Shown here one piece after another: positions 1 through 64,000 of a stretch of 64,000 nucleotides of DNA. The notes beneath the pieces are model-generated. The model was not told the DNA's origin. It worked only from the letters and a program-made list of their open reading frames with translations, and made no database searches. The DNA is from an uncultured Gemmatimonadota bacterium (lineage in GTDB: Bacteria; Gemmatimonadota; CAZMKB01). The position numbers and the translations under genes are program-made. How positions within the stretch are numbered: the stretch's first letter is position 1; each line of letters starts with the position of its first letter. The stretch spans positions 26,531 to 90,530 of the forward strand of contig CAZZKG010000003.1 of NCBI GenBank assembly GCA_964654825.1, given 5' to 3'.

Positions 1-2
1 TG

Positions 3-164
3 GGACCTGTTACCCTCACCATTCAGCCGGGCGGAAGTGTCGGTGGAAACCTGACGCACTCGATCCCCAACGGGGCGCCGCCGTGGGATTACCTGTACCA
101 GGCCGTTATCATTCAGAACGAAGAAGTAGTGGATGTGACAAACTTCAATTTCACCGTCGAGTAA
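3..164 (+). CDS. 3' end of a CDS truncated by the window start (C-terminal ~53 aa, ...NFNFTVE*)
   Basis: Open frame 3 runs from the window edge to TAA at 162-164. Not in the ORF track because it has no start codon. No recognisable domain. Confidence 0.25.
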   Translation, partial: GPVTLTIQPGGSVGGNLTHSIPNGAPPWDYLYQAVIIQNEEVVDVTNFNFTVE

Positions 165-313
165 TCAGGGACGGAACACCAGTGTTTTGTCATGTAGGAA
201 GTGGCACAAGATCACGAAGTAATTTTGTCTGCCTGCAAGGCTCGACTGAGGGAGCAACGCTGCAGGCAGATAAAAGGACAAGTGAGATGTGTCAGTTGTT
301 GCATGACAGGGCA

Positions 314-1153
314 CTAGTTGTCATGTGGCGGGAGAGGGCTTACAAACAGTGAGTCGTTCAGACCCGGGTTTATCTCGTAGGTGAGGATGGTCGTTTCCTG
401 GGCGAAAAGACCGTTCATGTACAACCTTACCCGGTAAGGGAGCAGAATGCCATCCGTTTTCCGATAGTCGAGGAGATCGAGCCGCACATGCTCTTCCACT
501 TCTCCGGCGAAGACGGGGTAATCCATCCTGCTCACGTGGAGTTCGTCGAGGTCTATCCACAGCGTCGTCTCGTCCGACTCCCCGTCGATAACGTAGACAA
601 TATAATGCGGTTTACCGTCGATGAAAGATTTACCCTTGATCATGGTGATTGCAGTCGAGTCAGTAGCCTGGATGAGGAAGTTCGGAAAATGTTTGAGCGA
701 TCTCCTCAAGAACTCGATCATTCTCCGATCCCCGGGGCTGGCTACCCCGTTTTCCACATACCAGGCAGACCCCTCGTTGTAACTCTGGACGTAGGTGTTA
801 TCGCCGATACTGGCCTCGCTCTTCATTTTTCCGGGGAAAGAGTAGAATGCGGTTTCCCGGGCTGATTCTCTTCCATCCGGGCCGAGACTCGAAGTGGTTG
901 TCATCTTCAGAGAATTCAAAGATGAGATTGACTTCATCCCACCGTGAGCATCAAGTGCTGTAAGGAGGATACTCCGCGCCGTGGGTTGAGTTTCCGGGCC
1001 GGATGTTTCCTCCTGAGTTTGACGTATCGCATCCGGCTCTTCTCTTCTTCCGGTGAAGGGGATGATCAGAATGAGAACGGTAAGGAGAAGAATAGCGATC
1101 AATATATACAGGTAAGGTACCTTTGTCTTTTTTGTGCTCAAACGTACCTCCAT
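314..1153 (-). CDS. hypothetical membrane-anchored / secreted protein
   Basis: 279-aa ORF. N-terminal KKTK followed by a long hydrophobic stretch (YLYILIAILLLTVLILIIPF), which looks like a signal anchor. No recognisable catalytic motif. Confidence 0.45.
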   Translation of the reverse strand: MEVRLSTKKTKVPYLYILIAILLLTVLILIIPFTGRREEPDAIRQTQEETSGPETQPTARSILLTALDAHGGMKSISSLNSLKMTTTSSLGPDGRESARETAFYSFPGKMKSEASIGDNTYVQSYNEGSAWYVENGVASPGDRRMIEFLRRSLKHFPNFLIQATDSTAITMIKGKSFIDGKPHYIVYVIDGESDETTLWIDLDELHVSRMDYPVFAGEVEEHVRLDLLDYRKTDGILLPYRVRLYMNGLFAQETTILTYEINPGLNDSLFVSPLPPHDN

Positions 1154-1345
1154 TTTCTATGAGCAATTTACATTTTTCCCGTTCCTTTGTAAAGCCTGTC
1201 ACTGATCGGCACGTGTGATCATTTTTTACACCGTTTCGTTGGTGCGGTCCGTGGATGCACACATTATGGAGAAGAAGGTGCAGGGAGGAGCAGTAATTCT
1301 ATGAGGGGGAGAAGGTATCACTTTACTCTTATATAGAAAAAAAGC

Positions 1346-1373
1346 TTGATATTGATATTCCCCGTGTTATACA
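1346..1373 (+). promoter_or_regulatory. putative sigma-70-type promoter (TTGATA-16bp-TATACA) upstream of the sigma factor gene
   Basis: TTGATA at 1346-1351 and TATACA at 1368-1373 with a 16-bp spacer, about 85 bp upstream of the ATG at 1459. Confidence 0.3.
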
Positions 1374-1458
1374 TTATTGATGGAAATCGGATTGCTTTTC
1401 GAATCCATAAAAAAGACCGGTACAACTCCTTTTCAATCAACAGTCGAATAGGAATCTC

Positions 1459-2307
1459 ATGTCCGACACCCGGTATCAACCAGATGATGCACTTCTGAAA
1501 ATTTATTTCAAAGAAATAGGGAAGTATTCCCCTCTTCCCCGTGAGGAAGAAAAGAGCCTCGCCCGAAATGCCAGGAAAGGGGATGCAAACGCACTGGAGA
1601 AACTCGTGAGAGCCAACCTTCGCTTCGTCATCAGGGTTGCCAAGAAATACCAGAACAGGGGGCTCTCGCTGTCGGATCTGATCGCCGAGGGCAACATGGG
1701 TCTTATGAGAGCGGCCATCAAGTTCGACGAGACGAAAAACATAAAATTCATTTCCTATGCAATCTGGTGGATCAGGCAGGCGATTCTGCAGGCTCTGGCA
1801 GAACAGTCACGGCTGTTCCGAGTTCCCCTCAACAGGGCCGATCTCTTCCACAAGCTCAGCAGAAAATCCGGCAGCCTCACCCAGCAGCTCGGCAGAGAGC
1901 CGACCGATGAAGAAATGTCGAGAGAAATGGGTCTGCCTCTGGAAGAAATCGATTCCCTGCTTGTTCTGACGCGGTCTTCACTCTCCCTGGATGCACCGGT
2001 AACCTCGGGTGATGAAACCGAACTCAGAAACTATATTCCAGATGATATCCATCCGAACCCCGAGGAAATTACCTTCGAGAAGATGAGAGCAACTGCCATC
2101 GACAGAGCTCTCTCGAGATTGAACGAACGAGAAGCAAAAGTGCTCAGGTTGTACTTCGGCCTTAACGGGGAGAAGAACCACACTCTCGAAGAGATTGGGA
2201 GGGGAGAGGGGATAACACGTGAGAGGGTGAGGCAGATTAAGAAACATGCATTGAAAAAATTGAGGCAGAAGTCGAGAGCGGAAATATTAAAATCGTTCCT
2301 TGAGTGA
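1459..2307 (+). CDS. RNA polymerase sigma factor, sigma-70 family (group 2/3-like, 282 aa)
   Basis: Region 2 motifs (LVRANLRFVIRVAKKY, DLIAEGNMGLMRAAIKFD, FISYAIWWIRQAI). Region 4 helix-turn-helix (LEEIGRGEGITRERVRQIKKHALKKLR). Confidence 0.85.
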   Translation: MSDTRYQPDDALLKIYFKEIGKYSPLPREEEKSLARNARKGDANALEKLVRANLRFVIRVAKKYQNRGLSLSDLIAEGNMGLMRAAIKFDETKNIKFISYAIWWIRQAILQALAEQSRLFRVPLNRADLFHKLSRKSGSLTQQLGREPTDEEMSREMGLPLEEIDSLLVLTRSSLSLDAPVTSGDETELRNYIPDDIHPNPEEITFEKMRATAIDRALSRLNEREAKVLRLYFGLNGEKNHTLEEIGRGEGITRERVRQIKKHALKKLRQKSRAEILKSFLE

Positions 2308-2487
2308 CATACAGATACATTTTGATCGTAGAGTACACATACGCTAATGTAAACATCGGGCTTGCTGCCAGTGAAGGAGGTGATTATAGGAGGTCCAGTC
2401 AAAATCGATGATGGAAGGTTTACCGTGCGGTAACACTGGTGAAGAAGAGGTGAGTACTGGGATAATTCAGAATAGAAGGAGCAGAAT

Positions 2488-3036
2488 ATGAAACTAACTT
2501 TCTCACGCAAGGGATACGTCATGGCATTCCTCCTCCTCTCCATTGCCATCAGTGGATGTGGCAAGGAGCAACCGCCTCCGAAAATCGAAGAGCCGGTTGT
2601 GGACGAAGATGCTCTCAGAAGGCAGGAAGAAGAAGAAAGACTCCGCAGAGAGGAAGAGGCGAGAAGACAACTGGAGGAGAGGAAAAGGGTAGTCGAGGAA
2701 AAGATCTCAGTGATGATCCATTTCGATTTCGACCGGTACACCATAAAGGACGAGTATAAGGACGTCCTCTCCGAGAAAGCTCAGTTGCTCAGGGAGTGGT
2801 CTACCGTCATGCTAAAGGTCGAAGGCCACTGCGATGAGTGGGGGACCAACGAGTACAACCTCGCCCTTGGTGAGAGGAGAGCGGACGCTGTAAAAGAATA
2901 CCTGATTGGTGCCGGAGTATCTGCTGACAGGATTACCACTGTTTCCTTCGGGGAAGAGAAACCTCTGGACATGGGTCATACGAAGGAGGCCTGGAAGAAA
3001 AACAGGAGGGCTGAATTTAAAATAGTCTCCTGGTAA
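2488..3036 (+). CDS. OmpA-family peptidoglycan-associated lipoprotein (Pal-like)
   Basis: Lipoprotein signal peptide with lipobox Cys (LLLSIAISGCG). Charged E/R-rich linker. C-terminal OmpA_C domain (NLALGERRADAVKEYL...RRAEFKIV). Confidence 0.8.
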   Translation: MKLTFSRKGYVMAFLLLSIAISGCGKEQPPPKIEEPVVDEDALRRQEEEERLRREEEARRQLEERKRVVEEKISVMIHFDFDRYTIKDEYKDVLSEKAQLLREWSTVMLKVEGHCDEWGTNEYNLALGERRADAVKEYLIGAGVSADRITTVSFGEEKPLDMGHTKEAWKKNRRAEFKIVSW

Positions 3037-3207
3037 AGCACCGGTTTCCCTGTGAATAGGGCCACGAAGGTCCTGTTCATGAATACGGTGATGCACCGAG
3101 GCCGTTTCCGCTCTTGCAGTGAGCCATGGATCTCCGGGGGCATACTGCAGGTGGAGATGGCCTTTTGCTTGGAACAAAGCTCCCGATGAGGGAGTGAGGA
3201 ATCACAG

Positions 3208-4431
3208 ATGAGAATACTGGCGATCGTCATGGCGGGCGGACGGGGGACACGGTTGTTCCCTCTTACGAAGTATCGAAGTAAACCTGCCGTGCATTTTGGA
3301 GGGAGATACAGGATCATCGATTTTGTTCTCAGTAACCTGGTGAACTCCGGTATCCACTCCATCTATGTACTGACGCAGTTTAAATCCCAATCCCTCAACG
3401 ACCACCTGTCGAGGGGCTGGCAGTTTGGCAGTTTACTTCAGGATTATTTCGTCACACCCGTTCCGGCGCAGATGCAGATCAACGGCAGCTGGTACCAGGG
3501 GACCTCGGATGCTGTATTCCAGAACCTGCATCTGATCGAATCCTTCAACCCGGACATCGTGGCGATATTCGGTGCGGATCATGTGTATCGGATGGATGTC
3601 AGGCGTATGATCGATTTCCACATGTCGAGAAACGCGGATGTGACCATCGCCGCTCTCCCCATACCGATAGAAGAGTCACACTGTTTCGGGATCATCGAAG
3701 TGGACTCGAAGTGGAAGATGGTACGATTCGAGGAAAAGCCCCGACACCCCGCGCCGCTGCCCGATGATCCGACCCTCGCTTTGAGCTCGTTGGGTAATTA
3801 CCTGATCAACACTCAGGTCCTCATCAAGGAACTCGAACGCGATAACAATCTGGACACTGCCCACGATTTCGGGCAGAGCATCATACCCTCTCTGCCAATG
3901 AGGAGGGACGTCCATGTGTATGATTTCAGAAAAAACAGGATCCCGGCTCCTGCGAAAGGCGAGGAACATTCGTACTGGAAGGACATCGGGACCATCAAGG
4001 CTTATTATGAAGCCAACATGGAACTCAAGGCCGTGGATCCTCTCTTCAATCTCTACAACAAATCGTGGCCCATAAAAACCGCACCCTCCGGTTTCCCCCC
4101 GGCCAAGTTCATCTTCGACGAACAGGGCAGAAGGGGGATGGCAGTAAACAGCCTTATCTCCGAAGGGAGTATCATCTCCGGCGGCTACGTCGCCGACTCT
4201 GTTCTCGGCAGAAACGTTTTCGTCCACAGCTATTCCCGCGTGGAACGTTCGATCATTTTCCACGATGTCGATATCGGAAGAAATTCCGAGATCAGGAATA
4301 CCATCGTGGACGGTATGGTGCGTATCCCGCCCGGTACCGTAGTGGGATTCGATCCCGAATCAGATGGTAAGCGCTTTCATGTCTCGGAAGAAGGTATCGT
4401 TGTTATTCCGCGAGGGTTTGACAACTGGTGA
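3208..4431 (+). CDS. glgC: glucose-1-phosphate adenylyltransferase
   Basis: N-terminal GGRGTRLFPLTKYRSKPAVHFGG motif, sugar-nucleotidyltransferase core and C-terminal left-handed beta-helix. 407 aa, typical GlgC size. Confidence 0.9.
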   Translation: MRILAIVMAGGRGTRLFPLTKYRSKPAVHFGGRYRIIDFVLSNLVNSGIHSIYVLTQFKSQSLNDHLSRGWQFGSLLQDYFVTPVPAQMQINGSWYQGTSDAVFQNLHLIESFNPDIVAIFGADHVYRMDVRRMIDFHMSRNADVTIAALPIPIEESHCFGIIEVDSKWKMVRFEEKPRHPAPLPDDPTLALSSLGNYLINTQVLIKELERDNNLDTAHDFGQSIIPSLPMRRDVHVYDFRKNRIPAPAKGEEHSYWKDIGTIKAYYEANMELKAVDPLFNLYNKSWPIKTAPSGFPPAKFIFDEQGRRGMAVNSLISEGSIISGGYVADSVLGRNVFVHSYSRVERSIIFHDVDIGRNSEIRNTIVDGMVRIPPGTVVGFDPESDGKRFHVSEEGIVVIPRGFDNW

Positions 4432-4456
4432 TTGTCAGAAAGCGAGGTGAGGATAC

Positions 4457-4927
4457 ATGATCAGTCTCAGCAGGTTTCTCGTCCCGACGGATTTTTCCGA
4501 TTTTTCCCGGTATGCGCTCGAATATGCGATCTCTCTTGCGAAGAAGTGTAATGCAAAGATCACACTCCTGCATGTGATCGATATGAATCAGTTTCCTCCC
4601 GATCTCACCCTGCATCACCTCTCACTCGATCCGGAGAAGCTGGAGGAAGCCCTTGTACAGGAATCGTCGGAGAAACTCCGAAAGTTTACCTCGAGGGTGA
4701 AGAGATCTCGCCTGACGGTGAAGTCGATCGTAGAAAGCGGTAAACCGTTCGTTGAAATCATCACCACTGCGCGGGAGATGAAAGCGAGCCTCATCATTAT
4801 GGGGACCCACGGACTCACCGGTATCGCCCACGCTCTGCTTGGCAGTACTGCGGAAAAAGTGGTGAGGAAGGCCCCGTGCCCCGTGCTCACCGTAAAGAGA
4901 CCGGATCATGAATTCAAAAGTCCTTAG
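4457..4927 (+). CDS. universal stress protein (UspA family)
   Basis: 156 aa. ITLLHVID and IIMGTHGLTGIAHALLGSTAEKVVRKAPCPVLTVK motifs typical of the UspA ATP-binding fold. Confidence 0.85.
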   Translation: MISLSRFLVPTDFSDFSRYALEYAISLAKKCNAKITLLHVIDMNQFPPDLTLHHLSLDPEKLEEALVQESSEKLRKFTSRVKRSRLTVKSIVESGKPFVEIITTAREMKASLIIMGTHGLTGIAHALLGSTAEKVVRKAPCPVLTVKRPDHEFKSP

Positions 4928-6293
4928 ATCTGTTTTTCTCGCATTTCTTCTTCTCCTCCTCCTCTCCTCCCGTCCACAGGCGAAGAAAGCCTCCTTCTAT
5001 CCAGGGGCGGACTTTTCAAAAAGGGCAGGTGTCCTCGAATGCCGGGAAGGGGTTACGTACACGTCAGCTGTTTTTCCCTTCGGGAGGACTGCCGACAGCC
5101 TCAGTCTCGTACTCGCCACTCAGGTCGAGAATCAGGATCTCCTCTTCGTAAAAATGGACACGAGGATGATTTCGGAACTCGAATTTTCACTCTATTTGAG
5201 AAACGAGGAAACCGGATTCGTTCTCTCCCGCACGTGGGAGGAATCCCTCACCGTAAAAACCGAATCAGAGACACGCTCTCCCATGAAGAGCGTCTTCCAG
5301 GCGGTTTTGAGCTGCCCCGCCGGCTCCACCGCTACTATTTTTTCTCATGAAATTGCCGACAAACATGCGACTAACACCGGTATCCTCGGTCCAACGAAAA
5401 TACTTCTGAAAAAACCGGAGAAACCGCTCAATCTCTCTGGACCCTATACAACTTACGCGAAGTCGGCGGGAGAAGGAGAAGACAGGATCAGGTTTACACC
5501 GGGATCGAATTACCAGGACCAGCTTTTCAATCCCGGCAAAGATTATGGTTATGGAGTGGATGGGGTCGGTTTCTACTTCGAATTGAGTAGATCCGACACG
5601 ACTGGTTCGGAACGTCTCACGGTCCGGACGAGGCTCCGTTATCAGGAGAAGGACTGGAAAGAGATCGGTGATCTGACTGATGTGTCGGTATCGGGTACCG
5701 GCTCCTTCTTCGTCCGGCCCGGACTCGAAAAACTCGACCTCGGAGAGGGGATTCTCAGAGTCGATGTCCTGGACCGGGAGGGGAAACTGCTCACGAGCGA
5801 CTCCACGTTTTTCTTCTGTTCACTAACGGAAACATGGATTCTCACAGAATATGACGGTGCAATCGAATACCTCGATCTTCTATTGACACCCCAGGAAAAG
5901 AAATCGTTCGATCAGTCGCAGAAGGGGGAAGAGCGAAGAAAACTGTGGAGATCGTTCTGGAAGGAGAGGGACCCGATACCCGCCACGTCCCAGAACGAGC
6001 GTCTGATCGAATACTTCAGGAGGATACAGGTGGCAGACGCCCGTTTCTCGACTCCTATCATGGAGGGATGGAAGAGCGACCGGGGCAGGGTGTATATACT
6101 CCTGGGACCACCGGAGGAAATATATCTCCAGGATGGTGCGCAGAGACTGGAGAAGTATGAAATCTGGATATATGACCGGACTCTTGGTTTTCAGCTCATA
6201 CTCTATTTTGTCGACAGGGGTTTTACGGGATTGTACTGGCTCCAGAACGAAGGTGATTTTCAGCAGGCGCTCTCACGGATGAGGGGGAGTTGA
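4908..6293 (+). CDS. GWxTD domain-containing secreted protein
   Basis: Signal peptide, with a C-terminal GWKSDRGRVYILLGPPEEIYLQDG...YEIWIY motif matching the GWxTD domain signature. Overlaps the usp stop by 20 bp. Confidence 0.55.
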   Translation: MNSKVLRSVFLAFLLLLLLSSRPQAKKASFYPGADFSKRAGVLECREGVTYTSAVFPFGRTADSLSLVLATQVENQDLLFVKMDTRMISELEFSLYLRNEETGFVLSRTWEESLTVKTESETRSPMKSVFQAVLSCPAGSTATIFSHEIADKHATNTGILGPTKILLKKPEKPLNLSGPYTTYAKSAGEGEDRIRFTPGSNYQDQLFNPGKDYGYGVDGVGFYFELSRSDTTGSERLTVRTRLRYQEKDWKEIGDLTDVSVSGTGSFFVRPGLEKLDLGEGILRVDVLDREGKLLTSDSTFFFCSLTETWILTEYDGAIEYLDLLLTPQEKKSFDQSQKGEERRKLWRSFWKERDPIPATSQNERLIEYFRRIQVADARFSTPIMEGWKSDRGRVYILLGPPEEIYLQDGAQRLEKYEIWIYDRTLGFQLILYFVDRGFTGLYWLQNEGDFQQALSRMRGS

Positions 6294-6410
6294 GGGAACA
6301 CGATACCACGAATGATGTATAAAGATTGAAAAGATTTCCGGGACCACCGGATTCCGGTCCCGGTAATCGGGATTTATCGTAATCGTCGTCTTTACTTTGG
6401 AGGTCTGTAA

Positions 6411-7913
6411 ATGAAGAAGATGAAGTTTGCAGGTATGATTCTGGTGCCGTTGTTGATGCTGGTAGCAGGGTTTTATCTCGGAACGAGCACCGATGCCGGA
6501 ATCTTTTCCAGGTTGCCGGCGTCCGATCTGGTTGCTCTCCCCTCGCCCGATACCGGCGATCTCGAAGCGGTTCGATCCTTCAGTGATGCGCTCATAGAGG
6601 TGTCGGAGAGTGTGAACCCCACCGTGGTGACGATATTCAGCGAGAAGACGGTGAGGAGATCCGGCTCGAGTTTTCAGGATTCCCCCCTGAGGGAGTTCTT
6701 CGGTGACGATTTCGCACGGCGCTTCTTCGGTGTACCTGAACATGATCAGGAGTTCCGGCAGCGGGGGCTTGGTTCCGGTGTCATCGTCAGCAGTGATGGA
6801 TACATTCTAACCAACAATCACGTTGTTGAAGGTGCGGATAAGATCAAGGTCGGTTTCGGAGAAGGGGAGCCGGTGGAGGGTGAAATCATCGGGAATGATA
6901 GAGCGACTGACATAGCCGTCATCAAAGTCGTCAAAGACGGATTGAAAGCCGCGAAGCTCGGTGATTCGGATACTATCAAGGTGGGCGAGTGGGTCGTCGC
7001 CATCGGTAATCCGTTCGGTCTGGAGCACTCGGTCACCGCCGGAATCATCAGTTACAAGGGCAGGTCCAATGTCCGGATAGCCGACTATGAAGATTTTATT
7101 CAGACTGATGCCGCGATAAATCCCGGGAACAGCGGTGGACCGCTGGTTAATCTGGACGGCGAGGTTGTCGGTATAAATACCGCCATTGCCAGTAATTCAG
7201 GTGCCTACCAGGGAGTCGGCTTTGCCATCCCCATAAGTCTCGCCAAGAGGATCATGGAGGAGCTCATCAGCAGTGGGAGAGTCGTCAGGGGCTGGCTCGG
7301 CGTCTACATCCAGGATGTCACTCCCACGGTGGCTGAAGCTCTGGATCTTCCCGACAAGGAAGGTGTTCTTGTGACTGACGTGGTCGACGGAGGGCCGAGC
7401 GAGGAAGCGGGACTGAAACGATATGACGTCATTCTGGAGCTCGACGGGAAAAAGTTGAAAGATGGGACTGAACTGAGGAACACCGTCGCTTCAACTTCGC
7501 CCGGCACGAAGGTGGATCTCACCGTTCGACGTGAAGGTAAGAAGAAGAAGATCGGCGTGAAACTCGGTGAACTGCCGTCAGGTGAGCAGCCGATGGCCGG
7601 CAGCAGATCCGACATCCTCAATAAGCTCGGGTTGAGGCTCCACGACGTCACGCCTGATCTCCAGCGAAGGTACGGTCTCTCCGGTGAGACAGGGGTAGTA
7701 GTGGTCGAAGTGCTTCCCGGCAGCGTTTCACAGGAGGCCGGATTCAGGAGCGGAGATTTTATCGTGGAGATCAATCAGAAGGCCGTCGAATCCGTATCGG
7801 AATTGAGAACGGTCCTTTCGGCGATGGATCCGGGTGATTCGGTCCTGTTCCTCGTTGAGAGAGGATCCGGAACGTTTTTCGTCGCACTCAAGCTTCCGGG
7901 AGATGGGAACTGA
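6411..7913 (+). CDS. htrA: periplasmic serine endoprotease DegP/HtrA with two PDZ domains
   Basis: Signal peptide. Trypsin-like domain with catalytic His (TNNHVV), Asp (DIAVIK) and Ser (GNSGGPL). Two PDZ-like segments. 500 aa. Confidence 0.9.
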   Translation: MKKMKFAGMILVPLLMLVAGFYLGTSTDAGIFSRLPASDLVALPSPDTGDLEAVRSFSDALIEVSESVNPTVVTIFSEKTVRRSGSSFQDSPLREFFGDDFARRFFGVPEHDQEFRQRGLGSGVIVSSDGYILTNNHVVEGADKIKVGFGEGEPVEGEIIGNDRATDIAVIKVVKDGLKAAKLGDSDTIKVGEWVVAIGNPFGLEHSVTAGIISYKGRSNVRIADYEDFIQTDAAINPGNSGGPLVNLDGEVVGINTAIASNSGAYQGVGFAIPISLAKRIMEELISSGRVVRGWLGVYIQDVTPTVAEALDLPDKEGVLVTDVVDGGPSEEAGLKRYDVILELDGKKLKDGTELRNTVASTSPGTKVDLTVRREGKKKKIGVKLGELPSGEQPMAGSRSDILNKLGLRLHDVTPDLQRRYGLSGETGVVVVEVLPGSVSQEAGFRSGDFIVEINQKAVESVSELRTVLSAMDPGDSVLFLVERGSGTFFVALKLPGDGN

Positions 7914-7932
7914 TCGATTACGGATTTCTCCA

Positions 7933-7980
7933 GGGGGAAAGCGTCGGGGATTGACCCGGGCGCCTTCCCCCTCTTTGTAT
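7933..7980 (+). terminator. possible stem-loop terminator after htrA
   Basis: AGGGGGAA (7933-7940) pairs with TTCCCCCT (7965-7972). The loop is long and the U-tract weak (CTTTGTAT). Confidence 0.3.
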
Positions 7981-8131
7981 CTGGGGGAGTCCGGATGACC
8001 CGCCGGGTGCGTGGAGCCATTCCATATATCTGAATCCGGTTGAATAACACCATATTAAAAAGTTGACACTGCAGGGCGGAATTGATACTTTTAATGCACT
8101 TTCATTGATCACCCCTCGAAAGAGGATTCAG

Positions 8132-9373
8132 ATGGATTCCCGGGCGCTCGAGAAGACAATCCAGAAAATAGGCACGTACCGGGACGAGATGATTGATTTT
8201 CAGAAGAAGCTCACATCCATGAAAGCCCTCTCTCCGGAAAACGGCGGTATCGGCGAGATTGAAAAAGCAACATTTCTGAAAACGTATCTCGAGAATATGG
8301 ATAACGTGAGCGTCGAGGAAATTCGGGCTGAAGACAGGAGAGTACCCTGCGGCTACAGGCCGAATCTGATAGCGAGGCTGCCCGGGGAAAAACACGATAG
8401 GACTGTCTGGGTCATGGCGCACACCGATGTGGTGCCGGCGGGAGAACCGAGTCTCTGGAGGGGAGACCCCTTCGATGCCTGGGAGGAAGACGGTTTGCTC
8501 TATGGGAGAGGAGTCGAAGACAATCAGCAGGGGCTGGTTTCCTCCCTCTTCGCTCTACGGGCTCTCGTTGAGCTGCAGATAGAACCGTCTCTGGATGTGG
8601 GGCTGGTTCTCGTCGCTGACGAAGAGACAGCGAGTGTGTACGGTATCGATTATCTGCTCGAGGCGAAGCGCGATCTTTTCAGGGATAATGATCTGATTAT
8701 CATTCCTGATGCCGGTAATGAAGACGGTACGATGATCGAAGTGGCAGAGAAGAGTATCGTGTGGCTCAAGTTTACGACAAAGGGGGCCCAGTGCCATGCT
8801 TCCACACCGGAGAAAGGGGCAAATGCATTCCGTGCGGCGAGCAACCTCATCGTAAAACTCTCTTCACTCTACGATATTTTCGGGATCAGTAACGAAATCT
8901 TCGATCCCCCGATTTCGACTTTCGAACCGACGAAAAAAGATTCGAATGTCCCGAATATCAATACTATTCCCGGTGAGGACATCTTCTATCTCGATTCGAG
9001 GATACTGCCAGCCTACGACGTCGATGAAGTTATGGAGAAGATCAGGAGCATGACCGGAGAGATAGAGGATCTGTTCGGGGTGAAAATACAATTCGAAACT
9101 GTGCAAATGGAAGTGGCAACCGATCCCACACCTGATGATGCGCCGGTGGTGAAGGCTCTCCAGAAAGCTATCAAGGAACTGCGTGATAAGGAGGCGCAGC
9201 CGATGGGTATCGGAGGCGGAACGGTCGCATCGTACTTCAGGAGAAGAGGGTACCAGGCTGCGGTCTGGGGCACGATGGATGAATCAGCTCACCAGCCGAA
9301 TGAGTACTGTAAAATCAGTAATATGGTTGAGGACGCGAAGGTGTTCGCGCATGTGTTTCTGCAGGACTCCTGA
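8132..9373 (+). CDS. M20 family metallopeptidase (ArgE/DapE/carboxypeptidase G2-like)
   Basis: MAHTDVVPAG, EEDGLLYGRGVEDNQQG and VLVADEETAS metal-binding motifs plus a dimerisation domain. The ATG at 8132 with an AAAGAGGA RBS is preferred over the ORF-track start at 8063. Confidence 0.8.
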   Translation: MDSRALEKTIQKIGTYRDEMIDFQKKLTSMKALSPENGGIGEIEKATFLKTYLENMDNVSVEEIRAEDRRVPCGYRPNLIARLPGEKHDRTVWVMAHTDVVPAGEPSLWRGDPFDAWEEDGLLYGRGVEDNQQGLVSSLFALRALVELQIEPSLDVGLVLVADEETASVYGIDYLLEAKRDLFRDNDLIIIPDAGNEDGTMIEVAEKSIVWLKFTTKGAQCHASTPEKGANAFRAASNLIVKLSSLYDIFGISNEIFDPPISTFEPTKKDSNVPNINTIPGEDIFYLDSRILPAYDVDEVMEKIRSMTGEIEDLFGVKIQFETVQMEVATDPTPDDAPVVKALQKAIKELRDKEAQPMGIGGGTVASYFRRRGYQAAVWGTMDESAHQPNEYCKISNMVEDAKVFAHVFLQDS

Positions 9374-9408
9374 TCCCCTCGGCTGGACCCTCAACTCGCT
9401 CACTGCTA

Positions 9409-11430
9409 TTGGAGAAGGAGGCCCTCATGGCAGATAAGGAGTTCAAGACCTATGTCCCTGCAGACACCGATATGCTGGAGTTCACCTTTAAAGCGGTACT
9501 GGTTGGTGCCATCTTTGCCATCATCCTCGGCTCAGCAAATGCATATCTCGGTCTCAAGGCGGGTATGACCGTTGCTGCTACTTTTCCTGCTGCCGTGATG
9601 GCCATGGCGATCCTCAAAGTCTTCGGGGGGAGCATCCTCGAAGAGAATATATGCAGGACAACCGCCGCGGTTGGTGAAGCGCTCGTTGCGGGTGCCATTT
9701 TCACCATACCTGCGTTTCTCATTGCAGAGGACCCGGCGACCGGTGAGAAGCTATGGACCAGTATCAAGTGGTCGGAGAGTACTGCTCTCATGCTCGTCGG
9801 CGGCATTCTCGGTGTTCTGTTCGTCGTGTTTCTCAGGAGGATTCTGCTAGAGGACAAAACACTTCCTTTTCCCGAAAGTGTCGCCTGCTCGGAGATCGTC
9901 AAGGCGGGTCAGAAGGGGCAATCAGGCGCGAAGTACGTCTTCGGGTCCATCGGTCTTGCGGCTGTTATCGAGCTCTTAAAGAATAATTACGGTCTCGAAA
10001 TGATCACGGCTTATGTCCGAACATTTATCCCCATGAAAGTCCTCAACTTCAAACTGGTGACCACGCAGCTCAAACAAATCAAGGAGACGTTTACAACGAC
10101 AGGCGGGGTTTTTCTCGAGACACCAGCTGCATCTCCCGCTATGGTGGGTGTAGGCTATATCATCGGGCCCAGGCTCTCGGCGATCGTTTTCAGCGGTGGA
10201 GTCTTCGGCTGGCTTCTCCTCGTGCCGCTCCTGGTCTTCATCGACAACAGTTACAGTGGTATGGTCGACAGCGGCCAGACCACCTGGGTCGAGATCTGTA
10301 ACGCCGTCTGGAACTCCCAGGTGCGACCGCTGGCTGTAGGCGCTATGCTGGTCGGTGCGTTCTACACGCTCTTCACGATGCGGAGTTCCCTCGGTGCCGG
10401 CATTGCCAGGGCTTTCCGGGATATGAGCAAGGTGAGTAAGGATATTGAAAAAACGAACAGACTCGATCAGGATATTCCATACAAATGGGTTGTTATCGGT
10501 GTCATTTTCCTCGTTATCCCCATAACAATAATCTACTATCACTTCAGCGGGAGCCTTGGCGGCGCATTGCTCGCCGCTCTGGTGATGACTCTGGCCGGCT
10601 TTCTCTTCGCAGCTGTTGCCGGATACCTCGTCGGCACAATCGGAAGCTCGAACAATCCCATCTCGGGCCTGACATTGTCAACGCTGATCGTTGCTGCTCT
10701 CCTGATGGTGCTCATCGGCGTAAAGGGGGCAGCCGGTATCGCCGCTGTTCTGGGTGTCGCGGCCGTAGTTTGCTGCTCTTCGGGTGTCGCAGGTGACATT
10801 ATCCAGGATCTCAAGGTGGGCCACATCCTCGGCGGAACACCATGGAAGATGGAATTGGGGTGTATGATAGGTGTGGTTGCCGCTGCACTCGTGATGGTTT
10901 TTCCCCTGCAGATGTTACATGAAGCCAATCTCGCAACGGGAGGTATCGGCGGTGATGCACTCCCCGCTCCGCAGGCAGGTCTGATGGCGATGCTCTCCCA
11001 GGGAATCATCGGGGGAGGCATGGCATGGCCTCTCGTCCTCGTGGGTATTCTCTTCTCAGTGGGTCTGATACTCATCAAAGCACCCTCGCCGATGCTCATC
11101 GCGGTGGGGATGTATCTTCCTTTCAATACGACCGCAGCAATATTCTGCGGTGGGATTGTGAAGTATATCGTCACTACTATCATTGAAAAACGCAATACTC
11201 CGGCAAGTGAAAAGGAGACAGTTGAGAATACGGGTATTCTGGTCGCCTCCGGACTGATTGCCGGTGAAGCGCTCATGGGGATCCTCATTGCATTTTATGT
11301 TGTCACTACCGGGAATCCGATTTATCAGATCATCCCGGGCGGTTCCCCCTGGCTGGGATTGCTCGTGTTTGCGGTCCTGGCGTATGTTCTGATCAATATT
11401 CCGCTGAAGGTGAGCAAAGAGGCCTCTTAA
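9409..11430 (+). CDS. OPT-family oligopeptide transporter
   Basis: 673 aa. About 16 predicted TM helices. N-terminal region (EFTFKAVLVGAIFAIILGSANAYLGLKAGMTVAATFPAAV) typical of OPT superfamily transporters. Confidence 0.85.
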   Translation: MEKEALMADKEFKTYVPADTDMLEFTFKAVLVGAIFAIILGSANAYLGLKAGMTVAATFPAAVMAMAILKVFGGSILEENICRTTAAVGEALVAGAIFTIPAFLIAEDPATGEKLWTSIKWSESTALMLVGGILGVLFVVFLRRILLEDKTLPFPESVACSEIVKAGQKGQSGAKYVFGSIGLAAVIELLKNNYGLEMITAYVRTFIPMKVLNFKLVTTQLKQIKETFTTTGGVFLETPAASPAMVGVGYIIGPRLSAIVFSGGVFGWLLLVPLLVFIDNSYSGMVDSGQTTWVEICNAVWNSQVRPLAVGAMLVGAFYTLFTMRSSLGAGIARAFRDMSKVSKDIEKTNRLDQDIPYKWVVIGVIFLVIPITIIYYHFSGSLGGALLAALVMTLAGFLFAAVAGYLVGTIGSSNNPISGLTLSTLIVAALLMVLIGVKGAAGIAAVLGVAAVVCCSSGVAGDIIQDLKVGHILGGTPWKMELGCMIGVVAAALVMVFPLQMLHEANLATGGIGGDALPAPQAGLMAMLSQGIIGGGMAWPLVLVGILFSVGLILIKAPSPMLIAVGMYLPFNTTAAIFCGGIVKYIVTTIIEKRNTPASEKETVENTGILVASGLIAGEALMGILIAFYVVTTGNPIYQIIPGGSPWLGLLVFAVLAYVLINIPLKVSKEAS

Positions 11431-11431
11431 T

Positions 11432-11776
11432 ATGAGTAAGAAAGAAGTAAATCTCCTCGAACTAGTACCATTCCGGAACAGGGAATGGGAAAAGGACGAG
11501 CAGGCTCAAGTCGTGATCCTGGCACCACGATTCACCAATAAGTGGTTGCTGAAGATGCTCGTCCCGAGGATGAAGAGCCCCAGCTACCGCGTCAACCTGG
11601 ATGCCGTCGGAAGCTGGGTGTGGTTGAACTGCGATGGTGAGAAGACTGTCGAAGAGATCGGGAAAGGCCTGGTGAAAAAGTTCGGGGAAAACGTGGAACC
11701 GGTGTATGACCGGTTGGGTCAGCTCTTCCGAATAATGGAAGAGCACCTCTTCATCAGATTCAAAAACCTGACCTGA
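11432..11776 (+). CDS. PqqD-family protein (RiPP-recognition-element-like small protein)
   Basis: 114 aa. YRVNLDAVGSWVWLNCDGEKTVEEIGKGLVKKFGENVEPVYDRLGQLFRIMEEHLFI fits the PqqD fold signature (LN.tg..iW.l.DG..tv.eI). Starts 2 bp after the OPT stop. Confidence 0.55.
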   Translation: MSKKEVNLLELVPFRNREWEKDEQAQVVILAPRFTNKWLLKMLVPRMKSPSYRVNLDAVGSWVWLNCDGEKTVEEIGKGLVKKFGENVEPVYDRLGQLFRIMEEHLFIRFKNLT

Positions 11777-11826
11777 AGAACCTGGTCCCCTTTTGACAGA
11801 ACATGAGGAGAAGCGGTCGGCACACG

Positions 11827-12975
11827 ATGAACATCGGGATTCTCAAAGAAAAAACGGAAGGTGAGAGAAGGGTAGGGCTTACCCCTTCTGTGGTCAACTC
11901 GCTGGTGAGGCAGGGTCACAGTGTATTCGTCGAAGAGGGGGCCGGCATCAGGTCTTTCTTCGAAGACCAGGATTATGAATCGGCCGGTGCCAGAGTGGTA
12001 AAGGGTGCCGACGAACTCATCGGCCGTTCGAAGATCGTTATCAAAGTCTCTCCCCTCGCACCACAGGAATATGAACGGCTGGTACCGAATCAGATTGTCC
12101 TCGGTTTCATGCACATAGCCATAGCTACCGAACCATCGATCCGGGAGATCATCAACAAGAAGGTGACCGTCATCGGATATGAGATCATCGAGGACACGCG
12201 CGGCCGGCTCCCCATTCTCATTCCCATGAGCGAGATAGCAGGTCAGGTCTGTGTGCAGATTGCCGCTCATTATCTCCAGGGTGATCAGGGCGGGAGAGGG
12301 CTTCTCGTGGGGGGCATGCCGGGAGTACCACCGGCAGTATTCGTAATCGCGGGAGCCGGTGTTGTGGGGACCGAGGCTGCCAGGGCTGCACTCGGCCTCG
12401 GTGCTCAGGTGGTTGTTCTCGACAAGGAAGTGGAAAAACTGAGACGTATCGACGAACTTTTTGGAAAAAGAATCGCAACAGCCGTTGCCACAAAGTACAA
12501 TCTCGATCGTGTCGTGAAATTTGCCGATGTATTCATCGGGTCGGTCCTGATCCACGGAGAGAAGACCCCGATTCTCGTCACCCGTGAGATGCTCCATTCT
12601 ATGAAAAAGGGTGCGGTAATCGTTGATGTGTCGATAGACCAGGGAGGCTGTATCGAAACGAGCAGGCCAACAACTACCGAATCGCCTGTTTTCGTCGAGG
12701 AAGGAGTAGTCCACTACTGTGTTCCCTACATCCCCTCCGTGGTGAGCAGGACTGCCACTCGAGCCCTCAGCAATGTTGTACTCCCGTTCATTTCTCAAAT
12801 CGCCGAGATCGGCATCGAGGAAGCCGTACAACAGAATCTCACACTGGCGAGAGGAGTGTATTTTTACAAGGGTCGGTGCGTCAAAGCTGGACTCTCCCAG
12901 GCCTTCGGGATAGGCTGTAATCCGATCCAGGATATCCTTGATGGGAAAGTCTGGGTCGACGACCTCTCCCTGTGA
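11827..12975 (+). CDS. ald: alanine dehydrogenase
   Basis: MNIGILKEKTEGERRVGLTP N-terminus and Rossmann motif (VIAGAGVVGTEAARAALGLGAQVVVLD), AlaDH/PNT family. Start taken at the ATG at 11827 rather than the ORF-track 11803. Confidence 0.85.
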   Translation: MNIGILKEKTEGERRVGLTPSVVNSLVRQGHSVFVEEGAGIRSFFEDQDYESAGARVVKGADELIGRSKIVIKVSPLAPQEYERLVPNQIVLGFMHIAIATEPSIREIINKKVTVIGYEIIEDTRGRLPILIPMSEIAGQVCVQIAAHYLQGDQGGRGLLVGGMPGVPPAVFVIAGAGVVGTEAARAALGLGAQVVVLDKEVEKLRRIDELFGKRIATAVATKYNLDRVVKFADVFIGSVLIHGEKTPILVTREMLHSMKKGAVIVDVSIDQGGCIETSRPTTTESPVFVEEGVVHYCVPYIPSVVSRTATRALSNVVLPFISQIAEIGIEEAVQQNLTLARGVYFYKGRCVKAGLSQAFGIGCNPIQDILDGKVWVDDLSL

Positions 12976-13146
12976 CCATTCTGTGTTATCGGTCTCAAAA
13001 GATAAGCATCAGATCGGTGGAGTCCCACTCTGCTTCTTTGGTTTTCCTTGATTTTTGCATCCTCCCATGTAAATTTATGAAACAGATGGAGTCGTGTGCA
13101 GGGGTTTGTTTTACCGTTATCATGGAAGTAATTGAAGGAGTACGAG

Positions 13147-14214
13147 ATGACCTTGTTTGAGAAAATGAGTGAACTGGATCATGAACAGGTGGTGTATTGC
13201 CACAACAAAGAAGCCGGTCTTAAGGCAATAATTGCGATCCATAACACGACACTCGGCCCGGCTCTCGGCGGGACGAGGATGTGGCCTTTCGAAAGTGAAG
13301 ATGAAGCCTTGATTGATGTACTCCGGTTGTCCAGGGGTATGACTTATAAGGCCTCACTGGCGGGACTGAACCTCGGTGGTGGAAAAGCCGTCATCATCGG
13401 CGATCCAAAGAAAGACAAGACGGAAAAACTATTCCGGGCTTTCGGCAGGTTTGTCCAGACCCTGGGTGGTCGATACATCACGGCTGAAGATGTTGGTACC
13501 GCTGTGCAGGACATGGACTACGTATACATGGAAACCAAACACGTCACCGGTGTTACACAGGCACACGGCGGGAGTGGTGACCCTTCACCGGTTACCGCCT
13601 GGGGTGTGTTTCACGGTATCAGGGCATGTGTGAAGGAGAAGATGAACAGAGATGATCTGGAGGGTCTCACTGTCGCTGTTCAGGGGCTTGGCCACGTTGG
13701 GTATTATCTGGTGAAAAATCTCACCGAGGCCGGTGCGAAATGCGTCGTCACCGATATCGATAACGAGAAAATCAATCGTGTGGTCGATGAGTTTGAGGCC
13801 GTGAGAGTCGAACCGGATGACATCTACGGGGTCGATGCCGAAATTTTTGCACCATGTGCTCTGGGGGCAGTCATCAACGACAAGACAATCCCGATGCTCA
13901 AGTGCCAGATCGTCGCCGGGGGTGCAAACAACCAGCTCGCCACAGAAAAACACGGCGACATTCTCTCAGAAAAGCAAGTCCTTTACGCACCCGACTATGT
14001 CATCAATGCCGGTGGCCTGATCAATGTCTCTATCGAGCTCGAGGGTTATGTGAAGGAAAGAGCTCTCATGAAAACCTCCCAGATCTATGACACACTGCTG
14101 AAGATCTTTGAGATAAAGAATAAGCAGAACGTTCCCACCTACAGAGCGGCAGACCTTCTCGCCGAGGAGAGGATCAGAACAACCGGAGGGATTCACAGCA
14201 GTTATCTCCCTTAA
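13147..14214 (+). CDS. leucine dehydrogenase (Glu/Leu/Phe/Val dehydrogenase family)
   Basis: GLKAIIAIHNTTLGPALGGTRMWPFESEDEALIDVLRLSRGMTYKASLAGLNLGGGKAVIIGDPKK is the catalytic Lys/Gly-rich motif. Rossmann motif VQGLGHVGYYL. About 355 aa. GAAGGAG RBS 6 nt before the ATG at 13147. Confidence 0.8.
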   Translation: MTLFEKMSELDHEQVVYCHNKEAGLKAIIAIHNTTLGPALGGTRMWPFESEDEALIDVLRLSRGMTYKASLAGLNLGGGKAVIIGDPKKDKTEKLFRAFGRFVQTLGGRYITAEDVGTAVQDMDYVYMETKHVTGVTQAHGGSGDPSPVTAWGVFHGIRACVKEKMNRDDLEGLTVAVQGLGHVGYYLVKNLTEAGAKCVVTDIDNEKINRVVDEFEAVRVEPDDIYGVDAEIFAPCALGAVINDKTIPMLKCQIVAGGANNQLATEKHGDILSEKQVLYAPDYVINAGGLINVSIELEGYVKERALMKTSQIYDTLLKIFEIKNKQNVPTYRAADLLAEERIRTTGGIHSSYLP

Positions 14215-14228
14215 CATGTGGGTAAAGG

Positions 14229-14591
14229 ATGACTAAACTATTGATCGTAGATGATGAAGGACCTCTGCGGCTCCTCTACGAGAAGGAGTTTACCGAGGAG
14301 GGATACGAAGTTGTCATTGCAGGAGATGGCAGGGAAGCGGTCGAAAAGATCGAGGAGGAAACACCGGACCTGGTCATTCTCGACATCCAGATGCCTGAGA
14401 TGGACGGTCTCGAGGCCATGGGGAGGATACTCGGGAAGCATAACAAAATTCCAGTCATTATCAACACTGCGTATTCAAGCTACAAGAGCAATTTCATGAG
14501 TTGGGCGGCCGATGCCTATGTAGTGAAATCGTCGAACCTCGATGAGTTGAAATCTACCATCAGGGAGGTTCTCGAAAACTACAATAAGTAG
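14229..14591 (+). CDS. single-domain response regulator (CheY-like receiver)
   Basis: LLIVDDEGPLR, DLVILDIQMPEMDG, PVIINTAYSS and K motifs, a canonical receiver. 120 aa with no output domain. Confidence 0.85.
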   Translation: MTKLLIVDDEGPLRLLYEKEFTEEGYEVVIAGDGREAVEKIEEETPDLVILDIQMPEMDGLEAMGRILGKHNKIPVIINTAYSSYKSNFMSWAADAYVVKSSNLDELKSTIREVLENYNK

Positions 14592-14616
14592 CACTACTCC
14601 CCAAAAAGACCGGAGT

Positions 14617-15864
14617 ATGCAGCTCGTCAATATACTGGACAGCGGATATATGAGAGATAGTCTCGTGATTGTCCTCGCCGGGGGTCATGGTGAAAGATTA
14701 TATCCCCTAACAAAGGACAGGACAAAACCTGCTGTTCCTTTCGGTGGCGCCTACCGGATCATCGACTTTACTCTTTCCAATTGCGTAAACTCAGGTCTCA
14801 GAAAAATCCTCGTCCTCACCCAGTACAAATCATTCTCTCTGGATACACACATCAAACAGGGCTGGTTTTTCCTGAGGAGGAGGGAGCTCGGCGAATTCAT
14901 CGAGACAATCCCCCCGCAGTTGAGAAGTTCACAAAAGTGGTACCAGGGAACGGCGGACGCGATTTTCCAGAATATTAACATACTGAACGAGGAACGTCCG
15001 AAGCGTATTTTCATTCTCTCGGGTGATCACATCTATCGCATGAATTATAAACGGATGCTCGAGTGCCATCTCGACAGAGGTGCCAACCTCACTCTGGCAT
15101 GTCTGGAGATGCCGAAAATCGGTATCGAGAGATTCGGGACGGTGAACGCGGATACGGATTTCAGGGTAATCGGTTTCAAAGAGAAATCGAAGACTCCGCT
15201 GTCTCATCCGACAAAGTCGAATAGATCTCTCGTTTCGATGGGAGTCTACCTTTTCGAAACCGAAACCCTCGTCCGTGCCGTTATCAGAGATGCAAAAAAA
15301 GATTCTTCGCACGATTTCGGGAGAAACATCATTCCGGAGATGCTATCCACTCACAAGATATTCGCCTACAATTTTATCGACGAGTCGAAGGGAATTCCGA
15401 TGTACTGGAGAGATATCGGTACCATCGACAGCTACTGGGAAGCCAACATGGATCTCCTGAAGAAAGATCCACCGCTAGACCTCTATAACAGCCACTGGCC
15501 GATCTTCACGGCCAACAGGATGGCTCCACCGTCAATCGTGAAGTGTGAAACGAAAAACGGAAAAGTGACCGGTGTTATCGACTCCATCATCGCAAACGGC
15601 TGTAAAATCCAGGGAGCCGTGGTGAAGCGATCAATACTCTCGCCCGGAGTGACAACCAACCCGAATTCGAGGATCACCGATTCTATCATCATGGCAGGGG
15701 TGGTCATCGGTAGAGGTGTGCGGATCAAGAAAACGATCGTTGACAAGAATGTCATCATCCCCGACAACTTCTCGATAGGGTACCGAAAGGAAGAGGACAG
15801 AAAGCGATTCATGATCTCACCCGGGGGAATCACCATTGTTCCCAAGGGTTATCGTTTCCAGTGA
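14617..15864 (+). CDS. glucose-1-phosphate adenylyltransferase paralog (second GlgC/GlgD-like subunit)
   Basis: GGHGERLYPLTKDRTKPAVPFGGAYRIIDFTLSNCVNSG, WYQGTADAIFQN and a C-terminal LbH domain. Clearly paralogous to the gene at 3208. Confidence 0.85.
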   Translation: MQLVNILDSGYMRDSLVIVLAGGHGERLYPLTKDRTKPAVPFGGAYRIIDFTLSNCVNSGLRKILVLTQYKSFSLDTHIKQGWFFLRRRELGEFIETIPPQLRSSQKWYQGTADAIFQNINILNEERPKRIFILSGDHIYRMNYKRMLECHLDRGANLTLACLEMPKIGIERFGTVNADTDFRVIGFKEKSKTPLSHPTKSNRSLVSMGVYLFETETLVRAVIRDAKKDSSHDFGRNIIPEMLSTHKIFAYNFIDESKGIPMYWRDIGTIDSYWEANMDLLKKDPPLDLYNSHWPIFTANRMAPPSIVKCETKNGKVTGVIDSIIANGCKIQGAVVKRSILSPGVTTNPNSRITDSIIMAGVVIGRGVRIKKTIVDKNVIIPDNFSIGYRKEEDRKRFMISPGGITIVPKGYRFQ

Positions 15865-17563
15865 CCTGGAGGGCAGTTTGAGCGAGGAAGTACAAAAGGA
15901 GGTACCGGAAGTCAAGTGCTGGGAAATCCTCGAGTGCGAGTACGAGTCATGTTCCGCTTTTGGCGAGCCTGACCGGGTGTGCTGGCTCCTCGAGGACGCT
16001 GCGTGCGCCAACAGGCCGGGTGTCAAACCCGAAGACAAGTTCATCGAGGTCTGCAGCGACTGCGATGTGTTCGAAAAGAGGCTCGAGCGGGCACTGGGTC
16101 GAAGGATAGATGACTACGCAATTAACGAGACGCTACAGAAACTCATCAACGAGCTGGGGTTCAGGCACTACGAGCTCAAACGGACGAACGAAAGCCTGAT
16201 CAGGAGAGTGAGAGGGCTTACTTTCTTCGGCGAGGTCTCCGCCGATCTGGCAAGTACAAAAGAGCTCGATGAGATATTACAGATCATTCTCACCGGGATC
16301 ACCTTCGGCGATGTCCTGGGATTCAACAGGGCCTTTCTCTTTCTCGTGAATGAGCCCCGGCGTCAACTCGACGGAAGACTCGCCGTGGGTCCGGCTGACG
16401 AGAAAGAAGCTCACCGTATATGGACCGAGCTCTCATCTGAACCACTTTCCATCAAAGAGATGATCGAGACGAAGAGGAAGATCGCCAATGGTGCCGACCG
16501 GTTCGTCAACACTCTCGTGAAACAGATCTCGGTCTCTCTCGACAACGAAGACAACATTCTCATCAAAGCCATGAAGGAAAAGAAGTCTTTCAATATCAAC
16601 AGGACATCGGATGAACTGAATGGCAGTATGGAGATGATCGAGACGCTGGGTACGGATGCGTTCGCAGTCGTTCCTCTCACTGTGAAGGAGCGGGGGCTGG
16701 GGGTTCTGGTGGCGGACAATATCTACTCGCGACGCCCCATCACCAAAGATGATATGAACTTGCTCGAGACCTTCGTTCACCAGGCGAGTATCGCCATCCA
16801 CGATGCGGGTCTCTATACGAGTCTTTCTGAGAAGGTGCAGGAACTCGAAGAGGCATATCGCATACTCCAGGATAATCAGGAGAGGTTGGTGAGGGCGGAA
16901 AAACTAGCAGCTGTTGGAGAGATTACAGCCAAGGTCGCTCACGAGATAAAGAATCCGTTAACCTCCATAGGGGGGTTTACCCGCTCCATCTACAAGGGTG
17001 TCGGTGAGGACGACCCGAACAGGAAATACCTCGAGGTGATCCTTCAGGAGGTCGAAAGGCTAGAAGGTATTCTCCATGATCTGCTCTCCTTCGCCCATCC
17101 CTCGCCGCCGGAGAAGATGAAGCGGAACATCAACGAAATCATAGAGAAAAGCATCCTTGTACTCTCCGGAGAAGTGGACAGAAACATGATCGAGCTGGAC
17201 CTTCACCTTCTGCCCGATCTTCCCGATGTGTGGTATGATTCCAGGCAGCTCAAACAGGTATTCATCAATCTCTTCAAGAATGCCATCCAGGCCATGGATA
17301 GTAACGGCAAGCTGAGGATCGAGAGCCAGAGGACCGACCGGTGGGTCTGTGTGAGTGTGATGGATACCGGGATGGGGATCCCCCAGGAGAACATGTCAAA
17401 GCTCTTTCTTCCGTTCTTCACGACGAAACACGATGGGTCCGGGCTGGGACTGCCCGTGAGCCACCAGATTCTCAAAGATCACGATGGCTACATCGATGTG
17501 TCCAGCCAGGAAGGGGTCGGTACCAACTTCATGGTCTACCTCCCCATCAAGGAAGAGCCGTAA
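15836..17563 (+). CDS. sensor histidine kinase with N-terminal Cys-rich module and GAF domain
   Basis: N-terminal Cys cluster (KCWEILECEYESCSAFGEPDRVCWLLEDAACANRPG...VCSDCDVFEK). GAF-like middle. HisKA H-box (VAHEIKNPLTSIGGF). HATPase_c (DTGMGIPQE...GSGLGLPVSHQI). TTG start in the ORF track, so the exact start is uncertain. Confidence 0.8.
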   Translation: MFPRVIVSSDLEGSLSEEVQKEVPEVKCWEILECEYESCSAFGEPDRVCWLLEDAACANRPGVKPEDKFIEVCSDCDVFEKRLERALGRRIDDYAINETLQKLINELGFRHYELKRTNESLIRRVRGLTFFGEVSADLASTKELDEILQIILTGITFGDVLGFNRAFLFLVNEPRRQLDGRLAVGPADEKEAHRIWTELSSEPLSIKEMIETKRKIANGADRFVNTLVKQISVSLDNEDNILIKAMKEKKSFNINRTSDELNGSMEMIETLGTDAFAVVPLTVKERGLGVLVADNIYSRRPITKDDMNLLETFVHQASIAIHDAGLYTSLSEKVQELEEAYRILQDNQERLVRAEKLAAVGEITAKVAHEIKNPLTSIGGFTRSIYKGVGEDDPNRKYLEVILQEVERLEGILHDLLSFAHPSPPEKMKRNINEIIEKSILVLSGEVDRNMIELDLHLLPDLPDVWYDSRQLKQVFINLFKNAIQAMDSNGKLRIESQRTDRWVCVSVMDTGMGIPQENMSKLFLPFFTTKHDGSGLGLPVSHQILKDHDGYIDVSSQEGVGTNFMVYLPIKEEP

Positions 17564-17790
17564 TTCTGCTGAAGTCCCTCCTCGCCTGATATCTCTCACA
17601 CTCGTTCACCGGACACCCTGCGCTGGCCTGTGCATTTCATATCTCAAGTCGCTCACTTCACCAGGAGTAGTACCCGGAGCCCGGTGATTCGCTCCGAGGA
17701 ATATTTTCGGAAATCTTTTTGAGATATTTTGACATGAAATGAGTTTCCAGGATCACTCCGAAGGATTTTTCGAGAATTTTGACGATCTGC

Positions 17791-17819
17791 TTGACAGAAA
17801 TCCTGATTCCGGGTATAAT
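17791..17819 (+). promoter_or_regulatory. consensus sigma-70 promoter (TTGACA-17bp-TATAAT)
   Basis: TTGACA at 17791-17796 and TATAAT at 17814-17819, 45 bp upstream of the ATG at 17865. Two further TTTTGAC repeats lie upstream, near 17730 and 17772. Confidence 0.5.
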
Positions 17820-17864
17820 CTTTGCTATAGGATTCAGAGACGGCCCTGGCAAGGATGGTGTCCG

Positions 17865-18728
17865 ATGAAAAGGATTATTTTAATTCTCTTCCTCTTTCTG
17901 ATTCTCCCAGCAGCTCTATTCTCAGAACCGGTCGAAGAAATCCTCACTTACTATGATCCGCACGTCCCCGGTCACTACCATGTTATGCCACGGAACAGCG
18001 GCTATGCTCTCTACTATGAACTTCAGGATTTCGATCTTCCAGCCGAGATACGGATCACCGGTGTGTGGGTCTACTCAGCGATGTACGGCATGGTCGTCAT
18101 CTCGCTGTGCGAGGATGACACAACCAACTCTCCCTGGGAGCATTTTCCCTCGGGCGATACGCTTACTACCGTGACGTACCTTGATCCGGGCGGGATCTCT
18201 CCTGATACCGTCTCGATCGGCGGGATCGATATCCGGAATGACATGACTTTATGGATCGTGATCGACCACGAAATTGACGGTGTGCCTTTCTTCGTCTCAG
18301 CGCAAGAGCCCCCGACTGGCCGAACCATGATCAGATCGAAAGCGACCGGAGCCTGGTATTCCGACATAGACGATTGGTCCGTGGGGCTCCTCATCGAGTA
18401 CGAAGCCGTCGGTATCGAGCCGGATCCGGAACCGGACAACCTTCCCAGGACGATTTCTCTCCACCAGAACTATCCCAACCCGTTCAACCCGCAGACGACG
18501 ATCACCTTAGACACGAAAGAAGGAGAGGTGGTGAACCTCTCCATCTACAACATGCGCGGTGTCATCGTAAAACATCTGTTCGACGGCGTGTATCTCGACG
18601 CCGGCCGCCACAGTATCGTCTGGGATGGTACGGACGCAGGCGGTCGCAGCGTTGAATCGGGTATCTACTTCTACCGGCTCGAGACCGGTGACGATGTCAG
18701 AATCAGGAAAATGGTTCTTCTGAAGTAA
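17865..18728 (+). CDS. secreted protein with T9SS-type C-terminal sorting domain (Por_Secre_tail-like)
   Basis: Signal peptide (MKRIILILFLFLILPAALFS). C-terminal LHQNYPNPFNPQTTITL...GIYFYRLETGD, a hallmark T9SS CTD / FlgD-Ig-like domain. Internal ATG at 17865 preferred over the ORF-track 17739. Confidence 0.65.
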   Translation: MKRIILILFLFLILPAALFSEPVEEILTYYDPHVPGHYHVMPRNSGYALYYELQDFDLPAEIRITGVWVYSAMYGMVVISLCEDDTTNSPWEHFPSGDTLTTVTYLDPGGISPDTVSIGGIDIRNDMTLWIVIDHEIDGVPFFVSAQEPPTGRTMIRSKATGAWYSDIDDWSVGLLIEYEAVGIEPDPEPDNLPRTISLHQNYPNPFNPQTTITLDTKEGEVVNLSIYNMRGVIVKHLFDGVYLDAGRHSIVWDGTDAGGRSVESGIYFYRLETGDDVRIRKMVLLK

Positions 18729-18750
18729 TCTATTCAAAATGAGGGGGGGA

Positions 18751-20358
18751 ATGATGAGAAATGCGGCGGTTCTTCTCTGCGTGTTGTTCCTCGCGGGCAC
18801 GAGTACAATATCCGCCCAGGAGAGCTGGTTCGACAACAGCGTGATTGTCGGTGTCCCCGACGGATTCGATCCGTTTCAGGAAGCGATCGGTCAGATAGAA
18901 GAGGACCTGAACATACTGATCACACCCGAAGATGCCATCGAAATCTTCTGCGCCTGGTACGTAGAAGGGGATGAAATAAACGCGATCGAGCTGCACGAGT
19001 TCGAATTCCAGGGCCTCGCAGGGACGGGCCCGACGGTGCCGGAGGTGATCGCCGCATACGAATCCGTCGGTCTTCACGCGGAGCCGCGGTACATGTACGA
19101 GACGTTTCAGTCTCCCCGCATGAAATTTTCTCACCGGGAGCCGGTGACCATACCGGATTCCCTCTTTCTGAAACAGGTGCCGTACCCGCTGGGTGGGACA
19201 GATCCCGAGACCGGTTTCCGGTACACGAAGATCGTCGAGTCCTGGGGCGAGGTCGACACGGAGGACTTCCAGGAAGTTGTGCTCCAGATAAATGACACGG
19301 GTGTCTGGTGGTACCACAAGGATTTCGGTCCGAACCTCTGGCAGAACCTCGGTGAGGATCTCAACAACGACGGGAGCACGATCCACTGGTACCCCGACGA
19401 AGGGATCTGGTACTTCGATGCGTATGACATCAACGGGATCGACGATGACGGCAACGGCCTGGTGGATGATTTCATCGGGATCAACGCCTATCCCCCCGTC
19501 CACAACGATCCTGCGCCCGTTTTCGATCATCGATGCCATGGCACAATGGTGGCTTCCGTGGCCGGAGCGGTCACCGGCAACTGGTCCGGCATGTCCGGGG
19601 CAGCTGTCCCCGGAGTAGTGAAGATCCAACCGGTGAAGTGCGGCAACGCCAATACCATCGATTCCTGGGCTGCCGTTCGGGCACTCAACTATGCCGTCTG
19701 GACGACGCTTCATGGCGGAACTGACAGAGGACCCGTGCCGGTGGTCGTCAATATGTCCTGGGGTGGTTTGTTCGAGTCCAGACTGATCGAGTCCATGCTC
19801 GATTGTTTCACCGCCTACGGTGGGATACCGGTTTTCGCTGCCGGTAATTTCGGTTCATCCTGGACCGTCTACCCTGCTGCTTATCATTACGGCCCGATTC
19901 TAACCGCCTCGACTAAAGACAACGTCCGGGCCGTGTGGTCGAGCTACGGGCCCTGGATGTATCCTGATGGTCTCGCCGCACCTGGTAAAGATGTCCTTGT
20001 AATGGAAATGGATGTCAGCCCCGGCGATGTGAACCTCTCGTATATCAGAGAATCGGGGACCTCCTTCTCGGCTCCGCTCGTGGCTGCTTCGATCGCCAAC
20101 TTCTGGTCACAGCATGCGGAATTCACCAACGAGGACGTGATGACCGCCCTCCGGCAGCATTTCTTCAAGCCGGAAGATTACGACATCAACGATCCGCATC
20201 CCGATTCAGTCTCCGAATACTACGGGAAGGGGATCGTGGATGTCCTGGGGCTCATGCGGCACGGGCAGGAAACCGTAGAGATACTGAAAACCGGGGATGA
20301 CCGTCAGTCCACTTCACCGGGACCCGAGAAGACTTTTCTATCATCGATCTTTCCGTGA
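18751..20358 (+). CDS. subtilisin-like serine protease (peptidase S8), secreted
   Basis: Signal peptide. Catalytic Asp (DDDGNGLVDD), His (HGTMVASVAGA) and Ser (GTSFSAPLVAAS). GAGGGGGGG RBS before the ATG at 18751. Confidence 0.85.
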   Translation: MMRNAAVLLCVLFLAGTSTISAQESWFDNSVIVGVPDGFDPFQEAIGQIEEDLNILITPEDAIEIFCAWYVEGDEINAIELHEFEFQGLAGTGPTVPEVIAAYESVGLHAEPRYMYETFQSPRMKFSHREPVTIPDSLFLKQVPYPLGGTDPETGFRYTKIVESWGEVDTEDFQEVVLQINDTGVWWYHKDFGPNLWQNLGEDLNNDGSTIHWYPDEGIWYFDAYDINGIDDDGNGLVDDFIGINAYPPVHNDPAPVFDHRCHGTMVASVAGAVTGNWSGMSGAAVPGVVKIQPVKCGNANTIDSWAAVRALNYAVWTTLHGGTDRGPVPVVVNMSWGGLFESRLIESMLDCFTAYGGIPVFAAGNFGSSWTVYPAAYHYGPILTASTKDNVRAVWSSYGPWMYPDGLAAPGKDVLVMEMDVSPGDVNLSYIRESGTSFSAPLVAASIANFWSQHAEFTNEDVMTALRQHFFKPEDYDINDPHPDSVSEYYGKGIVDVLGLMRHGQETVEILKTGDDRQSTSPGPEKTFLSSIFP

Positions 20359-20388
20359 GGTGAGGGACATTTCTGTCACCGGTGTCAT

Positions 20389-20976
20389 CTATCGATGAGC
20401 GGCACGCCAGTCGGAGTCGTGGAAGAGGCGTTCGAGCTGCTCTTTCAGCTCCTCGAGGTTACACGACATGTGAAGAAGGTCCTGGGAATGGCCGGTCGTG
20501 TCCTTTACGAACTCCGGAATAATCAATTCCTCGTGAAAACCCAGCTTGCGGAAAATCTTCTGGGCATCCACCTGCGGTCTCATCATCTGGACGACTATCT
20601 TCTCGAGATTCATCCGGGTCGCGATGATGTAAAGCTCTCTTGCCATGAGCATCCCCAGTCCCTGATTCTGGTATGAGCGGGCGATGATCAGACGCATCTC
20701 CCCTACGTGTTTGGTCCAGCCGTGCCCTTCCAGTTCAAGAGCGCCGTCTCCGACTATCTCATCGTCACGGACTGCAACTAATCGAACAACCTCCTCGGCC
20801 AGCTGACGTTTGATCCGCTCTTTGACCACCTCCCGTTTCGTCACGTCAACTCGAAGATACTTCCTGTCCTTCTCCGGGAGGTCGTCGAAGAACTTGAACG
20901 AGCGGTCGAGATCATCTTCTCTCATGTTCCGTATGATTATCTCGGTACCATCCTTCAGTTTTACCTTGTTATTCAT
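20389..20976 (-). CDS. GNAT family N-acetyltransferase
   Basis: Acetyl-CoA binding motif (RSYQNQGLGMLMAREL). 195 aa. Convergent with the S8 protease gene. Confidence 0.8.
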   Translation of the reverse strand: MNNKVKLKDGTEIIIRNMREDDLDRSFKFFDDLPEKDRKYLRVDVTKREVVKERIKRQLAEEVVRLVAVRDDEIVGDGALELEGHGWTKHVGEMRLIIARSYQNQGLGMLMARELYIIATRMNLEKIVVQMMRPQVDAQKIFRKLGFHEELIIPEFVKDTTGHSQDLLHMSCNLEELKEQLERLFHDSDWRAAHR

Positions 20977-21568
20977 ACCTCACTCCTCTCTTCCGTTTCA
21001 AACGGGAAAAAGGTCCTTCTCTACTGAAAACGCAGGGGCGCGATTGTTTTCGGTCTACTTCTTTTGATTATATCTCTCCAGTCGATTCGTGTCAACAGAA
21101 AGAGTTCCTTAGATTTCCTCCGGTGAGTTGTCAGGTGCGACCGGAACCATGCCCGGTATCTCCTTTCTCCATAGCTCACTGACGGATGGTGAAAGGGTAT
21201 GTTCATATTCCGAATCGGATATAATCGGTTTATTGGAAATACTGACGCCTAACTTAATGTTTACAATATTTATTGCATTAGTTCGGGGTTCTTTTTTTCC
21301 TTTCACATGATCGCAGAGAGCTACCAGGAGCTACTGGCGATATAATGGTCTTTTCAGACCATTCATCCCATCTCAAAAGCAAGATCCTGATTTTAAAGAA
21401 CTTCTGAAATAGGATTGCGACAAAACCTTATGACCCTGCTTCAGTCTTTTCGCGAGGTGGGTTTGAACTGTTATTCCGATTGTTGAGCATGAGGAGGTGA
21501 TAAACATGATCAAATAACAGTGGCACCTCGTACAACAGATTAATTTTACTACGAGAAAGGGGAGAGAA

Positions 21569-23113
21569 ATGAGAAATTTGATTATTATCATGATTCTGGC
21601 GTGGGGATTTATCGTTGTCCCATCTTCCGCCTTCACACAAATTCAATGGTCGGACAGGGTTATTATACCTGAGAGCAACTATACGAGTGGTGGTTTTTAT
21701 GGTGGGGATGGAGAGAGAGACATACCGGGTGAGTGGATCGATTGGTGTTTAGGTAACTATCTTCCCGGCAGTGGTTTGATATCCGATGATATGATATTTT
21801 CAACAAATGTTGGAAATTTTATGGTTCCTGGTGACTGGTATGAGAGGATGCGGATTAAAGAAAACGGCCAGATCGGCATCGGGACTGATAGTCCTTACCA
21901 GGCCCTGACCATGAGCGGTACAATCGGGTTCGAGGATGGAACGACACCCTTGCTGATGAACAGTGAGAATTGCTGCACCTACGGGAACCGCATGATCTGG
22001 GCCCACAGCCCGGGCTACGCGGATTGGGGTATCTACTATGACGACAATGACGATCAAATGCGCTGGCGAAATTTATCTGCTGATATTTTGACGGTTGACT
22101 TTATATCCGGCCGTATTGGCGTCAACACGACAAACCCGGTTGCCCAACTCGATGTTCGGGCCGAAGGCGGATATTCAGCAATCTACGGCTATCGTGAAGA
22201 CAACGGGAACTTAGGCATTATCGGTTATGATTCAGATGGAGTGTATGGATATAGCCCAATCAACTTCGGCACAGGTGTGACCGGTGTCGCAGCCGGTTCC
22301 GGGGCCTGCGGAGTTTATGGTAAAACGACCAATTCTCAGAGCTATGCAGGATATTTCTGGACAGATGTAGGAAACGGGGTCATAAGCGAGGGCCATTGGT
22401 ATGGCTTCAAAGGCGTGGCTGATCAAGGTACCGGTGTGAGCGGTGAACATTCGCCTACTGGCAATTATGGAGCCCTTGGTACAGCCTACTGGGCTGGATA
22501 CTTCACTGGTGATGTCTATATTTCAGGCAGTCTAACCAAAGGATCAGGTTCTTTCGTCCAGCCTCATGCCAAGGACCCTTCCAGGGAAATCAATTATGCG
22601 TTTTTTGAGGGCCCTGAACATGCGGTGTTCCTGAGAGGTTCGGCACAGCTTAAAGATGGCAAGGCTGTAATCGAATTGCCCGAACATTTTCAGATCGTTG
22701 CTGCTGAAGAAGGAGTACAGGTCCAGGTTACACCCGTTGAGGATTGTAACGGAATGTTCGTAGCAAACAAAAGCCGTGAACGGATCGAAGTCAAGGAACT
22801 CATGAGTGGGAAGCATAATGCAAAATTCGACTATTTCATCACTGCAATCCGTGATGGTTTCCAAGAACACGAACCTGTAACTGCAAACACTCATTTCAAG
22901 CCCGGAGACGATGAAAGTGCAAAGGAGTTCGAAAAGCGCTTCAGCCGAGACGACATGACCACAAGGGCAATGCGGTCAATGCTCATCTCGAACGGTATTC
23001 TCTCGGAAGACGGGAAGCTCAATATGGCAAAAGTCAGCGAATTAGGCTGGATTGTGGCAGAAGACAATTCCGATGCGGAGGGAGAGCGTCTGGCTGAGCT
23101 TCGTAAACGATAA
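21569..23113 (+). CDS. secreted phage-tail-fibre-like repeat protein (GIGT-motif beta-helical repeats, Gly/Tyr-rich)
   Basis: Signal peptide. Motifs NGQIGIGTDSPYQALTMSG and GRIGVNTTNPVAQLDVRAEG resemble tail-fibre 'GNVGIGTTSP..L.V.G' repeats. Followed by GxYGY repeats. The gene and its 5' flank are visibly AT-richer than their surroundings. Confidence 0.45.
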   Translation: MRNLIIIMILAWGFIVVPSSAFTQIQWSDRVIIPESNYTSGGFYGGDGERDIPGEWIDWCLGNYLPGSGLISDDMIFSTNVGNFMVPGDWYERMRIKENGQIGIGTDSPYQALTMSGTIGFEDGTTPLLMNSENCCTYGNRMIWAHSPGYADWGIYYDDNDDQMRWRNLSADILTVDFISGRIGVNTTNPVAQLDVRAEGGYSAIYGYREDNGNLGIIGYDSDGVYGYSPINFGTGVTGVAAGSGACGVYGKTTNSQSYAGYFWTDVGNGVISEGHWYGFKGVADQGTGVSGEHSPTGNYGALGTAYWAGYFTGDVYISGSLTKGSGSFVQPHAKDPSREINYAFFEGPEHAVFLRGSAQLKDGKAVIELPEHFQIVAAEEGVQVQVTPVEDCNGMFVANKSRERIEVKELMSGKHNAKFDYFITAIRDGFQEHEPVTANTHFKPGDDESAKEFEKRFSRDDMTTRAMRSMLISNGILSEDGKLNMAKVSELGWIVAEDNSDAEGERLAELRKR

Positions 23114-23253
23114 TCCACAGGAGAAAATATGTAACTATCTCGAGGTAGGCAGACCTTCCGGTTGACATGATCACGGTGACAGGGTATTATCCGGATGTTT
23201 ACGCAATCTCATGGAAAGGTAGATATGAATCATGCATCACGGGAGGAGTATTC

Positions 23254-24018
23254 ATGGATTGGATTTTCGACCCCCAGGCATGGATCGCCCTGGCAACACT
23301 GACCGCACTGGAGATCATTCTCGGTATCGACAACATCATCTTTATTTCCGTGCTGTCCGGTCGGCTTCACGGGAGACAGCGGGCACAGTCGAGAACGACC
23401 GGTCTCCTCCTCGCCATGCTCACCAGAATCCTGCTGCTCATTTCTCTGGCCTGGCTGTCGAGCCTCACGACCACTCTGTTCACTGTACTCGATCACCCGG
23501 TCTCCGCCCGTGACCTGATCCTCTTCGTTGGTGGCCTGTTCCTGCTCGGAAAAGCCACGTTCGAGATTCATCACAATCTCGAAGGCGCCGATGACACAGG
23601 CAAGCAGAGGAGTGCGGCTACTTTCTTCTCGGTGATTGTGCAGATAATGCTGCTCGATGTCATTTTTTCTCTCGATTCGGTCATTACCGCCATCGGTATG
23701 GCGGAACATCTCGCGGTGATGATAACCGCCATCGTAGTTGCTGTTTTCGTGATGATCGCCGCAGCCGGTCCGATATCCGATTTCGTCGAGGATCACCCCA
23801 CGGTGAAGATGCTCGCAATGAGCTTTCTCCTGCTGGTAGGCATGTCGCTCGTCGCCGAGGGATTCGGCCAGCACATCTCCAAGGGATACCTCTACTTCGC
23901 CATGGGATTTTCGGTTTTCGTGGAGATGCTGAATCTACGGGTGCGGAGCAGACGTGTCCAGCCGCCGGTGCGTCTCAGACGCCATATATCTCCGAAAACG
24001 GTCGATGGCCGCGCGTGA
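23254..24018 (+). CDS. TerC-family integral membrane protein
   Basis: LEIILGIDNIIFISVL motif and repeated TM segments with a second DxxxT motif (FSLDSVITAIGM). GGGAGGAG RBS before the ATG at 23254. Confidence 0.85.
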   Translation: MDWIFDPQAWIALATLTALEIILGIDNIIFISVLSGRLHGRQRAQSRTTGLLLAMLTRILLLISLAWLSSLTTTLFTVLDHPVSARDLILFVGGLFLLGKATFEIHHNLEGADDTGKQRSAATFFSVIVQIMLLDVIFSLDSVITAIGMAEHLAVMITAIVVAVFVMIAAAGPISDFVEDHPTVKMLAMSFLLLVGMSLVAEGFGQHISKGYLYFAMGFSVFVEMLNLRVRSRRVQPPVRLRRHISPKTVDGRA

Positions 24019-24125
24019 AGAGTCCCGGCCTGGTCCATGGTTAGCACGCGGGGACCTCTTCCCGATCCTGTGGGGTAATCGGCTGTTCCACAGTAGCAGT
24101 GATAGTTCTTTTCGGCCGGTTCTTG

Positions 24126-24155
24126 TTGACATATAATTTTATCTGTAATATAATA
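24126..24155 (+). promoter_or_regulatory. near-consensus sigma-70 promoter (TTGACA-18bp-TATAAT)
   Basis: TTGACA at 24126-24131 and TATAAT at 24150-24155, about 50 bp upstream of the beta-helix protein gene. Confidence 0.45.
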
Positions 24156-24205
24156 CTCATTAGTGAGAACCGGTTGTCTCTCCCAGGTTTACGCAGAGGT
24201 TTCCG

Positions 24206-26200
24206 ATGAGGTATCTTATTACCCTCCTTGTCCTTCTGAGTTTTCCATCAGTGACGCTGCCTGGGACGATACGTGTCCCGGAGGACCATGCGACGATCCA
24301 GGGAGGGATCGATGCAGCTGAGCACGGGGATACCGTGCTTGTTGCCGATGGTCTGTATTCGGGCGAGGGCAACAGGGATATCGATTTTTCAGGCAAGGCC
24401 ATCATCGTAACATCTTTCAATGGACCTGACTCTACCATTATCGATTGTGAGGGCGATTCCCTGAACCAGCACAGGGGATTTTTGTTCACGAGTTATGAGG
24501 ACTCCACTGCGGTGCTTCAGGGATTTACGATACGGGCGGGGTATGTGGGAGCATATCCTGACGAGGAGGGTGGGGCGATCTACTGCCTCATGTCATCTCC
24601 GACAATCAAGAACAACAGGTTCGTTGAAAATCGTGCTTCATACGGCAGCGTCCTCTACTGCGAGGATGCTTCACCGATAGTCACCGGGAACACGATTGAG
24701 GGGAATGTCGCAACTTCCGGCGCTACGATCTTGTGCAACCAGGCCTCTCCTGTGTTCAAAGAAAACACGGTTCTCTCGAACACAGCCGGCTCCTTAGGAG
24801 GCGGCATCTATTGCTGGGATTCTTCCCCAATCATCGAGGACAACACCTTCGGAAGCAACCGGACCTCATCTGGCGGAGCAGTATTCTGCGACAATCAATC
24901 TCATCCATTCATAACCGACAACACGATTACGGGGAACATCGCAGAATATTACGGCGGAGGGATTTACTGTGCCTGGAATTCATCTCCGATCATCGAGGGA
25001 AACACCATCAGCCAGGACAGCGCTTCCTACGGCGGTGGAATCTCCTGCACGGAGTCTTCTCCAACAATCATCGGTAATCAAATCAATGAAAATACAGCTA
25101 CACATGGCGGCGGACTCTACCTGGACTGTGATTCCGTCGTAGTTGCGGATAATACCATCATGGGGAATACAGGAGAATGGTATGGTGGCGGAATTTACGG
25201 CGGAGGACCATCCTCATTGATCAGCGGTAACATCATCGCAGGAAACATCCAGATCGATTCGCACGGTGGTGGAGGGGGGATTTCCTCGGGTTCATCAATC
25301 ATAGAAGGGAATCTCATACTCAATAACAGTGCGGGTGGGGAAGGGGGAGGAATAAGGTGTAAGAATAACGCCAACGCTTTGATCGTCGATAATACCATCT
25401 CCGGTAATTCATCTGCAGTATACGGAGGTGGGCTTTTTATTCTAAATGCCTCTCCAACAATTTGTACAACTACGATTACACAAAACACTGTTGATGGGAA
25501 GGGGGCAGGAATATACCTCGATATGGCATCACCAACCATAATCAGTTCTACCATCGCGGACAACATCGCCTCACGTCGGGGAGGAGGAATATTCTGCGAG
25601 TTCTATTCCAATTTCCCCATAATGGCAAACTGCATCATCTGGGATAACCAGCCGGACCAGGTACTGGGAAATTATCCGACCATTCTCTATTCCGATGTCA
25701 AGGGAAGCTGGCCGGGTATCGGGAATATCAATACAGACCCGCTCTTCGTCCTCTCAGAAAAAGGGGACTACCGCCTCCTCTGGGGTTCACCCTGTATCGA
25801 TGCAGGATTTCCCGACTCGCTTGATGCCGATGGAACCAGGAGTGACATGGGCGCCCACTCCTTCGACCAGGATGACTACCTCACGCTCTACATGACACCC
25901 GATACGAGTGAGGTGTCACCGGGTGGCCAACTCGGAGTTACCTATACGCTCATTAACCGATGGAGTGAGCCGGAACAGTGCTGGTTTACCTCCCGGATTC
26001 ACCTGCAGGGGGGGAGAACATTCCCGGTTATCGAGACGACCGAATACACCGTGCCGGCCGAGTATGTATTTCAAGTCCATCTGGAACATGATATACCTAC
26101 AGTAGCTCCTCCGAGGTACTGCGAATACCGTGCTCTCATCGGACTACCTCCCGGGGCATTGTATGACCGGGACAGTTTCAGTTTCAGCGTTGGCGAATGA
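24206..26200 (+). CDS. secreted right-handed parallel beta-helix repeat protein (PbH1/NosD-like)
   Basis: Signal peptide. About 15 tandem ~23-aa repeats of the form GGGIYC..SSP.I..NTI.GN.A..YGGGI, typical of pectate-lyase-fold beta-helix repeats. Confidence 0.75.
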   Translation: MRYLITLLVLLSFPSVTLPGTIRVPEDHATIQGGIDAAEHGDTVLVADGLYSGEGNRDIDFSGKAIIVTSFNGPDSTIIDCEGDSLNQHRGFLFTSYEDSTAVLQGFTIRAGYVGAYPDEEGGAIYCLMSSPTIKNNRFVENRASYGSVLYCEDASPIVTGNTIEGNVATSGATILCNQASPVFKENTVLSNTAGSLGGGIYCWDSSPIIEDNTFGSNRTSSGGAVFCDNQSHPFITDNTITGNIAEYYGGGIYCAWNSSPIIEGNTISQDSASYGGGISCTESSPTIIGNQINENTATHGGGLYLDCDSVVVADNTIMGNTGEWYGGGIYGGGPSSLISGNIIAGNIQIDSHGGGGGISSGSSIIEGNLILNNSAGGEGGGIRCKNNANALIVDNTISGNSSAVYGGGLFILNASPTICTTTITQNTVDGKGAGIYLDMASPTIISSTIADNIASRRGGGIFCEFYSNFPIMANCIIWDNQPDQVLGNYPTILYSDVKGSWPGIGNINTDPLFVLSEKGDYRLLWGSPCIDAGFPDSLDADGTRSDMGAHSFDQDDYLTLYMTPDTSEVSPGGQLGVTYTLINRWSEPEQCWFTSRIHLQGGRTFPVIETTEYTVPAEYVFQVHLEHDIPTVAPPRYCEYRALIGLPPGALYDRDSFSFSVGE

Positions 26201-26238
26201 CAGTATTCTCACACACTGGTACAGATGAAATTACTGCA

Positions 26239-26268
26239 TTTGACGGAGAGGGGGCGATCTGTTAATAT
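26239..26268 (+). promoter_or_regulatory. possible sigma-70 promoter (TTGACG-18bp-TAATAT)
   Basis: About 140 bp upstream of the ATG at 26412. Weak. Confidence 0.25.
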
Positions 26269-26411
26269 TTTAGGAGAGGAACGTTCTTCCCACAACCACA
26301 CTTCTTTTTCCACACATACATTTTCATGCTGCCTGTCCCTGCGGAGATCGTACCGCTCTTATGATTAACTGATTTATTCACTATTCATTTTCCTTCGAAG
26401 GGGGTGGAACA

Positions 26412-27380
26412 ATGATCGAGAAACTTCGTTTCTGGAAAAAACTCCTTATAGCGACCGTCGTGGGTGCCTTTTCGACTACGCTTGCCTTCCCTCAAGGCTA
26501 CGATACTCGGAGGAAGAACCGGGAGGCTGTCCCTGACATCGAAAATCCTCACTGGCTCTATGTAGAGAACGACACCGACGGGGATCTCCTTGCCGATGAG
26601 GAAGAGATCGCACTCGGGTACGATGAGAATGACAGGGACATGAATGAGAACTGGTGGCGAGACGGCGTTGAACTGGGAAAACTCTACAAGAATATAATTG
26701 AGAACCTGCCGGTCCGTGAGATGGGAGAGCCGGAGCCGTTTGGGATCTATAAGATCGATTACGTCGCCTACGGATTTGAGTACTGCATGGTGTGCGGTGA
26801 GCTGGTGAACATGGGCTATTACACGATCGTCAACCCGGTTACCGGTGAAGAGGTGGATGTCCAGAAGATGGGTTTCCACTATATGAAACACGGTTCATTC
26901 ACGTATGACGGTGGATACCACGATGGTCGCGTTGACGTGGTTGCTCTCGCCGGTGTTCTGCATGATCCTCATCTGATCCCTGTCACCGGCGACACCGATT
27001 CCGATTATCTCACCGACGCTGAGGAAGAATCGATCGGATCTGATGCAGAAGATCCCGACGAAGACGGCAACTGGATCACCGATGGTGCCGACCTGGCGCA
27101 TCAGATGGCTCAGGACATAAACGCTCTCCCCGTGGGTCCGCTGCCCGATCAGGTATACAGGATCGAGAACATGGCCTACGGCTTCGAAATCTGCGAGATC
27201 TGCGGTGAAGACGTGAATATGGGCTATGTCGAGATCCACAATCCGATGAGAGACACCTCATTTCAGCTCGACTATATCGCGTTGCATTCGATGGAGCACG
27301 AGAGCTTCGACTACGAGGGCAGCATCCACGAAGGAAGGATCGACCTGGTCACGCTCAAAGAAGTGCTCGAGGGAGAGTGA
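26412..27380 (+). CDS. secreted hypothetical protein with an internally duplicated ~135-aa module (DTDxD acidic motif + GFE.C..CGE.VNMGY + H..H.SF.Y.G..H.GR)
   Basis: Signal peptide. Two tandem copies of the module are alignable by eye. Each carries a CxxC pair and a His-rich stretch. No family recognised. Confidence 0.5.
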   Translation: MIEKLRFWKKLLIATVVGAFSTTLAFPQGYDTRRKNREAVPDIENPHWLYVENDTDGDLLADEEEIALGYDENDRDMNENWWRDGVELGKLYKNIIENLPVREMGEPEPFGIYKIDYVAYGFEYCMVCGELVNMGYYTIVNPVTGEEVDVQKMGFHYMKHGSFTYDGGYHDGRVDVVALAGVLHDPHLIPVTGDTDSDYLTDAEEESIGSDAEDPDEDGNWITDGADLAHQMAQDINALPVGPLPDQVYRIENMAYGFEICEICGEDVNMGYVEIHNPMRDTSFQLDYIALHSMEHESFDYEGSIHEGRIDLVTLKEVLEGE

Positions 27381-27913
27381 GAGACATCGAGAGAATAATC
27401 TTGCCGTTCATCAAATTTGATTTCCAGCTTGCTTACCTCGTTACTCTGACTCTCCACGGGTTGAAACCGCTGAGCCGCTGGGAAAAGGGGCTGAATCGAG
27501 AGTTCGTGGACCTCATCGAGGAAACCGGCCTTTATGTCAGGAAGATCCCACGATCCGTCAAATCCGGGAGGAAGGTGGAAGAGATCGTCTTCAGCCTTTC
27601 GGAGGAACAGGTGATGTCCTACTACGAGGAGTTTGCTGGTACGCCCGTCGATAAATCCGCTGCGACCCGGAGAAAGGAAGGATTACTCTTCGGTTATCCG
27701 GAGTGCTGCACCAAACACTTCATTACGAAACCATACGACCGGAATCATCTCAACCCCGAAGATCAGAAAATCCTTTTCCACTGGGCCTGCCCCGGATGTG
27801 AGCGAACGGAAGATCTCCTTCCGAAATATCGCGAGATCCACGGCTGGCTCAGAGACCTCGAGAACGGAAAACGGAACATCGTGACTGGAGAATCCCCACT
27901 TTTCGCCGACTAG
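27377..27913 (+). CDS. hypothetical protein with CC...C..C motif (GYPECCTKHF...WACPGCER)
   Basis: 178 aa. GTG start overlapping the upstream stop as GTGA, so the two genes are translationally coupled. Four-Cys motif suggests metal binding. No family recognised. Confidence 0.45.
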   Translation: MRDIERIILPFIKFDFQLAYLVTLTLHGLKPLSRWEKGLNREFVDLIEETGLYVRKIPRSVKSGRKVEEIVFSLSEEQVMSYYEEFAGTPVDKSAATRRKEGLLFGYPECCTKHFITKPYDRNHLNPEDQKILFHWACPGCERTEDLLPKYREIHGWLRDLENGKRNIVTGESPLFAD

Positions 27914-28815
27914 GACTTCTGTCCCGTCAGGACCTTCTCAATTTCCTCCTTCCAGCTTTTCGCGTAGGGTGAGCCGTGCTCGATCATCTCCTCGACACAT
28001 GCCCGGTATCTATCTGCAAGGTACGTGATGAGCTCAGGGTCCCTCTTCACTCGCATGCCGACGTTGATGATCTTCGAAACTGTATTCCAATCCAGACGGT
28101 ACCCTTCGGGATCGACTCCGAGAAAGTCGGCGACTGAGGCCAGGTAGCGTCTCGGTTCTTCTATCATCTCATCGTAATATTTCACCAGTACATTCTTCTC
28201 GCCGAAATACCGGGACCACCTCGAAATAAGCTGAACGAAGCTCCCGAGGTTCGTGAATTCGTTGTCGAAATGATGGAGAAAATCGGCCTTCGGGACCTCA
28301 TCCATCCGTTTTTTGCGATGCATGCAAAGATTCATGACGGCGAGAGACCACGCCCGGTCGACGGGGTTCCTGAGCAGTATCAGTATCCTGGTTTCGGGAT
28401 ATTGTGCGGCTATATCCGACAGAGCCGCCTCGGGGAGCTGATAGTAGAGCGGTGTGATGTCTCCGGTCACCCTGTCTCTCTTGCTCCCCCGTTCGAAAAG
28501 TTTTTCGTACCACGAGTCCGTCCGCGGCAGGAGGAAGAATCTGAAATACCACGGGACCGAACAGATGTTCAGATGATAGAGTTCCCGCAGAAAGCCCTGT
28601 ATTTCATTCCTCGTGCTACGGTAATGCCAGTGTGACCCGGTAACTCTCTTCAGAAGGGTGTCTTCCGGCAAAAACTGCTTCACCCAGAAGTAACGCAGCT
28701 CCTTCACCGGAGGCAGCCAGATCTCCGGGTGTTTCTTCAGATTGACCCAGAGCCACGATGTCCCGGTCTTCTCCGGGCCGATGCAGAGAAAGTTCGGCCC
28801 TCTTCTCTCCTTCAT
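27910..28815 (-). CDS. sulfotransferase-family protein (PAPS-dependent)
   Basis: 5'-PSB-like P-loop (FLCIGPEKTGTSWL). 3'-PB-like motif (ILILLRNPVDRAWS). Internal ATG at 28815 preferred over the ORF-track 28902. Confidence 0.7.
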   Translation of the reverse strand: MKERRGPNFLCIGPEKTGTSWLWVNLKKHPEIWLPPVKELRYFWVKQFLPEDTLLKRVTGSHWHYRSTRNEIQGFLRELYHLNICSVPWYFRFFLLPRTDSWYEKLFERGSKRDRVTGDITPLYYQLPEAALSDIAAQYPETRILILLRNPVDRAWSLAVMNLCMHRKKRMDEVPKADFLHHFDNEFTNLGSFVQLISRWSRYFGEKNVLVKYYDEMIEEPRRYLASVADFLGVDPEGYRLDWNTVSKIINVGMRVKRDPELITYLADRYRACVEEMIEHGSPYAKSWKEEIEKVLTGQKS

Positions 28816-28980
28816 CCTGTTGTCCTGTCTGGGAAAGTACTCGCCTGCCGGCAAATCAGGAGCTCGGCGACGAGGGAGCCGCCGATGTTCGGCATCTCGC
28901 AATTTTGATTATCAACCCCTCCGGTACACCGCACTTCTCGTGCCGATAATATCCACCTCCGGAGGCCCTGTCAACGGGCC

Positions 28981-30204
28981 TCATTTTCCGAGAAGCGTGT
29001 TGTACACGGAGAGAACGGACCGGTAGTGTACTTCCCTGTTATATTTCTCCTTCACTTTCTTGTATCCGTTTCCCCCGAAAAGGCGAAGAAGGTTCGAGTC
29101 ATCTGCCAGAAGGCGGATCTTCTCACTGAGTTTCTCTTCATCACCTGCAGGGAAGAGTAGTCCGTCCTTCCCATCATCGATGAGATCCGGGATACCACCG
29201 ATCCGGGAGCCGATCACCGGTTTACCAAACGCCATGGATTCGAGGATCGACAGCGGACAGTTTTCATACCATATCGAGGGAAGCACCGTAAACAAACACC
29301 CTCTGATCAGCCCCTCGATCTCCACATGGTCCTTCTGGCCCACAAAACGAACGTTCGATACCTGTTCTTTCCCTGAAAGATATTCCAGCTCACTTCTCTG
29401 GGGGCCGTCCCCGGCCAGAACGAGTGAGAGATCGGGGAGTCGGCTCATTGCACGAATGAGGGTCGCGAGCCCCTTCTCGAGTGACAGTCTTCCGAAGTAG
29501 AGAACGTAGTCACCGGTATCCGGTCCCAAATCCTCGGGGATCGGATCGACGAAATTGGGAACAAATTGGATCTTTTCAGCCGGTATCCCGAACTCTATCA
29601 GGATTTTCTTCATGAACTCACTCGGAGTGATGATCAGATCGAGGCCCTTCTCATACGATCCCAGCATCCGGTGAAGGTACGCTTCAGTTGCCAGAATCAA
29701 TCCCGAAAAAACAGATCCGCCGTGGCAACTTGTGAGTAGGACCTGGTACGATTTTCCTCCGCGGCACTTTTCACAGATGTCCACTCCATTGAAGAGCGTG
29801 TAATTCGGGCAGATGAGTTTGTAATCGTGAGCGGTCATGACGACCGGGATCCCCTTTTTCTCGAGTTCGAGGAGAACAGAGGGTGAAATATGATGGTAAA
29901 TATTGTGGAAATGCGCGATTTCCGGTCGAAACCGGTCGATGAGTTTTCCTATCCTTTGTCTGGCCTGGGTGGAGTAGACGATTCTCGCTGAAGCCCTGAC
30001 ACGATCGAACAGGCCTCCCGGATTCTGAAAATCTAAATGATCGACGAAGTAGTCCGCATAGACGGTCGGAAGGTTCTTCCCGTCCTTCATGGAGAAGCAA
30101 GCGACTTCATGGCCCTTCTCCTCGAGGATCCGGGACAATTCCAGGTAGTAGCGATTCGCGCCGCCATGGTGGTGATGGGCCTTGTTGATCTGCAGTATCT
30201 TCAT
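28981..30204 (-). CDS. glycosyltransferase family 4 (GT-B, RfaB-like)
   Basis: N-terminal MKILQINKAHHHHGGANRY. C-terminal GRLSLEKG...E(x7)E motif (ILESMAFGKPVIGSRIGGIPDLIDDGKDGLLFPAGDE). Confidence 0.85.
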   Translation of the reverse strand: MKILQINKAHHHHGGANRYYLELSRILEEKGHEVACFSMKDGKNLPTVYADYFVDHLDFQNPGGLFDRVRASARIVYSTQARQRIGKLIDRFRPEIAHFHNIYHHISPSVLLELEKKGIPVVMTAHDYKLICPNYTLFNGVDICEKCRGGKSYQVLLTSCHGGSVFSGLILATEAYLHRMLGSYEKGLDLIITPSEFMKKILIEFGIPAEKIQFVPNFVDPIPEDLGPDTGDYVLYFGRLSLEKGLATLIRAMSRLPDLSLVLAGDGPQRSELEYLSGKEQVSNVRFVGQKDHVEIEGLIRGCLFTVLPSIWYENCPLSILESMAFGKPVIGSRIGGIPDLIDDGKDGLLFPAGDEEKLSEKIRLLADDSNLLRLFGGNGYKKVKEKYNREVHYRSVLSVYNTLLGK

Positions 30205-30223
30205 AAGCAGAGAGGACTGGAGT

Positions 30224-31363
30224 TCATGGAACGATCCCTTTTTCCGCAGCAAGTTGAAGGTAGATATCTTCGATTCGCCTCACGTGGAGGCGGATGTCGA
30301 AGTTCTCTTCGGCAGTCTTTCGGGAATTTTCTGCAAGAAGTGCGGCGAGCCCCCGGTTGCCGAGAAGCATCGAGAGAGCCTCCGCCAGGGTGGATTCATC
30401 CCTGGGCGGGACGAGGAGACCGTGTACATCATCTTCGATGACACCGCGGATGCCGTCGACTGATGTCGCGACGATTGGTTTCTCAGAGGCCATCGCTTCA
30501 AGCAGGGTGATGGGTAATCCCTCGTAGATGGATGGCATGACGTAAATGTCCGACAGTGCCATGAGCTCCGGTATATCCCTTCGAACTCCGAGTAACCGGA
30601 TCTCGTCAGTCAGTCCTTCCTGTCCGATCTGAGATTTCAGGGTGAGCTCGAGGGGCCCCTCACCGATGATGAGTACGGAAATGTCGGGGTACTGTTGTTT
30701 CAATTTACCGGCTGCCCGGATGAGGTATGAGTGCCCCTTCTGTTCGACGAGTCTCCCGATGGCGAGGATAACACGTTTCCCCCTGAGACCGAGTTCATCC
30801 CGCAGTGTTTCATTAATGGGTACCGACCTGTAGAATGAGGTGTCGATACCGTTCGGGATGGTGACGATCTTATCCGCCTGTATCCCACCTTTCTCGATGG
30901 CGTTCTTCCGTACCTCATCACTCACCGCTATGATTCGGTCGTTCAGGCGGGACGTCAGAGAGTCGATCGAAACCTTGATCCGTTCGGATAACCCCCCGCC
31001 GGTATCCCAGTCCGTGACGAGATGATAGGTGGTAACGATGACAGGGATCCCTCCCAGATATCCGGCCACCCGTCCCTGGCGGTCGAAAAGATGAGTATGC
31101 AGAATATCGAATCGCTTTCGCCGCAGGCAGGAAATCATCCGAAAGAAGGTTAAGGGATCTCTTTTCGGAGCATTCCACTCGTGCACGGTTATACCTTCAT
31201 CCCTGAATTCCTGTGATAGCTTCCCGGCGTGGTAGAAGCAGTGGACCTCTGGCGTGAATCGTTCGTTGTCGAGGAATTTCAGAAAAGAGAGGAGAAGCGT
31301 CTCCGATCCGCCGTAATCCAGAGAAGGGACGAGATATGCAACAGAAAATGGTCTCATTTTCAT
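30224..31363 (-). CDS. glycosyltransferase family 4
   Basis: YGGSETLLLSF N-terminus. GRLVEQKG...LLEAMASEKPIVATSVDGIRGVIEDDVHGLLVPPRDE. Confidence 0.85.
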   Translation of the reverse strand: MKMRPFSVAYLVPSLDYGGSETLLLSFLKFLDNERFTPEVHCFYHAGKLSQEFRDEGITVHEWNAPKRDPLTFFRMISCLRRKRFDILHTHLFDRQGRVAGYLGGIPVIVTTYHLVTDWDTGGGLSERIKVSIDSLTSRLNDRIIAVSDEVRKNAIEKGGIQADKIVTIPNGIDTSFYRSVPINETLRDELGLRGKRVILAIGRLVEQKGHSYLIRAAGKLKQQYPDISVLIIGEGPLELTLKSQIGQEGLTDEIRLLGVRRDIPELMALSDIYVMPSIYEGLPITLLEAMASEKPIVATSVDGIRGVIEDDVHGLLVPPRDESTLAEALSMLLGNRGLAALLAENSRKTAEENFDIRLHVRRIEDIYLQLAAEKGIVP

Positions 31364-31366
31364 TTG

Positions 31367-32610
31367 TCAGGTTCTTAGCGAGTCGAGTTCATTCAGAATT
31401 TCCAGAAAACGCGGCCTGTTCGCTTCTACCGTCAGATTACTTCGGGCGAAATCCATCTGCTTATCCCTCACCCGGTTGTAGTAGGATTCATCAGTCAGAA
31501 GGTGAACGATTTCTTCCGAGAATTTTCGCGGATCATCCTGTACGGCGGCCGTGTTATCGTCGAAGAAATCGATGCCCTCGGCGCCGACTGCGGTCGTGAC
31601 AACGGGCTTACCCAGGAGAAAAGCCTCGAGAATCTTGATCTTGATCCCGCTTCCAACCCGGATGGGAGCAATGCAAACCCTGTATCTGCTCAGCTCTTTC
31701 GCCGGATTTTCGAGAAATCCGATGAAGTGGATCTGTGCACGCTTCAGTAGGGCTCGCTTCAGGGAAGGCTTACACTCTCCTACAACAAAGAGCTTCACAT
31801 CGCCCAGAGCATTCACCAGAGTCTGATATATTTCTTCCAGAAAATAAAAAACAGCATCGAAATTGTTATACCGGTTGAGGCTGCCGATGAAGTAGAGTGA
31901 GTTTTCGATCTCATCACTATCAGAGTGTGTTTTGATCACGTCAGGAGTGGATATTATGGACAGAGGGACGACCCGAAAATTGACGTATCCCATTTTCCGT
32001 CCTTCCGCCTGAATGTGCCGAACATCGGCGGAGGAGATCGCAAAGACATCTGTGAATCGGGCGATCGACCGGAGTTCTTCCCGTTTCTTCAAAGCGAAGT
32101 AAGGCCGCATCAGCGCTCGTTTCAGACGGCTACTCTCGACCTGCAGCCGACGGTCATTGTTGATGAATGCGGCATCGTGGATGAACAGAATTGTCCGCGA
32201 CCTCCCGCCCACCGCGCGCTCGAGCAGAGAGTTGTGCCAGTATTCGATGATGACTAAATCGTACCGTCCGATCTTCACGAGTCTACTCAGCGTCTTTCTG
32301 AAGAGGCGGGGTGTGTGATAACTGACCTCTATCGACTGCAGTAGAAATATCAGCTTGAGAATATTAAGAACCTTGAAGAAAATCCGGTGCAGTGGGGATT
32401 GTTTGTGTGGTGCGAGAATGACATGGACATCTTCACACATGGCACGCAGGGCATCCGCCGATTTTTTTTCTGCATCGGAGTGCGCCATCCCCAGAAAACT
32501 CACACTGTGATCCCGGGACAGCAGTTCGAGAAGGTGGGAGGACACGATGTCCGAACCCGTCTTCCCCAACGATGGAATGGTGGTTTTCACCAGCAGAATT
32601 TTTTTCATGT
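31367..32610 (-). CDS. glycosyltransferase family 4
   Basis: MKKILLVKTTIPSLGKTGSDIV N-terminus after a GGAGGGG RBS. C-terminal ILEAFLLGKPVVTTAVGAEGIDFFDDNTAAVQDD. The ORF-track N-terminal extension to 32977 is judged spurious. Confidence 0.8.
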
Positions 32611-33066
32611 CGCTGATACCCCTCCCCGACATACCTGTACGGCACTCTCTGCACGCAAATGTTGTTCCGAGAGTTACAGGCGACCTCATTCGATAATATC
32701 CGCCTCCAGGAGGGATGTCAACCGTAATGTTCTTATGTTGCAATAGTGAATCACCGATAGAACGCTGCCTGGTATTTTTTGCAACTCCGGGAGTGAACTT
32801 TCCGGGTTCTCCAATGGTACCAATATACAGGAATGAACCGCTGTGGTCGATTCCCCGAGAAATGAAGAGTAGTATCCATGTCCCGTACCAACCGGTCGGT
32901 CCGGGTAGTCCCAATAATATTAACAGTTTGGCGTGGTTCGTTTTCCCCCGATGCAGGGAATTTCTGACTGCCCGCAAAAAAGAGGATTTATCACGACAGG
33001 GCCTCCCCGGATGGCATAGATTTTGCGATTTTTACAAGAAAGCCATAATTTTTTGGAGGTTGCCTT

Positions 33067-34722
33067 ATGGATAATAAAAGATCAAGAGCTTTCCATATTA
33101 TTGTGCTCTCTCTATGCGGTGTTATTCTTTCAGCCGGCCTCACGTTCGGGTGGGATGATCCCGTATTTCCCCGACTTGCGAATTATTTCCTTCCCCACCA
33201 GATCGACGACAGGGATGTTGAGATCCTTTCGAGATGGGACATCCTCATTATCGAGAAGAAACTCGATACCTGGCAGGAGGTCCGGGAAAGGATCAAGTCC
33301 ATCGAAGCCCACAATCCCGAAATCGTACTGCTGATGTATACACAATCTGCGAATGCAAACATTACCGAGTCCCCCCCCAGTCCCATCGCCGAAGCCTGCG
33401 ACCTGTATGACTGGTGGCTCCGTGATTACGAGGGGAACAAACTGGAATATGAGAATTTCCCCTGGAGCCTGCTTATCAACATGACCAACATGGAAGCCGC
33501 CTCCGGTAATCACCCCGAAGGGATGAAACCGAATCAATTTCTCGCCGACTTCGCCATCAACGATCATCTCGCACTGTATTCTTACTGGGATGGCATCTTT
33601 TACGATACATTCGCAGACAACCTATCCTGGATGCACGAGGATATCAAGGATGCCAACAGGAACGGAATTCCCGAATTCGACAACGAAGAGAACGGCGACG
33701 AGCCGAAGTTTGCGAGTATCTGGGCCGAAGGGGCGCTGACTCTCCTCAACTACACCCGCCAGCTGGACGAAGATGTTATCATTGTCGGCAACGGCCTGCA
33801 CAAGGGTGCACTCGATGGACTCAACGGTAGACTTCTCGAGGGTTTCAGACCGAGCCCGAGTAAGAACATTCACTCCTTCTGTTCCAACCACAGGTATCTC
33901 ACCCAGGGATCACAGACCCCAAAGATCAGCATCATCAACGGAAGTCTCTCGGGTCCGGATATGACCGCCTACAAGGTGATGCGTTTCACATTCTGTGCGA
34001 CGCTGATGACCGATAATTATTACAGTCTTGATTACGGTACACAGTATCACGGAGAAGCTCTCTGGTACGACGAGTACTCACTTCAGCCCGATGGCACCGT
34101 CAATGCCCGGACTACCCATCTCAGCGGACCTATCGATGGTGAACAGACAAACATTTCGGTTCTGAGTACCCAGGGATTCGAGCCGAGCGGTATTGTCCAA
34201 ATCGATGGGGAACAGATCTACTACGAATACAAGGATCCTTACCATCTCATGAATTGTTACCGGGGATATCCCAGAAGGACGAAGTATGATTTGAGAGTTC
34301 CGCACCCCAACGGAAGTCTGGTCATCCAGCACAATGCGGATAACAGGCACTATCTCGGCAGGGCCTACGGTCCGGCATTTGACGCGAGTGATCCCCTGGT
34401 CAAACTCGATGATTTGTTAGAGGCCGCCGGCTGGAGTGCCGATGAAGATGAAGCAGAGAACATCAACTCCCGGGTCTGGCGAAGAGATTTCGAAAACGGG
34501 ACGGCTCTCGTTAATCCGACGGACAATTCTGCTCTCGTCTACGGGCTCGGTCAAAAGGTGTATCAAAAGATCAGCGGTATCCAGGATCCGGTACACAATA
34601 ACGGCCTGGTGATCCGTGATACGCTGAGAATCGATCCCAAGGATGGTTACATACTTGCGTGGATCTCCGAAACTGACACGATACCGCCGATACCGCCGGA
34701 AGGGTTACACATTCGGCCGTAG
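33067..34722 (+). CDS. secreted putative TIM-barrel glycoside hydrolase-like protein (GH114/GHL-like), function uncertain
   Basis: Signal anchor. RWDILIIE / NGIPEF / IIVGNGLH pattern reminiscent of GH114-like endo-polysaccharide hydrolases. Divergent from the GT operon. Confidence 0.35.
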   Translation: MDNKRSRAFHIIVLSLCGVILSAGLTFGWDDPVFPRLANYFLPHQIDDRDVEILSRWDILIIEKKLDTWQEVRERIKSIEAHNPEIVLLMYTQSANANITESPPSPIAEACDLYDWWLRDYEGNKLEYENFPWSLLINMTNMEAASGNHPEGMKPNQFLADFAINDHLALYSYWDGIFYDTFADNLSWMHEDIKDANRNGIPEFDNEENGDEPKFASIWAEGALTLLNYTRQLDEDVIIVGNGLHKGALDGLNGRLLEGFRPSPSKNIHSFCSNHRYLTQGSQTPKISIINGSLSGPDMTAYKVMRFTFCATLMTDNYYSLDYGTQYHGEALWYDEYSLQPDGTVNARTTHLSGPIDGEQTNISVLSTQGFEPSGIVQIDGEQIYYEYKDPYHLMNCYRGYPRRTKYDLRVPHPNGSLVIQHNADNRHYLGRAYGPAFDASDPLVKLDDLLEAAGWSADEDEAENINSRVWRRDFENGTALVNPTDNSALVYGLGQKVYQKISGIQDPVHNNGLVIRDTLRIDPKDGYILAWISETDTIPPIPPEGLHIRP

Positions 34723-34796
34723 ATATCAGGATTCGACCTGTATTGTCCTTCATCCGGATACTCTTCCTGAAATGGTTCCATCTCCTTCGTCGGGTG

Positions 34797-37700
34797 CTAT
34801 TCGGCTGGTTTTTCGATAAGTGCGCGACCGCATTTTCCGTCGATTCGGATCAAGAGCGGTGACTCGAGGTGCACGTGTTTCACGTAGTTCAATGCTTTGA
34901 CCTCATGAAGGCTCTCGAGCCAGTCCCAATCTATGAAGCTGTTTTTCGAACCCTGTGTCGTGTAGATGTAACCAATACCTTTCGAAACGATATTCTGGAA
35001 GAAGTGTGTCCCCTGTGACGGCTCGATCATAAATCCTTCAAAGGCAGTCTCGATCATCACAAAAACACCTGATATCTGACTCCATTTAACCGGTATACCC
35101 AGCCACCTGTCCTGAGTGCCCCATCGGCCCGGCCCAATGAGCACATAAGGTGTCGAGGACGCTGCAAGTTTCCGGTTCACCTTGCCGATCTCCTCTGCGA
35201 TGCGAACGGTCTTCGACACATCGAAGGTTTTCTGAGAAACATACACGATGTCTCTGATCGAGTCGATCGCTCCGATCCCCAGGGCCTTGTCCGAGTGAAT
35301 GAACACATTGTTCGCGCTGGTGAATTCGCTGGCTGAGATCTCACAGAGCTCCATCGAAGGGATGAGAGGGCGCACCTGCAGAATGGAGAACGTGGGATTT
35401 TTTTGTTTCTCAGGATCGAAATGCACGGCGAACTCCAATTCGACAGGGCATCCCATGCCTCTCTGACCGATTCGCAGAACGTCCTTGAGTATGTCCGCCA
35501 GAGGGAAAGTCTTATATTTCAAAATCCCGGCGAACGTGACGAGGGGCGCTCCCGTACCGGAGAAACCATCTCGTATCACCCCGTCGGTACTGTCATATGT
35601 ACTGGCGATGAGATCGAGCGTACCATCACTTTTGATGCTGTTGATATTCAGCTTTTTCAGCGTCGAATCATCCCGCTCTGTCAGCTCGAAATCGTCCCTG
35701 GCGGTGTTCAGCACATACAGGTCGGTCTGTGCATTCTCGAGAATGAGCTCTTTAGAGGAGAACTCGGGGATGATCTCAGGATATTCCGGTGAGAATCTGA
35801 GCACTTTCTCACCGCCGACTACCGCTCTTCCGAGTCCGACCGCGAGGCACGCCACCCCGTCTTCGAACGTCTGATGCGACACCGGGTAGAAATTATACGA
35901 CTGAGCCACTCCGGAGAAGGTCGGGTAGAATCGACCTCCGAAATCCGTGCCGACGAGCTCCTGGACGATCACCGCCATCTTCTCCTCTTCTACATTGGAA
36001 GATGTCGACGTGATGTATTCCCTGGGTTCATTGAAGAAGACTGATGCATAAACGAGCTTGATAGCCCGGCTGAGATGCTTCAGGCGGACCCTCGAGTTCC
36101 TGTGATTATTGGGCAGCATGTACGTCGAGTAGAGTCCAGCGAAAGGATGGTGGTGGGAGTCTTCGAGAAGCCCGGAGGACCTGATCGCGAGAGGTGTCCT
36201 GAAATGCTGCAGTACCAGCGAAAGCTTGTCTTTCAACTCCTTGTGCAGTTTACCCTTGAGAAACGCTTTCGCGATCTCCCGGTCGGACATGTCCGTCCGC
36301 TCGGCGAATCTCAGGAGGTTGTTGTCCTTGATGAATCTATCGAACTCGAGTGTGCCTATTACGACTGTGCTCGGAATCGTGATATTGATCCCCTTGTATT
36401 TCTTTTCGAGGTTGTACCTCCCGAGAAGGGATCTCATAAAAGCGATCCCCCGGCCCTTCCCGCCGAGTGAGTCTCCCGTCAGTCTCGTGAAAGAGGACTC
36501 GAACTCGTATTTCTGCTGAGCGAAGTTAGTGATGACTCCGAGCTGCTTCTCTCTTCTGCTCTCTCTGAATACTTCGAGGAGGTATTTTCTGACTTCATGT
36601 AGATCAGTGAAGTCCCCGGCTTTCTTCGGCCGCATTTTCAGGGCCGGTTTGAACTCACATCGCGCAAACAGCCAGTTCGAAAAATGGTTCCTCTCCGCGT
36701 GGAACTGTATCGATTCGAGTGGCACCTCCTGGATTTTCTTCACGAATTCGTGTATCGTGGAAGCACGTGCGATCTCGATGGTTTCTTCGTGCACGGTTTC
36801 AGTCGGTTTGATCTTTTTCTTTCTGCCCTTCCCTGATTTCTTTTTCTTCGGCACAAGGAATATAAAATCACCGAAACCGATGTGGTTCAGGAGGAAGTGC
36901 TGAAAATCCTGCAGGAGACCGGAGGAGTGCTTGTCGAGAAAATACGTGCCTATCGCTTCCGCTTTTTCCCGATTCTTTGGATCAGAAGACTGCATAAGGA
37001 CAGGAATGTTCTCGGACTCTTTCTTGATCAGTCTGCAAAACTCGAATCCAGCTTCGGAATCTTCCTTACCGTTCCGTTTGAATGTGACGTCGCTGATTAT
37101 ACCCTGTACGTATTCCTTGTACTGTTCGAAGAGCGCGACTCCTTCCTCGAATGTTTCCGCGAGGAGGATCTTCGGACGAGCCCGCCTCGTTAAGAGCTGC
37201 TGCATTTCGTTCATGTCCTCCGAGATCGCCCGCTGGGTTTGTTTCACGATCTCGATATAGAAGATCGGGAGAAACAGCGAGTAGTAACGGATCGAATCTT
37301 CGAGCATTATGAGAACACGCACGTTTCCGTTCTGAGTGTCGTTTTTCGCGTTCATCATATCTTCGACGTACTTGATGATGGCGAGGAACAACGTCGGATC
37401 ACCGGTCCAGAAGAAGGCCTTGTCGACTCTCTTTACGTCATATTTCTTCTGGACGAGCCGGATATCCGCCGAATCTATCGCGAGGAGAATGACAGGAAGG
37501 GTCGGGTAAAGTTCTTTGACCTTTTTACCGAAATTGAACGGATCCATCCCAATGTTTTTGGACATGGTGATAACCAGATCGTAGCGTTGTTCTTCAAGTT
37601 TCGAAAGCGCCTTTTTCGCGGAATTTACCCGGATCACCCGTGGTGGGGAACTGAGCAGCAGGTGACGGTACTGGCCGATGAGAAGTTCGGAGATGAGCCC

Positions 37701-37835
37701 TTCTTCTTCGATGATGAATGCGTCGTAGTAACTCGATACGAGGAGAATATCCCTCAGCTTGAACGGCATGAGCGTGTGAAACATTTTACTGAGCTGCTCG
37801 TAATCCCCCTCGAAGTTGTTATTCCGTTTTATCAT
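34797..37835 (-). CDS. PEP/pyruvate-binding (pyruvate,water-dikinase-like) protein with N-terminal pseudo-receiver domains
   Basis: N-terminus has two receiver-like folds lacking the Asp-Asp pocket (DILLVSSYY, DLVITMSKNIGMDPF). Central PPDK_N-like ATP-grasp motif (LAIRSSGLLEDSHHHPFAGLYSTY). C-terminal PEP-utilisers-like segment. GGAGGAA RBS 9 nt before the ATG at 37835. About 1012 aa. Confidence 0.6.
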   Translation of the reverse strand: MIKRNNNFEGDYEQLSKMFHTLMPFKLRDILLVSSYYDAFIIEEEGLISELLIGQYRHLLLSSPPRVIRVNSAKKALSKLEEQRYDLVITMSKNIGMDPFNFGKKVKELYPTLPVILLAIDSADIRLVQKKYDVKRVDKAFFWTGDPTLFLAIIKYVEDMMNAKNDTQNGNVRVLIMLEDSIRYYSLFLPIFYIEIVKQTQRAISEDMNEMQQLLTRRARPKILLAETFEEGVALFEQYKEYVQGIISDVTFKRNGKEDSEAGFEFCRLIKKESENIPVLMQSSDPKNREKAEAIGTYFLDKHSSGLLQDFQHFLLNHIGFGDFIFLVPKKKKSGKGRKKKIKPTETVHEETIEIARASTIHEFVKKIQEVPLESIQFHAERNHFSNWLFARCEFKPALKMRPKKAGDFTDLHEVRKYLLEVFRESRREKQLGVITNFAQQKYEFESSFTRLTGDSLGGKGRGIAFMRSLLGRYNLEKKYKGINITIPSTVVIGTLEFDRFIKDNNLLRFAERTDMSDREIAKAFLKGKLHKELKDKLSLVLQHFRTPLAIRSSGLLEDSHHHPFAGLYSTYMLPNNHRNSRVRLKHLSRAIKLVYASVFFNEPREYITSTSSNVEEEKMAVIVQELVGTDFGGRFYPTFSGVAQSYNFYPVSHQTFEDGVACLAVGLGRAVVGGEKVLRFSPEYPEIIPEFSSKELILENAQTDLYVLNTARDDFELTERDDSTLKKLNINSIKSDGTLDLIASTYDSTDGVIRDGFSGTGAPLVTFAGILKYKTFPLADILKDVLRIGQRGMGCPVELEFAVHFDPEKQKNPTFSILQVRPLIPSMELCEISASEFTSANNVFIHSDKALGIGAIDSIRDIVYVSQKTFDVSKTVRIAEEIGKVNRKLAASSTPYVLIGPGRWGTQDRWLGIPVKWSQISGVFVMIETAFEGFMIEPSQGTHFFQNIVSKGIGYIYTTQGSKNSFIDWDWLESLHEVKALNYVKHVHLESPLLIRIDGKCGRALIEKPAE

Positions 37836-38048
37836 GAAAAATGATTCCTCCGATGCCCCAATACCTGTGCGTGTGTTCGTTCCAAGAATATATGGATGAC
37901 GGGGGATGCGGTCAACCGCCTGGAAACGCACAATTCCGGCCAGCTTACTAAACCCCTTCAGGTAAATTGATCTGTTCATAAATACGGTGACGCATCGATG
38001 GCCTGAGACATTAGTATTTATGAACAGGGCCACTAAGTCGATAAATAG

Positions 38049-38076
38049 TTGACTTTTATATTTTAGCTGATATATT
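38049..38076 (+). promoter_or_regulatory. putative sigma-70 promoter (TTGACT-16bp-TATATT) upstream of gdhA
   Basis: TTGACT at 38049-38054 and TATATT at 38071-38076. Confidence 0.35.
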
Positions 38077-38159
38077 TCACGCTATTCTCAGGTAGGTATT
38101 TCCCTGTCTCTGGGGCTGTTTCGTAAGTCCTTGCAGTTTCTTTTTTTACGGAGGAGAAG

Positions 38160-39515
38160 ATGTCGGAAGCCGTTGATGCCTTCATGGCGATGGTCAAGGC
38201 AAAAGATCCCGCCCAGCCTGCGTTTCACCAGGCCGTGTTCGAGGTGGTCAACTCACTTTTGCCGTTTATCGAAAAAAATCCAAAATATCAGAAAGCAAAG
38301 ATCCTCGAACGTATCGTCGAGCCCGAGCGTGTCATCATGTTCCGGGTACCCTGGCTCGATGACAGGGGTGATGTCCAGGTCAACAGGGGATTCCGTATCG
38401 AGATGAACAGCGCGATCGGTCCCTACAAGGGCGGACTTCGTTTCCACCCATCAGTCAATCTGGGCATCCTCAAGTTCCTGGCCTTCGAACAGGTTTTCAA
38501 GAACAGCCTCACCACACTCCCGATGGGTGGGGGCAAGGGTGGTTCAGATTTCGATCCGAAGGGGAAGAGTGACAATGAAGTGATGCGGTTCTGCCAGAGT
38601 TTCATGACGGAACTGTGCCGCCACATCGGGCCGAATACGGATGTACCGGCCGGTGATATCGGTGTCGGTGGCAGAGAGATCGGTTACCTCTTCGGCCAGT
38701 ATAAAAGGATTCGCAACGAATTTACCGGCGTTCTCACCGGGAAAGGCCGCAACTGGGGCGGCTCGCTGATACGGCCGGAAGCAACCGGATACGGTGCCGT
38801 CTACTTCGCGGCCGAGATGCTGAGTTCCCGTGGCGACACACTCGAAGGCAAGACCTGCCTGGTCTCAGGAAGCGGAAATGTGGCACAGTACACCACCGAG
38901 AAGATCCATGAGCTCGGCGGGAAGGTGGTTACCCTTTCGGACTCGAGCGGGTATATCTATGATGAGTCCGGAGTTGATTCTGACAAACTGGCTTTCGTCA
39001 TGGATCTCAAAAACGCACGCCGCGGCAGGATAAAGGAGTACGCCGATAAGTACAAGGTACCTTTCACGCCGGTCGATTCCGGTCTAGATCACAATCCGCT
39101 CTGGAACCACAAAGCGGATTGTGCATTCCCCTGCGCCACTCAAAACGAAATCAACGGGGAGGATGCCCGGAACCTGGTGAATAACGGAGTGAGTGTCGTC
39201 AGCGAAGGGGCAAACATGCCCACGACCCCGGACGGGATTGACATCTACCTGCAGGAGAAGATCCTCTACGGTCCCGGAAAAGCGGCAAACGCCGGAGGTG
39301 TTGCCGTCTCGGGTCTCGAGATGTCACAGAACTCCCTCAGGCTTTCATGGACCCGTGAGGAGGTCGACCAGCGTCTGCATGGTATCATGAAGGCGATCCA
39401 TGCGCAGTGCGTGGAACACGGGAAAGTCGGTGATTATGTCAATTACGTCGATGGTGCCAATATCGCCGGTTTTATCAAAATCGCTGACACCATGATCGAT
39501 CAGGGAGTGGTGTAA
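38160..39515 (+). CDS. gdhA: NADP-specific glutamate dehydrogenase
   Basis: LPMGGGKGGSDFDPKGKSDNEVMRFCQSFMTEL catalytic motif. Rossmann motif VSGSGNVAQY. 451 aa. Confidence 0.9.
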   Translation: MSEAVDAFMAMVKAKDPAQPAFHQAVFEVVNSLLPFIEKNPKYQKAKILERIVEPERVIMFRVPWLDDRGDVQVNRGFRIEMNSAIGPYKGGLRFHPSVNLGILKFLAFEQVFKNSLTTLPMGGGKGGSDFDPKGKSDNEVMRFCQSFMTELCRHIGPNTDVPAGDIGVGGREIGYLFGQYKRIRNEFTGVLTGKGRNWGGSLIRPEATGYGAVYFAAEMLSSRGDTLEGKTCLVSGSGNVAQYTTEKIHELGGKVVTLSDSSGYIYDESGVDSDKLAFVMDLKNARRGRIKEYADKYKVPFTPVDSGLDHNPLWNHKADCAFPCATQNEINGEDARNLVNNGVSVVSEGANMPTTPDGIDIYLQEKILYGPGKAANAGGVAVSGLEMSQNSLRLSWTREEVDQRLHGIMKAIHAQCVEHGKVGDYVNYVDGANIAGFIKIADTMIDQGVV

Positions 39516-39549
39516 ATCTTCTCGCTTTTCACTTTTCGACCACAAGCAC

Positions 39550-39581
39550 GAGGCAGGCTCCTGAAGCCTGCCTCTTTTTTT
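39550..39581 (+). terminator. rho-independent terminator after gdhA
   Basis: GAGGCAGGC (39550-39558) pairs with GCCTGCCTC (39566-39574), followed by TTTTTTT. Confidence 0.7.
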
Positions 39582-39767
39582 CTCGGCCACAATTTCGACC
39601 ATCTCATTGTTCAGCTCTACCTATACCAGGTTCCTCCTGGACGTATGACTGACTCTTAGGTAGTGATTGTTCCTCGATCTGTTTTTTCGACCCATTTCGG
39701 CGTGAAAATGTCCTCGGAGCATTCTCCCGGATAAAGGCGAACACGACACCGACAGGAGTCGACAGGC

Positions 39768-39805
39768 TTGACAAAATGGCAACATGTGTGCTATCATTTT
39801 GTCAA
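39768..39805 (+). promoter_or_regulatory. sigma-70-like promoter (TTGACA-18bp-TATCAT) overlapped by a perfect 11-bp inverted repeat (TTGACAAAATG ... CATTTTGTCAA)
   Basis: The inverted-repeat arms at 39768-39778 and 39795-39805 bracket the -35/-10 elements. A putative operator upstream of the histidine kinase gene. Confidence 0.45.
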
Positions 39806-39844
39806 AATGGTTGACGAACAGGTGATTGTGGAGGAGAAAAATTT

Positions 39845-42505
39845 ATGATCAAGCCTGATGAGATCCTTGAATCTCTCGTCACGGTTATGGCAGATAGCTC
39901 GAACCTGGATTCCCTCATGGTTGCTTCACTCGACCTCCTTATCAAAGTGTCCCGAGCCAGTGGAGGGTATCTTCGGGTTGTCGATGCGGCAGGGGAGGGG
40001 AAGACTGTCAGAAAACATTTCTCCCGCGAAGCCTTTCAAATGGTGAACAAACCGGAGTATCAAAACGGCAAGGTCAAAGCCGGGGTCATGAGTACTTCGA
40101 CGGGAAAAGTCCTCATATTTCTCTTCTGTGAGAATGAAACGCAGACCGGGTTTGTTGCCCTTGACTACCGGAGTAGGTCCGTCTCATCGATCGATAATAA
40201 TACCGGCTCGATGGAGACACTTGTCCGGCTCATCGGTTACCAGATCGTGTCCAGATGTCAGGCCGAGATGATGCACAGGAGATACGAAGAGTACAAACGG
40301 GTGATCGAGAAAGCACCGATCGGTATATTGATTTTCGACCACAGCGGCAAGCTGACTTCGATCAACCCGTTCCACACATCCGGACTTCCTGCCCACCGGG
40401 GTAAAGATCTCATCCGGACCACAAACGTGTTACATGATGAATCAATCAAACAGGCGGGACTTCTGAATTATTTCAAAAAACTCCTCGGGGGCGAACCGTT
40501 CGAGCTCTTCAATCACCCTTACACGACCATGTTCATGAAGAAAAATGTCTTTGTGGATGTCCGGGGTGTTCCCCTGATCGGTAGCGAGGGAAAGATAGAG
40601 GGCGGTATCGTTCTGATCAACAATGTGACCGAAAAGGCATGGCTCGAAGAGGAGCTCAGGAATTCCCGTGATCATCTCGAAAACATCATTAACAGTATCG
40701 ACAATGAGATCATCGTCGTCGATCGAAACCACACGATTCAGCTCGTGAACAACGCCTATATCAGAAATTACAATCTGGAAAGCTCTTCTCTCATCGGCAT
40801 GAAGTGCTACTACGTGAGTCACGGAAAAAAGGAGCCATGTACACTCGAAAACAGGGAGTGCCCGGTGAGTAACGTCTTCGCTGATGGTAGGACACGGACG
40901 ATGATTCACCGTCATCAGGGGAAACACGGACCGAGGTCGGTCGAGGTCACCTACACTCCCCTGAAGGACTCGGAGGGTGAAGTTGTTAATGTCATCATCG
41001 TCGCTCAGGATATCACGGAGAGGCTGGTTCTCGAGGTCGAGAGGGAGAAGACCAGGGAGGAATTGAGAGCAGTGTTCGAAGGTATTACCGATTCCATCAT
41101 GGTAATAGACCGGGATTTGAAGATCATCAAAGCCAACAGCGGAAGCGGCCTCCTCTACCACCTGAGAACGGATGACATCATCGGGAAAAAATGTCTCGAT
41201 GTCATAAGAGGGAGCGGTGGAGGGTTTCTCGATTGCCCTGCCGAGAAAACATTCAAAACCGGCCACCCGCTCACACTCTCTGACTGTCTGCTCGAGATAG
41301 CGAACCAGAAGTTATACGCTGATCTGTTCACCTACCCCTCATTCGATCAGGATGGCAACATCTCACATGTAATCATGTACATCCGCGATGTCACGGAGAG
41401 GAAGCTGCTCGAACGCAAATACAGGGACAGGGAAGCTCTGCTTGCGAACATCAGCTCCGACTCCGCTGATGCGATTTTCAGCCTGGACGACGATGACATC
41501 ATCACCTCCTGGAACAAAGGTGCCCAGAAAATGTTCGGGTACGAGGAGAAGGAGGTCGTCGGGAAGAACATCGAATTACTCATCCCCGAGGAGGGGAAGA
41601 AGCAGTTCGAAGAGATTCGGACGATACTGTACCGGGAGGGTTTCGTCAGAAACGTCGAAGCCCGCTGGCAGACGAAGGACGGGCGTGAAGTGGAAATCAT
41701 TTTTACGCGAACTACCCTCACCGATGCCGATGGAAATGTCGTGGGGAGCTCCATCGTGATTAAGGACATCTCCCGTCTGAAAGAGATGGGCCGTGAGCTT
41801 ATTCATGTGGAAAAGCTTGCAGTTCTCGGTAAGATGTCGGCCACCGTGGCACACGAGATCAGAAATCCCCTGGGTTCCATTACACTCAACCTGGATATTC
41901 TGGAGGAGGAAATCGGTGCAGCCGGGGAGAAGCAGGACCCCATCATCCCCGAGCTCTTGTCCTCGATCAGATCCGAGCTCAAACGGCTCTCGCTGATATC
42001 CGATGACTATCTCCGTTTCACGAGGTATCCAAAAGTGAACCTCGCCATGATTGCGTTCGACGACCTCATTGCCGGGGCTGTCGGGCCGCTGAGGGCCCAC
42101 CTCGAGTCGAGGGGCATCGACCTCGAGATTGTTCCGGAGGATGGGACAGGTGTGATCTCAGTTGATGAATATCAGATCGTCCAGGCACTGAGGAATCTGA
42201 TTATCAACGCATCGGAGGCCATGCCCGAACCCGGCACAATCACCATAAAGTACGCAAGACATGAAGATATCGCTGTCATTCAGGTATCTGATACCGGTGT
42301 TGGGATACGCTCCACGGATCTGAACATGATTTTCGATCCTTTTTTTACGACCAAGGAGAAGGGTACCGGTCTGGGCTTGTCCATCGTGAAACAGATTATC
42401 GAACTGCATGGTGGAAAGATCGAATGTGAGAGTACCCCGGGAAAGGGAACCGGTTTTACGCTTCGTTTTCCTGTCATGGAACCTGCTCCCGGAGAAGCCA
42501 GGTGA
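39845..42505 (+). CDS. multi-PAS/GAF sensor histidine kinase
   Basis: GAF-like N-terminus and several PAS-like segments. H-box VAHEIRNPLGSITLNL. HATPase_c (DTGVGIRS...GTGLGLSIVKQIIELHGG). Stop overlaps the next gene start as GTGA. Confidence 0.85.
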   Translation: MIKPDEILESLVTVMADSSNLDSLMVASLDLLIKVSRASGGYLRVVDAAGEGKTVRKHFSREAFQMVNKPEYQNGKVKAGVMSTSTGKVLIFLFCENETQTGFVALDYRSRSVSSIDNNTGSMETLVRLIGYQIVSRCQAEMMHRRYEEYKRVIEKAPIGILIFDHSGKLTSINPFHTSGLPAHRGKDLIRTTNVLHDESIKQAGLLNYFKKLLGGEPFELFNHPYTTMFMKKNVFVDVRGVPLIGSEGKIEGGIVLINNVTEKAWLEEELRNSRDHLENIINSIDNEIIVVDRNHTIQLVNNAYIRNYNLESSSLIGMKCYYVSHGKKEPCTLENRECPVSNVFADGRTRTMIHRHQGKHGPRSVEVTYTPLKDSEGEVVNVIIVAQDITERLVLEVEREKTREELRAVFEGITDSIMVIDRDLKIIKANSGSGLLYHLRTDDIIGKKCLDVIRGSGGGFLDCPAEKTFKTGHPLTLSDCLLEIANQKLYADLFTYPSFDQDGNISHVIMYIRDVTERKLLERKYRDREALLANISSDSADAIFSLDDDDIITSWNKGAQKMFGYEEKEVVGKNIELLIPEEGKKQFEEIRTILYREGFVRNVEARWQTKDGREVEIIFTRTTLTDADGNVVGSSIVIKDISRLKEMGRELIHVEKLAVLGKMSATVAHEIRNPLGSITLNLDILEEEIGAAGEKQDPIIPELLSSIRSELKRLSLISDDYLRFTRYPKVNLAMIAFDDLIAGAVGPLRAHLESRGIDLEIVPEDGTGVISVDEYQIVQALRNLIINASEAMPEPGTITIKYARHEDIAVIQVSDTGVGIRSTDLNMIFDPFFTTKEKGTGLGLSIVKQIIELHGGKIECESTPGKGTGFTLRFPVMEPAPGEAR

Positions 42506-43893
42506 AGAAAAAGAGTGATAAAACCGGAAATGATCACAAGGTCGTACTGATCGTCGAGGATGACGACAGTGTCAGAAGAAGCATCGATATTTCCTTGAAG
42601 CGGGCCGGATACGGGACCCTGATCGCAGAGAATGGTGACCAGGCGATCACTGCGTTGAGGAACAGGTATGTCCACCTTGTCCTTACGGATCTCAGGATGC
42701 CCAAAACCGACGGGCTCGAACTGCTGAGAGCCGCGAAAGTGATCAGACCGGAGGCCGAGGTCATCGTGATGACCGCGTATGGAACAATCGAGACCGCGGT
42801 CGAGGCGATGAAAGTCGGCGCGTACGATTTTATAGAGAAACCGTTCAACCGCCAGACGCTCCTGGCACTCGTGAGAAAAGCTCTCGAGAAACAGTCACTC
42901 GTCGTCGAGAACAGGTTGCTCAGGAAAAAACTCGAGGGGCTCGAGGACAAGCCGCTGTTCATCGGAAAATCCAGGGCTTCGAGAGGAGTTCTGAGGCTGG
43001 CCGAGCAGGTCGCAGCCAGTAAAGCAACCGTGCTCATCCAGGGGAAAAGCGGGACGGGGAAGGGTCTGGTCGCGAAACTCATTCATGAACTGAGCGACCG
43101 GAGGGGAGGACCGTTCGTGCACATCAGCTGTGCCGCCATTCCCGAAACGCTCCTCGAAGCGGAACTCTTCGGATACGAGAGGGGTGCCTTTACCGGAGCG
43201 ATCGCACGGAAGGAAGGCCGGTTCGAAATGGCGGCCGGTGGCTCGATCTTTCTCGACGAGGTGGGCGAAGCGCCACCTTCCACGCAGGTGAAACTCCTGA
43301 GGGTCCTTCAGGAGGGAGAATTCGAACGCCTCGGCGGCAAGAGGACCTTGAAATCCGATGCGCGTGTCATCGCCGCGACGAATCGGAATCTCCTCGAAGC
43401 GATGCAGGCCAATATGTTCAGGGAAGATCTCTATTACCGGCTCAATGTGATCACCATCACCCTTCCCACTCTCAGTGAGAGGACGGAAGACATACCGCTT
43501 CTGGCGCATCACTTCCTCAGCCACTACGCGAGGAAGAACGGCAAACGGGTGAAAGGGGTATCCCAGGATGTGCTCGACCTGTTCAACGACTACATATGGC
43601 CCGGCAACATCAGGGAACTCGAAAATGTAATCGAACGCGCCGTCGTTATCAGCCAGGACGAGTACATCGATGTTGCCGATCTGCCCGATGAGCTCAGGAG
43701 GCGGAGGATACCGACCGATAAAGTGCTCCATATCCCGATCGGTACGAGTCTGAGAGAGACGAAGAAACTGCTCATCCTCGAAACTCTGAAGCACACAAAC
43801 GGCGACAAGGGGACATCGGCAAAAATCCTCGGCGTGGCGACCAGGACCATCTACCGTCTCCTGGAAGAAGAGAAAGACAAAAAGAAGAACTGA
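42502..43893 (+). CDS. sigma-54-dependent response regulator (NtrC family: receiver + AAA+ + HTH)
   Basis: Receiver (VLIVEDDD, HLVLTDLRMPKTDG). Walker A GKSGTGKGLVA. GAFTGA motif. ESELFGHE-like ELFGYERGAF. C-terminal Fis-type HTH. Confidence 0.9.
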   Translation: MKKKSDKTGNDHKVVLIVEDDDSVRRSIDISLKRAGYGTLIAENGDQAITALRNRYVHLVLTDLRMPKTDGLELLRAAKVIRPEAEVIVMTAYGTIETAVEAMKVGAYDFIEKPFNRQTLLALVRKALEKQSLVVENRLLRKKLEGLEDKPLFIGKSRASRGVLRLAEQVAASKATVLIQGKSGTGKGLVAKLIHELSDRRGGPFVHISCAAIPETLLEAELFGYERGAFTGAIARKEGRFEMAAGGSIFLDEVGEAPPSTQVKLLRVLQEGEFERLGGKRTLKSDARVIAATNRNLLEAMQANMFREDLYYRLNVITITLPTLSERTEDIPLLAHHFLSHYARKNGKRVKGVSQDVLDLFNDYIWPGNIRELENVIERAVVISQDEYIDVADLPDELRRRRIPTDKVLHIPIGTSLRETKKLLILETLKHTNGDKGTSAKILGVATRTIYRLLEEEKDKKKN

Positions 43894-43916
43894 TACTCCC
43901 ACCTCCGATTTTCATC

Positions 43917-43932
43917 TGGCACAATAGTTGCT
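43917..43932 (+). promoter_or_regulatory. sigma-54 (-24/-12) promoter: TGGCACA-atag-TTGCT
   Basis: Exact match to the consensus TGGCACG-N4-TTGCW. GG at 43918-43919 and GC at 43930-43931. 100 bp upstream of the CDS at 44033 and immediately downstream of the NtrC-type activator gene. Confidence 0.6.
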
Positions 43933-44032
43933 CTCCGCCTAAATATAACGTGTCCTCCTGCCGGGATCTCGCTGATTTTTTCTTCTTCTCCCCGGTGGGC
44001 ATACTGAACACTTCCCATGCGGATTACATCTC

Positions 44033-44452
44033 ATGGAGAAACTCTCCCGGGCAATCCTCATCGAACCCGATGCCCTCTTCAGAGAAGCACTGAAGAAAGT
44101 TCTTGAGAGAGAAGGGTTTAAGGTTCTCGAGGCATGTTGTCTGGGTGAGGCCCTCCCCCTGATTCTCGGGTCGAACGTGTCCCTGATCACCACGGAGTTA
44201 AAACTCCCGGACTCGGAGGGACCGGAGACGATTGACCGGCTCCTCGACGTATCACCGGATTCTCAGGTGATCATCCTCACCGCCTTTCCCGAGCTGATAC
44301 CGAATGGCGGTTCTGATCGTTATTCCATTGAAAACGTTATATTTATGAGGAAACCGGTCGGTTTGAAGGATCTCCTCGAGAGAATCTCCTGTCCCCAAGC
44401 GGCGAAAACCCAGAAAATGAAAGACAAAATGTCAGGCGAAATCTCCTCATGA
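44033..44452 (+). CDS. receiver-like domain protein with non-canonical phosphorylation site (Asp->Glu)
   Basis: AILIEPDAL in place of DD. LITTELKLPDSEG in place of the LxxDxxMP phospho-acceptor Asp. Conserved T (IILTAF) and K (MRKPV). Confidence 0.5.
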   Translation: MEKLSRAILIEPDALFREALKKVLEREGFKVLEACCLGEALPLILGSNVSLITTELKLPDSEGPETIDRLLDVSPDSQVIILTAFPELIPNGGSDRYSIENVIFMRKPVGLKDLLERISCPQAAKTQKMKDKMSGEISS

Positions 44453-44628
44453 GAGTTGATTTTGCCTGAATGTCGCATCCGGAGGTTTTCTCACCTCACT
44501 TCTGTCAGACTGAAGTTGGAGTTGCTGAGGAATATCCTCCCGATCGAGAATCGCTTATGTAATAACTTGGGATATAAGTAGTTAGAGAATATACTCACAG
44601 CCTCGACAGTGTTGATTCCTGGCACGAT

Positions 44629-44644
44629 GGTTGCTTCTCTCTCA
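44629..44644 (+). promoter_or_regulatory. sigma-54 (-24/-12) promoter: TGGCACG-atgg-TTGCT
   Basis: Perfect consensus. GC at 44642-44643 lies 27 bp upstream of the ATG at 44671 of the first NHL gene. Confidence 0.65.
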
Positions 44645-44670
44645 GTGAATATCATCAAGGGGTCAACACG

Positions 44671-45618
44671 TTGATTTTCTCTGTATCTCACAGACTGATT
44701 ATTTCCGCATTTCTACTGGTTATCGGGACTGTCGGGGCGGACCTTTTTGCCGAACCTGACGTCACAGTCGAAAATGTCACCTACGGTAAGTCACAGAACC
44801 TCATCTTTCAGGCCCCGAGCAGCATCTATTATGATACCAGAAAAGCCGAGATCTATGTCACCGACTCGGGCAACGCTTCTGTTCTCATTTTTAATAGCCA
44901 GGGCAGTTTTCTCTTCAGTTTCAGACACTGGGTGAAGCGGGACGGCAGAGTGATACCCGGCGAGCCCAGAGATATCGTCGTGTCAGGACGCGGGTACATG
45001 TACCTCACCGATGCTCTCTCCCGGGAGATCGACATCATCAGCGTGAGGGGTGAGAAGATAGAGACGATCGATCCCGGAGATTACAAACCTTACCGTGACA
45101 AAGTAGTGTATCCGCAGTACATGGCGATCGACCCGGCTGACACATTGTATGTCACCATTGATGGAGATGTCAAAGAGGTCCTCGTTCTGGATCCCGAGCT
45201 GAGGTTCGTGAGATCGATCACAGGCACCGGAGGCGGATTCGGGGTCCTCACCGGGATAGCGCTCGATGAGTCGGGCAGGGTGCTGGTCACAGACATCGAA
45301 GGGCCCGAATGCGTGCAGGTTTACTCCCGGGCCGGCGAGTTTCTCTTCGGTTTCGGCGTCAAAGCAATAGGTGATGAGAATTTTTCCCATCCTCACGGTC
45401 TCGCCGTCACCTCGGAGGGAGACATCTGGGTCGTCGACTCGTTCCGGCAGGTCGTCAAAAGATTTACACGTGATGGTACGTTCAAGGAAATGGTCGGTGG
45501 GTTCGGATTCAGGCCCGGTGATCAGCAGTATCCGATCGGGATAGACTCGGATCAGAAAGACAGGATTTTTGTCGCAGAGAAAGTTGGTCGCAGGTTTCAA
45601 ATACTGCGGGCTCACTAG
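44671..45618 (+). CDS. secreted NHL-repeat (six-bladed beta-propeller) protein
   Basis: Signal peptide. Repeated blades of the form IYVTD..., LYVTIDGD, RVLVTDIEG, IWVVDSF and RIFVAEK. Confidence 0.75.
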   Translation: MIFSVSHRLIISAFLLVIGTVGADLFAEPDVTVENVTYGKSQNLIFQAPSSIYYDTRKAEIYVTDSGNASVLIFNSQGSFLFSFRHWVKRDGRVIPGEPRDIVVSGRGYMYLTDALSREIDIISVRGEKIETIDPGDYKPYRDKVVYPQYMAIDPADTLYVTIDGDVKEVLVLDPELRFVRSITGTGGGFGVLTGIALDESGRVLVTDIEGPECVQVYSRAGEFLFGFGVKAIGDENFSHPHGLAVTSEGDIWVVDSFRQVVKRFTRDGTFKEMVGGFGFRPGDQQYPIGIDSDQKDRIFVAEKVGRRFQILRAH

Positions 45619-45686
45619 TGTTCTGTCCGCAGAAAATGGACTCGGGCGGTGCCTGGGAACGTTACCACGAAAGGAGGTGAAGTAGA

Positions 45687-46721
45687 TTGAGGAGATTCAC
45701 AACTGGGGTCGTCGGAGCAGTGGCTGTACTCGCTCTTGCAAGTTTTGCCTTCGCGGGTGACTACCATCATGGTAGTACACTCAACTGCTCCGAATGTCAT
45801 GTTATGCACTACAGTCAGTCTCACGGTTATGATGGTGGTGGAGTATTCACTCCGCTGGGCCCTGACGGTCCATACGAATATCTCTTGAGAAATGAGATAA
45901 ACGACCTGTGTCTCACCTGCCACGACGGACAGACATTCGCTCCGGACGTCTTTGAAGCAGGCACGCAGGTTGGACTGGTCAGGCAAGCCGGTGCGCTGAG
46001 TGAGGTGGGTGGACCTTCGCCCTACGAGGAGACAAACGGTCACACTCTCGGGACGACGGATGCTCCTCCTGGAAATGATGCAGGCTGGACACCGGATCCG
46101 GACCAGGGTCTGACATGTACAGACTGCCATCAACCTCACGGTTACGGCGGTCCGACGGATGATCCATACAGGAACCTCAGCCCGAACTCGGGCGGCGGTT
46201 TCCACGCGTCCGTCACCTACGCTGTCGGAACGAATGATCTCGCCATGGACACCTACGAAAGGGTGAATTCAGGGTCGGATCACTATTCCTTCGACAACGT
46301 AGACTTCAACGAGCCTGATCCCACGGGGTCCGGTTACGCCGCCTGGTGTAAGACCTGTCACACACTGTTCCACGGTGACAAGGGCGGCAGCGAGGTCGGC
46401 GGTGCCACAGGCGAAGAGTGGTTGAGGCACCCTCAGGCGGATGCCGACGTCGGTGATGTCGGTGGTGGACATTCAAGCGCTGATGTTTTTGTGGCTGATG
46501 ATGTCTATCCGAAGGTGATGACCGCTACAGAGAACTGGGCACCAACTGACCCGGCTGATGTGACGGATCACACGCCATCGTGCTTCTCGTGCCACAAAGC
46601 CCACGGGAACCAGAATCCCTTCGGGCTTATCTTCCTGGGGACAACCCTCCCCATTACGGAAGAGGGCACGGGCGACGGAGTGTATGTAACACTCTGTCAA
46701 CAGTGCCACGTGCAGGGTTAG
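45687..46721 (+). CDS. multiheme c-type cytochrome (6 CxxCH)
   Basis: Signal peptide. CSECH, CLTCH, CTDCH, CKTCH, CFSCH and CQQCH motifs. Confidence 0.85.
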   Translation: MRRFTTGVVGAVAVLALASFAFAGDYHHGSTLNCSECHVMHYSQSHGYDGGGVFTPLGPDGPYEYLLRNEINDLCLTCHDGQTFAPDVFEAGTQVGLVRQAGALSEVGGPSPYEETNGHTLGTTDAPPGNDAGWTPDPDQGLTCTDCHQPHGYGGPTDDPYRNLSPNSGGGFHASVTYAVGTNDLAMDTYERVNSGSDHYSFDNVDFNEPDPTGSGYAAWCKTCHTLFHGDKGGSEVGGATGEEWLRHPQADADVGDVGGGHSSADVFVADDVYPKVMTATENWAPTDPADVTDHTPSCFSCHKAHGNQNPFGLIFLGTTLPITEEGTGDGVYVTLCQQCHVQG

Positions 46722-46737
46722 TAATCCCTGTTGATCG

Positions 46738-46775
46738 AGGGGGGTGCTGGTGGTGATCGCACCCCCTTCCTTTGT
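46738..46775 (+). terminator. stem-loop terminator after the 6-haem cytochrome gene
   Basis: GGGGGGTGC (46738-46746) pairs with GCACCCCC (46758-46765), followed by TTCCTTTGT. Confidence 0.5.
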
Positions 46776-46797
46776 AAGGATTTTTCGGACAATTTAA

Positions 46798-47715
46798 ATG
46801 ATGAGATGTATTACAATGTTTTCGCTTCTCCTCCTCCTCGTGGTGAACACGGGTGCCGAATCTCAGATACTTCACTTCTCCCTCACCGAACGGTACGCGC
46901 TCTCCACCTTCCCCGGGGAGGGTGGCTTCGGGAGGATTTCCGACGTTTCCTACAGTCTCGATCTCGACGAGATTCTGGTGGCTGATGAGGTGAGGAGGAG
47001 AATTTTCACCTTCAAATCGGACGGCACTCCCGAGCAGGCTCTGGGAGTCGCCACCGATATCCCGCCGCCGTCTGCGACGGTTCCTGGTGGGGATGGGAAG
47101 GTCTATATCGTCGAGGCCCGGACGGGCAAGCTTTTTACGCTGAATCGTGTTGAAGGAGAACAAGTTGTTCCATTTCGAATAACCGGTGAAAAAATCATGG
47201 ATGAGGTCCGTGTGAGCGGTCTGGTGAGAAGCCGGGCGGGTGTTCTTTACCTTGTTACCGATGACGGGAAACAGATCATCATGTGTGATGGGGAGGGGCA
47301 TTACCGCGGGATGAGTGACCGGGGAGTGAGGCTCGGGAGGCTCATCGCGATCGATGTCGATGACCGTGGGAGGATCATCGCCGCGACCCGTGGATTGATC
47401 CCCCTCCGACTGTTCGATGGTTCGGGTTCTTTTTTGAGGAATATCGAGATCAGGGATCTCGCGACGGATATGTCGAGATCCGAGATCGGAGGTGTCGCAT
47501 TCGATGCCCAGGGGAGGGTGTGGCTCACATACCCCGTGGATGGTCTCGTCAGGGTGTTCGATGAAACCGGAACGCTTCTGGACGAGATCGGGAGCTCGGA
47601 GATACCCGGCGGACTTTTTTCCCCGGCTGATATCGAGATCACCCCGATGGGCGATTTACTTATCCTCGAACGGGGATCGAACCGGGTACGCTGTTTCTCG
47701 ATGGAATTACAGTGA
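46798..47715 (+). CDS. secreted NHL-repeat beta-propeller protein
   Basis: Signal peptide. Blades KVYIVEARTG, VLYLVTDDG, RIIAATRG, RVWLTYPVDG and DLLILERG. Confidence 0.7.
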   Translation: MMRCITMFSLLLLLVVNTGAESQILHFSLTERYALSTFPGEGGFGRISDVSYSLDLDEILVADEVRRRIFTFKSDGTPEQALGVATDIPPPSATVPGGDGKVYIVEARTGKLFTLNRVEGEQVVPFRITGEKIMDEVRVSGLVRSRAGVLYLVTDDGKQIIMCDGEGHYRGMSDRGVRLGRLIAIDVDDRGRIIAATRGLIPLRLFDGSGSFLRNIEIRDLATDMSRSEIGGVAFDAQGRVWLTYPVDGLVRVFDETGTLLDEIGSSEIPGGLFSPADIEITPMGDLLILERGSNRVRCFSMELQ

Positions 47716-48623
47716 AAAATAAATTCTTTCCTGTTGTGATGATACCACTGCTCCTGGTCTCCGTCTTTACAGATGTCGGAGAGGGAATCGCTGAGGTGCG
47801 CCTGCAACTGAAGCCCGCGGCAATGCTCACGGCACCGGGAGCCAGGCTTTCTTCGGTCGCTTACTCCGATGTCTGGGATGAGATCTACGCCGTGGATATG
47901 CTTACCGGGGATATCCTGGTGAGCAAAATGAAATCTCTAAGGTTCGATAAGCTGGAAGTGCGAGGGGAGCTCAAAGCATACGCTCTCACCGTCGGGGATG
48001 AGGATTTTCTGTTCGTCACTGACCTCCGCGGGTCCGGCGTGACCAAGATCACACCCGCTGGGGATATCGTTACGAGAATCGATGTGGGCACGGAAGAGGC
48101 TCCCGGTACCTGTCTCGGCAGGATAAGGACAGGCCCTGAGGGCAGGATCTATGCCGTCGAGCGTTCCGGGGACAGGATTTTTATTTTTGATAACAAGCTC
48201 GAGTCCATGGAGATTGTTCACCTGGGATCCCCGTCCGACACCCTTACGGTCGTGGATCTGACATTCGGTGAAGGCGGGACGATTCTGGCTCTTTCTTCGA
48301 AAGGCCAGGTACTCCGGAAGTTCGATGGTTCTGGAACGTATCTGGGAGGGTTCGGGATCCACAGTACGGACAAGAGCGCATTCTCGCTGCCGAGTGCGAT
48401 CACAAGGGGACCTGATGGTAATCTCTGGATAGTCGACTCCTTCCAGCACACTGTAAAATTGTACTCACAGACTGGTGATTTTCTCTACGCTCTGCTCGAT
48501 ATGGCCGCGTCCGGGAAAGGTCTCTACTTCCCGGTGGACATCGTATTCATCTCGAGGGACCGGGTTGCCTTACTGGACAAGGGATCATCGAGTATAAAGT
48601 TCTTCGAGGTGGAAAGCTCCTGA
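47712..48623 (+). CDS. secreted NHL-repeat beta-propeller protein
   Basis: Overlaps the upstream stop by 4 bp. Blades IYAVDMLTGD, FLFVTDLRG, RIYAVERSGD, NLWIVDSFQH and RVALLDKG. Confidence 0.7.
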   Translation: MKNKFFPVVMIPLLLVSVFTDVGEGIAEVRLQLKPAAMLTAPGARLSSVAYSDVWDEIYAVDMLTGDILVSKMKSLRFDKLEVRGELKAYALTVGDEDFLFVTDLRGSGVTKITPAGDIVTRIDVGTEEAPGTCLGRIRTGPEGRIYAVERSGDRIFIFDNKLESMEIVHLGSPSDTLTVVDLTFGEGGTILALSSKGQVLRKFDGSGTYLGGFGIHSTDKSAFSLPSAITRGPDGNLWIVDSFQHTVKLYSQTGDFLYALLDMAASGKGLYFPVDIVFISRDRVALLDKGSSSIKFFEVESS

Positions 48624-48633
48624 CGGTGATCGT

Positions 48634-50730
48634 ATGACAGGATGGTTCGAAAGAAAAAGCGTTTATTTCGGCCTGGTACTCGTTCTTTCGGCGGGGAACC
48701 TGACCGCCGATGAACATCATGACAGTAATGAGATTCCATGCTCCGACTGTCACACCATGCATTACGGTGACGTCACGTTCGACAGAGAACCGCTGCGCCC
48801 AGGAGGTCCTTTCGAGCACCTCCTGCTGGCGCCGGAGGACGAACTCTGCCTCAGTTGCCACGATGGTACAGATCCCTCCGCTCCGAACGTTGTCTCAGGA
48901 GAAGGGGCGGAGTTGTCCGGAGGGTGGTTCACGCTGGGATCCGGTTCTGATGAGAACGGACATACACTGGGAAGCCGCGAGCTTCCACCGGGGTCGACAC
49001 GCGACCGAGTCGATACGCGATTGCGATGCATCTCCTGCCACGATCCGCACGGGAATAAATATTACCGGAATCTACGCCCGGCTCCCGGGGGAGGGGAAGG
49101 ACCCGGCCTGACATCCGGGAGAGAAACAGCCGGATCGAGTAACACGAGCGTGCTGATGCTGGATGCCTCGGGTGCCTCTAGGTATGCCCCGGAGAGTGTA
49201 CGGTTTCATGGATCGTTACAGACGGGTCAGGGCGCGCACATTTCTGCATGGTGCGGGGGCTGTCACACCATGATGCACGGCGATGGAGGAGATCCGGAAA
49301 TGGGTGGTTCGTTGTACGGGCACCGGGAAGCGAAGACTGTCTGGCTGCAGCATCCGGTAAAAGGTATCCCGATGTCTCTCTCCGTCAAAAACGGACACGA
49401 TGAGAACAGGGGCTGGTTCGAAGATTACGCTTCGAGACTCTCGGTTGCTTCTTCGGGAGAAGTCCCGGGCACTCCGGCTGCGAGCGACAACGAGATTACA
49501 TGCCTCACCTGCCACGCCGCCCACGGCAGCGGTTTTCGTTTCTCCCTCATTTACGACGACGCCGAAACAGTGCTCGAAAGAGACGGTCGGCGATTGAGTC
49601 AGAGCTGCCGGCAGTGCCACCGGTTCGGTCACGAGCCGTTTGAACACACTCTTCACGGTGATCCTGAGAACGGCGTCCAGAGGACAGGTTCACCCGACGA
49701 GCGGGGTGAGTGCAGTCAATGTCACATTATGCATGGCGCGGTCGAGAGCGGTGTTACAGGCGGTGAGGCGTTCCCCTATCTCCTCTTTACCGAAAACGGC
49801 AACAATCTCTGCTACGGAGGAGGCGATGCCGGAGGATGTCACCGTGACAGGCCGTTCAATTATCCGGCGCGGGAAAGCGATCGAATGCCGGAGTATGCGG
49901 ATAATCCCGGTTACTTCGAGTTCAACAACGGCGCCGTTCGCATTCCCGGGGTCAACAAACGCAACCGCTGGCCCGGAGAGCAGGCCTACGAGAACCCTCT
50001 GACGTACAAAGGCGGGAAGTTGTTCTCCCCGCACGCATTCGATCAGGACATGCCGATAGTGGATGAATCCGGACAGGGGGCCTGCCGGAACTGCCACGAT
50101 CCTCACGAGGGTGATGGATCACATGATCTTCTGGTGATGGAATACGGTCCGGTGAGCGGTGCCGGTGAAATCAAAGCCCCGGCAGCGTACGATCTCTGCC
50201 TGGGCTGTCATTCGTTCGAGGGGCCGGTGGGTATGGACATCGAGAACAAATGGATCCGTGACTACTATGATTCATCGATCAACGAGGATCTGACCACCGG
50301 CCACCAGATACGCTTCAATCCCCGTGTAGCCCTGTCATGGCCGAGCAACGTGGAGCTGGGGGACAAGTTGCCATGTTATGACTGTCACAACCCCCACGGT
50401 TCCTGGGGAAATGATGGAACGAATCCGAACGGTTATCTGATCAGCGATGAGAGGCCGGATTGGAGCGGCCTGACCGACACTCTGGATGATCCAGGACAGT
50501 CACGGAGATTCTGCCTCGGCTGCCACATCTCCTCTGATGGCGAAGCGGGTTCACGGTCAGTGGAAGGCATTATCATGAATACGATTTCGAGTCGAAAAGG
50601 CCACTTGTCCTCATCCGGGGCGTCGTGTCATACCTGTCATGGTGGTGATTATTCGACCTCCAACTCATTCAATGTGCATCACCCGGCTGGAGGTGCGGTT
50701 GCCATCGAGAAGGAAAAACAGATCCGTTAG
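48634..50730 (+). CDS. multiheme c-type cytochrome (12 CxxCH)
   Basis: Signal peptide. Twelve CxxCH motifs. The N-terminal CSDCHTMHYG...LCLSCHDG module is shared with the 6-haem and 7-haem cytochromes. Confidence 0.85.
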   Translation: MTGWFERKSVYFGLVLVLSAGNLTADEHHDSNEIPCSDCHTMHYGDVTFDREPLRPGGPFEHLLLAPEDELCLSCHDGTDPSAPNVVSGEGAELSGGWFTLGSGSDENGHTLGSRELPPGSTRDRVDTRLRCISCHDPHGNKYYRNLRPAPGGGEGPGLTSGRETAGSSNTSVLMLDASGASRYAPESVRFHGSLQTGQGAHISAWCGGCHTMMHGDGGDPEMGGSLYGHREAKTVWLQHPVKGIPMSLSVKNGHDENRGWFEDYASRLSVASSGEVPGTPAASDNEITCLTCHAAHGSGFRFSLIYDDAETVLERDGRRLSQSCRQCHRFGHEPFEHTLHGDPENGVQRTGSPDERGECSQCHIMHGAVESGVTGGEAFPYLLFTENGNNLCYGGGDAGGCHRDRPFNYPARESDRMPEYADNPGYFEFNNGAVRIPGVNKRNRWPGEQAYENPLTYKGGKLFSPHAFDQDMPIVDESGQGACRNCHDPHEGDGSHDLLVMEYGPVSGAGEIKAPAAYDLCLGCHSFEGPVGMDIENKWIRDYYDSSINEDLTTGHQIRFNPRVALSWPSNVELGDKLPCYDCHNPHGSWGNDGTNPNGYLISDERPDWSGLTDTLDDPGQSRRFCLGCHISSDGEAGSRSVEGIIMNTISSRKGHLSSSGASCHTCHGGDYSTSNSFNVHHPAGGAVAIEKEKQIR

Positions 50731-52360
50731 TACCGGGATCTGCCTGCTCTTCGCTCTGATCGCGGGATCGGGAGTATTAGGAAGAGCGAGCGGGCAGGCG
50801 AGATTGGGAGGAAGATTGAACCTGTTTTATCAGGAATCGAGGCTGGGAGACCTGTACTCCAGGAATTCCAACCAGAATCTGGATCTAACGATCTACGATG
50901 ATCTCTTTGCGAAGAACATGATTTCCCTGTCATATCTCATGGAACGAAAAACAGGATCCTCCCAGCCGCAGGATTTCCTGAGGCACAGGATCAGATCGAC
51001 CATCACCGGCAGAGCCTTCGTCTTTACTTCCGAGTATTCACCCCCTCACACGCTGAGGGGGACAATCGGGGAAACTTCTCAGAAATCGGACAGGAAGAGA
51101 TTCCTTCTGGGAGTGAATCCCGAGGATTACCCGGTATTCTCACTCTCCTACGACCGATCCGACCGCCACGGCGGAGCCGGCAATTTCAGAGTGGATTCTG
51201 TGAACGAGAACTCACTCGCTGCGACCAGTTATGACTACCGATTTGCCGGCGCACGCGCGACGTTCAGGGAGAGGAAGACCACCAACCACCTGGACACGGG
51301 TCTCAACCGAAGATTGAGTGAAGGCACCGGCGGCGTGACACTGGAAAGCAGGCTTGGCCCAATCGGGAGTTTCATGGCCAGCTATGACGGTCTGCTCTCA
51401 AAGGAAAAATTTGGGGGGAGGGACAGGGCCCGCGTGAGAATCGACAATGTGCGGGGACTCTTCTCTTCGAATCCTGCCAGGTGGCTCACTCTCTCGGCCA
51501 ACTTCCTCGGGTCAATCATTGACAGGGAAAACGAGACCGCCAACAGGACTCTATCGCAGGAGCTCTATACCGCGGCAACGTATCAGCCGAGGGAATACCT
51601 TCAGTTCCAGTTTGCGAGAGACATCAGGGAAACAGAAGAAGACGGCACGACGACACTCTCGGATTATGCGAGGGCCCAGAGTACGATTCAGGGTTATCTG
51701 AGGGACGGCATCCGGGGCAGAGCGTCGATCCAGAGGACATTCGTCATCAAAAGTGAAGAGGGAGCATTTCCGTCGAACGGTTATTTTTTCAACCTGGACA
51801 CCGACTTGATGCCCGGAGCGATACTGGCATTCGATCTCAATGTGACGAAGAGCGAGAATCCCAATGCACAGATCGGCACCTACCAGGTCAGAAAAGTGGT
51901 TGATCTGAGAGGCTTCCCGAGATCCGACCTGTCGATCAATTTCGCGTACCGGACCCTCCAGTTCGGCAACTCTCTCGATCTGCTCGGTTCGAAGACGTAC
52001 GATGTCGAATTAGATCTGAACTACCGGCCGAAACCGAGATTTTCAACAATTCTCACCCTCACCCGGAGCGTCGACAGGCGTGTGCTCGGTGGAGCGGGGT
52101 TGTTTCTGAGCTCCACGACGACATATTCACTGGCCGGTGGAAGTCACCTGAGCTTCATTTACATCCGCCGCGATGTGAGCGGTGCTATTATCCAGACTCC
52201 CGGCGTCAGTGCGCAGGGTACCTATCCCAATAACTATCTCCTCGAACTGGTGATCCTGATGGCACGGCAGACGAGGCTCAGCGTGAAATATGATATCAGG
52301 GATCTCTCCCAGGGCAGCATCAGCACCGTGCTGGGAATAACTTTCATCAAGAGGTTTTAA
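50672..52360 (+). CDS. putative outer-membrane beta-barrel protein (candidate porin partner of the cytochromes)
   Basis: Positively charged n-region followed by a hydrophobic signal segment (TGICLLFALIAGSGVLG). Alternating-polarity strands throughout. C-terminal ...GITFIKRF ending in aromatic Phe. Start uncertain. Overlaps the upstream cytochrome 3' end. Confidence 0.45.
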   Translation: MCITRLEVRLPSRRKNRSVSTGICLLFALIAGSGVLGRASGQARLGGRLNLFYQESRLGDLYSRNSNQNLDLTIYDDLFAKNMISLSYLMERKTGSSQPQDFLRHRIRSTITGRAFVFTSEYSPPHTLRGTIGETSQKSDRKRFLLGVNPEDYPVFSLSYDRSDRHGGAGNFRVDSVNENSLAATSYDYRFAGARATFRERKTTNHLDTGLNRRLSEGTGGVTLESRLGPIGSFMASYDGLLSKEKFGGRDRARVRIDNVRGLFSSNPARWLTLSANFLGSIIDRENETANRTLSQELYTAATYQPREYLQFQFARDIRETEEDGTTTLSDYARAQSTIQGYLRDGIRGRASIQRTFVIKSEEGAFPSNGYFFNLDTDLMPGAILAFDLNVTKSENPNAQIGTYQVRKVVDLRGFPRSDLSINFAYRTLQFGNSLDLLGSKTYDVELDLNYRPKPRFSTILTLTRSVDRRVLGGAGLFLSSTTTYSLAGGSHLSFIYIRRDVSGAIIQTPGVSAQGTYPNNYLLELVILMARQTRLSVKYDIRDLSQGSISTVLGITFIKRF

Positions 52361-52959
52361 TGGAGAGAATATTTTCGAAAATCGATTTGAGAGGCCTGAA
52401 AGTTGCAGTTTTTCTTGTACTTATCCTGTCAGTACAGCAGTGTGGAGGTCCCCGGAGGTTCGTGCACCCCGAGGCCGATGTCTCGTACTACGAGCGGCTT
52501 GGCCTGCTGTCGTTCGAGAACCTCGCCACTGACCGGGTCGCAGGTGAAAAAGTCACCAACGCGTTCCTCACGGAACTGTTGATCTCGAAGCGGTTCGAGG
52601 TCGTGGAGCCAGGCAGGGTCAACAGGGCCTCGAGAGAGCTCGGGCTTCCTTCTCCACTCATAGGCGGCGAGCTCACGCCCGAGGAGGTCAAGGAACTGGG
52701 TGAGCAACTCGGGGTCGAGGCGCTTTTGAGGGGTGTGGTTCGTGAATATGAGATGGTACGCATCGGGCAGACACAGTACCCGCTGGTCACCCTCGACATC
52801 GAATTGCTGGACGTAGCGACCGGGACCACCGTCTGGGTTATCAGTCATACGAAAAAGGGAGGTCCCAACCTGCCCTTCGTCAGTGTTGGAGAAACGTTCA
52901 CCCTTGGAGAACTGTTGCAGGAAATATGTCACGATATCGTATCGAAAATCCCGAAATAA
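52360..52959 (+). CDS. lipoprotein, LpoB/TolB-N-like fold (putative)
   Basis: Signal peptide with Cys (LSVQQCGG). Pattern LLSFENLATD...FEVVEP...LG..LGVEALLRGVVREYE resembles the LpoB/CsgG/TolB-N fold family. Paralogous to the next gene. Confidence 0.4.
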   Translation: MERIFSKIDLRGLKVAVFLVLILSVQQCGGPRRFVHPEADVSYYERLGLLSFENLATDRVAGEKVTNAFLTELLISKRFEVVEPGRVNRASRELGLPSPLIGGELTPEEVKELGEQLGVEALLRGVVREYEMVRIGQTQYPLVTLDIELLDVATGTTVWVISHTKKGGPNLPFVSVGETFTLGELLQEICHDIVSKIPK

Positions 52960-53555
52960 GACGAATCAGGTACCCGATCCTGATCTTCGCGCTCCTCTTG
53001 TTGATCTGTTCCGGTTGCGGACCGACACCGCGGACTTACCTGAACGATGATATCAATACACTTCAGGGGTACCGTGTAGCGCTCTTGCCACTCGACAACC
53101 TTAGTGGAGTGGACGGTGCCACCGAGAAGATCGATGAGCTTCTTCTCGTCGAGCTGCTGAGGACCGGCTCTTTCCAGGTCATCGAACCCGGGGAAGTCGA
53201 AAGGGTGCTCCTGGAACTGAGGATCCGGAGGACCTCCGAGCTTTCTCTGGAAGATATGACTGCGGTCTCCCAGCGGTTGAATGCGGATGCTCTCCTTGTG
53301 GGGTCGGTGCTCGAATACGGTAGAAAAGAATCGAGATCAATCGGCGGTGGACAGGTCCCCAGTATCACCATTGTACTCAGACTGGTGGATGTCAAAAACG
53401 GACAGGTCCGGTGGGCGTCCTCACACTCGAGGACCGGTGATGATGCGGAAAAGGTGTTTGGGATCGGGAGGATCAGGGATCACAGCAGACTCAGTAGAGA
53501 GATCGTCAAAGAGATGCTCGAATCATTAGAGCTGACAGTATCGGCACAGAAATGA
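52926..53555 (+). CDS. lipoprotein, LpoB/TolB-N-like fold (paralog)
   Basis: Lipobox-like LLICSGCG. VALLPLDNLSG...FQVIEPGEV...ADALLVGSVLEYG parallels the previous protein. Confidence 0.4.
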   Translation: MSRYRIENPEIRRIRYPILIFALLLLICSGCGPTPRTYLNDDINTLQGYRVALLPLDNLSGVDGATEKIDELLLVELLRTGSFQVIEPGEVERVLLELRIRRTSELSLEDMTAVSQRLNADALLVGSVLEYGRKESRSIGGGQVPSITIVLRLVDVKNGQVRWASSHSRTGDDAEKVFGIGRIRDHSRLSREIVKEMLESLELTVSAQK

Positions 53556-54022
53556 GGGTTGTTACTATGTCCAGGTTCGTGATGATTGTTTTCCTTCTCT
53601 GTTTGACAACAATGACGGGGTATTCGGATGTGCTGAGTGAAGAGACACCCCCCGCTGACCCCGGGTCGATTACCCTTCTGGCGAAGCACCGGCTCTACCC
53701 CGATTTTTCCGAACAACACACCGTCGCCATGAACCAGAGATTCGCCATATCCGATGAGGGGTACGAAGCGGTCATCACCAGGTATCTCCCTGATTTCGCC
53801 ATCCAGATCACCGATGAGGGGAAGAAGATATTCTCCAAATCGACAGAGGCCAACAATCCGGCATTCTGGATCGTCGTGTACAAGGACAGTGCGGCGGTAG
53901 ACAGTGTGTGGGCGTTTTCTGTCAGGGGAGCGCCTCATTTTTCGAGGAATTCATTCATATATTTCGAGATCCTCGAGTTCGATTCAGGGGACACCTCTGG
54001 TGAAACGGAGGAGGGGCAATGA
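53552..54022 (+). CDS. small secreted hypothetical protein
   Basis: Signal peptide. No recognised domain. Its 4-bp overlaps with both neighbours suggest translational coupling. Confidence 0.4.
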   Translation: MRVVTMSRFVMIVFLLCLTTMTGYSDVLSEETPPADPGSITLLAKHRLYPDFSEQHTVAMNQRFAISDEGYEAVITRYLPDFAIQITDEGKKIFSKSTEANNPAFWIVVYKDSAAVDSVWAFSVRGAPHFSRNSFIYFEILEFDSGDTSGETEEGQ

Positions 54023-57000
54023 GGAGAACGGGTTTCATTTTTGCAGTCATATTCTTCTCTCTCGCAGTTCTGATTCTTGCAGGGTCTCTCGAGGGCCGTA
54101 AAAAATGTTATGACTGTCACAAAGAAAAGAAGAGTGAGTTTCTGTCGCATCCGAACGTCCACAAACCCGTGAAGAATGAGGACTGCGAAGATTGCCATCG
54201 AAGGCACGGTTTCGCCCAGACCCTTCTGCTCAAACGTGAGGGCAGGGCGTTGTGCACGGAGTGCCATCCGGGCATCGAAGATGAATTGAGCAAGAATGTG
54301 ATACACGATCCGCTCGAGACCGGCCAGTGCAATGCATGTCATGATCCCCATGCCTCTGACGCGGATGCTCTCGTCCGAAGTGAGGATATCGCCGGTCTCT
54401 GTTTTACGTGCCATACCGAACTCGGATCGCCACCCGAGGGTAGCCGGATCCACAAACCCTTCGAGGAAGGTCGGTGCATGGATTGTCATCAACCACATTC
54501 CTCCGATGCCGAAGGACTGCTGGTCCAGGATGAGCCACAGCTCTGCTACGGCTGTCACGAAGAGGAGAAGATACTTAAAAAACAAGGCCACTCTATTCTC
54601 GCGGCCGGGATCGCCACCTGTACCGATTGTCACTCTCCTCATTTCTCACCGGTTAAATCATTGATCGACACTCACGCCCACGAGCCGTTCCGTAATTCGG
54701 AATGCGATATATGTCATATCGAAGAGGGAGGAAAATTCTCTTCCGAACTCGTGGAGGAAGTCCCCGGCCTCTGTATGATGTGTCACGATACCATCTCGGA
54801 GAAGATCGGACTGGCCGTACCTCATGCTCCGGTCGCATCAGGTGAATGTCTCATGTGCCATAATCCGCACAGGAGTGACAGAGAGAAGCTGCTCACCGAC
54901 AACCAGAAGATGCTCTGTGCAGAATGTCATGAAGAGGCTGCCGGGAGAGGAGGCGCACAATCGGTACACGATCCTTTCGAGACGGGCAATTGTACCGGAT
55001 GCCACGATCCTCACGGCTCCGACAACCAGGCTCTTCTCGATACATCCGGCAGGGAACTCTGTTCCACGTGTCATGCCGACCTTGTGGAGAAGCTGGATTC
55101 GGCACCACACAGTCATCCGCCGGCATCGGATCCGGGTTGTGAACACTGTCACCAACCGCATGACTCGAAGATGAAGCACCTTCTCACCGATTATCCAAAA
55201 AACCTCTGTTTCGAGTGTCACGAAGATGCGAGAGCTCAGGGGAGATTTTCCCTTCAGCATGTGCCCTTCGACGGGGGTGATTGTGGGGCATGTCACGAGC
55301 CTCACGCCTCCGAACAGGACGTTATGCTCAGACGGTCTCCCGAGGAATTATGCATCACGTGCCACGCCGACATAGCGGCAAGGGTGAATGCGACTCATCC
55401 ACATCCTCCTGTGATGGAAGGGGCCTGCCTGAGCTGTCATGTCCCTCATGCCGCTCAGGGTGATGAGCTTCTCGTCTCGGGCCAGAGTGAGATATGCGGC
55501 ACCTGTCATGACATGGGGCTGGAAGGAATAAGCCACGTTCATGGGGCGCTCGAGGAAGGGAAGTGCAGCGGCTGTCATGATCCTCACGGCGGTGAAACAG
55601 AGCATTTCCTGAAAGCCGAGGGGAAAGAGCTGTGTTACAGCTGTCACTCCGAATTCCGGAAAAAGGAAGAGGACCCAATCGTACATCAACCGGTGAAAGA
55701 CGGGGAGTGTAATAAATGTCATCTTCCTCACGGTTCTACGGTGAAATGGAATCTTGTTGATGAGGTCTCAGCCCTGTGCGGCAACTGCCATGATTTGAGC
55801 GACGAAGGAGCCGGGATGGCACACAGGGATCTGGATATGGAATCCTCCACCTGTACATCCTGTCATGATCCCCACAGTTCCGAGAAGGAGGGGCTTATTG
55901 CAAGGAATGTTCACGAACCATTCGAATCCGGTGTGTGTGAAGCCTGCCACGAATTCGACCCTGCTACGGGTCAGGCCGCGCTCACCGATGATCAGGTCGA
56001 GATCTGCACTGACTGTCACGAAGACATCCTCACCGGCACTCATATCCACAACGCAATCGAAGATGTCGGTTGTACGGCTTGCCACAGCCCACACGCTTCA
56101 TCGAGGGATTTCCTCCTGATCGACAACAGAAATTCCATATGCATAGAGTGCCATCCCGATCACTCGGCAGATCAGGAGTTCACATCGAGTCATCCCATGA
56201 TCACCCGCGGTGAGTGTGAGACATGTCACGTACCTCATTCCGCAGACAATAACAAATTACTCGTGTCGAATCAGCCGGGTCTCTGTTTCGAATGCCACGC
56301 GAGTGTCGAAGCTGATAAGAACTACAACATGCATGCCCCGTTCGCCGGAGGTATGTGCACGGATTGTCACAGTCCGCACACCTCTCAATCAGTGAAACTT
56401 CTGACTAATGACGTTCCCGGTCTCTGCCTGTCATGTCATGGAGGAGATATCCCTGGCCTCAGGAGAAAACACGGCGGTCACCATGTCGATGGGGGCAACT
56501 GCGCAGTGTGTCATGATGCTCACTGGACTCCGCCCGGTTCACAGTCGCTACTCTATCCGGTGGTTCATGAACCTCTCAATTCCGGATGTGACGTGTGTCA
56601 TCCGAGGGGTATCCTCGCCGGGACGGAGAAGCCGGAAGACCTGTGCCTCGGCTGCCATGACAGAATCGTAGAAGATACCGACAGATACGTGCATCAGGCT
56701 TTGCAGAAGAGAGGGGGGTGCACGAACTGCCATAATCCACACCGGGGGTACGGGAAGGAATTACTGAAAAAGGAAGGTGATGATATCTGCTTCACCTGCC
56801 ACGATGAAAAAAGTAAAACCGGAAGAAGAGTTGTACATGAACCAGTTCCTGACGGATGTCTCAATTGTCATTCAGCACACAGTGCGGGTGAAGAGTTCCT
56901 GCTCCCGTCGCCTGTGAACGAGCTCTGTGGTACCTGCCACGAGGCGGAGCTCCAGATGCACAGCCATCCGTCGGGAGGGAGTGCGAAGGATCCGAGGACC

Positions 57001-57126
57001 GGGGAAGCGCTCACCTGTGCGAGCTGTCATGACGCTCACTCGAGTGATGTGCAGACCCTGCTCCGTGCTGATCCGAAAAAGGAGCTGTGTCTGGGATGTC
57101 ACTACCTGGATAAAAATTTTCAGTAA
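54019..57126 (+). CDS. giant multiheme c-type cytochrome (~42 CxxCH in 1035 aa; c7/c3-like tandem di-haem repeats)
   Basis: Signal anchor. I count 42 CxxCH motifs. Most sit in repeating units of the form C..CH.PH.S......L....LC..CH, about one haem per 25 aa. Confidence 0.9.
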   Translation: MRRTGFIFAVIFFSLAVLILAGSLEGRKKCYDCHKEKKSEFLSHPNVHKPVKNEDCEDCHRRHGFAQTLLLKREGRALCTECHPGIEDELSKNVIHDPLETGQCNACHDPHASDADALVRSEDIAGLCFTCHTELGSPPEGSRIHKPFEEGRCMDCHQPHSSDAEGLLVQDEPQLCYGCHEEEKILKKQGHSILAAGIATCTDCHSPHFSPVKSLIDTHAHEPFRNSECDICHIEEGGKFSSELVEEVPGLCMMCHDTISEKIGLAVPHAPVASGECLMCHNPHRSDREKLLTDNQKMLCAECHEEAAGRGGAQSVHDPFETGNCTGCHDPHGSDNQALLDTSGRELCSTCHADLVEKLDSAPHSHPPASDPGCEHCHQPHDSKMKHLLTDYPKNLCFECHEDARAQGRFSLQHVPFDGGDCGACHEPHASEQDVMLRRSPEELCITCHADIAARVNATHPHPPVMEGACLSCHVPHAAQGDELLVSGQSEICGTCHDMGLEGISHVHGALEEGKCSGCHDPHGGETEHFLKAEGKELCYSCHSEFRKKEEDPIVHQPVKDGECNKCHLPHGSTVKWNLVDEVSALCGNCHDLSDEGAGMAHRDLDMESSTCTSCHDPHSSEKEGLIARNVHEPFESGVCEACHEFDPATGQAALTDDQVEICTDCHEDILTGTHIHNAIEDVGCTACHSPHASSRDFLLIDNRNSICIECHPDHSADQEFTSSHPMITRGECETCHVPHSADNNKLLVSNQPGLCFECHASVEADKNYNMHAPFAGGMCTDCHSPHTSQSVKLLTNDVPGLCLSCHGGDIPGLRRKHGGHHVDGGNCAVCHDAHWTPPGSQSLLYPVVHEPLNSGCDVCHPRGILAGTEKPEDLCLGCHDRIVEDTDRYVHQALQKRGGCTNCHNPHRGYGKELLKKEGDDICFTCHDEKSKTGRRVVHEPVPDGCLNCHSAHSAGEEFLLPSPVNELCGTCHEAELQMHSHPSGGSAKDPRTGEALTCASCHDAHSSDVQTLLRADPKKELCLGCHYLDKNFQ

Positions 57127-57184
57127 ACCGTTCTATCAGAGGAAAGAGTTTAACGAAACAGGGGGAGTAAGGAGAGAAGTCTGG

Positions 57185-58360
57185 ATGAACATCAAGAAAA
57201 CTAGTATTTTCGCGGGTGTCACTGTCCTGCTGCTCGTGATCTCGCTGCCGGTGATGCTCCTGGCGCAGAGAAGCCGGGATTCGTTCAGGGGGGCGAAGAT
57301 TCACATCGGAGGGGTCAATCCCGACCTCCGGGCTCCCAATCTGCTGCCGCCCGGTGAGGGGCCGTATCACAACGGTGAGACCCTCGTCTGCACCGATTGC
57401 CACGTCATGCACGCCAGCATGCAGCATAATTACGCCGGCGGCACCGGGCCAGAGGGTGGAGTCGACGGGTTTCCATGGGAACCTGATCCCGCACCCACAC
57501 TGCTCAAAGCGCCTGATCCGCTCGATCTCTGTCTGGTGTGTCACGACGGAGTGACGGGGATTCCCGATGTCGTCGGGGAGGATGTCAATGGCCTTGTTCA
57601 GCGTGCCGGTGGATTTTTCGATGAACCCGAAGTCGAAACACCGAACGGACATGACCTCGGCAGAGATCTGCCGGATGGCTGGGAGTTCTGTATGCGATGC
57701 CACTGGGGTGATCCCGAGGACCAGAAAGTGACCTGTATCGACTGTCACAACCCTCACGGAAACGGGAACCCGCGCAACCTCCAGTGGGCGTCTGATCCCG
57801 ATGCGACACCTCCGGTCGGCCTGTTTGTCGATCCTGCAGCGGGTGATATGGACAGGTATGAAAGGTCGAGGGTGTCATACGGTACACTCAACTCGGAATC
57901 ACTGAGGGAAGTCACAAACATCTGCCTGGACTGTCACCACATATTTTCGGGAGGTACATACATCGATCCCGACGGTGATGGGATCCATTCCAGACACCCG
58001 ACATACGACAGTGAGCGAAGTTCGCCCAACAATATCCAGCAGGGTGAGGCCCGGGGCTCGACCAATCCTGATCACTGGGAAGACGGATCTGGATCCGGTT
58101 TCGACGGTACAGAGAGAGTGAAGTTCGTAGTCAGCGGGGCATCCGACTATGATGCTGCCCTCGTTGTCGACGCGTCGACGAACGGTGTGTTCTGTCTGTC
58201 GTGCCATTACGTGCACGGTTCGACCGAACCGTTCGCGCTCACCTGGCCGATCGAGGATGTGGTGAACTATGTCGGTTGTGACCAGTGTCACTACCTCGCT
58301 CAGGTTGATGAGATTCCGTTGAGCGGAGTTGTCAACAGGAGAGGATTTCAGACTCGATAA
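57185..58360 (+). CDS. multiheme c-type cytochrome (7 CxxCH)
   Basis: GGAGAG RBS. Signal peptide (MNIKKTSIFAGVTVLLLVISLPVMLLA). Seven CxxCH motifs. N-terminal CTDCHVMHAS...LCLVCHDG module shared with the 6- and 12-haem proteins. Confidence 0.85.
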   Translation: MNIKKTSIFAGVTVLLLVISLPVMLLAQRSRDSFRGAKIHIGGVNPDLRAPNLLPPGEGPYHNGETLVCTDCHVMHASMQHNYAGGTGPEGGVDGFPWEPDPAPTLLKAPDPLDLCLVCHDGVTGIPDVVGEDVNGLVQRAGGFFDEPEVETPNGHDLGRDLPDGWEFCMRCHWGDPEDQKVTCIDCHNPHGNGNPRNLQWASDPDATPPVGLFVDPAAGDMDRYERSRVSYGTLNSESLREVTNICLDCHHIFSGGTYIDPDGDGIHSRHPTYDSERSSPNNIQQGEARGSTNPDHWEDGSGSGFDGTERVKFVVSGASDYDAALVVDASTNGVFCLSCHYVHGSTEPFALTWPIEDVVNYVGCDQCHYLAQVDEIPLSGVVNRRGFQTR

Positions 58361-58531
58361 CTCGAGAAAAATCTGCCGGAAATCCGCATCCATCTGCCGA
58401 AGAAGGATGATATTGCGGAGAGTTGGGAAGGAGGATATATTTAGGGCGATTTTGGCTTAAGTGTAATTCATGGGTAGGGAGGCGTGCTTCACTCTCTCTC
58501 TAAACACGCACTCTTCACCGTGGGAGGTAGT

Positions 58532-59077
58532 ATGAAGAAGAGTCTACTTGTTTTCCTGGCAGCGGGATTTGTCGCTGCTATGTTTCTCTCTCAAAGTGTC
58601 GCCAGCGCAGCCCAGTACGTCGGTACGAAAAAATGCAGGATGTGTCACATGTCCAAATCCAAGGGTGCTCAGTTTTCCGTCTGGGAGGGAAGCCGGCATG
58701 CCGGTGCATATCAGACCCTGACCTCGGATAAAGCGAAAGAAATCTACGCGAAAGCGGTTCCCGATGGTACCGGGAATCCGGCGGAATCGGATGAGTGTCT
58801 CGCATGTCACTCGACGGGATTCGGGAAGGCCGCGGAGCTCTTCGCGGGCACATTCGACAAGACCGAAGGGGTTGGTTGCGAAGCATGTCATGGACCCGGG
58901 AGTGATTATCAGAAGATGATCGTCATGAAAGACAAGGAGAAAGCGGTCGCGGCGGGGTTGAATATTCCGACCGAAGAAACCTGCAAGGGATGTCACAACG
59001 AAAAGAGCCCGACTTACAAGGAATTCGCGTTCGACACGTATTTTGCAAAGATCGCGCACCCGATTCCTGCGAAATAA
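58532..59077 (+). CDS. tetrahaem c-type cytochrome (periplasmic, c554/c3-like)
   Basis: GGGAGG RBS. Signal peptide. CRMCH, CLACH, CEACH and CKGCH motifs. Confidence 0.8.
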   Translation: MKKSLLVFLAAGFVAAMFLSQSVASAAQYVGTKKCRMCHMSKSKGAQFSVWEGSRHAGAYQTLTSDKAKEIYAKAVPDGTGNPAESDECLACHSTGFGKAAELFAGTFDKTEGVGCEACHGPGSDYQKMIVMKDKEKAVAAGLNIPTEETCKGCHNEKSPTYKEFAFDTYFAKIAHPIPAK

Positions 59078-59109
59078 CGTCATAGAGAAGTTGTCATCCA
59101 GACGAGAAA

Positions 59110-59142
59110 GCCCTTCACCGGTTCAGTGAGGGGCTTTTTTCA
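59110..59142. terminator. bidirectional rho-independent terminator between the cytochrome gene (+) and mobB (-)
   Basis: AAGCCCTTCAC pairs with GTGAGGGGCTT around a 7-nt loop, followed by TTTTTT. Confidence 0.6.
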
Positions 59143-59177
59143 GTTGTGCGCCCGGCAGTGCGTGCTTGCCGGGAGTT

Positions 59178-59858
59178 TTACTCGTCTGTCTCCGAGGCTT
59201 CTTCTCCGGCGGCCGTGTCCACCAGTATTTCGATCTTCCCGGGGGCATGGCACCCTTTCAGGGCGCTGATCATCCCGACGATCGCGTTGGTGAGGATGTC
59301 CTTCACGAATCCCTTGAGGCCGATTTTTTTTCCGTCAACTCGGACTTCTATGTCCATTTTCGTTCCTCCCTTTCTCTTGAGGAGCTTTCTATCGATAAAA
59401 GTCACGAGACCTTCGATATCGTCGGGTTCAAAGTCAGGGGTGTTTTCCGCGGGTGATCCTCTACCCACAGTCGCGATGAGCCCCCTCCGGTTGAAATCCG
59501 GCTCGTCTTCCTCTCCCGAGAGGTAGATCTTTTTGAGCGGTGAATGTTTAAATCCCTCGAGCAGGACCAGGTCCAGATCGTTCATGCACAGCTCGGCGAG
59601 GTACTGCGGTTTAAGGTTGAGATCGGTTGAGAAATGGGGCAGCGCGGCGCCTTCCGGCCCGACGAGCATGACACGGGAAGCCCCCGATTCGCGGAACCGC
59701 CACGTGTCCGTCCCGGAAGTGTCGAGATCGATCTTGTGGTGTGAGCTCTTGATCACTCCGACCCTCACACCCCGGGCGATGAAAACTTCGACGAGGCGGG
59801 TTATGAGGCGTGTCTTTCCACTTTTTTTCGTGCCGACGATGGCCAGCATCTTGACCAT
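59178..59858 (-). CDS. mobB: molybdopterin-guanine dinucleotide biosynthesis protein MobB-like P-loop protein with C-terminal extension
   Basis: MLAIVGTKKSGKTRLITRL Walker A. MobB-like GVIKSSHHKIDLDTSGTDTWRF. About 90 extra C-terminal residues. Confidence 0.7.
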   Translation of the reverse strand: MVKMLAIVGTKKSGKTRLITRLVEVFIARGVRVGVIKSSHHKIDLDTSGTDTWRFRESGASRVMLVGPEGAALPHFSTDLNLKPQYLAELCMNDLDLVLLEGFKHSPLKKIYLSGEEDEPDFNRRGLIATVGRGSPAENTPDFEPDDIEGLVTFIDRKLLKRKGGTKMDIEVRVDGKKIGLKGFVKDILTNAIVGMISALKGCHAPGKIEILVDTAAGEEASETDE

Positions 59859-60040
59859 AGGATATCCTCCCGTGATATAAATATACGTTCGTTTCTCTCA
59901 ATTTCAACAGGATTGGGATAATGGGCAAGGAGTGTAGTAAGTACAACTCTAAGATAAAGAGAAACACCTCCACTGCTGTTGAACGTCTTGACACTCATCC
60001 GGCGGCGGGCTAGTTTAATCTCAGCAGGAGTCCGGTATAC

Positions 60041-61198
60041 ATGGATAATGGAACAAACAGGGAACCCGATGTTCGAAAATTAACATCGGTCACCGTCATC
60101 GTATTTCTCATCGTTATCATCACCGTCCTCCACTACACAACACCTACAGCCCTGCCGATAAGGCACGATATCTACTACCGTCTATACTACATTCCTATCA
60201 TCCTCGCTGCATTCACCTTCGGGCTCGCCGGGGGTGTCATCTCAGGAGTAGTGATCAGCATCGTCATTTTTCCTCATATCCTTATCGACTGGGGCGGCCT
60301 GATGCTCCGGAACCTCAATATGATCATCGAGGTTGTTCTGTACAACATCGTGGGTCTTCTGACCGGCTTCCTCGTCTCATCGGAACGAAAGAGGCGCATC
60401 GAGCTGGAACTCGCCCAGAGCCGGTTACAGGAATCCTTCAAGGAACTCGAGGAGAGAGGAGAAAGGCTTCTGCAGGTCGAGGAAAGTCTGCGTGCTCATG
60501 AGAAACTGGCACTCCTGGGGGAGATGGCGGCGATAATGGCACATGAAGTGAGAAATCCTCTTGGCTCAATTCAGGGTGCGGCCGAACTCCTCACTCACCG
60601 GTCCCGGGATGATGAAGAGGCGAAAAAGTACTCCTCAATCCTCATCGATGAAGTCAGGAGACTCAACGGTGTCGTCACCGGCTTCATCGACTCGGCGAGA
60701 AAGAATGAGAGTATTCGAGAGAGGGTTGACGTCAGCGGAGTCCTCCGTGATGTCGTCTATCTATATTCCCGGTCTGCGCTGAAGAAAGGCGTCAGAGTGA
60801 AGGAGTGGTACCAGGATGGGCTCCCAGCTGTTCTCGCGAACGAGGACATGCTGAGACAGGTGTTCATCAACATTCTTCTGAATGCCGTGGAGGCGGTGAC
60901 CGGAAGTGGTGAGGTCTCTGTCAGTGCGAGTTCGAGCCTCACAGGAGTCCGGGTCGTGTTTCACGACACCGGCAAGGGGATTCCAGCGGATATACAGGAG
61001 AAGATCTTTGATCTTTTCTACACCACGAGGGAGGGGGGGACGGGGTTCGGTCTGGCTATTTCCAGAAGGATCGTCGAAGAACACGGCGGGCGTATAGAGA
61101 TCCGGAGTACTCCGGGCGAAGGGACCGAAGTGATCATAGAACTCCCCGCATGGAATGGAGACAAGTGCAGTGAAGACGCAAGTGATACTCATCGATGA
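60041..61198 (+). CDS. membrane sensor histidine kinase
   Basis: About 4 N-terminal TM helices. H-box MAHEVRNPLGSIQG. HATPase_c (DTGKGIPAD...GTGFGLAISRRIVEEHGG). Confidence 0.8.
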   Translation: MDNGTNREPDVRKLTSVTVIVFLIVIITVLHYTTPTALPIRHDIYYRLYYIPIILAAFTFGLAGGVISGVVISIVIFPHILIDWGGLMLRNLNMIIEVVLYNIVGLLTGFLVSSERKRRIELELAQSRLQESFKELEERGERLLQVEESLRAHEKLALLGEMAAIMAHEVRNPLGSIQGAAELLTHRSRDDEEAKKYSSILIDEVRRLNGVVTGFIDSARKNESIRERVDVSGVLRDVVYLYSRSALKKGVRVKEWYQDGLPAVLANEDMLRQVFINILLNAVEAVTGSGEVSVSASSSLTGVRVVFHDTGKGIPADIQEKIFDLFYTTREGGTGFGLAISRRIVEEHGGRIEIRSTPGEGTEVIIELPAWNGDKCSEDASDTHR

Positions 61199-62564
61199 TG
61201 ACAGGAACCTGAACGAGATACTGTCCGCTCATCTGAGAGACGGCGACTATGAGGTGTACTCCTTCACCAATCCGATTGAGGGAATGAAGCAGTTGAGAAC
61301 GGACGGGTACTCTCTTGTCATAAGTGACATGAAAATGGAACCGGTGGATGGCCTTACGGTTCTCGCCGAAGCGAAAAGAATCAATCCCGATGTACCGGTG
61401 ATCATGATCACCGGGCACGCCACGGTAAAGAACGCCGTGCAATCCATGAAACTCGGGGCTTACGACTACATCACCAAGCCGTTTTCGCGGGAGGAATTCC
61501 TCCACATCGTGGGAAACGCCGTCGATCACTTCAACCTCAGAGAGGAGAACCGGCGTCTCAGGCGGGACCTTTCGGGCCGCTATGATTTTTCTTCGATTGT
61601 CGGGAGAAGCGCTGCCCTCACGAAGGTCTTCAGTCTGATGGAGAAAGCGCTCGACAATAACGTCACCGTTCTCATCACCGGCGAGAGCGGCACAGGCAAG
61701 GAGCTCGTCGCGAGAGCGATCCATTACAACGGCATCAGAAAGCACATGCCGTTCATCGTCGTTAACTGTGCCTCCATCCCCGACACTCTGATCGAGTCCG
61801 AACTCTTCGGCCACGTGAGGGGCGCCTTCACAGGAGCACTTAAGGACAGAAAGGGAAAGTTCCAGACAGCCGACGGGGGGACCATATTCCTCGACGAGAT
61901 CGGGGATCTCAAGCTCGATCTCCAGGCAAAGCTTCTGAGGGTCCTGCAGGAAGGCGAATTTGAGCGGCTCGGTGAGGGAAAGCCGGTGCAGGTGGATGTT
62001 CGGGTGATCGCCGCGACGAACAGGCATATCGAGGAGATGGAAAAAACGGGGACTTTCCGTGAAGATCTGTACTACCGGGTATCTGTGTTCCCGATACAGC
62101 TCCCCCCGCTCAGAGAGAGAAGAGACGACATCCCCCTCCTAACGGACTTTTTTTTGAAGAAGTATTCCAGCGGGGACACCGCTCCCCGGATCGACAGGGA
62201 AACCGAGGAAGTACTCTCCCGTTATGACTGGCCGGGAAATGTCAGAGAACTCGAAAATGTGATCGAACGTTCACTCATCCTTTCCAGGGGAGAGGCGATC
62301 GGTGTCGCTCACCTCCCGGAGAAGCTCACGGAATCGAAGCTCTGGTGTGCGAACCTGTTCGAAATACCGGAGGGAGGGGTCGAGCTCGAAGAACTCGAAA
62401 AAAGCCTCATCCTCCAGGCTCTCCACAAGACTGGCGGGAACAGATCCCGAGCCGCTCGTCTCCTCGGCCTCTCACGGCCGACTCTCCTCTACCGCCTGGA
62501 AAAATACGACCTGGTGGGGGAGGAGAAGATGAAGAAAGGGCCGTCGGGAGACCCGGCAGTCTGA
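61155..62564 (+). CDS. sigma-54-dependent response regulator (NtrC family), second copy
   Basis: Receiver (VILIDDD, SLVISDMKMEPVDG). Walker A GESGTGKELVA. GAFTGA. C-terminal HTH. Confidence 0.9.
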   Translation: METSAVKTQVILIDDDRNLNEILSAHLRDGDYEVYSFTNPIEGMKQLRTDGYSLVISDMKMEPVDGLTVLAEAKRINPDVPVIMITGHATVKNAVQSMKLGAYDYITKPFSREEFLHIVGNAVDHFNLREENRRLRRDLSGRYDFSSIVGRSAALTKVFSLMEKALDNNVTVLITGESGTGKELVARAIHYNGIRKHMPFIVVNCASIPDTLIESELFGHVRGAFTGALKDRKGKFQTADGGTIFLDEIGDLKLDLQAKLLRVLQEGEFERLGEGKPVQVDVRVIAATNRHIEEMEKTGTFREDLYYRVSVFPIQLPPLRERRDDIPLLTDFFLKKYSSGDTAPRIDRETEEVLSRYDWPGNVRELENVIERSLILSRGEAIGVAHLPEKLTESKLWCANLFEIPEGGVELEELEKSLILQALHKTGGNRSRAARLLGLSRPTLLYRLEKYDLVGEEKMKKGPSGDPAV

Positions 62565-62826
62565 CATTTCACCTCTGCCTCTCTCATCTTTCCTGTGAAT
62601 GCCGCCATCACCGGTTCAAGTCAAAATCTTGAAACAGAACTTCCGTCTGGGAACACATCTTCGTCCGAGCTGTACCGAGACACCGGCAAATCTTTGACGG
62701 GATGGTCATCCAGGCCGGAGATCTGAAGTAGAAACAGGCACCGTCCCGAGGTTCAGACTGTGGTTGAAAAACAGCAAAGCAGTTGGTATATTCTCATCAG
62801 CTCCGTGGATTCACCAGGATATAATT

Positions 62827-63960
62827 ATGAAGGGTTGCACTGAGACAGATGCCTTCGTCGTAGGACTCGGGCCGGCGGGATCGACCTGCGCGTGGCTTCT
62901 TGCGATCATGGGGCTCTCGGTCATCGGCATCGATCGCAGCGGTTTCCCACGGATCAAGCCGTGCGGCGGCTGTATCAGCGACAGGTTGAGGAAAATGATG
63001 GGACCGGCGGTCGAAGATGCAGTGGAGAGGGAGTACTATGGATCAGTACTCGTTTATAGAGACGGGGAGGAACTTGCTTTCAGGTCGGATTCACCCGTGG
63101 CCTATGGTATCGGCAGGGAAGTCCTCGATTCTCTATTACTCGGCCGGGCACGCAGAGCCGGTGTCGAAGTAAACCTCGGCGAACGTTTTCTGACGGCTGT
63201 AGTTGAAGAAAATTTTATCGAAGTTCGCACAAATGAAAGATCGTACCGTGTACGATACCTGGTGGGAGCCGACGGAGCGGGCGGGACCGTGTCGAGAATG
63301 GTGCGAGGTGAAGCGCCCGCCATGATTGCCTACGACGTGAGGATCGACGGGTGGCCGTTCGACAGTCCCCGGGATATGCTGAGGATCTATTTCGGGAGCG
63401 TACCGGGAGGTTACGGCTGGGCGTTTCCGAAAAACGGATACACCTCCTTGGGCATCGTCACATCCACGGTAAAGGGTGCAAAGACCCGTGATCTCCTCGA
63501 CGGGTTCCTCCGTGAGACGATAGGTCTGGACCGCACAGGATCGGTTGAGGTGAGAGGCGGCCTGATCCCCCTTCACCGGAAGGGGAAGCTGCACAGATTA
63601 TCACTTAAACGGATAGTTCTAGTGGGGGATTCCGGTGGTTTCGTCGATCCGTTCCTCGCCGAAGGGATTTCGTATGCGGTGCAAAGTGCCATGCTTGCGG
63701 CGCCGATCATCGTGAGTGCCTGTGAACGGGGAGATGGGGACTTGAGTCTGTATGATACGGCAGCCAGAGATGTTTTTTATACTGCATTCGATTCCGCAGG
63801 TACACTGGCGAGATATGTCTACACTTTTCCGAGATTGTCATTCCTCGTTATGAAGAAAAAAAAAGAGATAGCCGGAGATCTCTTTCAGCTCATACGGGGT
63901 AATACTGTATATCAGGAATTCATCGGCCGGTTCAAAGCTTCGATCGGTTCGATTCTCTGA
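62827..63960 (+). CDS. geranylgeranyl reductase-family FAD-dependent oxidoreductase
   Basis: FAD-binding GxGxxG (DAFVVGLGPAGSTCA). Family-typical KPCGGCIS motif. Later GDSGGFVDPFLAEGI. ATG at 62827 preferred over 62764. Confidence 0.7.
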   Translation: MKGCTETDAFVVGLGPAGSTCAWLLAIMGLSVIGIDRSGFPRIKPCGGCISDRLRKMMGPAVEDAVEREYYGSVLVYRDGEELAFRSDSPVAYGIGREVLDSLLLGRARRAGVEVNLGERFLTAVVEENFIEVRTNERSYRVRYLVGADGAGGTVSRMVRGEAPAMIAYDVRIDGWPFDSPRDMLRIYFGSVPGGYGWAFPKNGYTSLGIVTSTVKGAKTRDLLDGFLRETIGLDRTGSVEVRGGLIPLHRKGKLHRLSLKRIVLVGDSGGFVDPFLAEGISYAVQSAMLAAPIIVSACERGDGDLSLYDTAARDVFYTAFDSAGTLARYVYTFPRLSFLVMKKKKEIAGDLFQLIRGNTVYQEFIGRFKASIGSIL

Positions 63961-64000
63961 GAGGGGAGGATGTTTTGAATCATATCGACAGGGACGAATT

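Follow-up and report, generated by a model that had tools for sequence, protein, structure and literature searches.

A conserved pair of putative sigma-54 promoters between a kinase/activator pair and an NHL/multihaem-cytochrome cluster in a Gemmatimonadota lineage close to Candidatus Glassbacteria

The NtrB/NtrC pair of enteric bacteria, together with glnAp2, is the textbook two-component, enhancer-dependent sigma-54 system, and NtrC sites also overlap the sigma-70 promoters glnAp1 and glnLp. A precedent for the control of a cytochrome operon by a sigma-54 response regulator is BccR/cbcBA of Geobacter sulfurreducens (bioRxiv 10.1101/2021.04.15.440034), and electron-transfer cytochromes are also among the members of some described RpoN regulons. 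Clusters that combine NHL propellers with multihaem cytochromes are known from Tenderiales, Gallionella and Geobacter, and the publications on two of them, Uet and Gmet_0556, do not describe sigma-54 regulation. Among bacterial pseudo-receivers, Glu is the commonest replacement of the phospho-acceptor Asp and is often discussed as a (partial) phosphomimetic (PMC12632262, PMC4395418).

In this study, we analysed a 64-kb stretch of DNA (64,000 nucleotides, hereafter the window) from an uncultured bacterium whose lineage is close to Candidatus Glassbacteria, a group that GTDB places in Gemmatimonadota. The window carries an NHL/multihaem-cytochrome cluster preceded by a histidine kinase, an NtrC-family activator and a receiver-like protein, with one sigma-54 motif before the receiver-like gene (P1) and a second before the first NHL gene (P2). 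We consider it probable, from comparison of sequences, that P1 and P2 are functional sigma-54 promoters in a kinase/activator-driven module for the cytochrome cluster. The core of the first-pass annotation of this DNA, an enhancer-dependent module for that cluster, is strongly supported, the evidence being the conservation of the motifs in five lineages, a set of repeated boxes and the motifs of the activator. The lineage, the specific boxes and the conserved, putatively sigma-54-driven Glu-type pseudo-receiver are new, whereas the regulatory logic is already familiar: this is an ordinary kind of enhancer-dependent module and reveals no new regulatory principle. What it offers is a testable regulatory map for an NHL/multihaem-cytochrome cluster in an uncultured lineage of little-known physiology, one that names promoters, candidate enhancer boxes, a probable activator and likely autoregulation. 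In addition, a conserved Glu-type single-domain pseudo-receiver in a sigma-54 circuit provides a natural example for how bacterial pseudo-receivers work.

The likeness to NtrB/NtrC lies in a histidine kinase that adjoins a REC-AAA+ activator with a putative HTH, in a predicted -24/-12 promoter with several candidate sites upstream on one helix face, and in candidate activator sites that also lie over the sigma-70 promoter of the regulatory operon, as those of NtrC do at glnAp1 and glnLp. The locus differs in that its activator is not an NtrC orthologue, its kinase is multi-PAS, its TTGACAAAATGTC boxes are unlike the NtrC site, the centres of its candidate enhancer are ~180–220 bp from the predicted start, its putative targets are cytochromes rather than nitrogen-assimilation genes, and it has an extra pseudo-receiver gene predicted to be sigma-54-driven. 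By arrangement, it also resembles BccR/cbcBA, where the activator adjoins a cytochrome operon that has a -24/-12 promoter and holds a further response-regulator gene. However, BccR is divergent whereas the activator here is in tandem, the BccR target is an inner-membrane bc-type cytochrome without NHL proteins or giant multihaem cytochromes, and the lineages are unrelated. By gene content, the closest counterparts are Uet of Tenderiales and Gmet_0556, which likewise have NHL beta-propellers, multihaem cytochromes and a putative outer-membrane barrel, but both the haem counts (6, 12 and 42 here) and the gene order differ. The receiver-like protein shares the receiver fold and the change of the acceptor Asp to Glu with described pseudo-receivers (PMC12632262, PMC4395418). 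It differs from them in standing alone (133–139 aa among the lineages), in retaining its other active-site residues and in lying between two putative sigma-54 promoters within a two-component module.

Both sigma-54 motifs are intergenic and oriented toward the next gene:
43917–43932, + strand: P1, sigma-54 -24/-12 promoter motif TGGCACAATAGTTGCT, predicted start at ~43943
44620–44635, + strand: P2, sigma-54 -24/-12 promoter motif TGGCACGATGGTTGCT, predicted start at ~44646

The position first assigned to P1 was exact. P2 had been placed at 44629–44644, which is 9 bases too high, and the distance to the first NHL gene is for this reason 35 nt, counted to a TTG start at 44671, and not 27 bp. The description of both motifs as exact copies of TGGCACG-N4-TTGCW is correct for P2; P1 has A for G at the seventh position, which is weakly conserved. 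In both motifs the GG and GC dinucleotides are exactly 10 bp apart (TGGCAC-N5-TTGCW). On both strands of the 64 kb this pattern has two exact matches, P1 and P2, against 0.05 expected, and none of 100 dinucleotide-preserving shuffles reached two. When up to two mismatches were allowed, 15 matches were found in the window against 17.8 expected, which is no excess over chance, and therefore only P1 and P2 stand out. A sigma-54 weight matrix, an approximation of published promoter frequencies, ranked P1 and P2 first and second on both strands of the window (19.7 and 18.7 bits of a maximum possible 21.6; next-best match 13.8). The best matches in 30 shuffled windows averaged 14.4 bits and never exceeded 17.6. 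The third-best match in the window, at 33011–33027, was discarded as its score is inside the shuffle range.

Relatives of the locus were located via the receiver-like protein and the first NHL protein, giving five lineages for comparison: the window, L005/L006 (= L017), L007, L008/L009/L036 and L010, of which L006/L017 is labelled 'Candidatus Glassbacteria bacterium b2.sp1_bin.52'. A search of genome and metagenome contigs for further lineages gave L006 again (as L017) and L008 again (as L036), with unrelated proteins as the only other matches. The gene order kinase, activator, receiver-like gene, NHL gene and cytochromes is kept in the five lineages, with the kinase visible in four because the L010 contig starts within the activator gene. 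Compared with the window, the receiver-like proteins of the relatives are 46–56% identical and their NHL proteins 63–64%. A high-scoring sigma-54 motif is present at both equivalent intergenic positions in all five lineages, a number that makes for few independent comparisons in the conservation statistics:
Window: P1 at 43917, TGGCACAATAGTTGCT; P2 at 44620, TGGCACGATGGTTGCT
L006: P1 at 5560, TGGCATGATAGTTGCT; P2 at 6260, TGGCACAATGATTGCT
L007: P1 at 5197, TGGCATGATTGTTGCT; P2 at 5899, TGGCACAATGATTGCT
L008: P1 at 5338, TGGCATTATCTTTGCA; P2 at 6021, TGGCACAATGATTGCC
L010: P1 at 1113, TGGCATAGTAGTTGCT; P2 at 1825, TGGCACACTGATTGCT

In alignments of both intergenic regions TGGCA and TTGC are invariant, whereas the flanking DNA has ~57–60% column identity. 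This phylogenetic footprint, in which the motifs are kept amid diverged flanks, gives the best reason to regard both sites as functional. The reading of P1 and P2 as functionless chance matches draws on the ease with which short motifs arise and on the noise-like appearance of the third- and fourth-best matrix matches. It is effectively refuted, and left with next to no probability, by the two exact matches observed against 0.05 expected, by scores above every shuffle maximum and by the conservation of both motifs at equivalent intergenic positions in five lineages. More distant NHL/cytochrome clusters (L011–L016), whose NHL protein is 36–38% identical and which are without the kinase/activator/receiver trio, have no sigma-54-like motif upstream; this joint absence speaks for the module, and the clusters are uninformative on the promoters themselves.

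The regulatory genes and the elements that precede them are as follows:
38160–39515: glutamate dehydrogenase gene
39550–39574, + strand: terminator-like hairpin with T-run after the glutamate dehydrogenase gene, separating it from the regulatory module
39768–39797, + strand: P0, sigma-70-type promoter of the kinase/activator operon (TTGACA, 18 nt, TG-n-TATCAT)
39768–39782, + strand: box A, TTGACAAAATGGCAA, overlapping the P0 -35 element
39791–39805, - strand: box B, TTGACAAAATGATAG on the minus strand, overlapping the P0 -10 element
39845–42505, + strand: cytoplasmic multi-PAS histidine kinase (HisKA and HATPase_c, at least three PAS domains)
42502–43893, + strand: NtrC-family enhancer-binding response regulator (REC, AAA+ with GAFTGA, putative Fis-type HTH)

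The first-pass annotation had described a PAS/GAF kinase paired with NtrC at 39845–43893. The pair and its coordinates hold, whereas a domain search found no GAF domain in the kinase, and the activator scores below the NCBIfam equivalog cut-offs for NtrC (TIGR01818; 423 versus 558.6), AtoC (448 versus 714) and ZraR (398 versus 760), so that its architecture is NtrC-type but it is no orthologue of NtrC. The best NCBIfam model for the kinase is AtoS, with a score below its cut-off. Pfam identifies Response_reg (97 bits), Sigma54_activat (226 bits) and AAA_lid in the activator, which has Asp63 in 'LVLTDLRMP', Walker A GKSGTGKG, GAFTGA at 228 and Walker B IFLDEV (residues 63, 181, 228 and 249, respectively). 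Its HTH_8 score of 19.3 bits is below the Pfam cut-off of 22; the segment aligns to full-length solved NtrC-family proteins, and the HTH region SAKILGVATRTIYR is nearly invariant across the lineages. The closest solved structures are the Aquifex aeolicus NtrC-family proteins PDB 4l4u (E = 5e-112) and 1ny5 (2e-106), which match over the full length of REC, AAA+ and HTH, a likeness of sequence only, whereas their targets and DNA sites are unrelated.

P0 has 11 of 12 consensus matches together with an extended -10 element, and it lies in a 40-bp block, TTGACAAAATGGCAA-N-TG-n-TATCATTTTGTCAA, that is conserved in the four of four lineages covering this region. Boxes A and B form an inverted pair with a 23-nt start-to-start offset in the same four. 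The box that recurs upstream of P2 is present twice over P0, which suggests that the kinase/activator operon is autoregulated, and by analogy with the NtrC sites over glnAp1 and glnLp it is probably the activator that regulates its own operon. This block before the kinase gene also resembles a weak sigma-54 site, which would have been a third one (39777–39792, TGGCAACATGTGTGCT); we rejected that reading, because the '-12 GC' is GG in L007 and L008 and because the block fits a sigma-70 promoter.

The existence of P0 also bears on a different account of P1 and P2, according to which the TGGCA-N6-TTGC blocks would be operators of some other DNA-binding protein and the cluster would be transcribed by read-through from P0. 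No terminator-like hairpin was found between the activator, receiver-like and NHL genes, so that some read-through is possible, and no rpoN was found among the genes of the 64-kb window. Against this account, all 10 of 10 motif instances keep the positions critical for sigma-54 (TGGCA, the 10-bp GG-to-GC distance and TTGC) whereas the central spacer varies, the motif is non-palindromic with every instance pointing in the direction of the gene, and the adjoining activator gene encodes an intact GAFTGA loop. In all, the window encodes two activators in which this loop is intact, and such proteins have no known role without sigma-54. We therefore regard operators with read-through as very improbable, and sigma-54 promoters as the better description of P1 and P2.

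Elements that may serve activation of P2 were identified in the DNA that precedes it:
44421–44435, + strand: candidate enhancer box 1, AAGACAAAATGTCAG, in the last codons (D-K-M-S) of the receiver-like gene
44462–44476, + strand: candidate enhancer box 2, TTGCCTGAATGTCGC, degenerate in the window (TTGCCTGAATGTC) and TTGACAAAATGTC in L007
44501–44507, + strand: conserved T-TGTC element, TCTGTCA in the window, with T at the second position in L007 and L008
44559–44584, + strand: AT-rich conserved block (GTAAT...GTTA) between the candidate enhancer and P2

Upstream activator sites, which the first-pass annotation had proposed looking for, thus have candidates 157–159 bp upstream of P2, whereas none was found in the 1.1–1.4 kb upstream of P1. 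The two boxes are of the TTGACAAAATGTC type, and an invariant block, GACAAAATGTCA, spans 44423–44434 in the P2 alignment. Box 1 and box 2 are 41 bp apart in the window, L006, L007, L008 and L010, and the distance from box 2 to the TGG of P2 is 158, 157, 158, 157 and 159 bp, respectively. This spacing of ~15 helical turns is kept although the sequence between has diverged, and such a fixed and phased geometry is what would be predicted for an enhancer that loops to a sigma-54 closed complex. Within box 1 the codons GAC and TCA are identical in all five lineages; for comparison, a single codon is used throughout at 11% of the invariant residues of the activator gene, and the invariance in box 1 points to a constraint on the DNA itself. 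For the 9-mer GACAAAATG, 0.59 copies would be expected in the window and three are present, a number reached by 2 of 100 shuffles; all three lie inside the regulatory module, and the relatives carry the 9-mer at corresponding positions. A weight matrix for the boxes, which was built from the sites that it scores and is circular for those sites, gives no comparable score anywhere else in the 64 kb. We infer that the boxes are an enhancer bound by the adjacent activator, since they are conserved together with it and the promoter of its operon carries the same box.

The T-TGTC element, ~40 bp past box 2, is a possible third half-site. The AT-rich block (70–95% AT in the five lineages) may be a DNA-bending, IHF-like site, as it has a weak match to WATCAANNNNTTR, with one or two mismatches, at the same position in three of the five lineages. 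We also considered, and rejected, a hairpin or terminator in the RNA between the two boxes: its outer pairs are just the palindromic parts of the boxes, which never vary, its inner stem has three weakly covarying pairs, and it has a consensus energy of -6.9 kcal/mol and lacks a T-run. A search of the whole window against Rfam gave no match.

Binding of the boxes by the upstream activator is an assignment of ours, and P1 has no upstream box. The sigma-54 promoters could thus be real but activated by another enhancer-binding protein, encoded at 61155–62564 or elsewhere, with the boxes belonging to another factor. A second kinase/activator pair (60041–62564) flanks the cluster on its far side, and the HTH_8 score of its activator is 60.3 bits versus 19.3 for the upstream activator. 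However, wherever a lineage covers the region, the upstream pair keeps its synteny with the promoters, and the boxes are also on the promoter of that pair. In L038, the orthologue of the second activator (71% identical) instead precedes a sigma-54-like site of its own and an RND efflux operon, and that 21-kb locus contains no NHL/cytochrome cluster. Since this orthologue is beside an efflux operon and the second activator does not share the conserved HTH of the upstream one, the upstream activator is the better candidate and control by another protein is unlikely.

P1, whose conservation equals that of P2, precedes a single gene between the activator and P2:
44033–44452, + strand: single-domain pseudo-receiver gene, 139 aa, with Glu55 at the phospho-acceptor position

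The replacement of the acceptor Asp by Glu, already proposed for this protein, is confirmed by the alignment of 'SLITTELKLP' to 'LVLTDLRMP' of the activator. At the acceptor position each of the five lineages has Glu ('LITTEL' or 'LIITEI'). The rest of the active site is kept (E11, D13, T83 and K107), and the Response_reg score is 46.5 bits. The leader predicted between P1 and this gene is ~90 nt long, with an unremarkable fold of its RNA (z = -1.9) and a sequence that is not conserved in the P1 alignment. In the 1.1–1.4 kb of coding sequence upstream of P1 there was no box with three or fewer mismatches and no high matrix match, nor was there excess synonymous conservation upstream of P1 or an identical run of three or more codons across the five lineages. 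The boxes nearest to P1 are those 485–512 bp downstream of it. NtrC-type enhancers work from a distance and from downstream, and therefore P1 and P2 may share one enhancer.

For the pseudo-receiver, our hypothesis is that it provides feedback on the kinase or the activator. A fuller proposal, which we put forward tentatively and hold to be doubtful as a whole, is that one enhancer, partly in the last codons of the pseudo-receiver gene, serves both P2 (~160–200 bp upstream of it) and P1 (~500 bp downstream of it), and that the Glu-type pseudo-receiver takes part in feedback independently of phosphorylation, binding the kinase or the activator REC, and so tunes an extracellular-electron-transfer operon in Glassbacteria-like bacteria.

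Taken as a mechanism, the preferred reading of a kinase/activator-driven module would begin with the multi-PAS kinase sensing an intracellular, probably redox-related, signal and phosphorylating Asp63 of the adjacent enhancer-binding protein. The phosphorylated activator would assemble on the TTGACAAAATGTC boxes at 44421–44476, on one DNA face and ~15 helical turns from P2. A DNA loop over the AT-rich stretch may then allow the activator, by means of ATP and its GAFTGA loop, to open the closed complex of sigma-54 at P2, which would turn on a 14-kb operon for NHL propellers, multihaem cytochromes and a putative porin. P1 would co-induce the single-domain receiver with its conserved Glu in place of the acceptor Asp, which would probably modulate the kinase/activator pair independently of phosphorylation. 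The operon for this pair would start at the sigma-70 promoter P0, overlapped by two of the same boxes, leading to autoregulation.

The genes that P2 is predicted to control, and the features that flank them, are these:
44658–44664, + strand: invariant block AGGGGTC for ribosome binding, a few bases before a TTG or GTG start
44671–58360, + strand: putative P2 operon, tightly packed, with gene gaps of up to 76 nt or overlaps
52360–52959 and 52926–53555: two LpoB/CsgG-like genes in the putative P2 operon
58484–59077: tetrahaem c554-like gene
59151–59173, + strand: terminator-like hairpin past the tetrahaem c554-like gene, the best one downstream of the cluster

The putative operon, which extends from 44671 to at least 58360, contains three NHL beta-propeller genes and cytochromes with 6, 12, 42 and ~7 CXXCH motifs, as well as a small gene without an assigned product. 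It also encodes a 573-aa protein without a family match, which ends in ...GITFIKRF and has a beta-barrel-like C-terminus resembling that of outer-membrane barrels.

The genes neighbouring the c554-like cytochrome gene are arranged differently in the window and in L038, a locus carrying an orthologue of the second activator. In L038 (17770-21380), NTP-transferase and GAF-kinase genes directly adjoin the c554-like cytochrome and MobB genes, whereas the corresponding window genes are split between 14617-17563 and 58484-59858, ~41 kb apart, with the entire regulatory module and cytochrome cluster lying between them. Therefore, the tetrahaem gene at 58484-59077 may not be a member of the putative operon of P2, the sigma-54 promoter before the first NHL gene. 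The cluster is also flanked by a second kinase and sigma-54 activator pair (window 60041-62564), whose orthologue in L038 is 71% identical (L038 region 8871-17710). That orthologue is followed by a sigma-54-like site, CTGGTACGCCTGTTGCT (L038 11534-11550), and an RND efflux operon; the latter is absent 3' of the pair in the window.

Searches of Pfam and NCBIfam with the 573-aa protein encoded at window 50639-52360 returned no match, and its C-terminal end, ...GITFIKRF, suggests that it is an outer-membrane beta-barrel. A 1035-aa protein (54019-57126) has 42 CXXCH motifs, and these two proteins, together with the NHL propellers, look like a porin-cytochrome conduit.

Public calls of the first NHL gene in two syntenic relatives, L008 (6001-7044) and L007 (6001-6903), conflict with the conserved ribosome-binding block AGGGGTC and the GTG or TTG start codon that follows it. 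The call in L008 is over-extended, since it starts upstream of P2 (L008 6021-6036), and that in L007 is too short. Orthologues of the 139-aa receiver-like protein (44033-44452) were found in four lineages, only one of which was recovered when it was the query of a word-indexed protein search, the remaining three being recovered with the neighbouring NHL protein as query. Such searches easily miss short, divergent proteins. An enhancer-like box, GACAAAATGTCA (window 44423-44434), also serves as codons close to the 3' end of the receiver-like gene, where it encodes the peptide D-K-M-S, which is kept in all five lineages while the rest of the tail is variable. Retention of this peptide is probably due to the putative DNA site.

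In L015 (774-4319), the genes before a more distant NHL/cytochrome cluster encode a different HAMP kinase, a sigma-54 activator and a Peptidase_M54 protein; upstream of the NHL gene of this cluster, no sigma-54-like motif scored above 6 bits. The third-best sigma-54 matrix match in the window, ATGGCATAGATTTTGCG (33011-33027; 13.8 bits), sits 39 nt before the ATG start codon of the GHL15-like gene at 33067-34722. This match may be a chance occurrence, because its score falls inside the range of shuffled maxima. Next to the module, a 1078-aa protein (34797-38033, minus strand) has an unusual architecture, in which a weak receiver domain is joined to PPDK_N, a PEP-utilising, ATP-binding domain.

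Follow-up and report, generated by a model that had tools for sequence, protein, structure and literature searches.

Our preferred reading, to which we assign a probability of roughly 0.55, is that three beta-propeller proteins encoded in the window (the whole 64,000-nucleotide stretch of DNA that was analysed) are Sec-exported, non-catalytic, six-bladed NHL accessory proteins of an OmcS-type nanowire cluster related to the Geobacter osc system. Their most probable function is to bind nanowire subunits without catalysis, so as to hold, dock or anchor them. The first-pass annotation had listed three possible roles, namely scaffolds that dock the cytochromes, binders of minerals or humics, and lyase/oxidase-type enzymes, and the first of these fits best.

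Gene organization and regulation

The segment under study covers positions 44,671 to 48,623, and the open reading frames (ORFs) of the cluster lie on the forward strand throughout.

39845..42505, +, PAS-domain histidine kinase ORF, heading the regulatory module
42502..43893, +, NtrC-type sigma-54 activator (response regulator and AAA+ domain)
43917..43932, +, sigma-54 promoter-like site TGGCACAATAGTTGCT, an exact pattern match preceding the single-domain response-regulator gene
44033..44452, +, single-domain response regulator, 139 aa (Pfam Response_reg 46.5 bits)
44620..44635, +, sigma-54 promoter-like site TGGCACGATGGTTGCT, 36 nt 5' of the NHL1 start codon
44671..45618, +, NHL1, exported six-bladed NHL propeller, 315 aa, with a TTG start and an AAGGGG ribosome-binding site upstream
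45687..46721, +, cyt6, OmcS-family hexahaem cytochrome, 344 aa, 6 CxxCH, candidate nanowire subunit
~46737..46768, +, GC-rich hairpin followed by T-rich sequence, putative terminator or attenuator 3' of cyt6
46798..47715, +, NHL2, exported NHL propeller, 305 aa, lineage-restricted subfamily
47712..48623, +, NHL3, exported NHL propeller, 303 aa, its start overlapping the NHL2 stop by 4 bp and its end 10 bp before cyt12
48634..50730, +, cyt12, 12-haem cytochrome, 698 aa, OmcS-like N-terminal half and six more haems in the C-terminal half
50639..52360, +, OscE-like large outer-membrane protein, probably a beta-barrel, C-terminus ...KRF
52360..52959, +, OscF-like lipoprotein, 199 aa, LpoB/CsgG-type domain (Pfam LpoB 28.7 bits)
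52926..53555, +, OscG-like lipoprotein, 209 aa, CsgG/LpoB-type domain (Pfam CsgG 46.8 bits)
53552..54022, +, small conserved protein, 156 aa, no Pfam match
54019..57126, +, giant cytochrome, 1035 aa, 42 CxxCH haem motifs (Paired_CXXCH_1 689 bits)
56927..58360, +, 7-haem cytochrome, 7 CxxCH, weak OmcS/OmcT similarity (OmcT E 1e-5 over 368 aa)

Start codons are uncertain for the OscE-like ORF, because it overlaps the end of cyt12, and for the 7-haem ORF, because it overlaps the preceding gene. The gene order confirms the earlier description of NHL genes alternating with cytochrome genes of six and twelve haems (6 and 12 CxxCH counted), with NHL2 and NHL3 in tandem and coupled upstream of the 12-haem gene.

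Scanning for the pattern TGGCAC-N5-TTGCW gave an exact match at TGGCACGATGGTTGCT, in line with the sigma-54 promoter that had been proposed for NHL1 and the 6-haem gene, while the terminator proposed after the latter coincides with the cyt6 3' hairpin (whole-segment minimum free energy −28.2 kcal/mol, z-score −2.76), which a simple terminator scan did not pick up. The product of 42502..43893 matched Pfam Sigma54_activat (226 bits) and Response_reg (97 bits), a gene type also found upstream of the Geobacter NHL-omcS pair, and a syntenic PAS/HisKA/HATPase_c gene was found in loci L001 and L003. Of the loci scanned, only L003 and L009, both from Glassbacteria, keep the NHL1-side sigma-54 site, and a motif scan found no strict sigma-54 motif before the Geobacter NHL gene. 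In this lineage the histidine kinase and NtrC-type activator encoded next to the NHL1-cyt6 pair would turn on its expression via the sigma-54 promoter.

Sequence and fold of the propellers and their cytochromes

All three propellers scored above the Pfam NHL cut-off of 20 bits (NHL1 69.7, NHL2 32.4, NHL3 23.4), and sequence searches with each matched the crystal structures of the TRIM2, TRIM3 and TRIM71 NHL domains, with best E-values of 3e-29 for NHL1 (TRIM2), 7e-10 for NHL2 (TRIM71) and 1e-11 for NHL3 (TRIM3). The AF2 model of NHL1 (pLDDT 92.3) is all-beta with six blades and superposes on the TRIM3 NHL domain with a TM-score of 0.84. These results uphold the initial assignment of three NHL beta-propellers of about 305 aa, each with a signal peptide: hydrophobic N-termini are visible by inspection in all three, residues 5–25 of NHL1 form a helix in the model, and an N-terminal hydrophobic segment occurs in 59 of 62 NHL1-family members, a lipobox-like motif in only seven. 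The term "paralogs" previously applied to them is loose, since mutual identity is only ~25% and the proteins belong to distinct subfamilies. None of the three contains a CxxCH motif. Eukaryotic TRIM-NHL proteins (TRIM2, TRIM3, TRIM71, Brat), the best sequence and fold matches, are likewise six-bladed and bind macromolecules on the top face, but they act in the cytosol as E3 ligase modules that bind RNA or protein, having the fold alone in common with the window proteins and no functional link to cytochromes.

By sequence comparison, cyt6 and the N-terminal half of cyt12 were shown to be OmcS-family cytochromes. A profile of 43 cyt6 homologues had OmcS (6EF8) as its sole significant PDB match (E 1.9e-6); BLAST aligned cyt6 over its full length with Geobacter OmcS (E 2e-9) and OmcT (E 4e-11), and OmcS, OmcT and OscC aligned to cyt6 at full length with E 1e-8 to 1e-11. 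The six CxxCH motifs of cyt6, and six distal His, are all collinear with their counterparts in OmcS, OmcT and OscC. One of these His, H41, corresponds to His16 of mature OmcS and does not vary within the family. The AF2 model obtained for cyt6 itself is poor (pLDDT 55). cyt12 shares 33% identity with cyt6 over residues 15–332, is matched by OscC (E 1e-10) and OmcS (E 2e-9), and is collinear with the OmcS motifs in its N-terminal half.

Conservation of the pairing and comparison with known systems

We surveyed 80 species-level genomes from more than ten phyla, yielding 75 assessable OmcS-like loci, and found that the pairing is conserved well outside this genome, as the first-pass annotation had proposed to check by co-occurrence. 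In 66 of the 75 loci the gene immediately preceding the OmcS-like gene, on the same strand, was of the NHL1 type; local NHL density gives a chance expectation of ~1.4 for direct adjacency. An NHL gene occurred somewhere in the locus in 72 and none was present within 8 kb in three; all 94 NHL ORFs were on the cytochrome strand. The two genes often overlap or nearly abut: estimated gaps between NHL1- and cyt6-type genes were ≤20 bp in 16 pairs and ≤130 bp in 48. Independently retrieved NHL1 homologues, down to 37% identity, also have a cytochrome downstream. The NHL1-cyt6 pair is intact even at loci such as L035, L049 and L075, where the remaining cluster is rearranged or absent. Orthologues of NHL2 and NHL3 occurred only in Glassbacteria and Gemmatimonadota loci, before the 12-haem fusion cytochrome, with NHL3 always in tandem behind NHL2. 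The three NHL proteins are not equivalent: NHL1 is a widely conserved partner, and NHL2 and NHL3 are a lineage-specific add-on. A directly adjacent NHL gene was absent from nine of the 75 loci, and a Geomonas true-OmcS locus had none, such that the partner is not strictly obligatory. At one locus, L069, an NHL propeller and an OmcS-like N-terminal haem module are encoded as a single ORF, a fusion we take as a hint in favour of our preferred reading.

Among true-OmcS loci, five of six have an NHL-profile gene directly upstream of the OmcS-family gene. The Geobacter order is histidine kinase, sigma-54 activator, 315-aa NHL, OmcS, OmcT, OscC, OscD, OscE and OscF, and we consider NHL1 the counterpart, mainly by position, of the NHL gene directly upstream of Geobacter omcS, known in the literature as GSU2505. 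Genes of this type (loci L089 and L093) resemble NHL1 in encoding a 315-aa NHL propeller (Pfam NHL 20.7 bits) with a Sec signal, in adjoining an OmcS-family hexahaem gene on its 5' side and the same strand, and in having a histidine kinase and sigma-54 activator upstream. NHL1 and the Geobacter protein are collinear at 22% identity (E 1e-8; profile score 132–190 bits), but NHL1 is a far more canonical NHL sequence and is closer to the TRIM2 NHL domain than to the Geobacter protein, and for this reason the correspondence rests mainly on position. Published information on GSU2505 function consists of a transposon study and a suggestion (PMC9070056); as the insertion sits upstream of omcS in the gene order, we infer that the phenotype may be polar.

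Homology extends downstream of the cytochromes, and the cluster as a whole is distantly related to the osc (OmcS-companion) system of Geobacter. The OscE-like protein has no Pfam match, but its iterated family profile was present in 61 of 80 loci and matched Geobacter OscE (718 aa) at 81 bits (E 1e-23). The OscF-like lipoprotein shares 33% identity with Geobacter OscF (E 9e-18) and matches a 200-aa protein of locus L096 (E 6e-22), where the 392-aa product of the next gene after OscF matches the OscG-like lipoprotein (E 7e-26). The 156-aa protein occurred in ~40 of 80 loci, always immediately before the giant cytochrome, whose position is held in most loci by cytochromes of ~35–42 haems. Like the window cluster, the osc operon carries several OmcS-like paralogues (OmcS, OmcT and OscC, against cyt6, the N-terminal half of cyt12 and the 7-haem protein), an OscE-type large outer-membrane protein, OscF/OscG-type lipoproteins of the LpoB/GNA1162 type and beta-propeller proteins. 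It also has OscB (spermine-synthase-like), the prolyl isomerase OscH and a haem-bearing, 490-aa OscD, none of which was detected in the window, so the machinery differs from the characterised osc system. The window cluster in turn adds NHL2, NHL3, the 12-haem fusion cytochrome, the 156-aa protein and the 42-haem cytochrome, and its host is a Glassbacteria-like organism outside the Desulfuromonadia. According to the account in PMC13194489 of Shen et al. (2025, Cell Chem Biol 32:239), OscH serves folding, OscEFG secretion and the propeller-like OscD morphology.

The association of propellers with cytochromes is real and of an already recognised kind, represented by GSU2505 and osc and by three further systems, which we liken to the window cluster by their descriptions. 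Two beta-propeller lipoproteins are a constant feature of the omcE clusters of Desulfuromonadia, as is a large beta-barrel (10.1101/2025.10.22.684050), and the minimal cluster has the same gene grammar as here (multihaem cytochromes, two beta-propellers, nanowire subunit, large beta-barrel), whereas its subunit is the tetrahaem OmcE instead of an OmcS-like hexahaem protein and its propellers are lipoproteins, unlike the NHL1 family, which mostly lacks a lipobox. In Desulfovibrio ferrophilus IS5, the NHL propellers DFE_0451 and DFE_0463 adjoin predicted extracellular multihaem cytochromes; the NHL proteins are co-expressed with outer-membrane cytochromes (PMC5815863), under electron-donor starvation, and have been proposed to stabilise the cytochrome complex (PMC5815863, PMC9769857). 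The tandem NHL proteins UetH and UetI (Ca. Tenderia, Gallionella) sit beside an undecahaem cytochrome in a porin-cytochrome cluster, resembling NHL2-NHL3-cyt12 (10.1101/2022.05.06.490989, PMC10734462), but the Uet cluster serves electron uptake or iron oxidation and includes tri-haem c7-type cytochromes, a cupredoxin and a prolyl isomerase.

Proposed role and competing explanations

We propose that each propeller binds the OmcS-like cytochrome encoded immediately after it, a predicted interaction. Its most likely task would be to retain newly matured subunits in the periplasm, or else to attach them, by docking or anchoring, to the OscEFG-like outer-membrane machinery, in this way controlling where and how subunits polymerise. 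The propeller would not be a stoichiometric component of the wire. NHL2 and NHL3 may have an equivalent role for the 12-haem OmcS-like fusion protein. Deletions of D. ferrophilus cytochrome clusters gave no Fe(III) oxide phenotype (PMC9769857), which we count against this explanation.

The alternative that survives best, though we judge it unlikely, is that the propellers are structural scaffolds of a static trans-outer-membrane conduit, made up of periplasmic and surface cytochromes and a barrel, and do not handle polymerising subunits. Such a role was suggested in PMC5815863 for DFE_451 and DFE_463, and in 10.1101/2022.05.06.490989 for UetH and UetI; the large outer-membrane protein, two lipoproteins and 42-haem cytochrome of the cluster would suit a conduit, and polymerisation of cyt6 is itself a prediction. 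However, the specific linkage of the NHL gene is to the OmcS-like gene and to neither the barrel nor the giant cytochrome, the pair persists where the cluster is rearranged or absent, and the equivalent of His16, which mediates OmcS polymerisation, is invariant among cyt6 homologues.

We are more sceptical still that the propellers act extracellularly on finished filaments, as has been reported for OscD, setting morphology, bundling or length by end capping or anchoring. OscD is propeller-like, and its assigned function is nanowire morphology (Shen et al. 2025, as reported in PMC13194489); OscD-type proteins match the same NHL profile at 68–106 bits, and the L069 fusion, in which a propeller carries an OmcS-like N-terminal donor module, is what would be expected of a cap or anchor. 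Yet only one such fusion was seen, NHL1–3 lack the CxxCH motifs present in OscD and the L069 protein, and the window NHL proteins are ~300 aa long, against ~470–490 aa for OscD-type proteins, and occupy another cluster position.

It is highly improbable that Fe/Mn minerals, humics or a partner cell are bound by the propellers as extracellular substrates for presentation to the cytochromes. NHL-derived Pizza designs bind metal ions and nanocrystals (PMC12016550), and designer Pizza structures are among the sequence and fold matches of NHL1; NHL orthologues also diverge faster than the cytochrome (median identity 30% vs ~50%), as expected of a surface-exposed binder. Against this, the check for conserved metal-binding His/Cys that had been proposed was negative: across 61 NHL1 orthologues the conserved positions are blade-motif Gly, Pro, Asp and Arg, and no Cys, no His cluster and no metal-ligand cluster is conserved. 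Propeller export is supported to the periplasm only, and substrate binding would leave the tight gene-by-gene pairing with one cytochrome type unexplained.

Action as lactonase-, lyase- or PAL-type enzymes modifying the cytochrome or a small molecule, related to the lyase/oxidase role raised earlier, is scarcely credible. The Pfam scores that favour it are weak, with SGL at 21.8 and 22.6 bits and Vgb_lyase at 27.7 bits, and fall below the curated cut-offs of 26.3 and 50; the 61 orthologues share no catalytic-type His, Cys or acid cluster, and the fold is far nearer to TRIM NHL domains (TM-score 0.84) than to Vgb lyase (~0.6).

Gene order and the three exported propellers

Three NHL beta-propellers (NHL1, NHL2 and NHL3) and the 6- and 12-haem cytochromes interleaved with them (cyt6 and cyt12) lie behind regulatory genes in a co-oriented cluster that ends in further multihaem cytochromes.

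Genes and regulatory sites of the cluster in the window
39845-42505, +, PAS histidine kinase
42502-43893, +, NtrC-type sigma-54 activator
43917-43932, +, sigma-54 promoter-like site, exact match to TGGCAC-N5-TTGCW, preceding the single-domain response regulator
44033-44452, +, single-domain response regulator, between the NtrC-type activator and NHL1
44620-44635, +, second sigma-54 site, exact match to TGGCAC-N5-TTGCW
44671-45618, +, NHL1, 315 aa
45687-46721, +, cyt6, 344 aa, 6 CxxCH
~46737-46768, +, GC-rich hairpin; region folds at -28.2 kcal/mol, z-score -2.8
46798-47715, +, NHL2, 305 aa
47712-48623, +, NHL3, 303 aa, overlapping NHL2 by 4 bp
48634-50730, +, cyt12, 698 aa, 12 CxxCH
50639-52360, +, OMP573, unannotated protein, 573 aa, OscE-like
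52360-52959, +, lipo199, LpoB/CsgG-like lipoprotein
52926-53555, +, lipo209, LpoB/CsgG-like lipoprotein
53552-54022, +, p156, small protein, 156 aa
54019-57126, +, giant cytochrome, 42 haem motifs
56927-58360, +, cytochrome, 7 haem motifs

The layout described in the first-pass annotation was recovered in full: cytochromes of 6 and 12 haems alternate with the NHL genes, a sigma-54 promoter match precedes NHL1, which is separated from cyt6 by 68 bp, a terminator-like hairpin follows cyt6, and the overlapping NHL2-NHL3 tandem is coupled to cyt12. The hairpin was not reported by a simple terminator scan because its loop is too long, and was shown by folding. With longest-ORF starts, the OscE-like gene overlaps the preceding gene by ~90 nt (50639-50730) and the 7-haem cytochrome gene overlaps its neighbor by ~200 nt (56927-57126); the true starts of both are probably further downstream, since the orthologues have fewer residues (525-562 aa in the case of the OscE-like protein).

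All three propellers scored above the curated Pfam NHL (PF01436) cut-off of 20 bits (NHL1 69.7, NHL2 32.4, NHL3 23.4 bits) and matched TRIM NHL crystal structures by sequence (E = 3e-29, 7e-10 and 1e-11, respectively). NHL1, which alone was modeled with AF2, was predicted with high confidence (pLDDT 92.3, pTM 0.87) as a six-bladed propeller of ~26 strands that superimposes on the TRIM3 NHL domain with a TM score of 0.84. Each N-terminus is a hydrophobic, signal-like segment lacking a lipobox, in agreement with the signal peptides initially assigned, and the NHL1 family is predicted to be Sec-exported and mostly not lipidated. The description of the three proteins as paralogs needs correction: pairwise identity is only ~25% and they fall into separate subfamilies, and a recent duplication is therefore rejected.

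OmcS-like cytochromes in an osc-like cluster

We assessed the affiliation of cyt6, whose family numbers more than 900 members, using an alignment with 42 homologues (43 sequences). The only significant PDB match of the resulting profile was 6EF8, the OmcS nanowire of Geobacter (E = 1.9e-6), which was reached only with the family profile, as single-sequence phmmer searches with cyt6 and cyt12 gave no match in the PDB. Geobacter OmcS, OmcT and OscC aligned to almost the whole of cyt6 and of the N-terminal half of cyt12 (BLAST E = 1e-8 to 1e-11), and when they were added to the alignment all six CxxCH motifs were in register. Six histidines outside the motifs (H27, H41, H119, H151, H229 and H306) were likewise aligned with all three Geobacter proteins and invariant in the 43 homologues; position 41 is equivalent to His16 of mature OmcS, which in published structures ligates a haem of the neighboring subunit (PMC12307469). 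Over its first 330 residues, cyt12 shares 33% identity with cyt6; the remainder of the protein adds another six haems. The AF2 monomer model of cyt6, built from the 43-sequence alignment and lacking haems, was too poor for fold searches (pLDDT 55), so the relationship with OmcS rests on sequence profiles instead. By these comparisons, cyt6 and the N-terminal half of cyt12 belong to the OmcS family of hexahaem nanowire cytochromes, and cyt6 is a candidate filament subunit; the earlier treatment of them as generic multihaem cytochromes gave their haem numbers correctly and did not extend to the family. Three further histidines invariant in the cyt6 family (46, 248 and 262) are absent from OmcS, OmcT and OscC, in which positions 248 and 262 are aromatic, and the family has more histidines than six bis-His haems need.

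The genes downstream resemble part of osc, the OmcS-companion system of Geobacter. The Geobacter sulfurreducens omcS locus runs from a histidine kinase and a sigma-54 activator through a 315-aa NHL protein, OmcS, OmcT, a 1017-aa spermine-synthase-like protein, OscC and OscD, a 492-aa YncE-like propeller with a CSGCH motif, to the 718-aa OscE and the 199-aa LpoB/GNA1162-like lipoprotein OscF (Osc gene names as in PMC13194489, citing Shen et al. 2025). Identity between lipo199 and OscF is 33% (E = 9e-18), lipo209 matched the 392-aa protein encoded directly after OscF in a related Geobacter locus (L096; E = 7e-26), and an iterated profile of the OMP573 family reached OscE at 81 bits. An OscE-like protein and OscF/OscG-like lipoproteins beside OmcS-like genes thus mark the cluster as osc-like. 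LpoB/CsgG-type domains occur in both adjacent lipoproteins (52360-53555), which are homologous to OscF and OscG; a Pfam CsgG match of 46.8 bits connects them at domain level with the family that takes its name from CsgG, the lipoprotein of the curli secretion channel.

The correspondence with osc is partial. BLAST searches of the window, as proteins or as DNA, with OscE, OscD and OscB returned nothing, and similarity to OscE and OscD was visible solely with iterated profiles. Domain searches of the cluster genes revealed neither a rotamase nor a spermine synthase, a tblastn check of limited sensitivity with OscB and two partial PPIases gave no hit in the window, and no haem-bearing OscD was found there. 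Conversely, the examined stretch of the Geobacter osc locus contains no equivalent of p156 or of the 42-haem cytochrome. p156, which has no Pfam match, overlaps the 1035-aa, 42-CxxCH cytochrome by 4 bp (53552-57126), and a ~150-170-aa protein followed by a ~1040-aa cytochrome with ~35-42 haems forms the cluster end in most of 80 related loci.

OscD-type proteins (~490 aa, N-terminal CxxCH) matched a profile built from the window NHL proteins at 68-106 bits, and the two propeller types of nanowire clusters may therefore share ancestry, although NHL1, NHL2 and NHL3 differ from OscD in lacking CxxCH, in their length (~300 aa) and in their position in the cluster. Proteins of this type, ~470-490 aa and annotated as YncE- or lactonase-like, were located in the G. 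sulfurreducens omcS locus (L093:17193-18671) and three further loci (L094:2594-3991, minus strand; L095:8404-9819; L096:9819-11270); in Geobacter OscD, CSGCH lies right behind the signal sequence.

Conservation of the propeller-cytochrome pairing

NHL1 homologues with identities down to 37% all had a ~340-aa cytochrome gene immediately downstream. We then scanned one genome per species with the cyt6-family alignment and recovered 80 loci from Glassbacteria, Gemmatimonadota, Zixibacteria, Eisenbacteria, Acidobacteriota, Ignavibacteria, Krumholzibacteria, Armatimonadota, Latescibacterota, Planctomycetota and others. After setting aside five loci cut by a contig end, 66 of the 75 assessable loci had an NHL1-type gene directly upstream on the same strand, compared to ~1.4 expected from the local density of other NHL genes, while six had an NHL gene elsewhere in the locus and three had none within 8 kb. 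All upstream genes in the 66 loci were of the NHL1 type, and estimated junctions with the cytochrome gene were ≤20 bp in 16 pairs and ≤130 bp in 48 pairs. The co-occurrence of NHL genes with multihaem cytochromes proposed from the window is accordingly found well outside this genome.

The usual architecture consists of NHL1, an OmcS-like hexahaem cytochrome, a 5-9-haem cytochrome, an OscE-like protein, two lipoproteins, the 156-aa protein and the ~42-haem cytochrome, and several genomes have a second propeller-hexahaem pair elsewhere in the cluster. The NHL2-NHL3 tandem occurred only in Glassbacteria and Gemmatimonadota loci and always before a cyt12-type gene. Within the true OmcS clade, an NHL-profile-positive gene (312-332 aa) was directly upstream of an OmcS-family gene in five of six loci examined, and residues 50-313 of NHL1 were collinear with residues 51-314 of the Geobacter 315-aa protein (22% identity, E = 1e-8). 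The window therefore has the arrangement of GSU2505, the NHL gene directly upstream of omcS: a co-oriented NHL gene for ~310-330 aa directly upstream of an OmcS-family gene. In these surveys, a propeller gene followed by an OmcS-like gene proved to be the most constant element of the clusters, spanning Geobacter to Glassbacteria, Zixibacteria, Eisenbacteria, Acidobacteriota and others. At one locus (L095:4980-6928), tandem genes for 330 and 319 aa with a 4-bp overlap lie directly upstream of a true OmcS homologue, in an echo of the NHL2-NHL3 tandem; only the second matches the NHL profile.

The association of NHL proteins with cytochromes is already known and is not new. GSU2505 has been suggested as possibly needed for OmcS assembly or expression (PMC9070056, citing Rollefson et al. 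2009) and is not mentioned in Chan et al. 2017. NHL proteins of D. ferrophilus are co-expressed with outer-membrane cytochromes and proposed as stabilizers (PMC5815863), UetH and UetI are NHL proteins of the Uet cluster (10.1101/2022.05.06.490989, PMC10734462), and omcE clusters always contain two beta-propeller lipoproteins and a large barrel (10.1101/2025.10.22.684050). Our comparison of DFE_0451/DFE_0463 and UetH/UetI with the NHL proteins draws on published descriptions (PMC5815863, PMC9769857, 10.1101/2022.05.06.490989). The window contributes a new instance rather than a new principle, namely one in a Glassbacteria-like organism with an extra tandem propeller pair before a 12-haem OmcS-fusion cytochrome, and the survey puts numbers on how consistently, across phyla, the NHL1-type gene accompanies OmcS-like hexahaem genes, more so than any other companion. 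In genomes of uncultured phyla, candidate nanowire loci can be recognized in practice by an NHL gene followed by a hexahaem gene with the conserved CxxCHxxH start and by OscEFG-like genes.

Putative role of the propellers and regulation of the pair

Among the roles offered in the first-pass annotation, a lyase- or oxidase-type enzyme is disfavored and a scaffold or partner is favored, with a substrate binder as the third candidate. Were the propellers lactonase- or lyase-type enzymes, catalytic residues should be retained, yet across 61 NHL1 orthologues (median identity to NHL1 30%) the conserved positions were blade-motif Gly, Pro, Asp and Arg, with no conserved Cys, no His cluster and hence none of the metal-binding residues envisaged for the propeller. 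Enzyme profiles also fell below their cut-offs (Pfam SGL 21.8 and 22.6 bits against 26.3; Vgb_lyase 27.7 against 50), Vgb lyase aligned to the NHL1 model with a TM score of only ~0.6, and neither profiles nor catalytic residues placed the propellers with SMP-30/gluconolactonase (SGL), virginiamycin B lyase or PAL.

The favored interpretation makes each propeller a putative non-catalytic partner protein, which would bind the OmcS-like subunit whose gene follows its own. This is suggested by the missing Cys/His cluster, the sub-threshold enzyme scores, the closest folds, which are macromolecule-binding TRIM NHL domains, and predicted Sec export; the residue, fold and export evidence fits the tight, co-oriented and often overlapping gene junction and the homopolymeric OmcS filaments of published structures (PMC12307469). 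The propeller would either hold the subunit or serve to dock or anchor it on outer-membrane machinery of the OscEFG type. For the osc operon, the assigned roles are folding for OscH, secretion for OscEFG and morphology for OscD, which is propeller-like (Shen et al. 2025, via PMC13194489). How OmcS-type cytochromes avoid periplasmic polymerization, are exported and anchor the wire to the cell is open in the field, and a 2025 review calls nanowire secretion and anchoring 'still speculative' (PMC12307469). The pairing singles out a small, soluble and easily expressed protein as an obvious target for genetics and binding studies.

At one locus (L069:6131-7690, plus strand), the ORF immediately before a cyt6-type gene codes in series for a signal peptide, an OmcS-like N-terminal module that has one CxxCH as well as the His16 equivalent (cyt6-family HMM positions 15-73, E = 2e-12) and an NHL propeller (137 bits), a natural fusion of both partner types found in this single case. 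Geobacter OscD likewise joins an N-terminal CxxCH to a propeller matching the same NHL profile. Together these architectures are a hint that such propellers can sit at a filament end, and the L069 protein, with its OmcS N-terminal donor module joined to a propeller, points toward an interface cap or filament anchor. A broader conjecture, to which we give roughly one chance in four, is that NHL1-type propellers are an uncharacterized, near-universal component of OmcS-type nanowire biogenesis in more than 10 phyla, capping the polymerization interface (the haem-5/His16 site) or forming a cell-proximal filament anchor or cap, with the NHL2-NHL3 tandem a specialized version for the 12-haem 'extended' subunit.

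A sigma-54 promoter before NHL1 was matched in few of 62 loci (one strict and two relaxed matches), all of them the closest Glassbacteria loci, and sigma-54 regulation thus appears to be lineage-specific and outside the conserved module. The single-domain response regulator (44033-44452), a small regulator syntenic in four other loci (L001-L004), has its own exact sigma-54 match, and the regulator set may therefore be a feed-forward arrangement. Just beyond the downstream end of the cytochrome cluster, at 60041-62564, comes a second pair of histidine kinase and sigma-54 activator genes, preceded by a c554-like cytochrome gene (58484-59077) and a MobB-like gene on the opposite strand (59178-59858).

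Follow-up and report, generated by a model that had tools for sequence, protein, structure and literature searches.

Three consecutive genes within a multihaem cytochrome cluster encode an outer-membrane β-barrel and two PelC-like lipoproteins, Lp1 and Lp2. We read these genes as an OscEFG-type outer-membrane channel that would deliver cytochromes to the cell surface, a reading to which we give a probability of roughly 0.55. Judged by gene order in relatives, the trio in the window (the whole 64-kb stretch of DNA that was analysed) appears to be a reduced relative of the OscE/F/G channel that a recent paper (PMC13194489) links to cytochrome-nanowire assembly in Geobacter, and would belong to a type of machine that is already known, though poorly understood.

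Organization of the gene cluster

The cluster comprises the following features.

43917..43932, + strand: exact sigma-54 promoter consensus (TGGCAC-N5-TTGCT, 0 mismatches), upstream of the response-regulator gene
44033..44452, + strand: single-domain response regulator (PF00072 in orthologous loci; position kept in relatives)
44620..44635, + strand: another exact match to the sigma-54 promoter consensus, 36 nt ahead of NHL gene 1
44671..45618, + strand: NHL-repeat β-propeller protein 1 (315 aa, signal peptide; Pfam NHL, 1.2e-19)
45687..46721, + strand: OmcS-like hexahaem cytochrome (344 aa, 6 CXXCH)
46798..47715, + strand: NHL-repeat β-propeller protein 2 (305 aa; Pfam and homology search)
47712..48623, + strand: NHL-repeat β-propeller protein 3 (303 aa; Pfam and homology search)
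48634..50730, + strand: 12-haem cytochrome (698 aa, strongly acidic)
50672..52360, + strand: OscE-like outer-membrane β-barrel (562 aa, 28 predicted strands, basic with pI 9.7)
52360..52959, + strand: Lp1, OscF-like PelC-like lipoprotein (199 aa, lipobox Cys28)
52926..53555, + strand: Lp2, OscG-like PelC-like lipoprotein, single domain (209 aa, lipobox Cys31)
53552..54022, + strand: small secreted protein, family unassigned (156 aa)
54019..57126, + strand: OscI-like periplasmic cytochrome (1035 aa, exactly 42 CXXCH as 21 paired motifs)
57185..58360, + strand: 7-haem cytochrome, weakly OmcS/OmcE-like (391 aa)
58532..59077, + strand: tetrahaem protein resembling cytochrome c554, closing the cluster (position kept in orthologous loci)

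An ORF check of the window recovered every ORF described in the initial annotation at the same coordinates on the + strand. From the barrel gene through Lp1, Lp2 and the small secreted protein to the 42-haem cytochrome, neighbouring genes overlap or abut: the barrel/Lp1 junction is TAATG with a 1-nt overlap, Lp1 and Lp2 share 34 nt, and the Lp2/small protein and small protein/42-haem junctions are both ATGA, with 4 nt shared at each. The gene run up to the 42-haem cytochrome is as initially described. Upstream, 59 nt are shared between the genes for the 12-haem cytochrome and the barrel, or 32 nt if the barrel begins at an alternative TTG at 50699. This start, which is preceded by GGAGG and is called in the JGI record, gives a protein of 553 aa and is equally good or better. 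The size of 573 aa first given for the barrel is that of the longest ORF, from 50639, whereas the ORF at 50672–52360 itself stands and encodes 562 aa.

Exact matches to the sigma-54 consensus are expected by chance about 0.06 times in the window (rough arithmetic), and the sequence match at 44620..44635 is likely the operon promoter. The cluster is flanked by sigma-54 activators, and the presence of a sigma-54 regulator and a kinase nearby resembles GSU2506/2507 of the osc cluster.

Predicted structure of the barrel protein

The 562-aa protein is, as modelled, an outer-membrane β-barrel, in agreement with its initial description. The AlphaFold2 model (pLDDT 89.6, pTM 0.73) shows 28 strands after a signal helix and has no plug domain, and the chain ends in ...GITFIKRF. 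Relatives likewise have signal peptides and an aromatic residue at the C-terminus, and the family comprises 72 representative proteins. In a Foldseek search against the PDB, the top match of the model was MtrB (6r2q_B, E 6.5e-9, query-normalised TM-score 0.49), which is likewise encoded amid multihaem cytochrome genes. MtrB differs in having 26 strands, and no sequence relationship is detectable: the barrel belongs to no Pfam or NCBIfam family and had no Pfam match at E <= 1, MtrB/PioB included. The net charge of the barrel is +12 to +25 in most orthologues, and the adjoining cytochromes are strongly acidic. A large empty barrel with MtrB as its best structural match would fit a static electron conduit equally well.

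Relationship of the lipoproteins to PelC

Lp1 and Lp2 are paralogous, as initially recognized (31% identity over 174 residues, BLASTP E 6e-22), and the lipobox cysteine of each is unchanged across 8 orthologues. The accompanying idea of a tandem duplication needs one correction: the two form separate orthologous groups whose order is kept across phyla, and by these sequence groupings the duplication is ancient rather than recent. The initial placement near LpoB, CsgG and TolB-N was right at the level of the broad superfamily, since Pfam assigned LpoB to Lp1 (1.4e-6) and both CsgG (2.8e-12) and LpoB (1.1e-6) to Lp2, all above the gathering score. However, profile comparison identifies PelC as the closest solved relative of both proteins, with LpoB and CsgG more distant. 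Profile searches of the PDB matched Lp1 to the PelC homologue 5t11 (E 5.4e-5) and Lp2, over almost its whole length, to PelC 9h80_C (E 5.7e-10), and the matched PelC entries contain 12 chains each. In the same searches no LpoB structure appeared among the matches of either protein, and CsgG structures matched Lp2 only at E > 1; Lp1 and Lp2 are also too short for the CsgG membrane hairpins. Different database sources name relatives of the pair "PelC" or LpoB.

PelC is the ring-forming lipoprotein beneath the PelB polysaccharide porin of the PelBC Pel exporter. Lp1 and Lp2 resemble PelC (5t11, 5t10, 5t0z, 9h80) in having a lipid anchor, approximately 170 mature residues and an outer-membrane barrel partner, but they are two diverged paralogues rather than a homo-oligomer and lie outside any pel operon.

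Conservation of the three-gene module

Barrel, Lp1 and Lp2 constitute a conserved three-gene module across phyla. The same 13-gene order was found in relatives whose barrels are 58–63% identical, and the trio is retained down to approximately 20% barrel identity. Because gene order is conserved in such diverged relatives, these are real genes and not chance ORFs. A synteny comparison, suggested at the outset, found the trio adjacent and in unchanged order in 10 of the 10 independent loci examined (in assemblies labelled as Glassbacteria, Latescibacterota or Zixibacteriota and in metagenome contigs without a label), even where every other gene has been lost or has changed place. In nine of these loci the trio is accompanied by the giant cytochrome and its small partner; one Zixibacteriota genome has the trio by itself, in an operon that contains no cytochrome gene. 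The small secreted protein, which gave no Pfam or PDB match, is conserved in 8 loci and always lies directly upstream of the giant cytochrome, and the two stay paired even where the pair has been relocated.

Relationship to OmcS-family loci

Among 78 loci carrying OmcS-family genes, 52 encode adjacent proteins of approximately 200 and 400 aa that match the Lp1 profile (E about 1e-29) and the Lp2 profile (365–465-aa ORFs, E 1e-37 to 1e-52), respectively. The Lp1 counterparts share the motifs VREYxxVRxG and TxKGG with Lp1, and the Lp2 counterparts contain two PelC-like domains each. In 30 of these loci an ORF of approximately 750 aa also matches the barrel profile (hhalign probability of 99.8% between the two barrel families), and it lies directly upstream of the lipoprotein pair in the loci inspected. 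In Geobacter, Geomonas, Anaeromyxobacter and Nitrospirota, homologous trios lie on the downstream side of OmcS-family genes. The lipoprotein pair, initially regarded as an unusual companion of a porin-cytochrome module, is part of a conserved three-gene module with homologues in OmcS-family clusters.

In Geomonas oryzae S43, the OmcS homologue is followed by a β-propeller, the barrel, a 197-aa lipoprotein, a 365-aa lipoprotein, a prolyl isomerase and a 26-haem cytochrome. Several neighbours of the trio in the window have relatives in Geomonas: NHL protein 1 is homologous to the NHL protein adjoining the G. oryzae OmcS homologue (E 5.6e-12), the 42-haem cytochrome to the 26-haem one that follows the prolyl isomerase (34% identity, E 1e-122), and the hexahaem cytochrome to an OmcS-family protein (25% identity, E 7e-8, same order of haem motifs). 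The 12-haem cytochrome has an OmcS-like N-terminal half. The 7-haem cytochrome matched the Geomonas OmcS homologue (phmmer E 1.6e-5) and, weakly, 9yuq_N (E 0.0027) and 7tfs_A (E 0.056), which we take to be OmcE-type filament structures of small multihaem cytochromes.

The osc cluster of Geobacter sulfurreducens was reportedly described by Shen et al. 2025 (Cell Chem Biol 32:239), with OscE/F/G linked to secretion. In PMC13194489, GSU2501 is oscC and GSU2495 is oscI, OscE/F/G of this omcS-companion cluster are proposed to secrete OmcS, and OscH is reported to have a role in folding; the Geomonas order fits the osc letters implied by the two locus numbers and these roles. Because of this gene order in relatives of G. 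sulfurreducens, the barrel, Lp1 and Lp2 would correspond to OscE, OscF and OscG, respectively. Both clusters have a large barrel, then a lipoprotein of approximately 200 aa, then a second related lipoprotein, and the window cluster also has OmcS-like cytochromes, NHL propellers and a giant paired-CXXCH OscI-like periplasmic cytochrome. In contrast to osc-type loci, the window barrel is approximately 190 aa shorter and lacks the central insert, Lp2 has one PelC-like domain rather than the two of OscG, the giant cytochrome has 42 haems instead of the 26 in Geomonas, and there is an additional conserved small secreted protein, which is absent from the OmcS-family loci examined. The 64-kb window contains no OscH-like prolyl isomerase, no OscD-like propeller and no full-length OmcS, the closest being the 344-aa hexahaem protein. 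The host belongs to an uncultivated, Glassbacteria-like sediment lineage rather than to the Desulfuromonadia, as the G. sulfurreducens host of osc does.

Proposed mechanism and alternatives

In the proposed channel, the 28-strand protein would form an open barrel in the outer membrane, and Lp1 and Lp2, lipid-anchored to the inner leaflet of that membrane, would assemble by analogy with PelC into a mixed ring or funnel of some stoichiometry around its periplasmic mouth. The PelC precedent favours such a lipid-anchored ring over the plug or peptidoglycan anchor first considered. The presumed cargo would be the OmcS-like 6-, 7- and 12-haem cytochromes of the same sigma-54-driven operon, which, polymerised or not, would reach the surface via this machine and stay mounted in it. 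NHL propellers may assist their delivery, and the 42-haem OscI-like cytochrome would bridge the periplasm, passing electrons to the channel base.

A static MtrAB-type porin-cytochrome conduit is possible, though distinctly less probable. Electrons rather than proteins would then cross the membrane, the barrel would permanently sheathe one end of the 42-haem cytochrome or its junction with the MtrC-like 12-haem cytochrome, and the lipoproteins would be a collar clamping the cytochrome to the barrel. The MtrB of MtrCAB as top solved fold match, the basic barrel with acidic cytochromes, and the giant cytochrome and small partner found with nine of the ten trios examined are consistent with this arrangement, as are the DmsE/MtrA-family decahaem models that match the 42-haem protein in 10 stretches and an MtrC/MtrF domain II/IV-like region in the 12-haem protein, whose gene overlaps that of the barrel. 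However, MtrB, TonB-dependent receptors and LptD all score against any large barrel, and the missing sequence relationship to MtrB/PioB argues against a conduit. The precedent for a PelC-like ring comes from an export machine, and we know of no Mtr system with PelC-like lipoprotein partners. Moreover, homologues of the trio in OmcS clusters have a phenotype that is reported, in PMC13194489, as one of secretion and assembly. The conduit and the export channel are not mutually exclusive, since a barrel holding the base of a filament would serve as both.

PelBC-type polysaccharide export, which would surround the cell or its cytochromes with an exopolysaccharide matrix and reduce the cytochrome linkage to co-regulation, is improbable. 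PelC is the closest solved relative and lends its name to some family members, one Zixibacteriota trio lacks cytochromes in its operon, and glycosyltransferase genes lie 12–20 kb upstream in the window. The latter, however, are on the opposite strand with unrelated genes between, and no pel genes (PelA, B, D–G) or TPR-porin adjoin the trio. In 9 of the 10 loci of its own type and in the 52 OmcS-family loci, the trio is part of a multihaem cytochrome operon. The PelB barrel has 16 strands, in contrast to the 28 predicted here without a TPR domain, and the material exported is presumably not polysaccharide but cytochrome. Still less probable is an LpoB-like tether, in which Lp1 and Lp2 would regulate or bind cell-wall components and fix the barrel in place, as the Pfam LpoB matches and the LpoB annotation of relatives might suggest, but both proteins score approximately 25 bits against the LpoB equivalog cut-off of 110.55, PelC outscores any LpoB structure, the lipobox is not followed by a long disordered linker in the orthologue alignments, and no PBP genes lie nearby in the window.

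Beyond osc, two other systems resemble the proposed export cluster, although neither is described, as published, with a PelC-like lipoprotein pair. In the Desulfovibrio ferrophilus clusters DFE_0448-0451 and DFE_0461-0465, NHL propellers likewise accompany extracellular multihaem cytochromes; in the Ca. Tenderia Uet cluster, such cytochromes occur with the prolyl isomerase UetB, the barrel UetC and the NHL proteins UetH/I.

Organization of the gene cluster

The putative outer-membrane barrel and its two lipoproteins, referred to below as Lp1 and Lp2, are encoded in one compact plus-strand cluster that spans approximately 44.0–59.1 kb of the window and carries sigma-54 activators and sensor kinases on both flanks.

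Features of the cluster and its flanks, in order
39845-43893, upstream of the cluster, PAS kinase and sigma-54 activator
Gene 1, plus strand, single-domain response regulator
Gene 2, plus strand, NHL propeller
Gene 3, plus strand, 6-haem cytochrome
Genes 4 and 5, plus strand, two further NHL propellers
Gene 6, 48634-50730, plus strand, 12-haem cytochrome
Gene 7, 50672-52360, plus strand, predicted barrel (562 aa)
Gene 8, 52360-52959, plus strand, lipoprotein Lp1
Gene 9, 52926-53555, plus strand, lipoprotein Lp2
Gene 10, 53552-54022, plus strand, secreted protein (156 aa)
Gene 11, 54019-57126, plus strand, 42-haem cytochrome
Gene 12, 57185-58360, plus strand, 7-haem cytochrome
Gene 13, plus strand, c554-like tetrahaem cytochrome
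60041-62564, downstream of the cluster, second kinase/activator pair

The cytochromes of the cluster contain 71 haem-binding motifs in total, and across genes 6 to 11 every junction is an overlap of 1–59 nt. The initial annotation was accurate in its description of the open reading frames, the C-terminal ...FIKRF of the barrel protein and the count of 42 haems. The barrel gene could plausibly start instead at a TTG at 50699, which has GGAGG 7 nt upstream. No tRNA or Rfam family was found in the window. Two exact matches to the sigma-54 promoter consensus are located at the head of the cluster (43917-43932 and 44620-44635). Allowing up to two mismatches, the pattern occurs 15 times across the window against 17.75 expected, with no overall enrichment, and only the two exact cluster-head matches are meaningful.

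The barrel is related to MtrB at the level of fold

A word-indexed protein search returned only three or four relatives of the barrel, even from a deep alignment, and an AlphaFold2 model built on a four-sequence alignment was unusable (pLDDT 36). An exhaustive profile search identified 72 representative family members, nearly all of 520–590 aa; they have a signal peptide and aromatic residues at the C-terminus. The 52-sequence alignment derived from it gave a confident model (pLDDT 89.6, pTM 0.73), in which a signal helix is followed by 28 long antiparallel strands, with no plug domain and no TPR. The best solved match in Foldseek was MtrB (E = 6.5e-9, query-normalised TM-score of 0.49), which in the MtrCAB conduit of Shewanella is the porin around MtrA; 22–26-strand transporters, ushers and LptD ranked below it. 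Together, the predicted 28-strand fold and these matches support the original proposal that the open reading frame encodes an outer-membrane beta-barrel. Membership in the MtrB/PioB family was rejected because no Pfam or NCBIfam model, MtrB_PioB included, matched the protein at E ≤ 1, and the likeness to MtrB is one of fold only.

The barrel is basic, with a net charge of +12 to +25 in most orthologues (pI ~9.7), and the cytochrome encoded just upstream is strongly acidic (-11 to -38, haem propionates not counted). A basic barrel with strongly acidic neighbouring cytochromes fits an arrangement in which a protein sits in the barrel, and does not discriminate between export and a static conduit.

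Lp1 and Lp2 are most closely related to PelC

Lp1 and Lp2 are paralogues, as first described (31% identity, E = 6e-22), and in both a cysteine after the hydrophobic leader is invariant in eight orthologues of 28–77% identity. Pfam places them in the LpoB/CsgG/TolB-N/GNA1162 superfamily, which agrees with the likeness noticed in the initial annotation. The nearest solved relative of both, however, is PelC: profile searches against solved structures matched PelC at E = 5.7e-10 for Lp2 (profile positions 9–170 of 198) and at E = 5.4e-5 for Lp1, with 12 chains in each of the matched PDB entries. PelC reportedly forms a lipid-anchored ring of 12 subunits at the periplasmic face of the outer membrane and there funnels the Pel polymer into the PelB porin (Marmont et al. 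2017). Lp1 and Lp2 share the sequence family and the conserved lipobox cysteine with PelC, but they are accompanied by cytochromes, NHL proteins and a 28-strand barrel instead of a pel operon or PelB (TPR plus porin).

The two more specific identities suggested at first, LpoB and CsgG, were rejected. The lipoproteins score 26.3 and 25.1 bits against the LpoB equivalog model TIGR02722, which has a cut-off of 110.55, and are thus short by 85 bits. CsgG structures matched the Lp2 profile only at E = 1.2–1.5, and the Pfam CsgG match covers only profile positions 33–156 of 210. For CsgG we looked for a full-length match with two membrane-spanning hairpins in a mature protein of ~260 aa; mature Lp2 has ~179 aa.

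Lp1 and Lp2 represent separate orthologous groups of ancient origin, each recognisable by particular motifs, VREYxMVRxG and TKKGGP..P...GET.TLGE in Lp1 and SRTGDD.E..FG.G in Lp2. Besides the lipobox cysteine, Lp1 has a second cysteine near the C-terminus (residue 190), and all eight orthologues share it. This residue could engage in an intermolecular disulphide; neither Lp2 nor the barrel showed an invariant cysteine to pair with it. The Lp1 family comprises more than 231 members. The few with an organism name belong to Zixibacteriota, Latescibacterota, GN15 and similar uncultivated lineages, and their database annotations are inconsistent (TolB-like, PelC, CsgG or LpoB).

Barrel, Lp1 and Lp2 form a conserved three-gene core

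A Candidatus Glassbacteria assembly and three relatives from metagenomes, whose barrels are 58–63% identical to that of the window, keep the full 13-gene order, as does one relative with a barrel only 33% identical. Where barrel identity falls to ~20%, the remaining genes are rearranged and two units always stay intact, namely a cytochrome followed by barrel-Lp1-Lp2, and the small secreted protein with the giant cytochrome directly behind it. A closed Zixibacteriota genome (locus L092, CP070839.1; 8351-11282 and 11534-15071) has the three genes by themselves, in an operon without cytochromes; a 741-aa NapC/NirT-type multihaem cytochrome and an NrfD-like membrane protein are encoded divergently. 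The trio, intact despite rearrangement and found on its own in that genome, is thus an irreducible module. The lipoprotein pair had been regarded as an unusual companion of a porin-cytochrome module; synteny shows instead that barrel, Lp1 and Lp2 are kept together, also in the OmcS-family loci described below.

The second unit contains a family of secreted proteins of ~150–175 aa, some with a lipobox (53552-54022 in the window; 3290-3814 and 971-1429 in the compared loci L010 and L012). The gene is always directly upstream of that of the ~1040-aa 42-haem cytochrome, even where the pair has left the barrel. The invariant motifs are P..AI, NPA, WAF and PH, and no relative was found in Pfam, the PDB or the OmcS-family loci. 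A likeness to ResB-type periplasmic domains, which the motif pattern had suggested, was not supported and was dropped.

The trio corresponds to a module of OmcS-family loci

In the osc operon of Geobacter sulfurreducens, the cluster of omcS companions, OscH is assigned to folding, OscE/F/G to secretion and OscD to filament morphology, according to the passages of a 2026 paper (PMC13194489) that summarise Shen et al. 2025; the same passages equate GSU2501 with oscC, GSU2495 with oscI and GSU2494 with oscJ. Our literature search returned nothing further on OscE/F/G, nor on LpoB together with multihaem cytochromes and a porin. We probed a species-genome collection with an OmcS sequence and obtained 78 loci with full-length OmcS-family genes at 50–67% identity from Geobacter, Geomonas, Citrifermentans, Anaeromyxobacter, Nitrospirota and others. 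G. sulfurreducens itself was not among them, and nothing exceeded 67% identity to the probe; the probe may be imperfect, or the genome absent from the collection or masked in it. The comparison below therefore concerns Geomonas, Geobacter and Nitrospirota loci, not the G. sulfurreducens PCA genes.

Profiles of the barrel, Lp1 and Lp2 were run over all six-frame ORFs of these loci. In 52 of the 78, a ~200-aa protein matching the Lp1 profile (~1e-29, ~100 bits) is followed on the same strand by an adjacent 365–465-aa protein matching the Lp2 profile (1e-37 to 1e-52). The ~400-aa proteins score 104–176 bits with the Lp2 profile versus 29–73 bits with that of Lp1. An ORF of ~750 aa matching the barrel profile is also present in 30 loci, directly upstream of the lipoprotein pair in those inspected, and many of the remaining loci are truncated contigs. 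The two barrel families align end to end in hhalign (99.8% probability, E = 1e-28).

Trio genes and gene order in OmcS-family loci
L082, 12827-15061, 15063-15656 and 15631-16728: trio, order as in the window
L039 17835-19124, L072 15610-16725, L082 15631-16728, and about 40 other loci: two-domain OscG-position lipoproteins
Geomonas oryzae S43, first genes: kinase, NHL protein, OmcS homologue, 465-aa beta-propeller lipoprotein
Geomonas oryzae S43, following genes: 744-aa barrel, 197-aa lipoprotein, 365-aa lipoprotein, 598-aa prolyl isomerase, 26-haem cytochrome

The order in Geomonas oryzae S43 agrees with the letters D to I of the osc genes, and the annotations of GSU2497 (lipoprotein) and GSU2506/2507 (sigma-54 regulator and kinase) are consistent with it. 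Gene order and homology in these loci suggest that the barrel is the counterpart of OscE, Lp1 that of OscF and Lp2 that of OscG. The order of the window trio (50672-53555) is the same, and the kinase and sigma-54 activator pairs of the window parallel GSU2506/2507, which adjoin omcS. The clusters differ in several respects. The OscE-position barrels (L082 12827-15061 and 25 similar ORFs in L013-L090) are longer by ~190–200 aa, inserted mid-protein, and the OscG-position lipoproteins have two tandem PelC-like (Lp2-like) domains, whereas Lp2 has one. No window ORF matched the OscH-like prolyl isomerase or the OscD-like propeller of Geomonas (phmmer, E ≤ 0.01), and the propellers of the window are all of the NHL type. 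The small secreted protein, conversely, is present only in window-type clusters. In one OscE-position barrel, the extra sequence, which may be further strands or an inserted domain, gave a sub-threshold match to a galactose-binding-like (F5/8 type C) domain.

Other genes of the cluster also have probable counterparts. The 344-aa hexahaem protein, a tentative OmcS-family member, aligns with an OmcS homologue at 25% identity (E = 7e-8) with the haem motifs in the same order, although it is ~100 aa shorter, and the N-terminal half of the 12-haem protein aligns with the same order of motifs. The giant paired-CXXCH cytochrome at the OscI position in Geomonas shares 34% identity with the 42-haem protein (E = 1e-122), and the NHL proteins of the window match the one adjoining the Geomonas OmcS gene. 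A PDB sequence search with the 344-aa and 698-aa cytochromes gave nothing useful, including no OmcS match for the former. The 7-haem protein matches the Geomonas OmcS homologue weakly and, in the PDB, small multihaem cytochromes (9yuq_N, E = 0.0027; 7tfs_A, E = 0.056). We take 9yuq and 7tfs to be OmcE-type filament structures, so that filament-type subunits of more than one kind may be encoded in the cluster.

A candidate outer-membrane channel for cytochromes

The locus bears on how folded, haem-loaded cytochromes and their filaments cross the outer membrane, or sit in it, in extracellular electron transfer. The best-supported reading of our results is that the trio assembles into an outer-membrane channel of the OscEFG type. 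The 28-strand barrel would be open, with lipid-anchored PelC-like subunits ringing its periplasmic mouth. The barrel would let the operon's OmcS-like cytochromes pass to the surface or be mounted there, and the 42-haem periplasmic cytochrome would feed the channel-associated ones. Purely by analogy with PelC, a ring of 12 domains could consist of six Lp1:Lp2 pairs here and, in Geobacter-type clusters, of four OscF:OscG pairs that contribute three domains apiece.

The strongest competing reading is a static conduit of the MtrAB type, in which the barrel holds the 42-haem protein. The MtrB-like fold and the charge contrast are compatible with it, and the homology of the trio to the proposed secretion genes of OmcS-family loci points to the channel. 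If the base of a filament sits permanently in the barrel, the two readings merge. We consider it unlikely that in these uncultivated sediment lineages the trio exports nothing and that a mixed PelC-like ring clamps one end of a single 42-haem polypeptide in the barrel, making, with the small secreted protein, a one-piece wire that starts at the inner-membrane side of the periplasm and ends at the cell surface. If true, this arrangement would be unlike the Mtr, Pcc and Ext porin-cytochrome architectures, and would suggest that the 'secretion channel' OscEFG of Geobacter is a socket where a filament is plugged in and charged. Polysaccharide export, suggested by the PelC relationship, and an LpoB-like cell-wall role of Lp1 and Lp2, suggested by their superfamily, are much less likely because of the cytochrome-rich neighbourhood and the family matches that fell short.

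The trio is not categorically new because its kind was described in 2025. To our knowledge, the relationship of an OscEFG-type module to PelC has not been drawn previously in the literature examined. It ties the lipoproteins of the candidate machine to a structurally understood precedent, the PelC ring beneath the PelB porin, which leads to concrete, testable predictions on architecture and stoichiometry. Conservation of the three-gene core reaches far outside Geobacter, to assemblies labelled as Glassbacteria, Zixibacteriota and Latescibacterota. Metal or electrode respiration is likely a trait of these uncultivated sediment bacteria. The module of the window is a distinct, leaner variant in lineages without cultured representatives, and its shorter barrel, single-domain lipoproteins and lack of a prolyl isomerase could ease structural work or heterologous reconstitution.

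Upstream of the cluster, the window also encodes three GT4 glycosyltransferases, a GHL15-like hydrolase and a beta-helix/NosD-like protein (28981-32977, minus strand; 33067-34722; 24206-26200). Glycosylation gene sets have been described in a preprint as adjoining OmcE clusters.
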